From contig NC_083449.1 of NCBI RefSeq assembly GCF_020745735.1, forward strand, positions 8,468,923-8,532,922: a stretch of DNA of 64,000 bases, read 5' to 3'. The translations under genes were made by a program, and so were the position numbers. Of the stretch, positions 1 to 64,000 are shown piece by piece (positions within the stretch are counted from its first letter, which is position 1; each line of letters opens with the position of its first letter). The notes below the pieces were generated by a model. It saw only the letters and a list, made by a program, of their open reading frames with translations, was not told the DNA's origin and ran no database searches. The stretch is from Hemiscyllium ocellatum. Taxonomy: Eukaryota.

Positions 1-650
1 CTCACTACTTCCGTGGTTCCCACCTCCCACTCCCCCACCCTCCCACCTTACTAGTTTAAATCCTCCCGAGCGGCTTGAGGAAATTTCGCTGCCAGTATAT
101 TAGTCCCCTTCCAATTTAGGTGTAATCCGTCCTTCGTGTACAGGTCACTTCTACCCCAAAAGACATTTCAGTGATCCAAAAATGTGAATGCTTCCCCATA
201 CACTAGCTCCTCAGCCATGCATTCATCTGCTCTATCCTCCTATTCCTGCCCTCACTAACTTGTAGCACTGTGAGTAACCTCCTTTTTAAATTTCTGCCTA
301 ACTCTCTGTAATTCCCTTCAGAATCTCCACCTTTTACCTTCCTATATCATTGGTTCCAATGTGGACAATGACCTCTTACTGTCCCCTATTTCCCCGTGAG
401 AACATTCTACACCCTCTCCGAGACATCCTTGATCCTGGCACCAGGGAACTAACACACCGTTCTGCTTTATCGCTGCTGGCCACAGAAACGTCTTGTCTGT
501 ACCTTGGACTACAGAATCCCCTAATGCAATTGATCTCTTGGAAGCCAATGTACCCCTCATTGCATTAGAGCCAGTCCAGTATCAGAAACTTGGATTCTCA
601 GGAGAACATAGCATGAACAGCCATCACCCCTACACTTTCCAAAACCTGTC
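1..650 (-). mobile_element. CR1 LINE ORF1 (SGNH esterase) fragment, decayed
   Basis: Minus-strand translation has SKRSIALGDSVVQGTD, the GDS-type esterase motif of CR1 ORF1; homologous to the + strand copy at ~24.6-25.1 kb. Confidence 0.8.
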
Positions 651-944
651 CAGAGGAAAATCAAATATTGACATGAAAAGGTACACATTCAGACAGATAT
701 CCAGAGGTTATTGGTCACAGAATGAGAAAGCTCTCGTAAAGTGATCTAGTTATAATCATGTGAACAATAAATTCAAAATACAGGTGCAGAACATAACTTA
801 CAATCATAAACTGTACCATTGAATACAAGTTGTGGAAATTATCCAAAGTGCTTTACACTGTTGAGACTGACAATGATAGAAAAAGTCTCCCTTTCATTTA
901 CAATACGTAGAATTTCTCCAGTGAAGAGAGAGATCATTTGGCCC

Positions 945-1240
945 AACTCCCTGCACAACTCTCCAAAGCGGATCCCACCCAGATGTAGAGCCCACCCTAT
1001 CCCCATAACTCCACGTTTGCCACAGTTAACCCACTGACACTGTACATCCTTGAATACTACATGACAATTTACCATGGCTAATCCGCAAACCTGCACATGT
1101 TTGGACCATAGAAAGAAACTAGAGCACTCAGAGGAAACTCATGGAGACACGGGCAGAACGTGCAAACTGCACACAGGTAATGAACCAAGGCTGGAATTGA
1201 ATCTGTGTCCCTGGCACCACTGTGCCACCATGCCACCCTG
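945..1240 (-). mobile_element. HE1-type SINE, decayed
   Basis: Reverse complement resembles the SINE at 6329-6643 (GGGTGGCATGGTGGCACAGTGG...GGAGTTTGCAC-like core). Confidence 0.75.
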
Positions 1241-1359
1241 AAATGGATGGCAATAGATGAAACCTTATTCATGTTGAGCAACAGAGATTTGAAGTAAAAA
1301 GAGTTCCTGCCGTTTCTGCAAGTGTCATGTTAAACACAGACAAATATATAAGTACACTC

Positions 1360-2290
1360 ACTTATTCACAGAACACAAACTGACGGTACAGATACTTTCA
1401 GGTACAGATGCACTCATCCATCCATATAGTTGAAGCTGTCAGGGATAGATTGATGATTGCACAAACACATTCACATTGCTGAAACTGACAAGTACATTTT
1501 GATAACACACCCACATTCCCAGAGCAAAATCTCACAGGTATATATTGATTTCTACATTTTTACATTCAACTAGAATCTAACGGGGCAGATTGATAACTAA
1601 AATCACATTGACGTTGCAAAAACTGACAGGTAGAGACTGGTAATGACACTCTCATATTCATACAGCAGAATCTGACGGGCAGATCGATAACTAGACAGTC
1701 ATATTCAAATTACAGAAACTGATGGACAGATCAATAACTACACTTCCATATTCACAGATCAGAAACTGACAGGTCCAAATGCATTTGCAAAGGTGAGGAC
1801 TGCAGATGCTTGAGCTTAGAGTCGGGAGTGTGGTGCTGGAAAAGTACAGCGGGTCAGGAAGCATCCGAGGAGCAGGAGAATCGACGCTTTGGTTAAAAGC
1901 CCTTCATCAGCGCAGATGGATAACTACACCAATACATTTACATCGAAGAAACTGTCAGGGAAAGATTGATAACTACACATGCATTCTTGTCACTGAAAGC
2001 AACAGGTATATTTCAATATGTACCCTCACATGTTCACTTAGCAGAAGATAGCGGGTAGACATTGATAACTATGTTCACATTTTAACAATGCCAAAACTGA
2101 TATGGATGATTGATTAAACTATCGCATTTACAGACCAGAAACTCATATTCACGTAGTAGAAACCAATAGGTATAGGGTGTTAACTTCATTCAAGTATGCA
2201 CATAGCAGAATCTTACTGGGAGAGGATGATACCTGTACTCACATATTCACATAGCAGAAGCTTAGAGCTGCAGATTGATACATAGGCTCT
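1360..2290 (+). repeat. Degenerate ~48-bp tandem repeat, about 17 units
   Basis: AAACTGACAGG/AATCTGACGG...ATTGATAACTACAC...CATATTCAC recurs at ~1378, 1434, 1482, 1528, 1574, 1620, 1669, 1716, 1763, then 1948, 1997, 2045, 2094 etc.; interrupted by a PLE fragment. Confidence 0.8.
1790..1910 (-). mobile_element. Penelope-like 3' terminal fragment (family A) with decayed hammerhead motif
   Basis: Matches the 3' end of the PLE at 47918-49075; minus strand reads CTGATGA-AGGGC...GTC with a damaged GAAA. Confidence 0.75.
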
Positions 2291-3399
2291 CATTGTAAGT
2301 ATGAAATGGTTGGGTATATTCTCATTGGAGTTTTGAAGGGCAATGTATGACCTTTAGAGCAAAAAAAAAATCTGACGGGAGTTGTCAGAGTTGATGCTGG
2401 GAGGATGGCACTGCTCATGAGAGAATCCAGAGTAGGGGACACAGTTTTGAACAGGAAGCCTTCTGTTCCACAGAGAGCAGTTCGGGTTGGGTTATCAGCT
2501 TAATTTATGCTAATTCACCCATATATCTTTTTTGATACATAAGGGAGTCTTTGGTTACGGGCAGTAAACATCAAAATGAGATGAAGACTATAGCTAAAGC
2601 CTTTGTGATCTGTTCTCATGACAGAGTACACACTGACAGATAGAAATGTCACAGAATTCTCATGCTTCTTATGGTGTTCTGCTCTGAGAGATTTAAAGTG
2701 ACACAAGATTGAAAGAAATTAATAACTACAGCATATACACTGTATCTGCATGACCGGATTGGGAGGCATCATTCACCATACACTTTATCTGTAACTTACT
2801 GATATGTATGTGCTCACAGATCACATACTGATTGATTCAGTTATAAGTTACTCTGACGTATCAGGGATGGAGTGAAAAAAAAACCATCCATTTCATCAGA
2901 AACTTTGAGATGTTGAGATATTTGCTCTCTGTTATGCCAGTGATTGACTGAAACTGAGTAAATATAAGATTTGAAACAACAAACTGGCAGTTACAGCATG
3001 AAATACTGAGTCACTTGCAAAGCAATAAATTGTTAAGATATAATGCAATTATTGATTAGCTAGAAACTGGCATAAACAATGTAATATCAGCAGTGACATT
3101 GTTACTGACAATATCTGCAATGTACGAAGTATTATCCTTTATCAAAATGCTGCAGTTATAAATACAAACTCAGCTTCAATTTGCAGAAGCTGATATTCAT
3201 AGAGTATGGGAGGAGAGGATAGTGAGCCCTACCTGAGTCTGTCCAAAGTGGTACCTGGTGCTTTCAAAATTGACAGAGTAAAGCAACAAGGTACACTTAA
3301 GAAGGTTTGAGTTACAGACCAGTAACATACTGACATGTTAAGACTGTAAAATAGAGTTTACAAAAATACACCCCAGAAACAGGCGGGCACAGATTGGAG

Positions 3400-3535
3400 T
3401 CGAGAGTGTGGTGCTGGAAAAGCACAGCATGTCAGGCAGCATCCAGGTGCAGGAGAATCGGTGTTTCAAGTATGAGCCCTTCATCTCGACGTTTTAGGCA
3501 TAAGCCCAGCATCTGCAATCCTCACTTTCTCCTGG
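3400..3535. mobile_element. Penelope-like mini insertion (inverted arm plus sense tail) with 15-bp target duplication
   Basis: GGGCACAGATTGGAG at 3385-3399 and 3536-3550 flanks family A terminal sequence in both orientations. Confidence 0.8.
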
Positions 3536-4279
3536 GGGCACAGATTGGAGGAATATTTCTAAGTGGCTGGCAAATAGTGTAACGTTTTACCGCTTACATC
3601 AATGGTTGATGGTTACAGAATAAAAGCTGTCTTGAAGTAACAATAATTAACTATTACACAGAGGACCAGAGCCTCAGTGGACAGATGTTGAATTAATGTC
3701 AAATGTGTAAATTAGGACTCGACTGATACAAAGTTAAAGTGACACACACACATATATATATATTTATATATATAGCAATATAGCATGCTAACAGTTGCTG
3801 GTTAACAGGTATTCGCATATGACTGAGAAATGTTATAAATCCCGACATGAAACTGCAAGACGTCTAAATGAAAAATGCAGCAACGTGGTTCAGTTACACT
3901 GCATGTACTTGCAAAGTTATCGATCAGTCTCTGGGCCCACAGTTATCAGTCAAGGTCTCAGAAATATATTGCATCAACCCCAAGTGTAGAAAACACAGTC
4001 AGGTTCCAGTGGTTTGTGTAACTTGACAACAAATGTAATCACAATTTCGAATGGATGAGAGTTTTTTTCACACAGTGAAAATTTCAGCCTATACAGAGGA
4101 ACAGAAACAGACTTGCGGAGCTAGAAACACATCATCACAACAACAAGCAAAAAGAAACCGAGTCAATACCGCAGTCACTTTCTGTGTCACAGACACAAAA
4201 CAAATCTCCCTCAGTCAGACTGACAGGAACAGAATCCCTCTCCCACCTCACATTTCGTTGTAGATCGTGACAGATCTTT

Positions 4280-4405
4280 ATTGGATCCCACCTTAACCAA
4301 TCAGAGAGACTAAATGTTGGGGAATAATTCTGTGTAAACTACCCAATCAGGAAACAGACTTTCCGCCATCCTTCATTAGCATTGATGACGTCGTCAGTCT
4401 ATAAA
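4280..4405 (+). promoter_or_regulatory. Histone H2B promoter
   Basis: ATTGG 4280, CCAAT 4297 and 4343, octamer-like ATTAGCAT 4375-4382 in an H2B-box context, TGACGTCGTCA CRE-like half sites, TATAAA 4400-4405. Confidence 0.85.
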
Positions 4406-4458
4406 GAGCAGCTCCGAGCCCGCTTTCCCTTATTCTGTGTCTGAAAGTGAGCGGCGCT

Positions 4459-4839
4459 ATGGCTGATGAGAAGAAAGCACAGCAAGCCTCCAAGAAGGGC
4501 GCGAAGAAAATCATCAAGAAGACGCCAGCGAAGGGTGGCAGAAAGAGGAAGCGGACCAGGAAAGAAAGTTACTCCATCTACATCTACAAAGTGATGAAGC
4601 AGGTTCACCCCGACACCGGCATCTCCTCCAAGGCCATGAGCATCATGAACTCGTTCGTCAACGATATTTTCGAGCGCATCGCGGGGGAGGCTTCCCGCCT
4701 GGCCCATTACAACAAGCGCAGCACCATCAGCTCCCGGGAGATCCAGACCGCCGTGCGGCTGCTGCTGCCCGGGGAGCTGGCCAAGCACGCCGTGTCGGAG
4801 GGCACAAAGGCGGTGACCAAGTACACCAGCTCCAAGTGA
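4459..4839 (+). CDS. H2B: Histone H2B, replication-dependent type, 126 aa
   Basis: Intronless ORF from ATG 4459: [14 protein letters not shown]...[27 protein letters not shown]...AVTKYTSSK; 3' stem-loop follows. Confidence 0.98.
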
Positions 4840-4880
4840 AGGACCGCACTGCACTGAAACACACACGTCCATAACCCAAA

Positions 4881-4921
4881 GGCTCTTATAAGAGCCACCC
4901 ACAACCTCCCTGACGCAGCTG
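4881..4921 (+). terminator. Histone 3' stem-loop (atypical loop) and weak downstream element of H2B
   Basis: CCAAA-GGCTCT TATA AGAGCC-ACCCA at 4881-4896; TGACGCAGCTG at 4911-4921. Confidence 0.9.
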
Positions 4922-5640
4922 AACCGTTTCTTTAAGGGTTGTTTGTTTTAGTTTGCATGTGATTCTTGATAAGCAAGATGAAAAATCTTATTTTTGTGTT
5001 TAATAAGTGCTTTGCAAGTTATTCGGGAGTGTGGGGGAGAGAGCAGACGAGGCGCCAGTGAGTCGTTTTTCATATTGCTTGTTCACCCCTGGCAGAAAAA
5101 TGCCCACGTCTTTCCCTCCCACGATTAATGCCTTTTACTTTACATTTCCAATGCGCGGGTGAGATCCGTTTTTTCGCAATGCAAAATAAAGCTGCTTGTT
5201 GTGGGTGAGAGACTTTCAAAGCGAACCGAGAGAACACCAACACAGGTACCGGACCGAAACGTGGGGCTTTTGCTGAATCTGATCGAGAGCGATGAAGGAT
5301 AGCTTTAAAATATCGTCTTAAAAACGTGTTCGCTCTCGATGCTGAGCCGGAAGATTGTTTATGTGCTGGTTTATGAGCATATCGGGGTGGTATTAAAATG
5401 TGCAAAGAAAAGACATGTTGCAGACTGCAGTGTTTGGCCTGTTTTGTTTCAGCTTCTCAACGTTTAGAAAATAATCCACTGTCGAGATCAGAAATGGGCA
5501 AATGAGGGAGAGTAAGACCGTGTGAAGTACACACTTGTAAACTAAAAGTAAACTATCACGCATATTAATGTTTTTTTTAAACGTCCTCAGTTTTTTGTAC
5601 TTCATTTTTCAGGTAAAACATACTCCTTTTGTTTAGAATT

Positions 5641-5800
5641 TGGCGGGATTTTCAAATTGGAAAGAAAGCGGTTGATGATTTGGTGCCTGTCGTTGCCGCC
5701 CTCCTCCCCCGATTGGGGAATGAAGCAGATTTGATTCAGGATTAGGAGATGCTGACCAATCGGAAATGGCCACCCCATCATTCCTCCCGAAGGTATTAGA
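5641..5800 (+). promoter_or_regulatory. Histone H2A promoter
   Basis: E2F-like TGGCGGGA next to CHR-like TTCAAA (5641-5656), ATTGG 5712, CCAAT 5756, TATA-like TATTAGA ~5794. Confidence 0.7.
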
Positions 5801-5838
5801 GACCGCAGTGTGGGCGGAGTGTAGTATTCTCTCTGTAA

Positions 5839-6240
<402 letters not shown>

Positions 6241-6270
6241 AGAGACCATTCTTGGATCTGACAACCCAAA

Positions 6271-6312
6271 GGCTCTTTTAAGAGCCACTCACAGCATCTG
6301 TGAAAGGAGTTG
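6271..6312 (+). terminator. Histone 3' stem-loop and downstream element of H2A
   Basis: GGCTCT TTTA AGAGCC at 6271-6286; purine-rich TGAAAGGAGTTG at 6301-6312. Confidence 0.95.
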
Positions 6313-6328
6313 AACTATTTTCATTTTC

Positions 6329-6643
6329 GGGCGGCACGGTGGCACAGTGGTTAGCACTGCTGCCTCACAGCGCCAGGGACCTGGGTTCAATTCCCGCCTC
6401 AGGTGACTGACTGTGTGGAGTTTGCACATTCTCCCCGTGTCTGCGTGGGTTTCCTCCGGGTGCTCCGGTTTCCTCCCAAAGTCACAAAGATGTGCGGGTC
6501 AGGTGAATTGGCCATGCTAAATTGCCCGTAGTGTTAAGTAAGGGGTAAATGTAGGGGTATGGGTGGGTGGCGCTTCGGCGTGTCGGTGTGGACTTGTTGG
6601 GCCGAAGGGCCTGTTTCCACACTGTAAGTAATCTAAAAAAAAA
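6329..6643 (+). mobile_element. HE1-type (V-SINE) tRNA-derived SINE, full length
   Basis: A box TGGCACAGTGG, B box GGTTCAATTCC, core GTGTGGAGTTTGCACATTCTCCCCGTGTCTGCGTGGGTTTCCTCCGGG, CR1-like tail GGGCCGAAGGGCCTGTTTCCACACTGTAAGTAATCT. Confidence 0.9.
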
Positions 6644-7048
6644 ATGTGTAGAGCCCTGGCCGTTGTACCTGACATCGCTAAATTTCTATTTCCTCTTTAT
6701 TGGATACTGTGGGAGCAGACGAAAATTATATCATAGAATACGATTGTAAGGGTATGAGTTTAGAATAGTGTCACGGATGTTTGGCTTCACATTTCCTTTA
6801 ACTGCATCACTAAACTGAATCCTCCTACTGTCATACACCATACACCAATTTATTCTTGTTTCATACCCACTCTTATTTTCGCCAGCCTCTGGAGAGAGAG
6901 CGTGTTCAACAGCAGTCAGTCATTTTTCAGCTGTAAAAGGGGAAATGTGGTAAAGTGAGATTGTGTGAAGTTTAGTTTCATAATCGAAAACCAATCAACG
7001 TGTACATCCATTCTCCTCTGTATAACCTCCTGCTTTTTTTATACGTGA

Positions 7049-7096
7049 TGGCGGGTATTTTCAAATTTGAAAATAAGCTGTTGATCTCTTGGCGCC
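7049..7096 (+). promoter_or_regulatory. Orphan copy of the H2A upstream E2F/CHR module
   Basis: 39 of 48 aligned columns match 5641-5687; contains GGCGGG, the palindrome TTTTCAAATTTGAAAA and TTGGCGCC. Confidence 0.6.
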
Positions 7097-7995
7097 ATTT
7101 TTTCCCTTTCCCTCCTGCCTCCACCTCACCATGTTATCGCAAAGGGAGTCAATGAGATGATGGGTTTTTGGCCAGAAATATCTAACCCAATACCAAAATT
7201 TGATGTGATCATCACTCTAATTACTATATTTCCGCAATCCCTGAATGAAGACCTCATTAGTTGCAAACTCACTGCTGCTGCCTTCCGTTTTTGTTTTTAA
7301 CTAATTTCCCCTATCGCTTCCTGCACTCGCTGGATAAGCAACCGAACTTGTACCCGCCGTGAATCAATCGAAAAACCGCTGATTGAAACATCTTAAAAGC
7401 TGGAACAGTGTACACCGATAAAATTACAGAACCTCTGAAGACTATTTGTAATCGCTGCCTGAAGAGGCAGATGGTAAGAACGCGCCACATAACACACGCG
7501 CAGGCTCCCAGAGTGCTATGCCTGGGAAATATAAATATTGTAAAATGTAACATTCTGGGTTCCACAAAAAATCAAATCAAATTATTTTTCATGGCATGGA
7601 CAGCCAAGTACACATTGATATAATTCCTGAGATGAACAGGTATTCACGAAAAAGGAGGATCAAAGGGTACGGGAAGTTTGAGAAAGATCAGCCAGAAACG
7701 GCAGAACAAGCTGGAAGGGCAGAATGGCCTAATGCTGCTGCTACATCTTACAATTACAAGTTATGATGCGATTCTTTACATGGAATAATCAGGTTGCACA
7801 GCAATAAAGTCTCGATTGGCCGAATAGCCTCTTATGTACTGTGGGAATACTTGCAAATTTAAAATCATTCACCACTGTAAACAGCAACAAAATGAACCGT
7901 CCACTCCGAATGCTCTCTGCCGTAGAGCAGAACACAGTACTAGTACATTTTAATAAACGGCTACACTAACAATCCCCTTCCCCGTCCTCAGGTCT

Positions 7996-8036
7996 CCGCT
8001 CTCTATCAGAGGGTTTGTGTGGCTCTAAAAAGAGCC
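7996..8036 (-). terminator. Histone 3' stem-loop and downstream element of H4
   Basis: Minus strand CCAAA-GGCTCT TTTT AGAGCC-ACACA (8021-8036), then TGATAGAGAGCGG. Confidence 0.95.
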
Positions 8037-8068
8037 TTTGGGTTCGCTGGAAAAGGGTCGCTTTATGT

Positions 8069-8389
<321 letters not shown>

Positions 8390-8436
8390 TCACTCCAATC
8401 GCTGCTGAATGAGAACCGAGCTGCCTCCCCTTCCGT

Positions 8437-8470
8437 TTTTATACAGCCCGGCCCGACCTGACTGAGAAAG
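8437..8470 (-). promoter_or_regulatory. Histone H4 promoter
   Basis: Minus strand CTTTCTCAGTCAGGTCGGG (resembles the H4 subtype-specific element) followed by TATAAAA at 8443-8437. Confidence 0.8.
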
Positions 8471-9114
8471 AGCTGACAGACAGTGAGAGGCGGATCCGGA
8501 GAGGAAACTGAGTGACAGACAGAGCAGGCTTTGTTCATCCAGCTCCGCCTCCAGCTCACTCCAGCCCCAACTGTATCTGGGACTGAACGTTATCTCCCCA
8601 AAGCTTACTGTTCCTGACCAGAGGAGCGCATGCGTGAGACCCTCCCCCAGCGCTGCCATTGAGGAGCATTTACTCAGTGAGTGTGAGAGGTTTGTTTGAA
8701 ACAGACCGCAATGGAGAGATCAGCGCCCAGGGAAGCGAGGGAACAGCAGGCTCCTTCCAGCAGCACATCGGGATGGGAGCCTGGGACACAGAGGGGGCTC
8801 CGAGACCGGGATTGATTCGGGGTGAGTTCAGGGAGAACCGGGGGCTGTTTGTAAGAGGCCGAGCGGAGCAGGAACTGGTCCCGGAACTTGGAGTGAGCGG
8901 GCTGGGGGGAAGAGAGAGGCCTTTCTCGGGCTGTGTGTGGGCCTGCTGAGGGAGGCAGAGCGGGAAGAAGCTGCTGTGGGACATTCTTGTGGTTTGCAAT
9001 CCTCTGAACCCTGTTTTAATTTCAAGCTGTTTCCCGCTTTTTCTTGAGGTTGTGTGGACCAACTGTAGGAATGTGATACTCTTGTAAAAGGACATACACT
9101 GGGGGGGTCTTGGT

Positions 9115-9397
9115 GGGCGGCACGGTGGTTAACACTGCTGCCTCACAGCGCTAGAGACCCGGGTTCAATTCTCGCCTCAGGCAACTGCCTGTGTGGAGTT
9201 TGCACATTCTCCCCGTGTCTGCGTGAGTTCCCTCCGGGTGCTCCGGTTTTCTCCCACAGTCCAAAACATGTGCAGGTTAGGTAAATTGGCCATGCTAAAT
9301 TGCCCGTAGTGTTAGGTGATGGGGAAATGTAGGGCAATGGGTCGTGTGGATTTGTTGGGTTGAAGGGCCTGTTTCCACGCTGTATGTAATTTAATCA
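9115..9397 (+). mobile_element. HE1-type SINE
   Basis: Homologous to 6329-6643 with internal deletions. Confidence 0.9.
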
Positions 9398-9525
9398 AAT
9401 AGCGCTGTTTTTCCTCTTTCCAGCAGGTAGCTGGGAAGTTGGATATTGAGCTGTGTAAGCATCCTGGTGGTTGAGTAATCCCATGCAGTTGTTGCTCAGT
9501 TTCTGGATCTCACTCAACTGATATC

Positions 9526-9635
9526 AAGTTAAAAATCGCACAACATCAGGTTACAGTCTTTCCAAAACAGTTTTTGTTTTGAAAGCACTTGATGTGTAAC
9601 TTTCTGCACCCCAGTCCCACACCAACATCTCCACA
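9526..9635. mobile_element. Penelope-like family B mini insertion (inverted arm plus tail)
   Basis: AAGTTAAAAATCGCACAACATCAGG matches 33540 onward; flanked by TCAACTGATATC (9514-9525) and TCAACTGGTATC (9636-9647). Confidence 0.65.
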
Positions 9636-10298
9636 TCAACTGGTATCGAATCACATGAAAAACAAACACAATCCCCAGCCAAGGAGCAGCTCAGGGCAAC
9701 AATGGAACCAGATCAGTGGTTCTGGTTAAGTTGTTGAATTTAAATAAAAAAAATATACATTCTAATTAATATGCAACGAATGTGACCATTCAATATTGCC
9801 AGACTAGCCTCATGTTGATTTACAGGTGGTGTCCCTGTGTCTTCCTCCAGAAAAACAGCTGAGGGACTAAGACACTGTAATACTTCCTCAGTTCAAAGTA
9901 AAGAGTGACCAGCTGTCTCTAATAAACGGAAGGTATGTAGCCCATTGACGTTTACACATCAGTGTTGAAGATAGATAAACTGAATCCTCATTCAGGAATA
10001 CCATTAAAATCTGCAGTTATTTACAGAATTTTCAAAGTTACAATGAAGACAGACAAATAGGCCACATTGTTGCATTGTTTCAACAACCATCAGTAAAGGA
10101 GGGGTTAAGTACAGTGATGGAGGGAAACTGTGCTCACTGACAGGGCAAGGGTTACTGAAGAGTCATCGAGTTATAGAGAGAGAGCATAGAAACAGACCCT
10201 TCGGTCCAACTTGTCCATGCCGATCAGATATCGTAACCTAATCTGGTCCCATTTGCCAGCACTTAGCTCATCTCTCTCTAAACCCTTCCTATTCATAT

Positions 10299-11580
10299 TG
10301 TTAAAAGTACAGATTTGAGATGGCACAGGGAATCCCTTGTGGACTCAGACCTATCAGCCTCTCTTGGTTTGTCCTGGAGATTGTACTCTTTGAATAATCT
10401 GGAATAAAAACCTTTTGCAAACAGTTTAGTTCATTGTTAGCCTTCCCCTTTATTTACCAATAGCATCACTGTTACAATGTAACATTGACATCTAAAACCT
10501 TTAAAACATAGGATATCAGCTCTTCCTTTAAGAGCCCTCGTAGGCTACTCCACTCTTCTGTCTCAAACAGACTTCCTTTTTACAAAAACCACTGCATGTC
10601 CTAATTTGTAAGGAAGAGAAGTTAATTAACAGGTCTGTGTGCACTTAGCTGATCGCTCCTGTAGGCCCTTAGCTATCCATCAGGTGGGAAAAACAGATGC
10701 AGCCGAGTCAGGCGCCTGTTGGTGAGGTAGTCACTATCATAAAGAGGTATCAGTCCAAACTATGTGGGAGAGGTCATAACGTAACCTTGCACAGCTTGCA
10801 TGTCAGATATCATTGTTTTACAAAATAGATTGTGATCTTCAATGATAGCTTAAAAATTATTCTAAATCTAGGAGCAGACTCCTGCTTTTTATCTTAAACA
10901 CAAAATCATTCTGTACCTGAAGCTGAAAAGTTATAGATTAAACATGCTTTCTTTTCAGGGTTGTGATTCAAATTCAAAGAAGACAGAAGATCTGACGAGT
11001 TCGAATTGACAGTGGGGCAGTCATGGCGTGTGAGAACACCAAGTAAGTTAAAGCTTCATCAATATTACATTTTAGAGTTTGCATTTCATAATCAGCGATG
11101 GCTACTCAAAATTATCATAAAGTCCCAAAATGCAAATAAATTCAAAACATTCATCTCTCTGTCTCTCTCTCTCTCTCTCACTCACTCACACACACACACA
11201 TAAGGGTAATAAGAATCCATTATAATTGATAGGACATGACCGTTTATTACAAGGCTTTTGACATGCTTCTGAGATGACACCAAGTTTCCGAGATCACGTT
11301 CAAACATTGTTATTAATTTCATAAGTTAACATCTGTGAATGTTATCAGTCTGTATCCTTTTTACACAGATTCATTGATGTTAAGGCAAATGTTCTTAATT
11401 ACTTTAGAGCATCTTGTGAGAATGGTGAGAACAGATTTTTAAAAAAAATTCTGTACATCCTCAGTTCCCCCTTTTGTGGCCTGATGCCTCCCTGCCTGTC
11501 CTGTTTATTTTCTTGTGTTCTGTAATTCAATATTACATTTAGTCTAAGTACTTAAGGACAAGTTTTAAGGCTTTCTCATT
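10299..11580 (-). mobile_element. LTR-like insertion (~1.3 kb) splitting a CR1 3' tail
   Basis: CR1 tail breaks at ...CCTATTCATAT (10298) and resumes at GTACCCACTCAGATGCC (11581); minus strand has a polypurine tract AAAAGGGGGAAC followed by TG at 11463, an AATAAA near 10450 and terminal CA at 10299. Confidence 0.45.
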
Positions 11581-11899
11581 GTACCCACTCAGATGCCTTT
11601 TAAATGTTATAATTTTACCAGGCTCCACCACTTCTCCATGTGCCTTATGATTTTAAAAACTTTTATAGGTCACTCTCCAAGGAAAAGAGTTCCAGCCTAT
11701 TCAGCCTCTGCCTACAGCTCAAACTCTCAAACTGGGATGAAATATATTTACATGGAGTTTATCTGTCTAGATTAGAGTGGTGCTGGAAAAGCACAGCAGT
11801 TCAGGCAGCATCTGAGGAGCAGTCACATAAAGAGATGACAATTAAATGTGAATTTCAAACAGACAATCTATGCAGGTAGCTCATGCGCTACTCGCAGCA

Positions 11900-14400
11900 C
11901 GTCCGTACTATAACCCACTGGCAACACGACTTGATAAAATTCTGCCCATTTCTCATCTGCCTGAATGTGATATTCTCCATTTCCTCATTCAGACATCATT
12001 TTAAAGGTAATAACAATCAGGGATACATTTGGATCGGTTTTGTGTATGCCTTTTGATAGAATTGCTTTAAATTTTCATTTTTTGCTGTAACTCAGTTAAT
12101 TTACCTGAGCTAAAGATGTCTGTTTTGTTTTCTATCTGTTCCTGGTGTCTCAACTATCTGATCAAACAGGGTCTCTGCTAATTTCCCTTCAACTTCCTTA
12201 TCTGTACTCTTTGATCTTTCCTGTTTCAACTGGTGACTTTGTGACCTCGTTACCACACAGTCAGGAAACATCCCAGGATATGTATCCAGCAATAGTTCAG
12301 TTGCCTGAATTTCCATTGGATTTTCAACCACAGTCAGCAGCACTCCTACCAGTGAATCAGCAACATCATTAGCAAGGACAAATTGTATTCCCGGAGCTGA
12401 AAGTTTGTCCATTACTCCTACTATGACTTCTCCCCTCTTCACGAGACACTCTAACCTCACTTGTTACAACTCAGTATTTCTGATTTCAATGTGAATTCCA
12501 ATTACTCGTACCTTTGCTGGCAATAGTTCTTCAGAGATACATATATCCTCATCTTTTAGCATCACAGATTGAGAGGATCCTTGTATCTCTTAATATTGTT
12601 ACCTCTTCACCTGCTGCTCCTGGCCTACACGAGTAAACTTTACCTTCACGGTGTATGGTTTATGGCACTTCCTCCATAAACAACCTCCGAGCAGCTTGTA
12701 CATTCTGGTGCAGCTTTCTAGTCTCCACAGTGCTCTCTGTTACCACTCCAACAAAATTCACTGGCTTATCCTGTTTTCCTACATCTGGCTTCTCAGTGCT
12801 TATCCTAACCCACTAATACTGATTCCATGTGGCCTACTTTATTGAAAACACTAGAGCTTTTTCACTTCTCTTTCCCCATCAAGGGTCAATTTACACTGTT
12901 GTAAATCTTCCTTGTGATCTTCACTGAGATTTACTTTTTACTTTCCATGTGAGAATTTCTCTTATCCACAATTATTATCCATCATGGATTGAAATTGATT
13001 TTAGCAGCCCAATTTTGATTTATCGATCAACTCAATCATTAGCCATTTCTGATGCCAGTCTTGCTGTTTTAACTCTCTGCTCTTACACATGAGTTCTCAT
13101 TACTTCTGGAAGTGAATTTTTGAACTCCTGTCTAAGTGTCAATTTTCAAACGCCCACTTTCTTCCTTTCCTCTCTCTCCTTATCTCTCTCTTCTCCCTTT
13201 TCTGCTTTTAATCATAATTCAAACTGTTTTGTTTCTGTTGCTCTTTCCTTGATTTTTGCTTCTGACTCAAGTTGTTTCATTATCAATTGAATGTTAGCCA
13301 TCTCTAAAGATTATGATGGCATTTCTGGCAAATTTACGTGTTGAGCTAAAACTGTAATTATTGCTCTTTTCCTCATGGGTGGAGGCAGGTCAAGTTCCAG
13401 CTTGTCTGATAATTCCAGCAGCTTGGCATTAATCATTTTTTGCAAAAATCTGAAGTTACTTCTTCCGCCCCCAGAACACACTTGATGACTCAAAGAGCCA
13501 TTGCTATCCCAAGCACTGTTTCCTGATGAAGGGCTGATGCCCAAAACATTGATTCTCCTACTCCTCAGCTGCTGCCTGACCTGCTGTGCTTTTCCAGTAC
13601 CACACTTTCATCTCTGATCTCCAGCATCTGCCGTCCTCACTTTCTCCAAGCGTTGTTTAAACCAACTGAATTCAACACTCGGAACAAAAGACGCTAATAT
13701 TTACCATTCACTGCCTTTGAGTCCAACAACCCGAATCCCAAATCAGAACTACAGAATAAGTTCTGCAAACAACTCCAAATCTGTTATCGAAAAAGCCTAG
13801 ACACCCTCGACACATTTCAATAAAGTAACCCAGACCCTAACTTTGCTAGTTTTTTAACTGGGTGTAACAAAGATATTCCAGGAGGGATGCAGCTGGTCAA
13901 ACTCGTAGTTTTAAAGAAAACAGTTTGATTTACAAATTTACCGAATGATACACAAACAAAAGAGAACAGAATACTCAATAATTTTAAAATCTGAAAACCC
14001 AACAGATTATACCAACTTAATAATGGTGTTCCCAACATTTACAACAATCTCCATAAATACCCCTTGGCACAAAAGGTCAAATCAAACACAGGGTCTTACA
14101 GGAGAGATGTCAGAGTGAGGGTACTAACATGGATCTGCTTCTTTGGGTTCAGCAGCTTTTTCAATTACCTGACTGCTTTCAGTCAATAGCCAGACAGCAA
14201 ATAAACCAGAGATAACCTGAGCTGGGAAAACTGGGACACTCCCCTTTCATTGAACAAGTGTTCTTTTTAAAAATGTGGAAGCCTTTTGCCTGAGACATTA
14301 CCCCCTGTTAGCTCTAATCAAAATGGCCCTCATACCCATCAACTTCGACTTTTCGGAGACTGTGTCGTTTACAAGCTTGTTAAAGGAGCAGCAGCATCAC
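11900..14400 (-). mobile_element. Gypsy-type LTR retrotransposon remnant: LTR (~13782-14400) plus decayed gag/protease
   Basis: Frameshifted TILRDT(G)SSQS aspartic protease motif near 12570-12600; GIQFVLANDVA and VVTRSQ motifs; LTR ends ...TAACA at 13782 and is homologous to 63550-63952. Confidence 0.75.
13522..13646 (+). mobile_element. Penelope-like family A terminal fragment with decayed hammerhead
   Basis: CTGATGA-A-GGGC TGAT GCCC-AAAACATT (GAAA mutated); flanked by CAAGCACTGTTT and CAAGCGTTGTTT. Confidence 0.8.
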
Positions 14401-14420
14401 AGCAGACTGGTTGAAGAAGT

Positions 14421-14716
14421 GGGCAGCACGGTGGCACAGTGGTTAGCACTGCTGCCTCATAGCACCAGAGACCCGGGTTCAATTCCCGACTCAGGTAACT
14501 GACTGTGTGGAGTTCGCACATTCTCCCCGTGTCTGCTTGGGTTTTCTCTGGGTGCTCCGGTTTCCTCTCACAGTCCAAAAATGTGCAGGTTAGGTGAATT
14601 GGCCATGCTAAATTGCCCTTAGTAGTAGGTAAATGGGTTGTGCTTCAGTGGGTCAGTGTGGATTTGTTGGGCCAAAGGCTTGTTTCCACACTGTAAGTAA
14701 TCTAATCTAATCTAAA
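14421..14716 (+). mobile_element. HE1-type SINE
   Basis: Homologous to 6329-6643; (AATCT)n tail. Confidence 0.9.
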
Positions 14717-16095
14717 AGTCCATGGGATACCGGGTAATGTGTTGAATTGGATCCAAAGTTGGCGAGTCACAGGAAAGAGAGAATAATGGTCAATGGTGGC
14801 CATTGTGAATGGAAAGCTGTTTGAAGTGGAGCTCTACATGAATCAGTGTTGGAACGTGAACTGTTTGTTTTATCCACTAATGATTTGGAGTTGAACATGG
14901 TGGGCAAATTTGTGAAATTTGCAGACAACACACAACTTGACCATATAGTGGACAGTGTGGAGGGTAGCTTTAAGCTCCAAAACTATATAGATGGTTTGGT
15001 GGAGTGGGCAGGAAAATGGCAGATGGAAATCAGCTCTGATAAGTGTCAGGAAATGCATTTTGGGAAGTCAGACAGTAAATGGAAATAGACAATAAATGGG
15101 AATATACTGAGAGGGGCAGGTGAAGCGAGTGTGTAAATGAACAGATCCCTAAAGATAGATGGGGTTGTAAAGAAGGCACATGGAATGCTCTCCCTCATTG
15201 GCAGAGGGGTGGATACAAAAATAGGGAAATAACAATGAAACTGTATGAGGCACTGGTGGCTACAACAGGAGTATTGTGTGCAGTCGGGTCACCACATTAC
15301 AGGAAGAACATCATTGCTGTGGAGAGAGTGCAGAGGAAATTTACTAGAATGTTGCCAGAATTGTAGCTATCAGGAGAGATTGGAGAGGTTGGGGTTGTAT
15401 TCCTTGTAACAAAGGTGCCACGATTAAGGAATACAGAGTGACCCATGTTTCACAGGTCAGGTTATTGCGGTTTACTGTGGTCCGAGTGTATAAAAGGAAA
15501 TGTTCCAGAACCAGGGACCAGCAGGCTGCCGGGAAGGCATATTTCCCATTTAAATTAGTGGTTTTGCGTTTCCGCTGCAGGTCCTGGAACATGTCCCCCA
15601 CACGTACAGGTGAGGGCGTGGTCTACAGTACTAAATAGTGAGCTTCCTGATGAAGGAGCAGCACTCTGAAAGCTTGCACTTCCATATAAACCTGTTGAAT
15701 CATAACATGATGTTGGGTGACTTTTAACTAACTAGTGAGAGGGAGACATTAGACAGGAGGAACCTGTTTACTTTGACAGAGAGTTCAAAAACCAGTGATC
15801 ACAGATTCAAGCTCAGTGGATGTGCACTTAGATGATATGAGGAAAAATGTTTTTTTACAATGTAGAGAGTGGTGGGTATCTGGAATTTGCTGCCTGATTT
15901 GGTGGTGCAGGCAGAGACCTTACACTTTTTTAAAACAAAAATCCCTTGGAACTGCACCTCAAGTGTTGTAAACAGCAAGGTTACGGGCTGTGGCAGGATG
16001 GTGGGATGAGAAAGGGCATCTGGGTGTGTTGATGTTGGCATGGACAAGGTGGCCTGAATGGCACCCCTCCCCAATGCTGTATTATTTTTATGATT
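14717..16095 (+). mobile_element. CR1 LINE ORF2 3' part, old, with nested insertions at ~15415-15735
   Basis: KFADNT (decayed FADD) and WAGKWQME..DKCQEMHFG motifs. Confidence 0.8.
15645..15730 (+). mobile_element. Penelope-like family B terminal fragment with hammerhead-like motif
   Basis: CTGATGA-A-GGAG CAGCA CTCT-GAAA-GCTT; homologous to the reverse complement of 33540-33628. Confidence 0.7.
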
Positions 16096-17153
16096 CTCTA
16101 GTTATCAATGAGACCAGACCAGTTCATGCTGTGTGAATATGTAAATATATTTACCATATACCGAAAGTTACAGTTTGATAGCTACACCCACGCATTCACC
16201 AAGCAGGAACAGACAGGCATAGATCAATAATTAAACTCAAGTATCCACATACTCAATTGCATCAGGTGGCCCCCATTCATGGAGCAGTATGGGTGTTGTT
16301 TAGTTTCTGAATTTCACTCAATTGGTGTTAGAATTTTAAGAAAAAATGGACAAGGAGCAGCTCAGAGCAGGAGTGGAATCAGACCTGTGGTTCTGTTTAA
16401 ATTGTTGGCTTTAAACAAAAATCCTAATGATCATTAACTGAATGTTACATTGATGTTGCCAATCACAACTGATGTTGATTTACAGCAGGTATCTCTTCTG
16501 TCTTCCTGCAGGCAAGTACTCAAAGGACCAAGATCATGTAATATTCCCACGGTACAGAGCCAAGTGTGACCAGCTGCTTCGAACAAACAGCAGGTATTTT
16601 ACTGCTGTCAGAGTGAAGAACATCCTTTCCACAGTCAGGGTGGATTGAGTCAGATTTACATTGAGCTCCATTCCCAGAGAGAAGAGTCAAACACATCAAG
16701 GAAATAGAAGTTTATATTTTTTATCTATATTATCAATGCTTGCGACCCAGTTCCAATCAATTTGAATGAATCCTCATCTGAAATATACACTGCATTAAAT
16801 CTGAACTGGACCAGTACAGCACAGGAATGGGTCCTTCAGCCCACGATGTTGTGCTGAACTTGACGCCAAAAAAAATTAATCCCTTTTGCCTGCCCTTAGT
16901 CAGTATCCCACCATTTCTTGCATGTTAATTTGCTTATTTTTAAGTCCCTTCAATACCTTTACTGTATCTGCCTCCATCACCACCCCTGGCAGTGCGTTCC
17001 ACTCCTAACAGTCTTTACGTTAAAAGAAACTGCACCTTAGGTCTCCCTTGAACTTTCACCTAATATGCATGCCCCTTAGTTTTAGGCATTTCAGCTTTTG
17101 GAAAAAGATTCAAACCATCAACCTTAACCACGCATCTCAATTTTATAGACTTC

Positions 17154-19926
17154 CGGATATAGGTTTGCTGGCTGAACTGGAAAGTTTGTTTTCAGATGTT
17201 GCATTGCCATACGGAGGTAACGTCATCAGTGAGCCTCCGGATGAAGCACTGCTGGTATGGCCCGCTTTTTATTTATGTGTTTAGGTTTCCTTGGTTTGTA
17301 ATGGCATTTCCTGTGGTGATGTCATTTCCTGTTCATTTTCTCTGGGGCTGGTAAATTGGATCCAAGCCAATGTGCTTTTTGATGGAGTTCCGGTTGGAAT
17401 ACCATGCTTCTGGGATTCTCATGCATGTCTCTGTTTGGCCATTCCTAGGATGGATGTGTTGTCCCAGTCGAAGTGGTGTCCTTTCTCATTGTATGTAAGG
17501 ATACTAGTGCGAGTGGGTCATGTAGAGTTCAGTCTGCAGTTTGAAAGAGAGAAGGCAAAATCAGATGTAATGGTGTTGTAGTTAAATAAAGGTAATTATG
17601 AGGGCATGAGAGAGGAGCCGACGAAAATAGACTGGAAGCAGAGCCTAGTGGAGAAGACAGTAGAGCAAAAATGGCAGGAGTTTGTGGGTATAATTGAGGA
17701 CACTGTACAGAGGTTCATCCCCAAGAAAAGAAACATTATCCGGGGAGGGATTAGACAGCCATGGCTGACAAAGGAAGTCAGGAAATGTATTAAAGAAAAA
17801 GAGAGATCCTATAAAGTGGCCGAGAGCACTGGGAAGTCAGAAGATTGGGAAGGCTACAAAAACAAACAAAGGATGACAAAGAGAGAAATAAGGACGGAGA
17901 GGATCAAATATGAAGGTAGGCTAGCCAGTAATATTAGAAATGATAGTAAAAGTTTCTTTCAATATATAAGAAACAAACGACAGGCAAAAGTAGACATTGG
18001 GACACTTTAAACTGATGCTGGAAGCCTAGTGATGGGAGATAAGGAAATAGCTGGAGAACTTAATAAGTATTTTGTGTCAGTCTTCACAGTGGAAGACATG
18101 AGTAATATCCCAACAATTAAAGGGAGTTAGGGGGCTGAGTTGAGTATGGTTGCTATTACAAAAGAGAAAGTGCTAGAAAAGCTAAAAGATCTTAAAATTG
18201 ATAAATCTCCTGGCCCCGATGGGCTACATCCTAGAGTTTTGAGGGAGGTAGCTGAGGAAATCGCGGAGGTGTTGGTTGAGATCTTTCAAAAGTCACTGGA
18301 GTCAGGGAAAGTCCCGGATGATTGGAAGATCGCTGTTGTAACCCCCTTGTTCAAAAAAGGATCAAGACAAAAGATGGAAAATTATAGGCCAATTATAGCC
18401 TAACCTCGGTTGTTGGTAAAATTCTGGAATACATCATTAAGGATGAGGTTTCTAAATTCTTGGAAGAGCAGGGTCGGATTAGAACAAGTCAACATGGATT
18501 TAGTAAGGGGAGGTCATGTCTGACAAACCTGTTGGAATTCTTTGAAGAGGTGACAAGTAGGTTAGACCAAGGAAACCCAGTGGATGTGGTCTATCTAGAC
18601 TTCCAAAATGCCTTTGATAAGGTGCCACACGGGAGACTGCTGAGCATGGTGTTCGAGGTGAGCTACTGGTATGGATTGACGATTGGCTGTCTAACAGAAG
18701 GCAGAGAGTTGGGATAAAAGGTTCTTTTTCGGAATGGCACAAGCGGTGTCCCGCAGGGTTCAGTGTTGGGGCCGCAGCTGTTCACATTATATATTAATGT
18801 CTGGATGAAGGGACCGGGGGCATTCTACCGAAGTTTGCCGATGATACGAAGTTAGGTGGACAGACAGGTAGTACTGAGGAAGTGGGGAGGCTACGGAAGG
18901 ATCTAGACAGTTTGGGAGAGTGGTCCAGGAAATGGCTGATTCAATGTGAGCAAATGCAGGGTCTTGCACTTTGGAAAAAAGAATACAAGCATGGACTACT
19001 TTCTAAACGGTGAGAAAATTCATAAAGCCAAAGTACAAAGGGATCTGGGAGTGCTAGTCGAGGATTCTCTAAAGGTAAACATGCAGGTTGAGTCCGTGAT
19101 TAAGAAAGTGAATGCAATGTTGTAATTTATCTCAAGAGGGTTTGAATATAAAAGAGTAAATATAAAATTATAAAGCTCTGGGTATGCCCCATTTGGAGTA
19201 CTGTGTCCAGTTTTTGTCCCCACACCTCAGGAAGGACATACTGGCACTGGAGCGTGTCCAGTGGAGATTCACACAGATGATCCCTGAAATGGTAGGTCTA
19301 ACATACAAGGAATGGCTGAGGATCCTCGGATTGTATTCATTGGAGTTTAGAAGATTAAGGGGAGATCTAATAGAAATTTACAAGATAATACATGTCTTGG
19401 AAAGGGTGGATGCTAGGAAATTGTTTCCGTTAGGCGAGGGGACTAGGACCAGTGGACACAGCCTTAGAATTAGAGGGGATAAATTCAGAACAGAAATGTG
19501 GAGACATTTCTTCAGCCAGAGAGTGGTGGGCCTGTGGAATTCATTGCCGCAGAATGCAATGGAGGCAGGGACGTTAAATGTCTTCAAGGCAGAGATTGAT
19601 AAATTCTTGATGTCACAAGGAAGTAAGGGCTACGGGGAGAATGCGGGTAAGTGGAGTTCAAATTCCCATCAGCCATGATTGAATTGCGGAATGGACTCGA
19701 TGGGCCGAATGGCCTTACTTCCACTCCTATGTCTTATGGTCTTATGTCTTTTTATGGCTAGTTTTCTGCCTGTTTGTCCAACGTGTGGACACACAAATAG
19801 AAAGCGGACCATACATGCTCACCGATAATGTTACCTAATATGGTGACAAGACATCTGAAAATGGAACTTCCAGCTCAGTGAGAAAACCTAGTCCAAAACT
19901 TCAACCTGTGTTACAACTCTTCTCAA
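17154..19926 (-). mobile_element. Penelope-like element (family C) with inverted terminal copy, split by a CR1
   Basis: Minus strand encodes VGQTGRKLA (GIY-YIG region, ~19750-19785) and HHFDWDNTSILG (~17440-17480); terminal sequence at 17154-17280 recurs inverted at ~19790-19895; AATTTTATAGACTTC duplicated at 17139-17153 and 19927-19941. Confidence 0.8.
17521..19745 (+). mobile_element. CR1 LINE ORF2 (reverse transcriptase), 5'-truncated, frameshifted
   Basis: KSPGPDGLHPRVL, QHGFSKGRSCLTNL, YLDFQNAFDKVPH, PHLEYCVQF; tail (GTCTTATG)n. Confidence 0.95.
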
Positions 19927-20099
19927 AATTTTATAGACTTCTATTAAGTCTGCCCTCAGTCTCTGCTGCTCCGAAGTAATATACCTGGGTTTTTCTAGCT
20001 TCTCTTTATAGCTTGTACCCTCTAGACAACATTCTGGCAAACCTCTTCTGCACCCTCTCTAAATCCTCCACATCCTTCATGTAATGTGGAGACCACAAT

Positions 20100-20830
20100 T
20101 GAAAAATCATGCCACACCAGATTATAGTCCAGCAGGTGAATTTGGAAGTACGAGCTTTCACAGCGCTGCTCCTTCATCAGGTAGCTGTGAAACAGGTTCA
20201 TGAGGCACAGAATTTATAGCAAAAGATTACAGTGTCATGCAACTGAAATGATATATTGAACGAATCAGGATTGTTAAGTCTTTCATCTTTTAGAATGGGT
20301 TGCAAGTTTCACTCCATTAATATATGCATCCCAGAACTTCTTTTAAGTCACATTTTCAAGATGGCTTCAGTTTTTTTTTAAAAAGATTGACATCTCAGCA
20401 CAGACAATGTATTAAAGATGTGAGGTTAGAGTCTGTCTGTATCCCAGTCTTGAATCAGACTGATACTATTACCAAAGTAGGAATATATAAAACATTATAT
20501 GGATTGACTACCTGCAGATTGTGCTATTTTTGAGCAAAATAGAATGTATCTGCAAACATAATTCTGCAAACGCAAATTCACCCCAGAGACGAGTGAGTGA
20601 AAGAGAGAGAATGTCAGTGTGAGTACATATGTGAATGTGTGTGTTTGTGTGTGCATGCTTGATAAAGTGTGTTATGATTGTGATGGGTGTAGTGTGGGGT
20701 GTGTGTGTATGAGGGAGAAGTGTGTGGATGAGAGAGGGTCTGCATGAGTGTGTCTGTATGTGTCTGAGTGAGTGTGTGTGTAGTGTGACAGGATCCCAAT
20801 TTGAGGCTGTCCTCATGGGTTCTCAACTTC
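20100..20830 (-). mobile_element. Penelope-like family B 3' region including a GT-rich tract
   Basis: Minus strand CTGATGA-AGGAGCAGCGCTGT-GAAA-GCTC near 20150-20180; 20200-20330 homologous to 63310-63460. Confidence 0.65.
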
Positions 20831-21429
20831 AGTAAGGATACTTTTCATGTTACAATAGAGGTGAACAACTAGACGATGCTGTTAATTTGAGCAACCATAT
20901 GTGAAGTAGATCGTGAGTTGAAGGAAGCATTTCAGCTATCAGTAACTGAGAAGGACAGAATTAATCTTTTGTCACAATACTCTAAGTATGACCTAACCAA
21001 AGTCTTATAAAGCTGCAATATGACATCCTGACTTTTGTACTCAATGCCCCAACAAATAGGACAGGCATGCAATATGCCTTCTTCTAGATACCACCCTATC
21101 TACTTGGCCACTTTCAGGGAGCTAGAGACTTGAACCCCAAGATCCTTCAATGAAAGTCATCCATCAATGACTTTCAGAGTCCAACCATTTACTGTATACC
21201 TTTCCTTAACATTTTATCTCCCAAAGTCCAACATTTTACACTTTGCCAGATTAAACTCAATCTGCTATTTTTCCAGCCATATCCTGCTGTATCCTTTGAC
21301 AAGCTTCTACACAAGTCCACCAGTCTTTATATCGTGTACATTTATTAACGATAATTTAAAGTGACAATCAAGGCAAACAAATAGCTGATGTGATTACTTT
21401 CAGCAACCATATGTAAAGTAGTAATCCAA

Positions 21430-23765
21430 GATGGCTTTTTGGAACAGATGGTCATGGAGCCCACAAGGGAGCAGACTCTATAAAAGATCTTAAAGTAAGG
21501 GAACCCTTAGGAAGTCGCAATCATAATATGGTAGAGTTCAGTCTGGAGTTTGAAAGAGAGAAGGCAAAATCAGATGTAACGGTGTTACAATTAAATAAAG
21601 GTAATTATGAGGGCATGAGAGAGGAACTGACAAAAATAGACTGGAAGCAGAGGCTAACCGGGAAGACAGTAGAGCAAAAATGGCAGGAGTTTGTGGGTAT
21701 AATTGAGGACACTGTACAGAGGTTCATCCCCAAGAAAAGAAAGATTATCCGGGGAGGGATTAGACAACCATGGCTGACAAAGGAAGTCAGGAAATGTATT
21801 AAAGAAAAAGAGAGATCCTATAAAGTAGCCAAGAACAGTGGGAAATCAGAAGATTGGGAAGGCTACAAAAACAAACAGAGGATAACAAAGAGTGTAATAA
21901 GAAATGAGAGGATCAAATATGAAGGTAGGCTAGCCAGTAATATTAGAAATGATAGTAAAAGTTTCTTTCCATACATAAGAAACAAACGACAGGCAAAAGT
22001 AGACATTGGGCCACTTCAAACTGATGCTGGAAGCCTAGTGATGGGAGATAAGGAAATAGCAGGAGAACTTAACAAGTACTTTGTGTCAGTTTTCACAGTG
22101 GAAGACATGAGTAATATCCCAACAATTAAAGGGAGTCGGGGGCTGAGTTGAGTATGGTTGCCATTACAAAAGAGAGAGTGCTAGAAAAGTTAAAAAGTCT
22201 TAAAATTGATAAATCTCCTGGCCCCGATAGGATACACCCTAGAGTTCTGAAAGAGGTGGCTGATGAAATAGCGGAGGCATTGGTTGAGATCTTTCAAGAG
22301 TCACTGGAGTCAGGAAAGGTCCCGGATGATTGGAAGATGTTGTAACCCCCTTGTTCAAGAAAGGATCAAAACAAAAGATGGAAAATTATAGGCCAATTAG
22401 CTTAACCTCGGTTGTTGGTAAAATTCTGGAATCCATCATTAAGGATGAGGTTTCTAAATTCTTGGAAGAGCAGGGTCGGATTAGAACAAGTCAACATGGA
22501 TTTAGTAAGGGGAGGTCATGCCTGACAAACCTGTTGGAATTCTTTGAAGAGGTGACAAGTAGGTTAGACCAGGGAAACCCAGTGGATGTGGTCTATCTAG
22601 ACTTTCAAAAGTCCTTTGATAAGGTGCCACACGGGAGACTGCTGAGCAAGGTGAGGGCCCATGGTGTTCGAGGTGAGCTACTGTGATGGATTGAGGATTG
22701 GCTGTCTAACAGAAGGCAGAGAGTTGGGATAAAAGGTTCTTTTTCGGAATGGCAGCCGGTGACGAGCGGTGTCCCGCAGGGTTCAGTGTTGGGGCCACAG
22801 CTATTCGCATTATATGTTAATGATTTGGATGAGGGGACTGGGGGCATTCTAGTGAAGTTTGCAGATGATACGAAGTTAGCTGGACAGGCAGGTAGTACTG
22901 AGGAAGTGGCGAGGCTTCAGAAGGATCTAGACAGTTTGGGAGAGTGGTCCAGGAAATGGTTGATGGAATTCAACGTGAGCAAGTGCGAGGTCTTGCACTT
23001 TGGCAAAAAGAATAAAAGCATAGACTACTTTCTAAATGGTGAGAAAATTAGTAAAGCCAAAGTACAATGGGATCTGGGAGTGCTAGTCGAAGATTCTCTA
23101 AAGGTAAACATGCAGGTTGAGTCCGTGATTAAGAAAGCGAATGCAATGTTGTCACTTATCTCAAGAGAGATGTGCTACTGAAACTTTATAAAGCTCTGGT
23201 TAGGCCCCATTTGGAGTACTGTGTCCAGTTTTGGTCCCCACCCCTCAGGAAGGACATACTGGCACTGAAACGTGTCCAGCGGAGATTCGCATGGATGATC
23301 CCTGGAATGGTAGGTCTAACATATGAGGAACGGCAGAGGATCTTGGGATTGCATTCATTGGAGTTTAGAAGATTAAAGAGAGACTTAATAGAGACGTACA
23401 AGATAATACATGGCTTGGAAAGGGTGGACGCTAGGAAATTGTTTCCATTAGGCGAGGAGACTAGGACCCATGGACACAGCCTTAGAATTGGTGGGGGTCA
23501 ATTCAGAACAGAAATGTGGAGACATTTCTTCAGCCAGAGGGTGGTGGGCCTGTGGAATTCATTGCCACGGAGTGCAGTGGAGGCTGGGACGCTAAATGTC
23601 TTCAAGGCAGAGATTGATAAATTCTTGTTGTCTCGAGGAATTAAGGGCTATGGGGAGAACGCTGGTAAGTAGAGTTGAAATGCCTATAAGCCATGATTGA
23701 ATGGTGGAGTGGACTTGATGGGCCGAATGGCCTTACTTCCACTCCTATGTCTTATGGTCTTATGG
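21430..23765 (+). mobile_element. CR1 LINE ORF2, 5'-truncated, same subfamily as 17521-19745
   Basis: NYRPISLTSVVGK, SGVPQGSVLGP, KFADDTKL, PHLEYCVQFWSP; tail (GTCTTATG)n. Confidence 0.95.
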
Positions 23766-23769
23766 AGGA

Positions 23770-26340
23770 CGGGAAAAATTTCTGGCTGTAATAGCTATTC
23801 CTTTATTGAGGTATTTCAGGTGTTGGAGGTGATTTCCTTGAATTCCAGGAGCAGCAATTACTGTTTCATATGCTGTTGCATTGTTTTGGAACTTTGGGGA
23901 AAAAATGTCAAAAGAACAGCAGTTTTAAAAGGGAGAAGAACAGACAAAGGAAGCACATGGTGAGGACGGTGCAGGAGAGAGAGAGAGAACCTGCACAGTT
24001 ACTGCTTTTGCTGTTTTGAATTCATGTATCGCTGGACATCGGAGTGCATCTGGGAAAATTAACAGTGAATTTCACAAGTAATCTTGGAGGAACCGTTTTG
24101 GGCAAAGTTCACAGCACAGAATCAGAGAAGTTAATCGTTGTTTTAAGTGGGTCCAACAGAAAGGCTGTAGTAGTGATTAGATTTATTTCTTGATTATATG
24201 TTTTTGGAGACATGTCTCTTGATTAAACTTAAAATATAAGCCATAACTATTAATTTAACTTGTGGCAGTGTTTTGTTTAGAGGAATAAGACGGTGTTATT
24301 TTCTGGGTCTGTAGATTGTGAAGGAGCAAAAGTGGCCTTTAGTCCAGTGATATGTACTTCTTTTCAGATGTGGGAGTTTAAAGAGAGTTTAAGGGTTACT
24401 GCGGATTATATCTGGCATAAATGCTGTTGGATGTGAATCTTATCAGATCGAATGGATCAGATAGAGAGAAAGTAAGAAGCGATGAGGAATTTGCAACAGT
24501 ATGTGATTGATAGCAGTTATAGGAAGGGGAGGGGGGATGTCTCAATACAGTCACATAGATAGGTTAACTCCAGGAAAGGTAAGAGAGGTAGGCACGTAGT
24601 GCAGGAGTCTTTTGTGCACATACCTTTTTCAAACAGGTATGCTGCTTTGGAAAATGTAGGGGGTGATGGATTCTCAGGGGAATGTCGCACAAACAGCCAA
24701 GTTTCTGATATTGAGGCTGGCTCTAATGCAACGAGGGGTGCGTCGGCTTCCAAGAGATCAATTGTGTTAGGGGATTTTGTAGTCCGAGGTACAGACAGAT
24801 GTTTCTGTAGCCAGCAGTGAAAAAGAATACTGGGGTGTTGCTTCCCCGGTGCCAGGATCAAGGATGTCTCAGAGAGGGTGCAGAATGTTCTCACCGGGGA
24901 GTGGGGCCAGCAAGAGGACATTGTCCACATTGGAACCAACGACATAGGAAGGGAAAAGGTTAAGATTCTGATGGGAGATTACAGAGAGTTAGGCAGGAAT
25001 TTTAAAAGGAGGTCCTCAAGAGTAGTAATATCTGGATTACTTCCAGTGCTACAAGCTAGTGAGGGCAGGAATAGGAGGATAGAGCAGATGAATATATGTT
25101 CATCTTGGAGTGCAGTTACTAGCGTTGTACCACAAGGATCTGTTTTGGGACCATTGCTTTTTGTTATCTTTATAAATGATCTAGAGGAAGGGCTTGAAAG
25201 CTGGGTAAGCAAGTTTGCGGATGACACAAAAGTCGGTGGAGTTGTGGATAGTGAGGAAGGAAGTGGTAGGTTACAGCGGGATATAGATAAGTTGCAGAGC
25301 TGGGCAGAAATGTGGCAAATGGAATTCAATGTAGCTAAGTGTGAAGTCATTCACTTTGGTAGGAGTAACAAGAAGATGGATTACTGGGCTAATGGTAGGC
25401 TACTTGGTAGTGTGGATGAGCAGAGGGATCTTGGTGTCCATGTACACAGATCTCTGAAAGTTGCCACCCAGGTAAATAGTGCTGTGAGGAAGACATATGG
25501 TGTACTGGGCTTTATTGGTAGAGGAATTGAGTTCCAGAGTCCAGAGGTCATGTTGCGATTGTATAAGACTCTGGTGCGCCCTCATCTGGAGTATTGTGTG
25601 CAGTTTTGGTCGCCATACTATAGGAAGGATGTGGAGGCATTGGAACGAGTGCAGAGGAGGTTTACCAGGATGTTGCCTGGAATGGTAGGAAAATCTTATG
25701 AGGAAAGGCTGAGGCACTTTGGGCTGTTCTCATTGGAGAAGAGAAGGTTTAGGGGAGATTTGATAGAGGTGTATAAGATGATTAGGGGTTTAGATAGGGT
25801 CGACACTGAGAACCTTTTACCGCTAATGGAGTCAGGTGTTACTAGGGGACACAGCTTTAAATTAAGGGGTGGTAGTATAGGACAGATGTTAGGGGTAGAT
25901 TCTTTACATAGCGGGTTGTGAGTTCATGGAATGCCCTGCCAGTAGCAGTGGTGAACTCTCCTTCTTTATGGTCATTTAAGCAGGCATTGGATAGGCATTT
26001 GGAAGTTATTGGGCTAGTGTAGATTAGGTAGGATTCGGTCGGCGCAACATCGAGGGCCGAAGGGCCTGTACTGCGCTGTATCTTTCTATGTTCTATGTTC
26101 TATGTTCTATGGCTGAGGAGCTGGTATATGGGAGAAGGGTTCACATTTTTGGATCATTTTAATCTCTTTTGGGGTAGAAGTGACCTGTATAAGAAGGACA
26201 GATTTCACCTAAAGAGGAAGGGTACTAATATACAGGCAGGGAGATTTGCTGGATTTGCTTGGGAGGATATAAACTAGTAAGGTGGGACCCAGGGAGATAG
26301 TGAGGAAAGAGCTCAATCTGAGACTGGTACGGTTGAGATA
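23770..26340 (+). mobile_element. CR1 5' region and ORF1 (esterase), interrupted by a second CR1
   Basis: NRYAALE, IVLGDFVVRGTD, IVHIGTNDIG, RIEQMN then, after the insertion, WLRSWYMGEGFTFLDH. Confidence 0.8.
25095..26110 (+). mobile_element. CR1 ORF2 3' fragment nested in ORF1 of another CR1
   Basis: VPQGSVLGPLLF, KFADDTKV, PHLEYCVQFWSP; tail (TCTATGT)n at 26085-26110. Confidence 0.92.
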
Positions 26341-26838
26341 AAGTTTACTGGGATGATGTCTGGTAAGGAAAGATTGGCTTATAGAGCAATGGCTAAACAG
26401 GTTGGTATTCAACTCGCGGAGTATAGAAGAATGAAAGGTGATCTCAGTGAAACATATAGGGGCTTAACAGGGTCAATGATGATCGGATGTTTTCCCCTCA
26501 TGTGACAGTCTAGGGCCAAAGGGCACAGTCTCAGAATGAAGGGGCACTGATTGAAAAGTGAGATGAGGGCAAATTTCTTCTCTCAGAGAGTTGAGGGTCT
26601 TTAGAACTCCTTGCTATCGAGAGCTGTGTGGGGACAGAGTCCTTGTGCAAATTGAAGGCTGAGACAGATCAATCTGGGAATCACGAGAAAGAGCAGGAAA
26701 GGGGTCATAAGGAATGTTTGATCAGCCACAATCCCATTGGATGGCACACCAGCATATCAACACGATTGGACAATCTCAGGATGATCAGAACTTCAAGAAT
26801 TTATCATCAAATTTGGATCCGAGAATGCTTTACAAAGT

Positions 26839-27165
26839 GGGAGGTGATGGCCTAGTCATATTATTAATTGCTAATCCAGTGAACCGGGTTCAAATCCCGC
26901 CATAGCAGATAGTGGAATTTGGAGCCACTTAATAAAAATCTTGAATTCAGAATCTAATGATGCCCGTAAATTAACTGCTGATTGTCAGGGGAAAAAATAC
27001 CTGGTTCTCTAATGTCCTTTAGGGCAGGATATCTCCAACAGTTCTCAATCTGACCTACAAGTGACTCCAGACCCACAGCAACATTGTTTTCCTCTGGACA
27101 ATTAGGGATGGGCAATAGTTGTCGGCATAGCTAGCATCACCTATAACCCGAAAACACCTAAAAAA
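26839..27165 (+). mobile_element. tRNA-derived SINE, second family
   Basis: GGGAGGTGATGGCCTAGT...GGTTCAAATCCC head; related copies at ~42685-43065 (-), ~50590-50850 (+) and ~61400-61930 (-); tail shared with the LINE end at ~30910-30970. Confidence 0.7.
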
Positions 27166-27249
27166 TTGTAATGGGATGGAATATCAAGGCAACAACTTAT
27201 TCATCAATTATAATACAATGCAAGCGATAATACAGATGTTATGAAGACT

Positions 27250-28060
27250 GGCTGGATGATTTACAGTGAGGGAGAAGGTGTGAGAATACAGGTGGATCAG
27301 TCAGATGGGCAGATCAACGACAGATATAGTTGAACGCTGGTTAAGTGAAGCACTTTGGAAGAAGGGATGAGACAAGGGCATACTCAGTGAGTAGTAGGAC
27401 ACTTGGAACACAGGGGTCTTGGGGCGTTTGTCCACAGATCTCTGGAGGTGGCAGGACAGTTTAATAGGACGGTTAAGAAGGCATAGGGGACATTTGCCGT
27501 TGTCAGTGAAGGAATAGATTATAAGAGCCAGATAGAGTGGGATGGGACTTTGGTGAGGCCACAGCTGAAGCATTGTGTGCAGTTCCAGTCCCCGCACAAT
27601 AGGAAGGATGTGATTGGACAGGAGATGGTGCAGACGAGATTCCCTCGGATGCTGTCTGATTTAAGTTGTTTACTTTGGAACAGAGTAGCCTAAGGGGCAA
27701 TCTTTTAGAGGTTTGTGAGATTAAGATTAACATGTATAGGGAGGGGCGGGGTAGAGGAAGCAGCTGTTCTGCTAAGTCGAAGGGTCAATAACCAAGGACG
27801 GGAGACATCATTCTAAAATGAAATACAGGAGGTTTAGAGAGGGGTTTGAGGATAGTTTCACACAGAGGGTAGGAGAATTTGGATGGCACTACGTGAGAGG
27901 GCGGATGATTTGGGAAACCTCTCAATCTTTAAAATGCTCCTCGTCATCCACTTGCAATGTTATAAAATTCAAGGTTATTGACCGAGTGCAGGATAGTGTG
28001 AATAGTGTAGATAAATCAGTGCAGAGCAGATGGGCTGAAGGATCCCTTCTGTACTGTATC
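27250..28060 (+). mobile_element. CR1 ORF2 3' fragment, old
   Basis: Decayed LVRPQLKHCVQF motif and GGGCTGAAGGATC...CTGTACTGTA tail. Confidence 0.7.
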
Positions 28061-28445
28061 TAACCAGGACTCCATGATTCACTCACTAACGTAAGTGAAA
28101 AGCTGAATTAATTTTGAAGTGAAATTGACTCGTTCAATAGGACATCCCTCTTTCTATTGTAAATGGGAAGAGTGAGCAAACTGTGGGAGATGGTGAGGCT
28201 GGTTTGACACTGCTTTCATAATCAGCTGTGCCCTCATCAATGTTTCAGATGTGACAGAGCGTATGATGCTGCCCTGTAAAGGACAGAATGTGACACAGTG
28301 TAGCATGGAAAGGACATGCCCCAACGCAGGATGAGGCCCAGGGTAGGATGTAAGCTCGGTGTAGTGTGAGGTATGGTGTAGTCTGAGCTGCAAATGTGTT
28401 GCTGGTCAAAGCACAGCAGGCCAGGCAGCATCTCAGGAATAGAGA

Positions 28446-28481
28446 ATTCGACGTTTCGAGCATAAGCCCTTCATCAGGAAT
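28446..28481 (-). ncRNA. Minimal type I hammerhead ribozyme motif (left arm)
   Basis: Reverse complement identical to 29066-29101. Confidence 0.75.
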
Positions 28482-29065
28482 AAGAGAGAGAGCCAAGCAG
28501 GCTAAGATAAAAGGTAGGGAGGAGGGACTAGGGGGAGGGGCGATGGAGGTGGGATAGGTGGAAGGAGGTCAAGGTGAGGGTGATAGGCCGGAGTGGGGTG
28601 GGGGCGGAGAGGTCAGGAAGAGGATTGCAGGTTAGGAGGGCGGTACTGAGTTGAGGGAACCGACTGAGACAAGGTGGGGGGAGGGGAAATGAGGAAACTG
28701 GAGAAATCTGAATTCATCCCTTGTGGCTGGAGGGTTCCCAGGCGGAAGATGAGGCGCTCCTCCTGTGCAACACGACGGCTGGAGGAGGAGCGCCTCATCT
28801 TCCGCCTGGGAACCCTCCAGCCACAAGGGATGAATTCAGATTTCTCCAGTTTCCTCATTTCCCCTCCCCCCACCGTGTCTCAGTCGGTTCCCTCAACTCA
28901 GTACCGCCCTCCTAACCTGCAATCCTCTTCCTGACCTCTCCGCCCCCACCCCACTCCGGCCTATCACCCTCACCTTGACCTCCTTCCACCTATCCCACCT
29001 CCATCGCCCCTCCCCCTAGTCCCTCCTCCCTACCTTTTATCTTAGCCTGCTTGGCTCTCTCTCTT

Positions 29066-29101
29066 ATTCCTGATGAAGGGCTTATGCTCGAAACGTCGAA
29101 T
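29066..29101 (+). ncRNA. Minimal type I hammerhead ribozyme motif (right arm)
   Basis: ATTC-CTGATGA-A-GGGC TTAT GCTC-GAAA-CG-TC-GAAT: intact core, 4-bp stem I, 4-bp stem II, palindromic ACGT stem III; predicted cut after C29097. Confidence 0.75.
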
Positions 29102-30479
29102 TCCCTATTCCTGAGATGCTGCCTGGCCTGCTGTGCTTTGACCAGCAACACATTTGCAGCTGTGATCTCCAGCATCTGCAGACCTCATTTTTTACATGGT
29201 GTAGTCTGAGGCCCAGTGTAAGGTGAGGCCCAGTATAGGATGCGGCCCAGTTTAGGATGAGGCTCACTTTAGAGTGTTTCCCAGTTTACAATGGCACCCA
29301 GTGTATGATGTTTCTCAGTTTAGAATGGGGCCTAGTGTAGGATTAGACCTAGTTTGGGATGTGGCCTAACTTAGGATGAAGCCAGTTTGCAACAAGGATG
29401 CTTCTAAATCTGCAATGTGTCACTGTGTAGGGTGTGGCCTAGTTTAGGATGTGCCACTGTGTAGGAAACATCCAGGTTTATGATGTTTCCCAGTTTAGTA
29501 TGAAGCACAGTTGAGAATGAACAGCAATTTAGGATGATGCACAGTGTAAGATGAGGGTTAGTTTGACACTTGGCCCAGTTTAGGCTGAGGCTCAGTTTGG
29601 GATGTCGTCCAGTTTAGTGTGAGGCCCATTTTAGGATGTTGCTCAGTTTAGGATGAGATCTATTTTGAGATGTGGCCTAGTTTAGTTTGAGGCCCAAGTT
29701 GGGATGTGGGCCAATTTATGATGAAGCCCAGCCTAGTCAGCGAAGTAGGTAAAGCTCTTAGAACAAGGGGTCATGAAACCAGGTCAAAGATCAGTCGTGC
29801 AACTGACTGGAAAGTGAGCAGAATCGAGAGGCCGAACAGTCTTCTCCTGCTACGATTTATTTTGGTCCTGATGGTCAACATTAAAATCAGGAGAGCCTGA
29901 GAATTCCTTTCCTTGGGAAGTGGGATGGAAAGCCACAATGCCTCGCCGCACCCCTTGAAACATGATGAATGGAACAAAGTGCAGTACAATATATCGTGCG
30001 CGCTCTCTGCAAAAAGGAATGTGGTTCGACACAGAGTACGTATATGATCACTTGACATTTACATACCAATGGTCACCACTTCCAGAGGTTCACTTGGTGA
30101 AAAAAGGTTCCCAATTTGACACAGAGGCAAGCCTTCAGTTTTACTTCCACTGAAGTCATAAGATTTAACCTTGGAAAAGTTGTTCTTATATCAGGTAGCC
30201 TTTATAAATCCGTTGTTGCATTGACAGTTCAGAGTTAACCACTCCTCTTCTTAGCTGACACTATCCCTAGGATTAGTTATGACAGCCTCTGCAAATTGGC
30301 CTGCAGAACAATGATAACATGCATTTCTAATGAGTAAAACTTTAATTTAAGGCTTTCACTCTTCATTACAGTTCATGCCTTTGGTTTTTCTGCCCAACGC
30401 AAAATCTGCATTTGGTCGATTAATCAATGTTTCTCCTCAAATCCTGATCGTCATTGACAAGGCACAATTCAGGGGCCAG

Positions 30480-30970
30480 GAGAGGTCATACTGCCTGGGT
30501 GGATGCAGCTCGAACAACACTCGAGAAGCTCGACACCATCCAGGGAAAAAAGCAGTTCCCGCACCACATCCATGAACATTCATTGCCCCCTTCACTGACA
30601 CTCACTGGCAACAGTGTGTGCCATTGACAAGGTGTACTGCAGAAATTCACCAAAGATTTTAAGAAAGCATCTTCCAAACCCATAGCCACTTCCATCCAGA
30701 AGGACACAGTATACAGATAAATGGGAACAGCATCCCCTGCAAATTCCACTCTGAGCCACTCACCACCCTGACTTGGAAATACAGCAGCTGCTCCTTCAGT
30801 GTTGCTGGGTCAAAATCATGGAATTCCTTCCCTCAGGGCATTGTGGGTCTATCTACAGCATGTCGACTGCGGTGGTTAAAGAAGGCTGCTCAGCATCACC
30901 TTCTCAAGTGGGCAACTAGGGTCAGTGACAATACATGATGGGCCCAGCTAGCGACGCCCGTGTCCCATCA
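30480..30970 (+). mobile_element. LINE 3' end (CR1/L2-like family distinct from the main CR1s)
   Basis: Decayed ORF end ...GSKSWNSFP and a tail shared with the second SINE family; inverted related copy at ~44420-44745. Confidence 0.6.
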
Positions 30971-30984
30971 GCAGAAATGATCTT

Positions 30985-31920
30985 CAGTGGGACCCCATCT
31001 CTGCAAAGATTGTGTAGGGGTCACTGTTAGAGATATGGTCATGGGCAGATGCATTTGCAGCTGGCAACTTGTTAAGGATGAGGTCAGGTTGTTTTTCCCT
31101 TATGTTAATTCCCACTTCACATGCTGCAGACCCTGTCTAGCAGCAGTGTTCTTTAAGACCCGACCAGCTCGAATGGTAGTGCTGCTGCCCAGCCACTGTT
31201 AGTGGTGGACGCTGAAATCGCCCACCCAGGTTACATTTTGTGCCCTTGTCGTCCTCAGTGTTTCGTCTAGATTTCGTTCAAAATGAAGGAATGCCGATTC
31301 ATCAGTTGAGGAAGCTGAAAATATGTTGCTGGAAAGGTGCAGCAGGTCAGGCAGCATCCAAGGAGCAGGAGAATCGACGTTTCGGGCATGAGCCCTTCTT
31401 CAGGAAAGCTGCTTTGTTATATGTTGGAATGCTCCAGTAATTTCTTTGTTGGCTCTGATCTCCAACATCTGCAGTCCTCACTTTCTCCTATCAGTTGAGG
31501 AAGCATCAAGTATGTGATTTTCTTGACCATGTTTGATCTGAAGCCATGAAAACTCATGTTGTCCGGAGTCAATGTTGAGGACTCACCGGGTAACTCCCTT
31601 TGGACTGTATCTCACTGTGCAGGATGTGTCTTGCTGTGGGAGAGGACATATCAAGGTATGGCAATGGTGGTTTCTGGGACATTGTCTGCAAGTTATGATT
31701 CAGGTGAGTACGACGATGACTCTTCCAGTTTTGGCACTCGCCCCTAGATGGTAGTGAGGAGGTCTCTACAGGGTCGACAGAGCTGCTTCTGCCATTGTTT
31801 TTTCTGGTTTCTAGTTTGATACCATGTAATCCGTCTGGTTTAGGTACTTCGTTGATACTTCATAGCGATGGATACAACTGAATAGCTTTCTCGGCCATTT
31901 GAAAGGTCAGTTAAAGATCA
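30985..31920 (-). mobile_element. Decayed LINE internal fragment
   Basis: Minus strand reads ...WVGDFSVHH*QWLGSSTTIRAGR, like a LINE AP-endonuclease GDFN region. Confidence 0.5.
31316..31489. mobile_element. Penelope-like family A mini insertion with an intact hammerhead core (31372-31407, minus strand)
   Basis: Minus strand TTTC-CTGAAGA-A-GGGC TCAT GCCC-GAAA-CG-TC-GATT; ATCAGTTGAGGAAGC duplicated at 31301-31315 and 31490-31504. Confidence 0.85.
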
Positions 31921-32439
31921 ACCCTGATAAATAGTTGCAGGACTCGACATGTTGTTGTTTCTCTCTGTGTCCACAGATACTATCAGACCTACTGAGTTCA
32001 TCCAGTACTTTTTGTGTTTACAACCTGTAACGTTAATTCTGTTTCTCTCTCCATAGGTGATGGTGGACCTGCTGAGTTTCTCCAGTAATCTCTTTGTATA
32101 TACGCTGTAACGTTAATTCTGTTCCTCTCACTCTCTTATGCCTCTCTCTCTGTCTCCCCACTGACCTGCTAAAACGTTGAAATTTGGCACGTTTGCTTTC
32201 CTGTCCTGATTAATATGAGACACGAAATCTCAAACAGAATCGGATTCATTCTCTTTGAGCAGTACTGCCAAGTGAGTATCGGCAAAGATTCCCAACTTCC
32301 CAAAGTGTCTGATATCTACTTAAGGAAAGGGCGGGGGTGGGGGGTGGGGGAGGGGTGGTTGATGGTGTCAAGGTCAATGAGATTCACGTTCGAATGTTTG
32401 AAAAGGAACATGTCATTAGAACATTGCTTAGTTCCAGAT

Positions 32440-32650
32440 CATGGCAAATTCACCACAGTCTTATCAGATCATTGGGCTATTCTCCCATTACAGAGAGATG
32501 ACTGAGTGATGGTTTAACCAGACCGTCACCAGTCCTCAGGAGACAGGAGAGGTTGAGAAGGAGAGTCTTTCACGGCAACCTCAGTTGGTGTGGGAATTGA
32601 ATCCTCGCTGTTGGCGTTCCAACATATTACAATGCAGCTTTCCAAGCTCC
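32440..32650 (-). mobile_element. tRNA-derived SINE, third family
   Basis: Homologous to the + strand copy at ~63060-63250 (GCCAACAG...TCAATT...CATGAAGGA.TCTC...CCTGAG...GGTGA); partial copy near 46400-46525. Confidence 0.55.
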
Positions 32651-33339
32651 AATAAACTCCACCCTCTGTCTGAGGCAGGAATAGGAGCTGAACTGGAAAA
32701 GGGGGTAATTACAACTCAAATAGTCTTAACTCACACCCAAACCCAACATCACTGAAGCCAAAGATGCTGATTTATCGCAAAGATTTATCTTATGAGAAAT
32801 GATTGAGCAGTTTAGGCCGATACTCTCTCAAGTTTAGAGAAATGAGAGGAGATCTAACTGAGAGATATAGGATGCTAAAGGGGGGTTGACAAAGGAAATG
32901 GAGAGAGGATGCTTCCTCATGTGTGACAATCTAGAACGAGAGGTTATCGTTTCAGGAGCAGGGATTAGGACAGAGTGAAAATAGAGATTGGCTTCTGTCA
33001 AAGGGAGTCGTGAATCTATGGGAATATACCTCAACCCAGAGTGTGTGGGGTATGCTGGGACACTGAATAAACTGAAGGAGGATATAGATTTTTAATCAGT
33101 GACGGGTTAAAGGAAGAGAGGGCAAGAAAATGGAGTTGAGACTGTGATGGGATGAGCATGCTCCCATGAGGATGAAATGGCCAGCTGTTTCTAGCCCTTA
33201 TGTATTTATGATGTGCCATGAATAACAATGGAGAATTTCCACGCGATGTGAGTACCGAGGGACAATGCCAATAGCAAATACAATCAATCCTCAACACTGA
33301 GGATTCATAGGGACACACAATCCCTAAAACGTAGAAACA

Positions 33340-33810
33340 AGCCATTCGACCCACCAACTACACAGCAACCTTCTGCAGGGCATCATGCCCATACCAATCT
33401 CCCCACCCTACCCCTACAACCCTGCACTTACTATGGCTAATCCAGCTAACTGACACATCTCTGAACACAATGGGCAATTTCCCATGGCTAATCCACCTAA
33501 CCTGATTTGGAGATGCTGGTGTTGGACTGGGGTGTGTAAAGTTAAAAATCACACAACACCAGGTTATAGTCCAACAGGTTTAATTGGAAGCACACTAGCT
33601 TTCGGAGCGACACTCCTTCATCAGGTGATAACCTGCACATCTTTGGCTTTTGGAAGGAAACAGGAGCACCCAGATCAAACCCATTCAGACACGGGGAGAA
33701 TGTACAAATTCCACACAGACCATCATATGAGGATGTGATTGAACCCGGGTCCCTGGAGCTGTGAGACGGCAATGTTAACCAACAAGTCAACGTGGCAACC
33801 TTCTCGTGTG
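33340..33810 (-). mobile_element. HE1-type SINE interrupted by a PLE family B fragment
   Basis: SINE core on both sides of 33505-33628; TAACCTG duplicated at 33498-33504 and 33629-33635. Confidence 0.8.
33593..33627 (-). ncRNA. Minimal hammerhead ribozyme motif, family B design
   Basis: Minus strand CAC-CTGATGA-A-GGAG TGTCG CTCC-GAAA-GC-TA-GTG: intact core, palindromic AGCT stem III. Confidence 0.7.
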
Positions 33811-36800
33811 ATCTGCCACTCAATTGTTGATCTGTGGCCTAAATCCATAGAATGCCTTTTGCCCCTACCTTAGTGAAGGTAATTTCTCTCAGAAAACTAA
33901 TGTCTGTCCCAGCCTTCACAGTGGTTTGTTGGCGACAGGCAAAATCCTCTCCCTCCCTTTGTGTGTAAATGATGCAATGTAACATTTTCAATGTACCATA
34001 TACATCCAGATTTGAAACCCTTCTTACTGTTAAAAGAAAAGAGAGCGAATTTACCATCACTTCTAAAAAAAGTTCTCATTTTCGATTGTAAACTCTGTGA
34101 GATGATGCACATACCCGTGCGATCATATGTCATTTGGTTGAAGAGCAATCTGCTGTTTGAAATCCTGAAGCCACGGATTTTGGGGCAGCATTCATGTTTG
34201 TTAAAGGGGTACACCGTTTGTTTTTATCCTGAGTTTGTACGTTTGTATTAGAAGCACCGCAGCCCGCGAGAAAATGATGCATTGCATTTCAGGGACGCCA
34301 CAGATTGGTTTCCAAATGGGAAGCTGAGTTCAGAACCAGGGAGTATTTTACAATGGAGAATAGACGAGGAAGTGGGAGATTTTAACGCAGAAGTGATAGG
34401 AAAGGGTCATGGGGACAGAGCTTCATTGAATGGAGATGCCTGTTCACCCTGATTGGATGGAAGCTCAGGGCATCTCACAATGGTATCATAGGATCATCCA
34501 GTCCAAGAACAGGCTCTTCCGCCCATCTTGTCCATGCCAACCAGGTTTCCCAAATTAAAGTAATCCCGCCTGCCTGCAGTTTGGCCCCTCTAAACCATTC
34601 CAATCCATGTCCCTGTCCAAATAGGTTTTAAATGTTGTAATTGTATATGTCTCTCCTAATTCCCCCAGTAGCTTGGTCCTTATATGCACCACCCTCTGTT
34701 TGACAAAGTCCCCCCTCAGGTACCTTTTAACCCTTTGCTCGCTGAAACTAAACTGATGCCCTCTAGTTTTTGATCAAGGCAATATAGAAATTGGTTGACA
34801 GCACATGATAACGAATATAAACTTTAATACAATAGACTCTGACATGAAAGGAGAAGACCTTTGACACATCTAGACTGTACCTACCAACACTTAACAATGT
34901 TCCCAATCACGGGGCGGTGGTGAACAGAACAGTTGGGGGGGGGGTGTCACAGTCTAAAGGAGACAGGTTAGGACTGAGATGGGGAGAAGTGTATTCACCC
35001 AGAGAGTGGGGAACCTGTAGAATTCTCTGCCACAGAAAACATTCAGGGCCAGAACATGGAAGTGCCCCCTCCTCTCTCTCTTCTCAGTCCTGTCACCATC
35101 CCTTTCTCTCTCTCAATTCTGCCTTTAGCCTTTTCTGCCCTCAATTCTACCCTCATCTCTCTCTCTCTCCCTCAATCCTGTCCTCTCTCTCTATCTGTCT
35201 CACCCCACCCTCCTCTCTTACAAACATTTTAAACTCAAGCTTGAACACACAAAACAATCTGAATTATTTTAGCTCCTCCTGGCATTGGCATCGCATTAAT
35301 CCTAGAGACCAGCACACACAATGTTTCATTTAGATGTAAACCTGTAACAACTTCATACAGAAAACAAACACGCAAAACACCTTACAATGCATCATCGAAT
35401 GGAATCCAGACATAATGTCGACCTCTCTCTCTCTGGGAGGGTAAATCCTTCAGGGACGCAAATAATTTCTCCTCTGGACTTCTTGAAAAATGAAGTAAAT
35501 GGGTTTGTGGCTTCATTGAGCAGGGAATGAGGCCATTCTGTCCATCTACCAGTGCCGAATACTTGAAACCTGTGACAATCCATCTCCCTGAATCGGTTGC
35601 AAACTGGTTTCTCCCTACCTTCCTCTGTTCTCATAATTTTCTCGCTTTAACTGTGGCGAGTAAAGGGAGATCAGCATACGTACAGTCATACAGCATGGAA
35701 ACAGACTGTTTTTCCTAGGCACAACTAGACCATGCTGACCAGGTTTCCCAAACCGAGCTAGACCCATTTGCTTGTGATTGGAACCTCTCCTGCTCAGCCT
35801 GTCTAATCGAATCCAATATAATCCAATACAAATTTCTTTTAAAGGTTGTAATTTTAAATAATGCTATCACCTTCTCTGGCAATTCATTCCAAAAAAGCAC
35901 CATCATTTGTGAGAAAAATAAAGGTACTTCTCAGAACCTTTTAAATCTTTCTCATCTCACCTTAAACCTATGCCCTCTAGCTTTGGACTTCCTTCACCTG
36001 GGGTAAAGACTTTGGATATTCACCCTATCCATGTCCCTCCTGATCTTAGAAACTTTTATAAGGTTATCCCTCAGCCTCATAAACTCCAGTGTTAAGAAAT
36101 CCCAGCCTATCCAGCCTCAACCTACAACTCAAACTCTCCAGTCCTTGTCAATCTTTATTGCACCCTTTCCAGTTTAATAACATCCTTCCAGTAGCATCTC
36201 AGGCATTGCTAGTTCATTCATTGGACGAGTTGTCACGAAGATCAATCTCTCCAATTGATTCATCGAAGAGAGTGAATTGCCTCCAGTTTTCCCTCTCCTT
36301 TCTCTCCCATCAGAATGCCAGACAAACATGTCTGACTTCTGCTCAGCCTTTCCAAAGGGTACATAACCCTGCAGGGATTGAGCCTCCCACTCCAGCAACC
36401 AGGGAGACAATTCAAAGGGGGAGATTAGGATCTGGCTTCTGCACTTTGGTCTGCAGCTCTGAACCATCAGCTGTGGGGTCACAGGGAAATTCTAGCGGCG
36501 TCTGTGGGATGACATTGGGTTAGAGGGAACAGGAAATGATGCTAACCACCCAGATACAAGTCTAATGGACTGCCTGCAACTGATACACAAAGAAAGGGGA
36601 ACTAAGCCTCACCAGTTGACACAACGAGTTCCTTATCTGACAGAAACACTTGCTAGCAAGGCAAAAGATAGAAGTGGAGTCAACCCACTCAAAAATGATT
36701 CTCTCTCTCTGCACAGATGTTGCCAGACCCGCTGGGTTTCTGCAACATGTTGTGTTTATAACCTATGATATAACTTTGTTTTATCTCTCTCTCTCTTTCT

Positions 36801-38429
36801 CTCTCCAGAGATGCCTCTAGTTCTGCTGAGTTCCTCCAGTGCTCTCTGTGTTGGTTTCAGATCTCCAGAATCCTGCACTGCGTTGCTTTTGGAACCTGAC
36901 AAAGTGTATTCTTTAAGCCAGATGCCAGTGGCCCCACTCCTGGTGAAAGTGTGTCCGCTGCTGTTCAAGCAAAGAAGAAAGACGGGAATGGGGATGGGGG
37001 TGGGGAGGTGAACACATGTCAAAATAATTTTGCATTCCTCTGTCAGAATGGAAACACAGGATTATGTATCTACACTTTATCGGAATGGGGTCCATACCAC
37101 GATAGGATGAGGCGTAGATCATTTAGCCCATCGAGTCTGTTCTGCCATTCAGAGACATCATGACTGATCTGATCATCCTCAAATCCACTTTGCTACCTTT
37201 CCCCTCGATTCCCTTTCAGATTAAAAATCTCTCTAGCTCAGCCTTGAATATCCTGAAAGGCCCAGCCTTGACAGCTCTCTGTGGTAAAGAATTCGACATA
37301 TTCAATTCCTTCTGAAAAAAGAAATTCCTCTTTATCTCTGTCTTCAATGGGCGACCACTCTCTTGTTCGTAGATGATGTCCCACTGGTCCCATGTTCTCC
37401 CCCACAAGGGGAAACAACTTCTCTCCACATCTCCCCTGTCAAATACTTCTAAGGGTTATCAATAAGGTCACCTCTCATTCTTCTAAACTCCAATGAGGAC
37501 AGGCTCAATCTACACAACCTCTCATTGTCAGACAGTCCCTCCATACCCGCGATCAGCTGAGTGAAACTTCTCTGGACTGCCTTCAATGCCCAATCTGTCT
37601 TTCCAATAGGAATCCCCAAAACTATTCAGTCTCCGAGCTGTGGTCTGACTGACGCCTTGTATCATCTTTAAGTAAAACATCCGAACGTTTATTTACCATT
37701 CCCTTTGAAATAAAGGCTGCTTGCTTTCCCTATGACCTGCTGAACGTTGATATCCTTGTTTGCTATTCACTGGCAATGACTTCCCGACCTCTTTAAAAAA
37801 GAAATTTTCCATGGGAATGTGTTTGAACTTTGTCAGAAGTTGCTTCAATGTCTGGAATCCAAGCAACACCAGAATCGTAAGAATGAGTTTTCTCAACTGC
37901 TTGAGGAAGTCAAAGAATCTCTGTGCATTTGCTAAGTGCAGCTGGTATTTTTCAAGGTGTATCTCATGTACCACAACATCGGACAGTGTTGTATATTGTC
38001 ACTGTATGATTTGGGATCTCCAGTGGGCAGATTTTATGTTAATCCTACGTGATATCTTCTCCCTGAAGAACAAAATAGCCTAGTTCCCTTCCCTCTGTAA
38101 AATCGTAATTCACCACAAATCTGCATTCGCTGTCACTTTTTTCTGTTCCTGCCTCGATTCAATTCTCCTTTTCTATTTATATTTAAAACAAACATTTGCT
38201 CTTCCCTTTTCTGTTGACTTGTTAAAAATTTTGGTAATCTGTTCACCACACTATTTGCAACTTATCCATTGGCTGTTACTATAGCCCTCTGTTTTCTGTA
38301 CTTGGGTAGTTTAACTGTTGACTGCACAGCAAGTCAATTTTCACTCTCATTTCCAGTGGTTGCATCTCCAATTGGGCTGTTTCTGATAAAAGTCATGGAA
38401 TGGCTTTGTGAATGAATAGCAAGTGTATG

Positions 38430-39430
38430 AAAAAGGCTGTGTGAGAAAGAGTGGAGTGAGAAAGAGCACAGACTTCTCTCACAGGTCTGTGTGGGTGGGT
38501 GGGTGTGAGATTGTGTGTGAGACCGTGTGTGTTTGAGAGAGTGTGTGTGGCAGGGTATGTATGTACGTGAGAGAGTGTGTGAGACTGAGTGTGTCTGTGT
38601 GAGAGTGTAGGTGAGACAGGAAGAGAGAGTTGAGAGTCAGCATTTGTGTATGCGTGTGAGGGTGAGAGAGAGACTTGGCGGGAGGAAAGAATGGGTGAGG
38701 GTGTGTGTATGAGAGAGACAGCGTGTTGTGTGGGTAGGAAAGAGTTTGTGTGCGAGACAGTCTGTGTGTATGGGTGACAGAGTGTGCGCGACAGAGAGGG
38801 AGAGACTGTGTGTGATAGGGAAACATAGTGGGTGAGAGAGAATGTGTGAGAGTGTATAAGAGAGAGTGTGTGAGACAAAATGTGTGTGTGAGAGAGACTG
38901 AGTAACACTGTGTGCGTGAGAGAGTGTATGAGACAGAGTGCATGTGTGAGATAGAGTGAGAGAGTGCGTTTCAGACTTTGTGAGCGAAATTGAGTATTAG
39001 AGAGTGCGTGTGAGAGAGCGTGTGTGTGCGAGAGAGTGTGAGTGTGAAAGATAGAGAGTGTGTGAGAAAATGTGTGTCTGTGTAAGAGTGTGTGTGTGTG
39101 AGACAGAATGTGTCTGCGTGAGAGAGTGTGCATGAGACAGAAACAGAGAGAGATTTGATGAGAATAAGTGTATGTGTACGCATGTGAGGGTGAGAGGAAA
39201 AGTGTGGGCGAGAGGAACAAGTGTGTGAGATTGTGTGCGTGAGAGAGATAGAGTTTGTGTGCATGTATGTGAGAGAGCATGTGTGTGTGAGAGTGTGTGA
39301 ATGTGAGATAGAGAGTGTGTGTATTTGAAACAGTGTGAGAACGAGATTGTGTGTGGGAAAGTGGATGTGTGTGTGTGTGTGAGAGAGAGAGAGACAGAAA
39401 GAGAGAGAGACAGTGTGTGAGAGAGTAGAG
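38430..39430 (+). repeat. (GT)/(GA) mixed low-complexity tract, ~1 kb
   Basis: Degenerate GTGTGAGAGA repeats; source of the spurious His/Thr/Ser/Leu-rich ORFs. Confidence 0.95.
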
Positions 39431-40191
39431 ACAAAGTGTTATGCTGTTCTAAAGCATCTGGGCCAAGATGCCAGTGGCGCCTAGTTTTTACAATTTAGTC
39501 TAGTCCTATGTGCTTGTATTTGAAATGACAAAACTGCATTCGCTTTCATCACTACCATGGACAGCCTATTCCAGACACTCACCACCCTTTGTGTGAAAAA
39601 ATAGCACCACTGGACTCTTTTGTATCTCTCCAGTCCCACTTTGACAAAACCATCATCACCTTGTAGAAGGGTATAGGTGTGCACTTGTGATGGCAAGGCT
39701 ATGTGCCAAGTGCTGGAGAAATAGGATTAGATAACAATGAGGTGCTTACTTTTGACCAGCACATATGCAATGTGCTGATAGGCTATTGTCTGTGCTGTAG
39801 ACTTCTACAACGCCGTGCCATTGACTCTTAACTATCCTCTCGGGAAATTAAGAATGGGGGCAATTAACGCTCACCCAGTCAATGATGCCCACGTCACATG
39901 AGCGAACGTAAAAAATTGTGATCGTTTTTAACATGAATTGAGTTGAATTGATGACCACATTCTCGTGGTTACTAAGGATTTGGCCATTGGAGTGATGGAG
40001 AAGGGAAAGCATAGAAGGAGGACCTTCAGCCCATTGCCTCTGTGCTGACAGTTTTGAGTAACAGTTTAATCTTGACTGCTCGATCTCTGCTTCCATTCAT
40101 CAGCTCCTCCCCTGACAGTAATCAGCCTTCTGTGAAACATGTGACTGACAGTCAGACCAAGTTGAACTCGAAAGGCAATGTGTCATATGAG

Positions 40192-40349
40192 TTTAGATTA
40201 GAGTGGTGCTGGAAAAGCACACCAAGAAGGCTTTTGCCCGAAACTTCGATTTTCTTGCACCTCGGATGCTGCCTGATCTGCTGTGCTTTTCCAGCACACT
40301 CTAATCTAAACTCTAGTTTTCAGCATCTTCAGTCCTCTCTTTTGCCTCC
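40192..40349. mobile_element. Penelope-like family A mini insertion with terminal inverted repeat
   Basis: GAGTTTAGATTAGAGTGGTGCTGGAAAAGCACA pairs with TGTGCTTTTCCAGCACACTCTAATCTAAACTC; partial hammerhead GCCCGAAAC. Confidence 0.75.
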
Positions 40350-43300
40350 TGTGTGGTGTGAGGAAGCTCGGTGTGGAAATGACGGTGGGTAATGTCACCA
40401 ACGTGCTTCTCAATCGCGGGTTAACACGGTGGGTATTGTGGGTGTGTGCACGCTAACTAGTCTGTGCTGTAGGAGGCTACGCAACATAATTCCCATACTC
40501 CCTCCATCACAGTCACAACGCCAAGGTGATGGGGAACAGGAGTGTTGTTTCTGTGTAAAGTTACCTCACCTGGCCGCAACAAATTATAGACACATCAAAA
40601 ATAGGAGCAGGAATAGCCCCTTTCATCCTGCTCCCCTCCCGCCCCCATTGAATAAGATCGAATTCGGATCCCTGGCACTGTGATGCATCAGTGCTAACTA
40701 ATGAGCCACCGTGCTGCCCATAATTAGAGGATAGATTGGGGTGTAGGGGAAGCAGGAATGGGTCGAGCGGGGCTCAACAGAAATGGGAAGGTGATAGAGA
40801 TGGAGAGGTAAGGAAATGGGAGAGGGTGATAGAGTGGAGGAGGCAAGGTTCAGAGGAGTGATCATTGAGGAGAAATGGGGAGGGGGAATAGAGTTGCAGG
40901 AGATTAAGAGGACATGGGGTGGAAAGCGATGAAGTGGGGGACAGGGATACATTGTCCCCCTTCCCTATTTCCCGTGCACCCCACTCCAGCCCCCTCCCGT
41001 GTTTGCACTGCCGCCTTCCCCTGTTACTCCTGGTCCCCACTTTATTCCCCTCCCCTGCTCCCCCGTCCCCCACTCTATACCCTTTCCCCTGTCCCCCACT
41101 CTATTCTGCTCCACTGTTTCCACTGTCCCCACTCTACCCCCTTCTCGTTTCCCCTAACACTCCCACTCTATCCTCCTCCCTGTTTCCCCAGCCCGCACTC
41201 TACTCCCCTCCCCTGTTTTCTCTGCCTGCCCACCTCTATGCCAGTTTCGTGTTTTCCATGCCCCACACTATTCCCTCCCCCCATTTCCTTTCTCCCCAAA
41301 CTATCCACATTCTATCCCCCCTTAAGCCCACATGGTCTTGTAGAAAGGTCACTTGATCTGAAACATTAACTCTGGTTTCTCTCCACAGATGCGACGAGAC
41401 CTGCTGAGCTTTTCAAGCAATTGCTGTTTTTATTTCTGATTTACGGTATTCACAATCCTTTTAGTTTTCATTCTCTAATAATCATCTCATATCGCATTAA
41501 TAGGGTTGCACCAGCTTATCTCTATTTAATAAAGAAAATCTCCCAATATGTTATTTTGTTCATCACTGAATACGGAATTATTCTGTACAAAAACAAAGGC
41601 CACCAAGACAGATGCAGTTTTGGGTCGACGTGAGGTTAGTCAATTTGGGAGCAAGAACGGGAAGATGGATTATTATCTGAATGGCGATGGATTGGGAAAA
41701 GAGAATTGAGGACTGGAGGTGGAATGTCATGCTACGGCTGTTCAAGACATTGGGCAGGCCATATTTGGAGTATTGCATACAATTCTCCTCACCCTGCTGT
41801 TATTAAATTGGAAAAGGTGCAGGAAAAGTTTACAAGGATGTTATCAAGGCTCGTGGGTTTGAATAGTAAGGGGAGGCTGGATAGTCTGAGAAGGTTTTTT
41901 GTCTGGAAGGTCAGAGTCTGATGGTTGGCCCTATAGAGGTTTATGCAGTCATAAGGGGTGTGCATAAGATTAATAGCCAAGGTCTTTATGCCAGGGTTGG
42001 AAAGTGGAAATGAGGGCATAGATTTTAGGTGACGGTGGAGAGATTTAAAACAGATCTTCGGGGTAATTTACCACGCTGTGTTTGGTGCACTTACGGAACA
42101 AGCAACCATGGAAAGCTATGGAGGCGGGTACAGTTACAACATTTTGAAAGAATTTGACAGGCACATGGATATGAAAGGTTTCGAGAAATATGGGTCAAAT
42201 GCACGCAAATGGGGCTGGTTCAGTTTAGGAAGCCTGGTCAGCATGGATGAGTTGGGCTGAAGTTTCTGTTTCTCTGCTATATGACTCTATGACGCTGTGA
42301 TTAGTAGCATGCATGCTGTCCTTGCCAGCAATGCCTTACATCCTTCGCATGAATGAGGGGCTGTGATGTTTAAAAACTGATAACCCAGTCACTGTCTTTG
42401 CTCGGTTTAATGCTCAACAATTCATCAACATAGTCCCGCTGTTCTGTTGAAAGATACATGGGACTTATTGACCAGAACCTTCCACTCTCACACTGTCATT
42501 GCCGCTGATGGGGTTTATCAGTTTGCAATCAGATCTGCTCCTTTCCTGATGGAGAGCAGTTTTCAGATCAATACGAGGACGGTATTAAAATATTAACATC
42601 TTCAACAAAGCTTGTATTAACAACAGACCGAGCCCTTATGTGGTACCGTGGCAGTGTCCCTACCTCTGAACTGAGAGGTCAACTTTTCTTTTATTCACGG
42701 GATGAAGACATCACCGGATAGGTCAGCATTTATTTTGCATCTCTAAATGCCAGAGGGAATTTAAGAATCAACCTCATTAAAACCTCTATGTTATCAGTGC
42801 TATGTTATCAGTACAATCAACCTCATTGTTGTAGACCTGGAGTCACATGTAGGCCTGAAGAGGTAAGAATGGCAATTCTGTTCGCTAAAGGACATTAATG
42901 AACCAGATGGGTTTTACTGACAATCGATTCACTGTGACAACCAGTCTCTTAAGTCCAGAATTTTTTTAAAATTCAAAATCCAATATCTACCATGCTGGGA
43001 TTCAAACCCCGGGGCCTCTGGATTGACAGTGCACAGATAACACCACCAGGCCATCACTTCCCCATTCAAAGTTCAAGTCTGCTGCTCTGAAGGTGTGTGA
43101 GAACCCCACTCCCGTCAACATGGCGCTTCCAGAACATCTGCAGCGAGAGAAATCCCATACATTCGCACAACAGTGTTCGGAATCTCAGAAAACCAAGTCA
43201 AAGCATCCGGCAGGGGTTTCGGATTATTGAGAGATCTCTCCGCCATGGAGATTCCTAATCAGCCATGCTTCCTCCGTCCCAATCTTCATTGGCTTGCAGC

Positions 43301-43855
43301 TCAGTGTCCGTTCTGTCCGTGGGGCACAATTTTGCGAGTTCGAGCCCCACGCCACAGGACACACTCACCCTGAAAAGTAAACAATAAAACTGCCTGGTTT
43401 CTGTTTTAGTATCTCCCTCCCGTCAAGACTGACAATTTCTGTTCTAAGTTCTGTTCTAGTCAGTATGGGACAGATTCCTGATCGTCCAATCATTGAAGGG
43501 GCTATATGTATTCTTCCCCTTAAACGTCAACCAAATGAAAAGTTTAATCCTCAGATATGTACATGAGAGCAAAGGAGATGCTGGTATTAAACATTCAAAG
43601 ACAACTAGCAGCCAAAAGATTTTGGTAAATTCAAAACCCAGTGGTGTCCAGAACAGACTGATGGTCACACTGACGTTAAAGTAGCTTCACGAGAAGAAAA
43701 TAAGCGCAGTCAAAATGCATTGCGAAAAATGGTGTCCATCATAAAGTTAAGAAGTTTGTTATCTATACACAGGAATTACATTGTACTGCTTTATCAACCA
43801 GTGTATAGAACCGAATGACCACCACCCCCCCCCCCCGCATCTGACTTCTTGCTTC

Positions 43856-43975
43856 TTACTTCCGCGGAATATTCATGTAAACGTTTCCATCCCCTCCGTC
43901 TTCTTCCTGCGAGGGCTCGCTGAGGTCCACTGTGGCGTATGCGATACAATAATCATCGGGGTCAGTCTTTGAATC
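43856..43975 (-). CDS. FCRL-like last coding exon (cytoplasmic 5)
   Basis: Phase 0; DSKTDPDDYCIAYATVDLSEPSQEEDGGDGNVYMNIPRK*; ITIM IAYATV. Confidence 0.85.
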   Translation of the reverse strand, partial: DSKTDPDDYCIAYATVDLSEPSQEEDGGDGNVYMNIPRK

Positions 43976-46900
43976 CTGCAATGGAATGATATTGGAATGA
44001 ATTTGGAATCGAGTGGGAGCAAGAAGCTGAAGGGGAAGGGGAGGTCAGTTGGGGTACAGGTAGCAGGGAGTCTCAGAGGAAGGTGGGAATCACCAGCAGG
44101 CGGTTCCGGGCCTGCAACTTAGAAATCTGTCGGCAAAGTGATACTGTCCCAACCTCTGAGCCAGGAGGGCAGAGTTCAAGTCCCACGTGCTGCTGTGGTG
44201 TGCCATGTAGATATAAAAGCTGGAAGGTGATGTGGGAGCGGGGCAGGACTTTGGTGCGGCCAACATCTGCACTATCATAAGGTTGTGATACACTGGAGGG
44301 GATGCAGAGGAGATTCACCAGGACGTTGTCTGGGATGGAGCAGTTCAGTGATGAAAAGAGGCTAGATAATCTCAGCTTGTGTTCTTTGGAATAGAGTAGA
44401 CGGAGCTGGTTTGATTTTGTTTCCTTTTACTTATGGGACGGCATCGTGGCTGGGCCCAGAATTTGTTTCCCTGTCTCCAGTTGCTCTCCTGAGCCATTGT
44501 ACTCCCACCTTCTGGAGATTAACTCACAATTCACGTAGGGAGGGAATTTCTGCATTTAGACCCAGCGACACTGAAGGAACGGCTGATGTATTTCCAAAGG
44601 ATGTTGAATGTCTCACTAGGGTTGGTGTTCCCGTCTGCTACCCTTGTCCTTAAGTGGAATTAGCTGTGGATTTGAAAGGTGCTGTCTGAGGATCTTTGCT
44701 GACTTCCTACAGTGCATCTTGTAGATGGTACACACTGCTGCTATCAATTGGGTCCAAATGACAACGGACTGGCAAGTATTTAACGTCAATATCAGTGATG
44801 TTGTAACAATGTATGAAAGGGAACTGAAACATCAACACTAATATTGCCCCAATTTTGAAACTCACTTGTCTCTTCGCATTGGAAGTGGAATGCGAACCAA
44901 TGAGTAATCTAATCCATTGAGAAAGTGTTGCCGGTTATTTTCCATCGTGTTTAAAGGCAGACACAAAGCTGGGAGGGAGGGGGAGCAGAGAAAGAGGATG
45001 CAGAGATGCGTCAGTGTGATTTGGACAAGTTGAATGAGTGGACCAATGCACGACAGCTGCAGGATATCGTGAATAAGCGTGAGATGATCCAACTGAGAGC
45101 AAAAACAGGATGGTGAATTATTATCTGAATAGTGATGGATTGGGAAAGGGTGAGGTGTAATAAGGCTGGGCGCCCCTCATACACCAGTCACTGCAAGTGA
45201 ACATCGCAGAAGCAGCAGGCGGTGAAGCAGGTAAATGGAATGTTTGTCTTCATAGTGGGAGGATTCGAGACCAGGAACAGTGATGTCTCGCTGCACTTGT
45301 ACTGGGTGAGACCACATCCTGGAGTACTGTGTGTGCAGTTTGGGGTCTTCCTGTCTGAGGAAGGACGTTCTGTCTATGGGGGAGGGGGGAGGGGGGTTTA
45401 GGAGGGTGTCTGCAGGGAAGATTTCCCAATGTGATTCCAGGGATGGCAAGACTGACAGATAGAGAGAGAGTCTGGATTAGTTAGGATTATATTCACAGGA
45501 GTTCAGAAGCATGACGGCGAATCTAATAGAATTGTAACAGGACTAAACATGGTGAACACAGGAAGTGTGTTCCCGATGAACAGGAGTGAGTACAGAACAT
45601 GGGGATTACAGTCTAAAGGAGACGGACTGGTACTAAGTTGGGGAGTAATATCTTCACCCAGAGAGTGGGGAGCCTGTGGAGTTTTCTGCCACAAAAAGCA
45701 GTCAGGGCCAGAACACAGGATGTTATTTAGGAAGGAGTTGGATAGAGTTTTTAAGGACTAAATAGAGAAAATGGGGGAACAGGAGACTGAGTTGGATCAA
45801 ATCTTATAGAATGGGGAGAGTCGTCTGCAAAGGCTGAATGGCCTACTCCTGCCCATACTTTCTATGACATATGCTTCAATTAGTCTGATAATAATCAACA
45901 GTTGATGTTTTACATTGTGGATGCAAGGAATAAATCTAGCTGTACTTTGTATGGCAATAGCCGTGGTCTATTTAGACTTAAAATGTAACATACCTTCTTA
46001 CCATCGGAGGAAAAAACAATACTCTTCCCTGAAAATAAAATACAACAAGATGAAATGGATCTGGACCCAACGAAGGCTGATCAATACTAAATACAGAGCT
46101 GCATCTGTTGAAATCATAGCTCTGCTTTTATCAACTTTGAAAAAAAAGAAAAAAGAATCAATGCTATACTTTCTAATTGGATTCCGAATTTCTCAATCAA
46201 TCCCGACACTGCAGAATATCGCATTTAGAAAATTCGGATCTATTAAAATCGTACAATTGGTTTTCTGATAAATAAGACGGCTTATCAGTTGTTAGGATGT
46301 GGGTCAGTGCAACATCTTGAACAGGCCATCTTAATCTCATCAGCCTTTGTGTCACATGCCCAGTTGTTCAGAAACGACTGGAGTGAGCTATTCAGGTTGC
46401 ATACATTTCGGATTAAACCTCTGAATGTTGCTAGTTCAGTGTAGTTCACCTGGTTGGATGGCTGGAGTTTGCAATGCATTCTAACACCAGCTGAAATTAC
46501 CCTGAAGAACTCTCCTTCTAAACCTCTAGTTTCTCATGACGCATGATGACCGACGAATTAATTTTGACAATCCTCCCACTCCTCTCTCCACCCCCCCCCC
46601 CCACCCCACCCCGTCTCTGTCTTTCGCTGTCTAATGAGATAATGGCCTGGACGAACATGACATTTACAGCTCTTCCCCTGACACGGTGACTGAAATGAGA
46701 GACAGATCTCATTATAGATAAGACCAATTTCAGTTGAAAATGAGTTTATGGGTGTTGAGAAGCATCTGTATGATAATTCTAAGTTCAATTCTCTGAGCAA
46801 CAATATAATGGGCGATGCTTTTATTTTCTCCGTCATCTCAAATCGGTGAGTGACAATATTTAGCCAATCGGCTTTGAGCATTATGTGACAAAAACAGGAC

Positions 46901-47722
46901 TTGTTTTCTGTCTCTCCAAAGATGCTGAGTTTCTCTAGCACTTTCTGGGTTTATATGCTGTAAAACTAAATCTTTTTCTCTCTCTTTCTCTCCACAGACG
47001 CTCCCACACCTGCTGAGTTTCTCCAGAAATGTCTGAATTTGTTTGAGATTTTCAGTATCTGCAGTTGTTAGCTTTATATGAAAATGGTCTATAATTGCCT
47101 CAGTGAATGTGTATACATGTGCAAAAAGTGATTCTGACGCAACTACTATCATAACCCACCCACCAACATACACAGCTACATCCCTCTTTAATTGCTCTGT
47201 GAATTTGTTTTGGGTAGCTGACCACATTTAAACGATCTCTGAATTCTTTGCCTTCACCCTCCTCAGCCACTGGGATTGTGCTATTGTTGGAGCTTCAGTA
47301 ATCTCACCCCCACTGATCTCCCACAATCCCATCTCATACATTCGTAGTATTGAAGAGAAGAGATCTTTACCAGCCTCTGTTCTCTTTTTGATGGTGACCT
47401 CTGAATAAACCAAATCCGCAGTGGAGTTTCCTACAAAGAAATAAAGTGTAACAAGAAACACACATCAATCTGACAGCTTCGCTGTAAAGGGCTAAATGAT
47501 CTATAGATCAAATAGAATTGATAGATACGTAGGTAAGAAAGATTGATAGGCAAATACATTTTAGACTGAGATAGATAGGAGCTTGATTAGGAAGGGGGAT
47601 GAAGATTAATAGTGAGAAAGGAGGAGAGTCAGGTTGAGGAATATATCAGCCCCGATTGAGGGGGAGAGGTGCCTCAGTAGGCTGAATTGCCTAATTCTGC
47701 TCCCATATCTCATGATCTTATC

Positions 47723-47774
<52 letters not shown>

Positions 47775-50700
47775 CATGTATACAGAGACATTTCATTAGA
47801 AATCATTAAGTTAGCCAAGACCTCTCTAAAGACTGCTGTACAGGAAACGTGATCCTCTTCATTATTATTTGCTCAGGCCACATTTGGAGTATTGTGTATT
47901 GTTTTGTTCGCCAAGCGAAAGTGAGGACTGCAGATGCTGGAGATCAGAGTCAAGATTAGAGCGGTGCTGGAAAAGCACAGCATGTCTGGCAGCATTCGAG
48001 GAGCAGGAAAATCGACGTTCCGGGCAAAAGCCCTGCATCAGGAATGTGGCAGGGACCCTCCGGGGTGTAGAGATAAATGGAGCGGGGCGAAACTGGGGAG
48101 AAGGTAGCAAAGAGTATAAAAGGTGTATAGAGGTCGGTATGAAGGTGATACGTCGGACGGGAGGGTGCAGTGGATAGGTGGGAAGGAAGATTGGCAAGTA
48201 GGGTAGGTCATGAGAATGACCTGAGCTGTTAGGTTGGAACTGGGGGAAGGTGGGGAAGAGGGTAAATGTGGAAACTGGTGAAGTCCACGTTTCTGCCCTG
48301 GGGTTGAAGTGCTCCGAGGTGGAAGACAGGGTGCTCTTACTCCAGGCAACAGGTGGTAAGGGAGTGGTCGTGGAGGAAAACCAGGACCTGCATGTCCTCG
48401 GCAGAGTAGGACGGGGAGTTGAAATGTTCAGCAACAGGACGGTGGGGTTAGTTGGTGCAGGTGTCTCGGAGATGTTTCCTAAAGCGCTCTGCAAGAAGGA
48501 ATCCAGTCTCCCCAATGTAAAGGAGACCGCATCGTGTGCAATTGGTACAGTAGATGACATTGGAAAATGTGCAGGTGAAACTTTGAAGGGTGTGGACGGC
48601 TACTTTGGGGCCTTGGATGGAGGTGAGAGGGGAGGTGTGGCCCCAGGATTTGTAATTCTTGTGGTGGTAAGGGAAGGTGCCAGGAGGGGAGGGTGGGTTG
48701 TTGGTGGGCGTGGAACTGACCAAGTAGTCATGGACGGAACGCTCTTTGTGGAAATTAGAAAGGGGTGGGGAGGGAAATATATCCCTGGTGGTGGGGTCCA
48801 TTTGGAGGTGCCTGAAATGTTGATGGATGGTGTGGTTTATGCAGATCTTGGTAGGGCGGATGGTGATGTCGGGGGTGGGGGGCGGGTGGTTCTGTCCTTG
48901 TTGCGGTTGGACAGGTGGGCTTTGAATGCGGGCATGGATGAGATGCAATGGAGGGCTTCTTCAACCACGTGGGAAGGAAATTACGGCATTTGAAGAAGGA
49001 GGCCATCTGGTGTGTTCTGTGGTGGAACTTGGTCCTTCTGGGAGCAAATACGGTGCAGGCGGAGGAATTGAGAATGTAAGATACCTACCAGACGATGTGG
49101 AAGTATTAGAAAGAGTGCAGAGAATGTTCACTAGGATGTTACCAGCTCTCAAGGACATTGGCCAAGAGGAAAGGTTAAATCGACTAGGATTGTTTTCACT
49201 GGAAAGACAGCTTTTGAAAGGAGACCATATAGAGATCTATGACATTATAAGAGGCATATACAGGGAAGATAGTGAAAGGCTTTTTCCAGGGTTGATGTTT
49301 CAACTTACAAGGGGGAACATTTCAAGGTGAGAGGGGGAAAGGTTTAAGGGAGTTGTGCAAGGGAAGTTTTTTACATAGTAAATGGTTACACCCTGAAAAG
49401 CATTGCCAGAAGTGACTGTGGAAGCAGGCACGTTTAACAGGCCTATGGATGGTCACATGAACAGGGAGGGTAGAGACCAAATAAAGGCATGAAGTATTTT
49501 GTTTAGTTTGGTTAGAACATGATGATCAGCACAGGCTTGGAGTTCCCAAGGGCCTGTTCCTGTCCTGTACTTTTCTTTTGTTCTTTTTTTTCCTTTTCAT
49601 GGCCCCCGTTAAACCTTTTAGATTAGATTAGATTACTTACAGTGTGGAAACAGGCCCTTCGGCCCAACAAGTCCACACCGACCCGCAGAAGCGCAACCCA
49701 CCCATACCCCTACATTTACCCCTAGCACTACGGGCAATTTAGCATGGCCAATTCACCTAACCTGCACATCTTTGGATTGTGGGAGGAAACTGGAGCACCC
49801 GGAGGAAATCCACGCAGACACGGGGAGAACGTGCAAACTCCACACAGCCAGTCGCCTGAGGCGGGAATTGAACCCGGGTCTCTGGCGCTGTGAGGCAGCA
49901 GTGCTAACCAATGTGCCACCGTGCCACCCACCATCCATCGAGAAGGTAACGTTTCTTCCTGTTATCTTTTCTAAGCTCCTCATCATTTTGTACATCACAA
50001 ACAAGAAGCAGTTAGCATTTTGGAGGGTTAAAGGGATTGAAATTTTGGGCATTGAAAGCGGGGAAGCAGGGACTGAGTTGGATGTTCAGCCACGATTCTA
50101 TCAAATGGGCAGAGCAGGCTAGAAGGGCCAAATGGCCTATTCCTAGTTGCTATAGGAACCAGAGTTTGAGTTGGATGGTTAGCCATGATCATAATGAACG
50201 GTGGGGCAAGCAAGAAGAGCTGAATGGCCTACGCCTGTTAGCTACTTTCTGCATAACACTTCAGCCACAGCAGCTCTAAGGAAATCGGCCCCATTCGAGC
50301 CCGTCTGACGGTTCGGATGGTTATCCAGAATTGCTACCAGGTTGCAGTACACTCTGACTGTGTGGGGCTCTTGAATCACACCGATACAATGGCACTCACC
50401 AGCATTGTGTGCTGCTCCAACTACTGCATACTCCAGATTGCTGCCTGCTGCCCCTTCACCAGAAGGTTGGGATCTAGTTACAGTTGAAAGGAGAAGAAAA
50501 GGAAGTCGTCATTTCGAACACAATGCTTTCAAAACCATGTTCAAATTTAAGAAAACGGCAAAGCTATCAAACAAAATAAAAAAAAACTCAGTGAGACCTG
50601 GTATTCCCTGGTCCCATGTCTCTGGTTTCCAGCCAAACACGAAGTTTTCTCACCCACAAGGAGCTGCCCAGTTCTCTATCTTGTTTTCACTCTTATCCTT

Positions 50701-53700
50701 TGGGGAAGGTGATCCGCCATCCTTACCTGGGCTGGGCCAACATGCGACTCCATATCCCGGTTAAATATTACTGCCCTCTGGGGCACTTAGGGATCGACAA
50801 CAAATGCTGTCCTAGCCAGTGACAGAATCATTCCCAATAATGAATAAAAGTTGTCTGGGACCTTCCTGGAGAATAGTATGCTGGTTTGTCGATAAGACAC
50901 AGGTTAAAAGGATGCAGTCATATCCAAGCTCCGTCTATGACTTCTTCATTTCTGTCATCTCTCCCTGATTGAGAGGAATCGGGATAAACAATGGCAAATA
51001 TAAAAACTGTAGTTTCAGTCACTTACTCCCTGGGCTGTGACACAGTTGACGAATTGCCTGCAGGGAAAGAGAGAATATTCTCAGCATAATTTACAGTAGC
51101 TCTGCACTGTCACAGACAGGAGCTGCCGAAGTATTTTCTCAGTCATAAACAGGGGGCATACACATCAATAGATGACAATTGCCAAGCCTGTCATAATCTG
51201 AGCTGAAAATGTGTTGCTGGAAAAGCGCAGCAGTTTAAGCCTGTTGTAATGCATTAAACAACTTAACATAAGTTTAGGGTGATGGGTAGGGCTCGTGTGA
51301 GGGGTAGGATTCTGATAACAGTTAAGGTTAGTGTTCGGGTATTTCGCTGAGGTTCGTGGTTAGTGTTATGTTAAGAGTTAGGTTTAAGGTTAGCATTATG
51401 GTGAAGTGTATAGTTTGGATTCAGGTTATGGTTAGAGGCAGGTTAGGTTTAGGGTTAGGACCAGGGCTAGAGTTAGGTTTCGGATTAGCATTAGCTGTTT
51501 CGTTAGGGCCAAAGTTAGAGTTAGGGTGAAGGTTATGATTGAGTTACGATTAATTTTAAGGTCTGAGTTTGCGTTAAGGATGGGTTTGAGTCTATGGTTA
51601 GGTTTCAGGTAAGGATTAGGTTGAGCTAGGTTTAAGGTTAGGGTTAAGCTTCGGATAGGGTTTAATTTACGGGTAGAATTAGGTCAGCCTACCCAGCGGA
51701 CAATGAATAAACTTAGGAAGAGATAGGCAATGTTTTAACGAGTCATAGTTTAAAGAGAGTGAGGCAGTAAAGTGAAGTTGATCCACATGCATTGCACTAA
51801 ATGACAGAGCAAAATCCTGAGGTACTGTGACATAGAGTGGTGGGGTGTGGTGGGTCACAGTTACCCAATCCAGCAGGCTAGCTCCCGACTGTCAGGAACA
51901 CGGCCTACTCCAGATCCCGACCTTCACCTCCTTCCCCCCGCTCTCCGGTTCAGCTGAAAAGATACATTGTGTTAGAGGGAGGGGGTGGGGGTTAGCACTG
52001 TCATTGTGTGAGGATGTGTAACAAGTCTCATTCCCATTGGAAGTTACAGACCTGTGTCCCTCCAGTGGAAGTAGTACCACAACACAATCAGGCCAGCCAA
52101 CAGCAGAACTGGGAGGAGCGACGCCACGATTTCCTTGGAATAACCCCGAGCTGGAATCCAACAAGAATATTCAGCTCACATTAACAAATTCACCAGGAAG
52201 TTTTATCACATCACCCCTGCATGAGTTGCACAGTTAATATCAGATTGAACAACACCTACAGATATGTAACTCCCTGCCAGCATAGAGGTATCGAGAGTCT
52301 CAGTGTGGCAGAATTTGCCCCACTGAGCTACCTACACCAACCCCACTTTCCCACACTAACTCCACTTTCCCAAACTAACCCTTCACAGCCTTCAATGTTA
52401 TGACATTTCAAGTGCGGATCCAAGTACTTTGCAAAGGTTGGGAGATTCCCTGCTCGGCAGTATGTTCTAATCCCAACTACCATTTGGGTGAAACAATCCT
52501 CAAATCTCCCCTTAAACCTCCCGTCCTTTAATTTAAAATGGCGTTTCCATCCTTGACATTGGTACTGACCCTTTTACTACAGGGATCACCTGTTTATTTT
52601 TTCCCCAGTCCCTTCCCCGTTATGTTGCGGCTGTACAGGACATTGGTGAGGCCAAGGGTGGAATACTGCGTGCAATTCTGGTCTCCTTCCTATCGGAAAG
52701 ATGTTATGAAACATGAAAGGGTTCAGAAAAGATTAACAAGAATGTTGCCAGTGTTGGGGGATTTGAGCTATAGGGAGAGGCTGAACAGGCTGGGGCTGTT
52801 TTCCCTGGAGCGTCAGGGGTTGAGAGGTGACCTTATAGAGGTTTACAAAATCATGAGGGGAATGGATAGGATAAATAAACAAAGTATTTTCCCAGGGGTC
52901 TGGAAGTCCTGAGCTAGAGGGCAAAGGTTTAGAGTGAGAGGGGAAAGATATAAAAGATACCTAAGGGACAACTTGTTCACACAGAGGCTGGTACATGTGC
53001 GGCATGAACAGCCAGACGACGTGGTGGAGGTTAGTACAATTGCAAAATTTAAAAGGCATTTGGATGGGAATATGAATAGGGAAGGATTTGGAGGGATTTG
53101 ATCGGGTGCTGGCAGGTGGGACTAGATTGGGTTGGGATATCTGGTCGGCATGGACGGGTTGGACTGAAGGGTTTGTTTACTTGCTGTACATCTCTATGAC
53201 TCTATATCTATCAGGTTCCCCTCTCAGCATTTCCTGTTCCATGGAAAAGATTCCAAGATTATCCAGCCTCCCTCTCTTCCTCGCTAAAATCCAGGGAACA
53301 TCCTGGTAAATCTACTCTGCATACTACCATCTCCATGAGGTGTTCAATTCCAGTTTTTTTATCGCATTCAAATTCCACCAGGAACAAAAACACCCAACAC
53401 CATTCCGGATCAATAACCTATGTTAATACCACCTAGCTATCACCTCCCCAACTGAGATGGTTAACAGTTTCTGATTGGCACAGACTGGATGGAGCTAATG
53501 GTCTTTCTCTGCGGTCTGTCTATGTTCAATCTGACTGTCAATGTTACCTCGTAGTGTGAATTCTATGTAGTCGCTGGTCACATTAAAAATGGTGTGGTTG
53601 GCTCCTTTGTTGATTGCTGCACAGTGATACCTCCCGACATCATCTCTCTGGAATGAATGAATAACCAGCTCACCACCGTCAGCAGTCACATGGTAGCTTG

Positions 53701-56700
53701 CACTGCCGTTTCTTAGCGGCGTGTTGTCACGGTACCAAACGAACTGGGGCTTTGTGCCTTCCCTCACCCGACACCGGAGAACAAGGCGGTCCCCAGACTG
53801 TATCTCAGTCCCGTTAATGAAGAAAATTAGCACAGCATCTGTAACAGGAACTGAGGAGAAAACACACCGTGACAAAAAAGCATGGAGTTTACCCATTGAT
53901 TCAGACCCTCAACTGGAACCAGTTTGACACAATGGTTTTAAAAGAGAGTTGCGGAATTCAATAGATTAAAAAAAACTAATGCAATGGATGGATGGCATTA
54001 AACTGGAGAGAATACCGAAGAAATGTACAATGATATTGCAAGGATTCAACAGTCTGAGTTTCAGGGAGAGGCTGGGTAAGCTTAGCTCTTTCTTTTCAAG
54101 CGTAGGAGACTGAGCTGATATCACCAAGAAGTGTATAAGATCTTGGTTGGGGTGAATTAACTCAGTCTGTTTCCTAGCCATGTGGAGTCGAGGACTAGAG
54201 GGCAACAGTTTAAGTTTCAACTAGAAAGATTAAAAGGGAAACCTGAAGAACAATTCTTTTACACATCAGGTGTAACGCATATGGAATGAGCTGCCAGTGG
54301 AAGTGGTTGAAGAGGGTACACAAACAGCACTTAAAAGTCATTTGGACAAGTACTTGGATAGGAGTGGTTCAGAAGGATATTAGACCAAGTGCAGGGACAT
54401 TTGGGATGGACATTTTGGTAAGCATGGACCAGTTTGAGCAGAAGTTCCTGTTTTGTTACTGTAGGGCTCTATGATTCTGATGTGTAAGGCTATGCCGCTT
54501 TTGTTTTAGTAAGTGTGATGCTGGAAACGCATAGTTGACGTTTTGAGTATAAGCTCTTCATCACATTCCTGATGAAGTGTTTATGCCCGAAACATTGACT
54601 CTCCTGCTGCACGAATGATGCCTAACTAGCTGTGCTTTTCCAGCTCCATACCTTTTCACTCTGACCTCCAGCATCTGCAGTCCTCTCTCAGTCTCCGTGT
54701 TGCTTTAGTCAAAGGTATGGTGTTCAAGAACGAAGCACCAGCTTTGAGTTGGTCCCAGCAGCAGTTTTCCCGAGCTGATGGTTTAGTTACTCTTTGGGAG
54801 AGAATCCTCGTGAACTTACCTATCACTGCGATCTCTATGTCTTCACTGTGCTGAGGGCCTGTCACTTCATTTCTCACTGAGCAATGGTAAAGGCCTTCGT
54901 CACTTCTGCTGATAGGCCCAATGTTGTAAACAAGTTCAGTGTTGTTAGAAAGCTCTCCGTACAGTTCCACACTTGAGCTGTTGTAGAATTGGTAATAAAT
55001 CGGCAGAGAACCATTGGAGACTGAACAAATTAAGTATCCTGGGTCTCCTTCGATCAGATCCTTTCTGGGTTGAATTATTAGTTCCGGTTTTGACACTGGA
55101 ATTCCTGTAATCATTGATCATTGCATTTGGCGGAATTAATTGCAAACTCAACTATGAACATCATCACAGTCACACAAAAATGCATATCCTTTTGTTTTTG
55201 TTCATTCGTTGGATGTGGGTATCACTGGGTACTCTAGTACTTATTGCTCATCCCAAATTGCACAGAGGACTTTCGATGATTGTTGGACTGCAATTGAATT
55301 GAATTCAGATTCTCCCATCTGTTATAGTGGGATTTGAGCCCAGAATATGAGCCGATTCTCTGAATTTTTAGGACATAGAATAGTACAACCCAGGGACAGG
55401 CACATCGTGTCTGCGCATGACTGTGATGTCATTCTGTACGAATTCCATCTGACTACATGTGGGTCCTGATCTCTGTACTCCCTACATATTCAAGTGTCTG
55501 TCTATATGCCTCGTAAACATTGCTATCGTATTTGTTTCTACCAACTACTCTGGCAGTGTTCGACAGGCACCGATCATTCTCTGTGTAGAATCATAGAGTC
55601 ATAGAGATGTAGCGCACCTTCAGTCCAACTCGTCCGTGCTGACAAGATATCATAAATTAATCTCATCCCATTTGTCAGCAGTTGACCCTTATATCTCTAA
55701 ACCCTTCCAATTCATACACCCAACCAGATGCCTTTTAAATGTTGTAATCTTACTGGCCTCCCCCACTTCCTCTGGCAGCTCATTCCATAGATGCACCATC
55801 CTTTGTGTGAAATTGTTACCCCTTAGGTCCTTTTAATCTATTCCCCTCTCACCCTAAACCTACGCTGTCAAGTATTGGACGCGCCCACCCAAGGGAAAAG
55901 ACTTTGCCTACTTATCATTTCCACGCTCCTCAAGATTTTATAAAGTTCTATAAGGTCACCTGTCAGCCTCTAATATTCCAGGGAAAACAGCACCAGCCTA
56001 TTAAGTCTCTCCCTATTGCTCAACTCCTCCAACCTTATATCCCTGTATTTTTTTCCAAAACTCTTTCAAGTTTCACAACATCCTTCCTTTTGGAGGGAAA
56101 CCAGATTTGCACACAATATTCCAGAAGTGGCCTAACCTAAGCACTGTACAGCCGCAATATGGCCTTCCAACTCCTATATCCAATGCTCCAACCAGTAAAG
56201 GAAAGGATATTAATTAGATTCTTCATTACCCAATCGATCTGCATCCAAACTCCACTTTCAAGAAACTGTGAATCTGGACTCCAAGGTCTCGTTATTTAGC
56301 AGCACTCCGCAGGACCTTACCAATAATTGCATAACTCCTGCCTTTATTTGCCCTTCTAAAATGCAGCACCTCGCACTTATCTAAATTACACTTCACCTGC
56401 CACTCCTCCGCCCATTGGCCCATTTGATCAAGATCCTGTTGTACTCTGAGGTAACCTTTCCTCGCATATCTCCTTTAAACGCTCCTTCTTTCACCTCAAA
56501 GCTGTGCTCCCCACACTAGTATTTGATATTTCCAACCGGGGAGAGAGACTCTGACTATTCACTCTGCCCATGCCTCTCATAATATTGTGTACATCAAACA
56601 AGTCCCCTTACAGTGTCCAATCCTCTGCTGAAAACAACTCGTTTGTCCAACCTGTCCTCATACTCCAATCCAGGCATCATCCACGTAAACTTGTTTTGCA

Positions 56701-58952
56701 CCATCTCAGAAGATTCCACATCTTTGTTATAGTATATCCTTCAAATTAGACAGAACTAAAGTTTTATATAGTTGCAATATGACTTGCCAACGTTTACACT
56801 CATTGTCCTGACTGATGACAAGCATGCCATATGACATCTTTACCACGTTATCCACTTGGGTTGCCACTTTCAGGGAACTATGTACCTGCACAGCAAGATC
56901 CCTCTGTACATCAATGTTCCCAAGAGTCCTGCCATTTACTATATATTTTTCTCTTGCATTTCACCTACCAAAAAATGAATCAGCTCATAATACACTGGAT
57001 TAAAATCCATACACAATTTCTGTGCTCAACTTTCAGGCTGATCTATATTCTTTGACAACCTTGCACACTGTCCGCAACTCCGCCAAATGTCATGTCACCT
57101 GCAAACTTACTAATTAGAAGTGGTAAGCGCAGAAAAACTGTTATTGATCATCGAGAGACATCCAGAGGTCGCAGTCTAAAGGAGATGGAGTAGGACTGAA
57201 ATGAGGAGGAATTCCTTCACCCAGGGAGTGGGGAGCCTGTGGAATTCTCTGCCACAGAGAATGGTCGGAGTCGGAACATTGAATCCTGTTCAAGAAGGAG
57301 GTGAATAGAATGCTTAGGGCCGTAAGGAAGAGTGCAAGTGGCCAAGAGACTGAGTTGGAAAAGCATCCACAATCCAAGTGTTTGGGCATATCAAGCTGCA
57401 AGGATCGAATGGCCTGTTGCCATATACATGTTCCAATAATTTTCTAGGCAATGAATCCCACAGGCTCCTCAATCTCTGTATGACAACATCTCACCCAATA
57501 CGCTGTGCGCTTTGTCTCGAGCTCTCCAATATATGTCTGTGAGATGTGGGGAGTGATGATAAATTGTCTCTATTCTGAGTCCTTAACAGTTAAAAAACGG
57601 ACGATAATAAATGACACTCACGTCTGATGGACAAATAGAGTTGATTACTGCATTTCCACACTTTCCCGTCTGTGACTTCACAATGGTAAGTACCCGAGTC
57701 TGTCGGACGAGCTGATTCAGAGATGTAATCACTGTGGTCTGATGGAGACTGGAGAGGGACCTCATTTCTGTAAAATCTGTACCACAAGGAAGCTTGGGAG
57801 GGATACTCTTCAATCCCGCACACCATTTTAATTCGTTGGCCATCAAACAGCTGGCCCTCAGGATGCACGGTCAACATCGGGATGGCAAACGCCTCTGGAA
57901 AGCAAAAGGACATGTTTCTGTTTCAACCTGTAGAGTGCCTGGGCTTGGGGAAGCTCAGTGATCAGAACGAGAGCAAGAAAATCCCGAGACGGCGTTAGTG
58001 CATGAGATTCCTAATAATCCTTCAAGGCCAATCAAGGCTGTTAACATCGTGTCAGCTCGAGGTCAGATTTGGTAACGATTGCGATAGAATTTGGAATGAA
58101 TAAATACAACTTCAGCGAGAGTATTGCACTCGGTTCTGGAATCCACATTCTAGGAGGGACAGCACAGCTCAGGGAGAAGGTGTAGAGGCAGATTTATCAG
58201 GATGTTGCCCTTGGGGCTGGAGAGTTCCAGATGATGGCAAGACACTGGAGAAAGTGTTTTTGTTTCCTTAGAGCAGAGGGGATTGAGACGAGGGTGGGGG
58301 TCATGATTGAGATTTATAACATGATGAGGCGTGTAGATAGGGCAAACAGGAAGAAACGTAATGCCCTTCGTGGAGGGATCAATGATTGAGGGAGGGAGTA
58401 TAGATAGAAAGTAAGGGGCAGGAGTTTTTAGAGGAAATGTGAGAGAAAACATTTTCACTCAGAGACTCTGGACCTTACTGCCTGTAAGGTTGGAAGACGC
58501 CGAAACCTTCATCACATTGAAGAGTGTTTAGATATGACTTCACAATGCAAGGTTATGGGGCTACGTGCTGGGGAAATGGGGATTAGAGAATAGTGAGGTG
58601 GCTGTTTCTGACTTGATGGGTCGAAGGGCATTTAATATGTTCTTCGGACTCTGCAATAATGATAAATAGTTACGTTTAACAGAAATGTGAATGCTGTTGC
58701 TCCTCTTCATCAGTCCATAAACCGTATTGATCGCTTCACAGGTGTAATTCCCAGAAAGGTTTGCAGCCGCTGAGTTAATGGTGTACACGCTTCCATGATC
58801 AGGTGCAGTCTGCAGTGCTACGCTGTCTCTGTAAAACGAGTAGTGAAGCTGGACGGAGGGCCATGCCGCCAGGACAGTGCACGTCAGCGTGAACTCGAGC
58901 CCCTCGAATACTTCAGCTGGCTCCACCCTCAGCACGGGCTTGGCAAATCGTT
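43856..58952 (-). CDS. FCRL-like (Fc receptor-like / PECAM-related) inhibitory Ig-superfamily receptor, 5'-partial, 10 exons, ~519 aa in window
   Basis: Exons 58674-58952, 57622-57894, 54820-55104, 53548-53850, 52052-52150, 51027-51057, 50400-50473, 47371-47430, 45994-46028, 43856-43975 all have AG/GT boundaries and join in one open frame ending TAA. Confidence 0.85.
45994..46028 (-). CDS. FCRL-like cytoplasmic exon 4
   Basis: TATTTTCAG|...AAG|GTATGT; GKSIVFSSDGKK; supplies the phase 1 to 0 change needed by the flanking exons. Confidence 0.75.
47371..47430 (-). CDS. FCRL-like cytoplasmic exon 3
   Basis: TTTGTAG|...G|GTAAAG; GNSTADLVYSEVTIKKRTEA; ITIM LVYSEV. Confidence 0.85.
47723..47774 (+). 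repeat. (TAGA)n microsatellite
   Basis: About 13 perfect TAGA units. Confidence 0.97.
47918..49075 (-). mobile_element. Penelope-like element family A, 3' portion with GIY-YIG endonuclease, nested in a CR1 fragment
   Basis: FTCTFSNVIYCTNCTRCGLLYIGETGFLLAERFRKH; decayed hammerhead at ~48010-48045; flanking CR1 reads PHLEYCVLFCSP / YLPDDVEVLERVQR. Confidence 0.9.
49618..49929 (-). mobile_element. HE1-type SINE, full length
   Basis: Reverse complement of the 6329-6643 family with (AATCT)n tail. Confidence 0.92.
50400..50473 (-). CDS. FCRL-like cytoplasmic exon 2
   Basis: TAG|...G|GTGAGT; ESQPSGEGAAGSNLEYAVVGAAHNA; ITIM LEYAVV. Confidence 0.82.
51027..51057 (-). CDS. FCRL-like cytoplasmic exon 1
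   Basis: TTTCCCTGCAG|...GA|GTAAGT; GNSSTVSQPR. Confidence 0.8.
51270..51690 (+). repeat. Degenerate (TTAGGG)-like hexamer tract
   Basis: GGTTAGGTTTAGGGTTAGGA, GTTAGAGTTAGGG, GGTTAGGGTTAAG etc. at 6-bp period. Confidence 0.8.
52052..52150 (-). CDS. FCRL-like transmembrane exon
   Basis: TTCCAG|...G|GTCTGT; ARGYSKE-IVASLLPVLLLAGLIVLWYYF-HWRDT; uncharged TM. Confidence 0.85.
52615..53205 (+). mobile_element. CR1 ORF2 3' fragment (intronic)
   Basis: LYRTLVRPRVEYCVQFWSP; tail CTCTATGACTCTAT. Similar short CR1 3' fragments occur throughout 32.8-62.9 kb. Confidence 0.9.
53548..53850 (-). CDS. FCRL-like membrane-proximal Ig domain exon
   Basis: VPVTDAVL...LRCRVREGTKPQFVWYRD...DDVGRYHCAAIN; phase 1-1. 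Confidence 0.92.
54510..54690. mobile_element. Penelope-like family A mini insertion with back-to-back hammerhead remnants
   Basis: ...GCTCTTCATCA-CATTC-CTGATGAAG...GCCCGAAAC: antisense and sense motifs 5 bp apart. Confidence 0.75.
54820..55104 (-). CDS. FCRL-like Ig domain exon (resembles FCRL D4/D5 type)
   Basis: IPVSKPEL...LICSVSNGSLPIYYQFY...SDEGLYHCSVRNE; phase 1-1. Confidence 0.92.
57622..57894 (-). CDS. FCRL-like Ig domain exon (resembles D3 type)
   Basis: AFAIPMLTV...MVC...LWYRFYRN...DSGTYHCEV; phase 1-1. Confidence 0.92.
58674..58952 (-). CDS. FCRL-like Ig domain exon (resembles D3 type)
   Basis: RFAKPVLRVEP...EG...TLTC...QLHYSFYRD...SGNYTCEA...KRSNSIHISVK; phase 1-1. Confidence 0.92.
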
Positions 58953-59162
58953 CTGGAATGGAACATGCAATCGGGACTTATCAAGCAACTGTTATCATCA
59001 CAGAAAAGAAGGCACTATGGTGACACGTAATGAAGAATGTGAGCATTGACTGACAAAGTACATGGGAGAGGGCAAAACGTTATCTTTCTCTTACTTCCCA
59101 AATTTCAAACTCCGTTTTGATGCCACTAGTGCCATAGAATGATAGAGACATACAGCATGTAT

Positions 59163-59480
59163 GGCACGGTGGCACAGCGGTTAGCCCTGCTGTCTCACAG
59201 TGCCAGAGACATGGGTTTAATTCCTGCCTCAGGTGACTGACTGTGTGGAGTTTGCACATTCTCCCCATGTCTGCGTGGGTTTCCTCCGGGTGCTCCGGTT
59301 TCCTCCCACAGTCCAAAAATGTACAGGTTAGGTGAATTGACTGTGCTAAATTGCTCGTGGTGTTAGGGACAGGGGTAAATGTAGGGGAATGGGTCTAGGT
59401 GGGTTGCGCTTCGGCCGGTCAGTGTGGACTTGTTGGGCTGAAGGGTCTGTTTCCACACTGTAAGTAATCTAATCTAAAAA
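59163..59480 (+). mobile_element. HE1-type SINE
   Basis: Homologous to 6329-6643. Confidence 0.9.
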
Positions 59481-60169
59481 TGTAAACACACACTTGTGCC
59501 CAACTTGTCCATGCGGATGAGATCTCCCATGCTGATCTCCTCCTATTTGCCACAATTTGGCTCATCACCCTCAAAACCTTTCCAACTCAAGTTCACAGAG
59601 ACAAAGAAAGAAAGACCATTAGACAAAGTCATACAGAGACATAAGGTGGGGAAACATTTGGCACTTGCCTCACAGCCAGCCTAGGATACAGAAAAACAAA
59701 AAGGGTTTTGAGCTATAGGGAGAGGCTGAACTGGCTCAAGCATTGCAGCAGAGGGGTGACCATCAACGTTTATAAAATCATGAGAGGTCGAGATAACGAG
59801 AATAGTCACTTTCCCGGGGTCAGACAATCCGAAAGCAGTTGGCATAGGTTGAAGATGAGAGGGCAAAGATTTAAAACTGACCTCAGGGGTCACTTCTTCC
59901 CAAGGAAGCTGGTGCATGCATTGATCGAGCTGTCAGTGGAAATGGGTACAATGACAACATTTAAACAACATTAGGTAATGGTATGTGAAACGAAAAAAAA
60001 ATGGAGGGATATTGACCACAAGCAAGCAAATTGGACAAGATCAGTTTAGGAAACTTAATTGACATGGATGAGTTGGACCGAAGATTTGGTTTCCATGTGT
60101 TTCTATGGCTGTATAAAACTAACTATTAATTTAGGTATTGATTTACTTTTTGAGAAGCAATCTGGTAGT

Positions 60170-61300
60170 GTGTGGCAATAAGCATAGCTGGTGGGAACAT
60201 TGCAACAATTATTCCAGTTCATCTCCTTCACACACACTTTCAACCATGACATCAAATTTACCTGGACCATCTCAGATACACCCCACCCCCTTCCAGGACC
60301 TTTTCCTCTCCATCTCCAACAAACGATTCAACACTAGCATCTGTTTAAAATCCACTGACTCACACACCTCCTCCGACCCAACTCCCCCATCAAAACGTGA
60401 TCCCTTACTCCCAATTCCTTTGCTTCAGCCGTATCTGCTCCCAGGGTGAACAATTTCATTCCACAACATCCCAGATGGCCTCCTACTCTGACGACCACAG
60501 TTTCTATACCCCGTGACCCACAATGACCTCAACCACATCTCCACGTTTTCCACACCTTTGGCCCTGAAACACCACTCCCCAACCACAGCAAGGAGAGAAT
60601 CCCCCTGGTCCTCACACCCCAATCTGCAAATCCAGTGCATCATCTTCCACCAATTCCTCCAGCTATAGTCAGACCCCATCACCAATACAATATTTCCCTC
60701 CCTACCCCATCCGCTTTCCAAAGGGGCCATTCACTCTTCGACTCCCTCATGAGGTTGACACACCCAACCAATCTCTCTTCCATATTGGCATCTTTCCCAG
60801 TGTCTAAAGGAGCTAGGAAATCTGATCCCACATGTCTCCTCTTACCTTTGTCCAAGGCCCAAAAGAATCATTCTAAATCTGACAGAGGTTCATCTTCATT
60901 TCTTCTAACCTGATTTATTGCATCCATTGCTCCCAATGTGGTTTCCTCTACATCAGATATTGAACAACAACTCGGGGACATGTTCAGAGAATATCTGTGG
61001 TCTCTACGCTCCAATCACCACCACCTTCCGGTTCCTGCCATTTCAACTCACCTTCACACTCCCCCAATGTCATGTCCACCCTGGGTCCAGTGAGTCATCA
61101 CAATCACCTTCAATGTACATCTACGTTTCGCCATCCCACCTACCTTCCCCCCAACCTGACACCCCTCCTTCTAATTATTCCTTAGCCAGCTTCCCCAACC
61201 GCAGAACTGATGAAGATCCTGGCCTGAAACTTCGACTCCCCTGCTCCTCTAATGCTGCTGGAACTGCTATGCGTTTTCCAGCTCTACACTTTATCGGCTA
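60170..61300 (+). mobile_element. Penelope-like element family A, old 3' portion
   Basis: PFQDLFLSIS...KSTDSH (PLE RT C-terminal motif); homologous to the reverse complement of 47918-49075; ends CTGATGAAG...GAAACTTC at ~61207-61235. Confidence 0.75.
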
Positions 61301-62649
61301 TTTGGTGTAATATCTTAGCTTCCATATAGAAACAGAAAATCACAGGTTTCATGCCTTAGGCCCATCATATTAATCCTGCATGCCCACAGCTGTCTATTCA
61401 TGGTTGCCTTGTATTAATCATTCATCGCAATTGCTGGTCAGCTTACCGATCCCCAGAGCGCAGTTAATGGTCAGCTGCATGGATGTGGGGAACAGGAGTC
61501 ACATGGAAGCCAGACCGTGTCAGGAGCGGCAAATTTCCCTCCCATAAGGTCATTAGTAGCCCTTTAAATTCCAGATTTTTATTATTAGGTCATGCTATCG
61601 CATAACAGATCCTTTCGCTCTTCTGCCCTTTAGTTTTCAACTCCCCTTCTCTATGGAGAAGAACATGTGGTGTTCACCTTATCTGTGCCCTTGTGATTTT
61701 GTAAACCACTATAAAGTCAGCCCTCAGCCTCCTTCACTCCAGGTGTAAAAAATGTCCCACGTTATCCATATGACTCAAACTCTTCATTTTCGTTTACAGC
61801 TTTATAAACCTTATTCTCACTATTTTAAAGTCAAATTCCACAATCTGCCATGACGACATCTGAACGCAGATCACTCCCTGCCTCACTGGATTAATGGGCT
61901 ACTGGTAACACCACTAAGCCATCACACGGCTGGTCTGTGGTTTGAGTCTGCAGCCTTATGAAGTGTCATTCTACAATCTTCTAATTTGTAATGAAAATTT
62001 CGATCATGTCTCTGTCCAAAACTCAGAATTTGAATTCATGATCTAAACCACAAAATTAGAAGTATTTTTATGTCCTTTGCTGCACTAGTCAATCCATCTT
62101 GAACGTTTGTGGTCTGGTTTGCTCACTGTCCTTGAATGAGGACAATGCCATCCCCATTGCCCCAGCCCACACTACTTGTCCCATTCCCTCTCGAAGTTTA
62201 CCTCGGTTAAAAAGAGAGAACCACATTTTTCTTTACTATCCCTGACAAATCAACAGGGTCTTGGGAACCTTTTCAGCACAACCACAATTTCTTCTGCACA
62301 GTTCTTAAATTACGAAGCAAAAGAGAAAGGGTATTGTGAGTACATTATGACATGAAGAGTTGCATCATTCAACGACATACGTGCGAAAACAGATTTGCAG
62401 AGATGTCACAAAGACTCTGTGGTCTGGGTTATATGGAGATGCTGGATAACTTGGAAAGTTTTTCCTCAGAGTGTCGGAACTGGAGGCATATAAAATCATG
62501 AGTAGCATGGATAGGGTGAATAGCCAGTTTTTTTCCCTGGGGTGGGGAGTCCAAAACCTTCAGGACATAGGTTTAACGTGAGTGGGGAAAGATGTAAAAA
62601 CGACCTGATGGGCAATCTTTTCACATAGAGGGCTTGTGTGCCTGTGCGT

Positions 62650-62681
<32 letters not shown>

Positions 62682-63289
62682 TGGGGGGGGAGGAGAGTGG
62701 GTATTTTGGGGGAGGTGATGGGGGGGTGAACGAGCTTCTAGAGGAAGTAGTAGATGCAGGTAAAATTACAACAGTTAAAAGATATATGGACAGCAACATA
62801 GATAGGAAAGGTTTAGAGGGATATAGGCCAAACGTAGGCAAATAGAACAAGCTCATGTTAGGAAATCTGGTCAGCATGGACGAATGAGGACAAAGGGCCT
62901 ATTTCCATGCTGCCTGACCTGACTCTATTTGGCTATGATGTGTCACAACCATCGACATGGGTAATATTTACGGATTGTAACAGACTCCACAAAAACTAAG
63001 GTTTGTTTTATGAGGAGAGACTGTCGAGGTTGTTCAGAGGTTAGAAGGATGCATACTTGTTTGTTGGTTAGCTCGATTGGATGGACACACAGTGATGCCA
63101 ACAGTGTGGCTCAATTATTGAACCAGCTGGAGTGACCATGAAGGATTCTCATTCCCAATCTCTCCCCTTGCCTGAGCTGTGGTGACCCTCAAATTAATCC
63201 ACCAGCTATCCCCCTCACACATGATAGCGTGGGATGGGGGTAACTTTATAATGTTTAATTTTAGTCATAGGATGCAAATAACAGATTGA

Positions 63290-63545
63290 CAGATGAGACA
63301 GGAGAAAACACAGATATTAATGAACTAAAACCTGCAACTCATTCTAAAAGAGGAAAGAGTTAACAGCAATCTAGTTGAGTAGTTGAATCAATGTTCAATA
63401 CATGGTATCAGTTGCATGACACTGTGATCTTTTGCTACAAATTCAGTGTCTTATTAGCCTGCTCCCAGCTGCCTGAGGAAGGAGAAGCGATCTGACAGCT
63501 AGAATTTCCCAAAAAGTCTGTTGGAGTATAATCTGGTGCTGTCTT
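63290..63545 (+). mobile_element. Penelope-like family B 3' region, decayed
   Basis: Homologous to the reverse complement of 20100-20330. Confidence 0.65.
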
Positions 63546-63549
63546 ATTA

Positions 63550-63952
63550 CACTAAAAACAGTCAGGTAGTTTGAAAGCTACTGGACCCAAAGAAGCAGCT
63601 CCATGCTAGTACCCTCTCTAGAACATCTCTCCTGAAAGAACCTGCGTTTCACTGTATCTTTTGTCCCAAGGGGCATTTATGGAGAAGGTGCAAGTATTTG
63701 GAACAGCATCATTAAGTTGGGTTGATCTATTGGGCTTTTGGACAGGTTAAGTTATTCAGTGTTCAGTTCTCTTTTATTTGTGTTTCTTTCAGTATTCCTT
63801 TGAATATATTCTATTTTGTTTAAAACTACCAGGTTTGAACAACTGCATCCCTCCTGAAATATGCACTATACACCTGCTTAAAATAACTAGCAATGTTAGG
63901 GTCTGGGCTACATTCTTGAAATGTTTTGAAGGAGTCTAGCTTGGTCCATGAC
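63550..63952 (+). mobile_element. Partial LTR of the Gypsy family seen at 13782-14400
   Basis: Colinear homology over ~400 bp with the reverse complement of 13782-14190; ends ...CATGACA. Confidence 0.8.
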
Positions 63953-64000
63953 AATAAGCCTTGCTCTTCGTTAGTGCAAGCCAAGCCCAACACATACGGA

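Follow-up and report, generated by a model that had tools for sequence, protein, structure and literature searches.

The 3' part of an already predicted epaulette shark gene, a probable elasmobranch member of the FcR/FCRL family

We analysed a 64-kb window of the epaulette shark (Hemiscyllium ocellatum) genome, and we consider it likely that the region described here is the 3' end of an intact gene, already predicted, from an elasmobranch branch of the FcR/FCRL family. This gene has been predicted by NCBI and is hence not undiscovered, and the names given there to the gene and to its relatives are mixed (i.e., PECAM-like, FcgRI-like, and FCRL2/3/5). An earlier sequence-only reading had described a receptor with four Ig exons, which do not make up the whole ectodomain. 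Indeed, when its extent is judged from the orthologue of Chiloscyllium punctatum, the window holds only the 3' roughly two-fifths of an eight-Ig-domain gene (i.e., Ig domains 5-8, the transmembrane (TM) exon, and the tail), and the gene runs past base 64000.

All the exons of the receptor gene are carried on the minus strand (Table 1), and the ends of the region, 43856 and 58952, correspond exactly to the stop codon and to the first base of Ig1. An AG acceptor precedes each of the ten exons, a GT donor follows all but the last one, and the frame of the joined exons stays open over 518 codons. The architecture that had been proposed for this locus, i.e., four phase-1 Ig exons, an uncharged TM, and five tail exons of 31, 74, 60, 35, and 120 bp, can be read directly from the DNA, and the joined exons do carry LEYAVV, LVYSEV, IAYATV, and a terminal NVYMNI in one reading frame. 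In a hydropathy scan, the hydrophobic core of the TM, IVASLLPVLLLAGLIVLWYYF, contains no charged residue. Ig1 and Ig2 are 35% identical to each other. The 31-bp exon is the sole one among six 31-bp AG..GT/GC candidates to possess a pyrimidine tract, a CAG acceptor, and a GTAAGT donor, and the 35-bp exon has the best splice sites among the 35-bp candidates. A pattern scan and tblastn recovered these four Ig exons in the window and no further one in 1-43000 or 59000-64000. No convincing candidate for a signal-peptide exon, including a 21-bp second signal exon, was detected in 58953-64000, and the introns of the window contain no extra copy of the ITIM exons.

Table 1. Exons of the receptor gene located in the 64-kb window
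Feature	Position	Strand	Size (bp)	Phase	Description
Ig1 exon	58952-58674	-		1-1	domain 5/8 by C. punctatum orthologue; FcR/FCRL D3-type
Ig2 exon	57894-57622	-		1-1	FcR/FCRL D3-type
Ig3 exon	55104-54820	-		1-1	'GSLPIYYQFY' domain type, common to PECAM1 domain 6 and mammalian FCRLs
Ig4 exon	53850-53548	-		1-1	membrane-proximal, I-set-like
Stalk + TM exon	52150-52052	-	99	1-1	from sequence and hydropathy scan
Cytoplasmic exon 1	51057-51027	-	31	1 to 2	peptide GNSSTVSQPRE
Cytoplasmic exon 2	50473-50400	-	74	2 to 1	ITIM 1 LEYAVV
Cytoplasmic exon 3	47430-47371	-	60	1-1	ITIM 2 LVYSEV; cassette
Cytoplasmic exon 4	46028-45994	-	35	1 to 0	peptide GKSIVFSSDGKK
Last coding exon	43975-43856	-	120 (incl. 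TAA)		ITIM 3 IAYATV and C-terminal NVYMNIPRK (YxN)

The spliced model shows 0 mismatches to the RefSeq protein P0172 (Hemiscyllium ocellatum, 'PECAM-like'), whose gene spans 39 kb in GCA_020745735.1; the attribution of the locus to a shark is by this way confirmed. The TM exon matches residues 581-614 of P0172 at 100%, and the 120-bp exon matches its C-terminus, also at 100%. The P0172 isoform is nevertheless spliced otherwise than the model: it skips the 31- and 74-bp exons together (105 nt, in frame), it uses an internal donor in the Ig2 exon, by which the second cysteine is lost (a gap in the alignment), and it uses a distal donor of cytoplasmic exon 3, giving a 123-bp exon (47430-47308). 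The C. punctatum protein P0167 ('FCRL5 isoform X2'), which is 90% identical to the exon model without any gap, uses identical junctions throughout and contains both mini-exon peptides. The exon model of the sequence-only reading is thereby supported at every junction and, on the sequences compared, is better than the P0172 isoform.

The small exons are also conserved in other sharks. The peptide of the 35-bp exon is identical at 12/12 positions in P0167 and P0172, and ten shark protein models contain that of the 31-bp exon. At L001, the C. punctatum locus, we could locate nine of the exons, in collinear order. The tenth, the 60-bp exon, falls in an assembly gap, by which it is missing from the protein P0170; in C. 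plagiosum P0169, this same exon is duplicated. AG/GT sites are conserved in L001 for the eight exons compared (the Ig4 sites not being among them), including those of the 31-bp exon, of the 74-bp exon (43091-43164 of L001), and of the 35-bp exon, which presents one mismatch. The orthologue at L001 has eight Ig exons, i.e., four more than the window, and a two-exon signal peptide in which 31 nt of coding sequence are followed by a phase 1-1 mini-exon of 30 bp, and not by the 21 bp typical of FcR genes.

These results bear on the idea that, within a multigene family, this copy is decaying or has lost its function, so that its open frame would be recent luck and its mini-exons would no longer be spliced. 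We give almost no credence to this explanation, even if the RefSeq isoform skips two tail exons, lengthens another, and truncates Ig2, and even if retroelement fragments, in which the introns are rich, fill them. Indeed, the ten exons are open with canonical splice sites throughout, and they are 94-98% identical to C. punctatum vs 88-92% for the introns. Moreover, sharks and rays retain the cysteines of the domains, the four tyrosines of the tail, and the tryptophan of both Ig2 and Ig4 (F or Y at this position in Ig1 and Ig3). Taken with the identity to P0172, the junctions of P0167, and the conservation at L001, the open frame thus indicates that the gene is more than chance.

Relatives of this gene occur in carpet, bullhead, cow, mackerel, and ground sharks, as well as in sawfish, stingray, and electric ray. 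Among 16 further relatives with a TM that we inspected, none is an activating partner with a charged TM. In all these relatives, the order of the domains, the gene structure, and the tail are of the FCRL type; hence, the family is probably older than the divergence of cartilaginous and bony fish.

The gene structure and the tail both argue for the FcR/FCRL family. In this family, Ig domains are encoded by phase-1 exons, the tail is carried on one to five small exons with YxxL/I/V motifs, the TM of inhibitory members is uncharged, and the signal peptide is split over two exons, the second one of 21 bp ('30/21 rule', PMC2413239). In the shark gene, each Ig domain corresponds to one phase-1 exon (4/4 in the window, and eight at L001 of C. 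punctatum), and the features of the inhibitory FCRL members are present, namely an uncharged TM and a tail on five small exons with YxxL/I/V motifs. The tail contains three ITIM-consensus motifs, with tyrosines 18 and 36 residues apart, and a YxN motif. Shark, frog, turtle, and cat FCRLs have in common the plan '...VYSxV...Y[EQM]N[FVIL]xxx-COOH', and the terminal Y[EQM]N[FVIL] is also seen in ray proteins. With a shark tail HMM, frog FCRLs scored 14.5-19.3 bits, lion FCRL2 12.3, and every PECAM1 6.4 or less, all these scores being low in absolute terms; one teleost protein with CD22-type domains scored 20.2.

The genomic neighbourhood is less informative. For a member of the FcR/FCRL family, a position syntenic with human 1q21-23 would be expected. 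The sole neighbouring genes in the window form a histone H2B, H2A, H4 cluster at 35 kb from the receptor gene, and human FCGR1A adjoins the histone H2B gene HIST2H2BF (PMC10449685). This linkage constitutes weak evidence because genomes carry several histone clusters.

FcR/FCRL ectodomains are assembled from the Ig-domain subtypes D1-D5, the first three of which also occur in classical FcRs. In the shark gene, the affinities of the domains are mixed. Ig1 matches Pfam Ig_2 (E 8e-15) and, in the PDB, FCRL5 (1e-33), FcgRI D3 (7e-10), and FCRLA, its best non-elasmobranch relatives being amphibian FCRLs. Ig2 also gave a Pfam match, with PDB matches to FCRL5 (7e-28) and FcgRI D3 (5e-9), and human FCRL5 is the best solved relative of Ig1-3 (1e-28 to 1e-37). 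For Ig4, Pfam I-set was found at 1e-13. We compared domain types profile to profile with hhalign, using our own groups, which were built on a small number of frog, turtle, and fish proteins plus a single cat protein and are independent of the published D1-D5 numbering. The Ig1/Ig2 type is reciprocal best with the tetrapod FCRL D3-type (161/162), the best PECAM1 domain reaching 100; Ig4 is reciprocal best with the tetrapod FCRL membrane-proximal type (134/137), vs 86 for PECAM1 domain 6 (d6); and the N-terminal shark domain type is reciprocal best with the FCRL D1 type (76/83). CD22-type C2 profiles score 44-60, vs 134-161 for the FCRL types. On the contrary, Ig3 is reciprocal best with PECAM1 d6 (123/114) and not with a frog FCRL type. 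In sequence comparisons, Ig3 gave 128.9 bits in total with FCRL5, whose best single domains reached 27 and 26 bits, and up to 36.5 bits with PECAM1 d6. Residues 206-293 of lion FCRL2 are nevertheless of the same domain type as Ig3. Protein Atlas look-alikes of Ig3 fell in generic Ig clusters (FCRL2, CD22, JAM2), giving no discrimination.

A per-domain phylogeny had been proposed as a check of the family assignment, and its outcome is divided. When 163 Ig domains were placed in a maximum-likelihood tree, those of the sharks grouped by position, each position giving a separate elasmobranch clade. The PECAM1 domains likewise split into one clade per domain, running from teleosts (where sampled) to birds with 0 shark members. 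However, the deep nodes are unresolved and no shark domain is placed with support inside a tetrapod FCRL clade. The tree leaves the domains without a family assignment, and profile-profile scores were used in its place.

These domain results have to be weighed against the possibility that the gene is a shark orthologue or co-orthologue of PECAM1, i.e., an endothelial and leukocyte adhesion and signalling molecule bearing an ITIM pair on a tail of several exons, tandemly expanded in sharks. RefSeq calls the locus and several of its paralogues 'PECAM-like'; besides the pairing of Ig3 with d6, the best partner of PECAM1 d4 is the shark D3-like type (107), and LEYAVV and LVYSEV resemble the PECAM1 ITIM pair VEYTEV and TVYSE[IV]. 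No separate shark PECAM1 was found with a frog PECAM1 query, in a word-limited search in which a blank means little. We nevertheless regard PECAM1 identity as very unlikely, since only one of the six shark domain types pairs with PECAM1 while the others pair with FCRL types, and this one type is present in cat FCRL2 too. Furthermore, the orthologue has eight Ig domains including D1-type ones at the N-terminus, the PECAM1 tails fit the shark tail HMM poorly and have no terminal YxN, and the PECAM1 domain clades contain no shark sequence. The profile comparisons favour FCRL over PECAM1. The preference for an FCRL-like receptor over PECAM1 or MILR1, expressed before these comparisons, therefore holds for the profiles of Ig1, Ig2, and Ig4, for the tail, and for the gene structure, and does not extend to Ig3, which is closest to PECAM1 domain 6.

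Mixed affinities could also mean that the gene represents an elasmobranch lineage issued from a common FCRL/PECAM1 ancestor, strictly neither family, and keeping domain types later sorted into both. The coexistence of FCRL D1, D3, and membrane-proximal affinities with a PECAM1 d6 one, the unresolved deep nodes of the domain tree, and the best pairing of a frog/turtle FCRL domain type with PECAM1 d5 (103/97) are in line with such an origin. A structural link of the FCRL and PECAM1 families has been proposed, judging by how reference B17 of PMC2413239 is titled, and a published proposal derives PECAM1 from an FCRL5-like gene (PMC7916592); both would count for this explanation. It seems to us distinctly doubtful, given the specifically FCRL-like plan of the tail, which ends with a YxN, and given that the order D1-type, D3-type, P6/D4-type, proximal parallels that of frog, turtle, and cat FCRLs. 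The P6-type domain (that of Ig3) also exists in mammalian FCRLs and is thus not a marker of PECAM1 ancestry.

Considering the gene as a member of the FcR/FCRL family, a function can be proposed. The protein would be a receptor of lymphoid cells, among which B cells are the probable ones; in the bamboo shark, B cells express genes under the names fcgr1a-like, fcrl3, fcrl5, and pecam1 (PMC11372145). When juxtaposed to an activating receptor, its three ITIM tyrosines would be phosphorylated by Src-family kinases, and the phospho-ITIMs would recruit SH2 phosphatases (SHP-1, SHP-2, or SHIP), damping the signalling, while the C-terminal YxN tyrosine could dock Grb2. From these motifs, we infer inhibitory signalling via SHP/SHIP and Grb2. 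The 31+74-bp pair and the 60-bp exon would behave as frame-neutral cassettes, so that splicing or exon duplication could alter the number of ITIMs. Immunoglobulin is one candidate ligand among several. A stronger reading, in which the family is the missing shark Fc receptor system, i.e., an inhibitory FCRL-type B-cell receptor for IgM, IgW, or IgNAR, is in our opinion unlikely. If true, Fc-receptor-like antibody regulation would date back to the ancestor shared by all jawed vertebrates rather than to bony fish, and the mixed domain set would document a common origin of FCRL and PECAM1.

One group has described cartilaginous fish as being without any Fc receptor, FcR-like ones included, and asks in the same papers how sharks cope without Fc receptors (PMC4016189, 2014; PMC5742104, 2017; PMC13337447, 2026). 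The locus and its elasmobranch relatives would contradict this stated absence of FCRLs in cartilaginous fish. A literature search, with subscription journals outside its scope, returned no published description of cartilaginous-fish FCRLs. As indicated by the title of reference 175 in PMC6795676, a shark IgM Fc receptor was detected functionally in 1988; no report of its cloning was found in the literature searched, and the present gene is a concrete candidate for it. Moreover, the RefSeq name 'PECAM-like' appears misleading, and the 'pecam1' or 'fcgr1a-like' calls made by single-cell studies in shark B cells may be reading this FCRL-like family.

Several known systems can be compared with the shark gene. 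Domain 3 of FcgRI (CD64) and the FCRLA domain align end to end with Ig1 and Ig2 (FcgRI E 5e-9 to 7e-10); FcgRI differs by its three domains and its short ITIM-less tail, and it signals via the FcR gamma chain. CD22/Siglec and MILR1 (allergin-1) also belong to the ITIM-bearing IgSF receptors, found on B cells and mast cells, and CD22 carries a Grb2-binding YxN as well. CD22/Siglec identity was rejected on the absence of a V-set domain among the eight segmented domains of the orthologue and on the low C2 profile scores; the V-set N-terminal domains of the compared CD22 and Siglec-10 proteins (weak-scoring) are unlike any of these eight domains. MILR1, whose ectodomain is a single Ig domain, is set apart by architecture alone, as the window holds four Ig domains and the orthologue eight.

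PECAM1 (CD31) also has a multi-Ig C2/I-set ectodomain, its domain 6 being of the Ig3 type with a GSxPIxYxFY motif, and many small exons likewise encode its tail. PECAM1 exists as a single-copy gene whose signal peptide occupies one exon, and it has six fixed domains from teleosts to birds, whereas the shark orthologue has eight. The motifs of the PECAM1 tail are confined to a conserved VxYTEV ITIM and a TVYSE[IV] ITSM, vs three ITIMs and a terminal YxN in the shark. PECAM1 has neither a D1- nor a D3-type reciprocal match, and position -2 of the second ITIM is T in TVYSE[IV] and L in the shark LVYSEV. On the other hand, tetrapod FCRLs (mammalian FCRL1-6, Xenopus XFL, and other frog FCRLs) present the same order of D1-, D3-, and membrane-proximal domains. 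Their genes likewise possess phase-1 Ig exons, a two-exon signal peptide, an uncharged TM in the ITIM-bearing members, and up to five small tail exons with YxxV/L/I motifs and Y[EQ]N[VF] a few residues before the C-terminus, and they form tandem multigene families with varied domain architectures. The shark gene differs from them by its second signal exon (30 bp in the orthologue vs 21 bp), by a PECAM1-d6-type domain placed after three D3-type domains in tandem, and by its last motif, YMNI in the epaulette shark vs YENV.

We reconstructed the receptor gene exon by exon on the minus strand of the window. All four Ig exons are preceded by AG and followed by GT, and all are in phase 1-1, with two codon bases on entry and one on exit. 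The hydropathy scan picks out just one strongly hydrophobic stretch in the interval that separates Ig4 from the tail, and the core of this transmembrane (TM) segment carries no charged residue. The phases of the neighbouring tail exons require one 31-bp and one 35-bp exon between them; every AG...GT/GC candidate of these two lengths was listed. Only one 31-bp site combines a pyrimidine tract, a CAG acceptor, and a GTAAGT donor, and one 35-bp candidate is clearly the best. Once spliced, the ten exons form a 518-codon open frame. The sequence-only reading had described four phase-1 Ig exons, an uncharged TM, and five cytoplasmic exons in a single frame. Its coordinates and exon lengths proved exact when the exons were re-read; the Ig and TM exons are seen in the sequence, and the cytoplasmic exons, when joined, remain open.

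Exons of the receptor gene and the basis on which each was placed
Exon	Window position	Strand	Basis
Ig1	58952-58674	-	sequence read directly
Ig2	57894-57622	-	sequence read directly
Ig3	55104-54820	-	sequence read directly
Ig4	53850-53548	-	sequence read directly
TM, 99 bp	52150-52052	-	hydropathy scan and sequence
Cytoplasmic, 31 bp	51057-51027	-	AG...GT/GC candidate listing
Cytoplasmic (LEYAVV), 74 bp	50473-50400	-	sequence read directly
Cytoplasmic (LVYSEV), 60 bp	47430-47371	-	sequence read directly
Cytoplasmic, 35 bp	46028-45994	-	AG...GT/GC candidate listing
Last (IAYATV and NVYMNIPRK-stop), 120 bp	43975-43856	-	sequence read directly

The window also holds long ORFs and fragments of a non-LTR retrotransposon reverse transcriptase (17600-25900 (+), 48900-49330 and 52538-52912 (+)), some of them within introns of the receptor gene, and a C-terminal segment "...LEYCVQFWSP..." recurs. 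Long His/Thr/Ser/Leu-repeat ORFs at 38393-39434 (-) are not a gene, being a compositional artefact of a CA/CT-rich simple repeat. About 35 kb beyond the 3' end of the receptor gene lie seemingly intact replication-type histone genes, H2B (4447-4839 (+)), H2A (5839-6240 (+)), and H4 (8069-8383 (-)). Human FCGR1A and HIST2H2BF share one locus (PMC10449685), and the proximity seen here may be an old linkage trace, or a coincidence.

With Ig1 as query, a database of 1.8 billion representative proteins yielded 1238 matches. The spliced model was compared by local BLAST with the retrieved proteins, then with closer relatives. It shows zero mismatches with P0172, the H. ocellatum RefSeq "platelet endothelial cell adhesion molecule-like" model, whose gene covers 39 kb on a 16.2-Mb scaffold; 90% gap-free identity with P0167, the Chiloscyllium punctatum "Fc receptor-like protein 5 isoform X2"; and 70-88% identity with nine further orectolobiform models. 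The mismatch-free alignment to P0172 identifies the window as epaulette-shark DNA. A gene prediction exists already for the locus: the gene and its shark family are both in RefSeq, and the object itself is not new. Several copies of this family lie on one 8-Mb C. plagiosum scaffold. The orthologous C. punctatum locus (L001) is collinear with the window, with identities of 88-92% in introns and 94-98% in exons taken with 30-nt flanks. Of the ten exons, nine could be placed in L001, whose assembly has a gap at the position of the 60-bp one, and AG/GT is conserved in the eight compared (all but Ig4).

The RefSeq isoform P0172 omits the 31- and 74-bp exons jointly (105 nt, in frame), uses a distal donor for the 60-bp exon (47430-47308), and takes an internal Ig2 donor, by which the second cysteine of Ig2 is lost. 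Alignment places both mini-exon peptides at their predicted positions in P0167 and most other models, which makes the exon set of the sequence-only reading the better-conserved isoform, as judged from these protein models. In the gene models, the 31- plus 74-bp pair and the 60-bp exon are both frame-neutral, and in P0169, a C. plagiosum paralogue, the 60-bp exon is present twice, giving two LVYSEV motifs. With the skipped pair, this suggests that the ITIM number is adjustable through splicing or exon duplication. Another predicted C. plagiosum isoform (P0011) joins Ig3 straight to the cytoplasmic exons, without Ig4 or TM; a comparable TM-less cDNA exists in Xenopus (PMC2413239). The open frame also continues for 54 codons past the Ig3 donor (54659-54819 (-)) and for 17 codons past that of Ig4 (53498-53547 (-)), and Stegostoma and C. 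plagiosum models (P0179, P0183) end in homologous read-through peptides, so that secreted isoforms through intron retention are possible.

LEYAVV, LVYSEV, and IAYATV all fit the ITIM consensus [ILVS]xYxx[ILV], their tyrosines being spaced by 18 and 36 residues, and a fourth tyrosine, 20 residues past the third, lies in NVYMNI, a YxN motif. Sharks and rays keep all four, except that Heterodontus P0088 has lost the first and Stegostoma P0166 the third. By analogy with established ITIM receptors, the ITIM tyrosines would be phosphorylated by Src-family kinases and would then bring in SHP-1, SHP-2, or SHIP, while the YxN tyrosine would bring in Grb2, with the overall result that an activating receptor engaged at the same time would be damped. 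Among the genes that bamboo-shark B cells express are ones annotated as fcgr1a-like, fcrl3, fcrl5, and pecam1 (PMC11372145), and some of these labels may refer to the shark family.

Automatic names within this family vary (PECAM-like, FcgRI-like, FCRL2/3/5/6) and thus decide nothing between FCRL and PECAM1. We compared the two by five tests, i.e., solved structures, nearest non-elasmobranch relatives, a domain tree, profile-profile comparison, and the tail. The best solved match of Ig1, Ig2, and Ig3 is human FCRL5 (E 1e-28 to 1e-37); Ig1 and Ig2 next align over their full length with FcgRI domain 3 and FCRLA, and Ig4 is a generic I-set domain. Of PECAM1, probably only domains 1-2 are in the PDB, so this test is unbalanced. 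The best non-elasmobranch relatives of Ig1 are amphibian FCRLs. In a 163-domain tree whose deep nodes lack resolution, every shark domain position forms its own elasmobranch clade, and every PECAM1 domain forms its own, from teleosts (where sampled) to birds, with zero shark members. Profile-profile comparison used small domain-type groups, with labels not calibrated to the published D1-D5. The Ig1/Ig2 type and the tetrapod FCRL D3-type group are each other's best match (161/162; second-best PECAM1 d4, 100-107), and so are the Ig4 type and the FCRL membrane-proximal group (134/137; PECAM1 d6, 82-86). Both N-terminal shark types have the FCRL D1-type group as their top match, one of them reciprocally (76/83) and the other in one direction only (58). 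For the Ig3 type, the mutual best match is PECAM1 d6 (123/114). Residues 206-293 of a lion FCRL2 isoform also score highest with the PECAM1 d6 profile (57 bits) and next highest with that of the shark Ig3 type, and human FCRL5 domains 5-8 have the opening "VPVSxP" and "GSxPIxYxF" motifs of Ig3, which indicates by profile and motif that this domain type is common to FCRLs and PECAM1. A structural link between the two families was proposed earlier (reference B17, as cited in PMC2413239), as was an evolutionary one (PMC7916592). The main alternative, in which the receptor gene's lineage lies close to the common FCRL/PECAM1 root, seems rather improbable.

A tail profile built from 17 elasmobranch tails gives 12-20 bits for frog FCRLs and lion FCRL2 and at most 6.4 bits for all PECAM1; a score of 20.2 bits is likewise reached by an unnamed teleost protein whose domains are of the CD22 type. 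By eye, "...VYSxV..." and then, a few residues before the C-terminus, Y[EQM]N[FVIL] recur in proteins of shark, ray, frog, turtle, and cat, with YENVP present in lamniform sharks and in the cat protein, whereas PECAM1 tails have VEYTEV and TVYSE[IV] only. On the five tests together, the receptor gene quite probably belongs to the FCRL family, and offers a candidate shark Fc receptor. It is also of interest because it would revise the origin given for this family, FCRLs having been reported as lacking in cartilaginous fish (PMC4016189, PMC5742104, PMC13337447); no paper recognising an FCRL-like family in these fish was found in the literature searched, outside subscription journals.

P0167 has eight Ig domains, of which the window encodes domains 5-8, and the next upstream Ig exon in L001 lies about 1.8 kb past the point aligning with window base 64000. 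No signal-peptide exon was found in window 58953-64000. Two exons share the signal peptide in L001, the first with 31 coding nt and the second a 30-bp phase 1-1 mini-exon, after which comes the first Ig exon. The FCRL-like call made from the sequence alone, over PECAM1, is favoured by domain profiles, tail, and gene structure. Members of the FcR family have two-exon signal peptides and, when inhibitory, one to five cytoplasmic exons (PMC2413239); the five cytoplasmic exons of the receptor gene agree with this, and the signal peptide, read in the C. punctatum orthologue, shows the two-exon split but a second exon of 30 bp rather than 21 bp.
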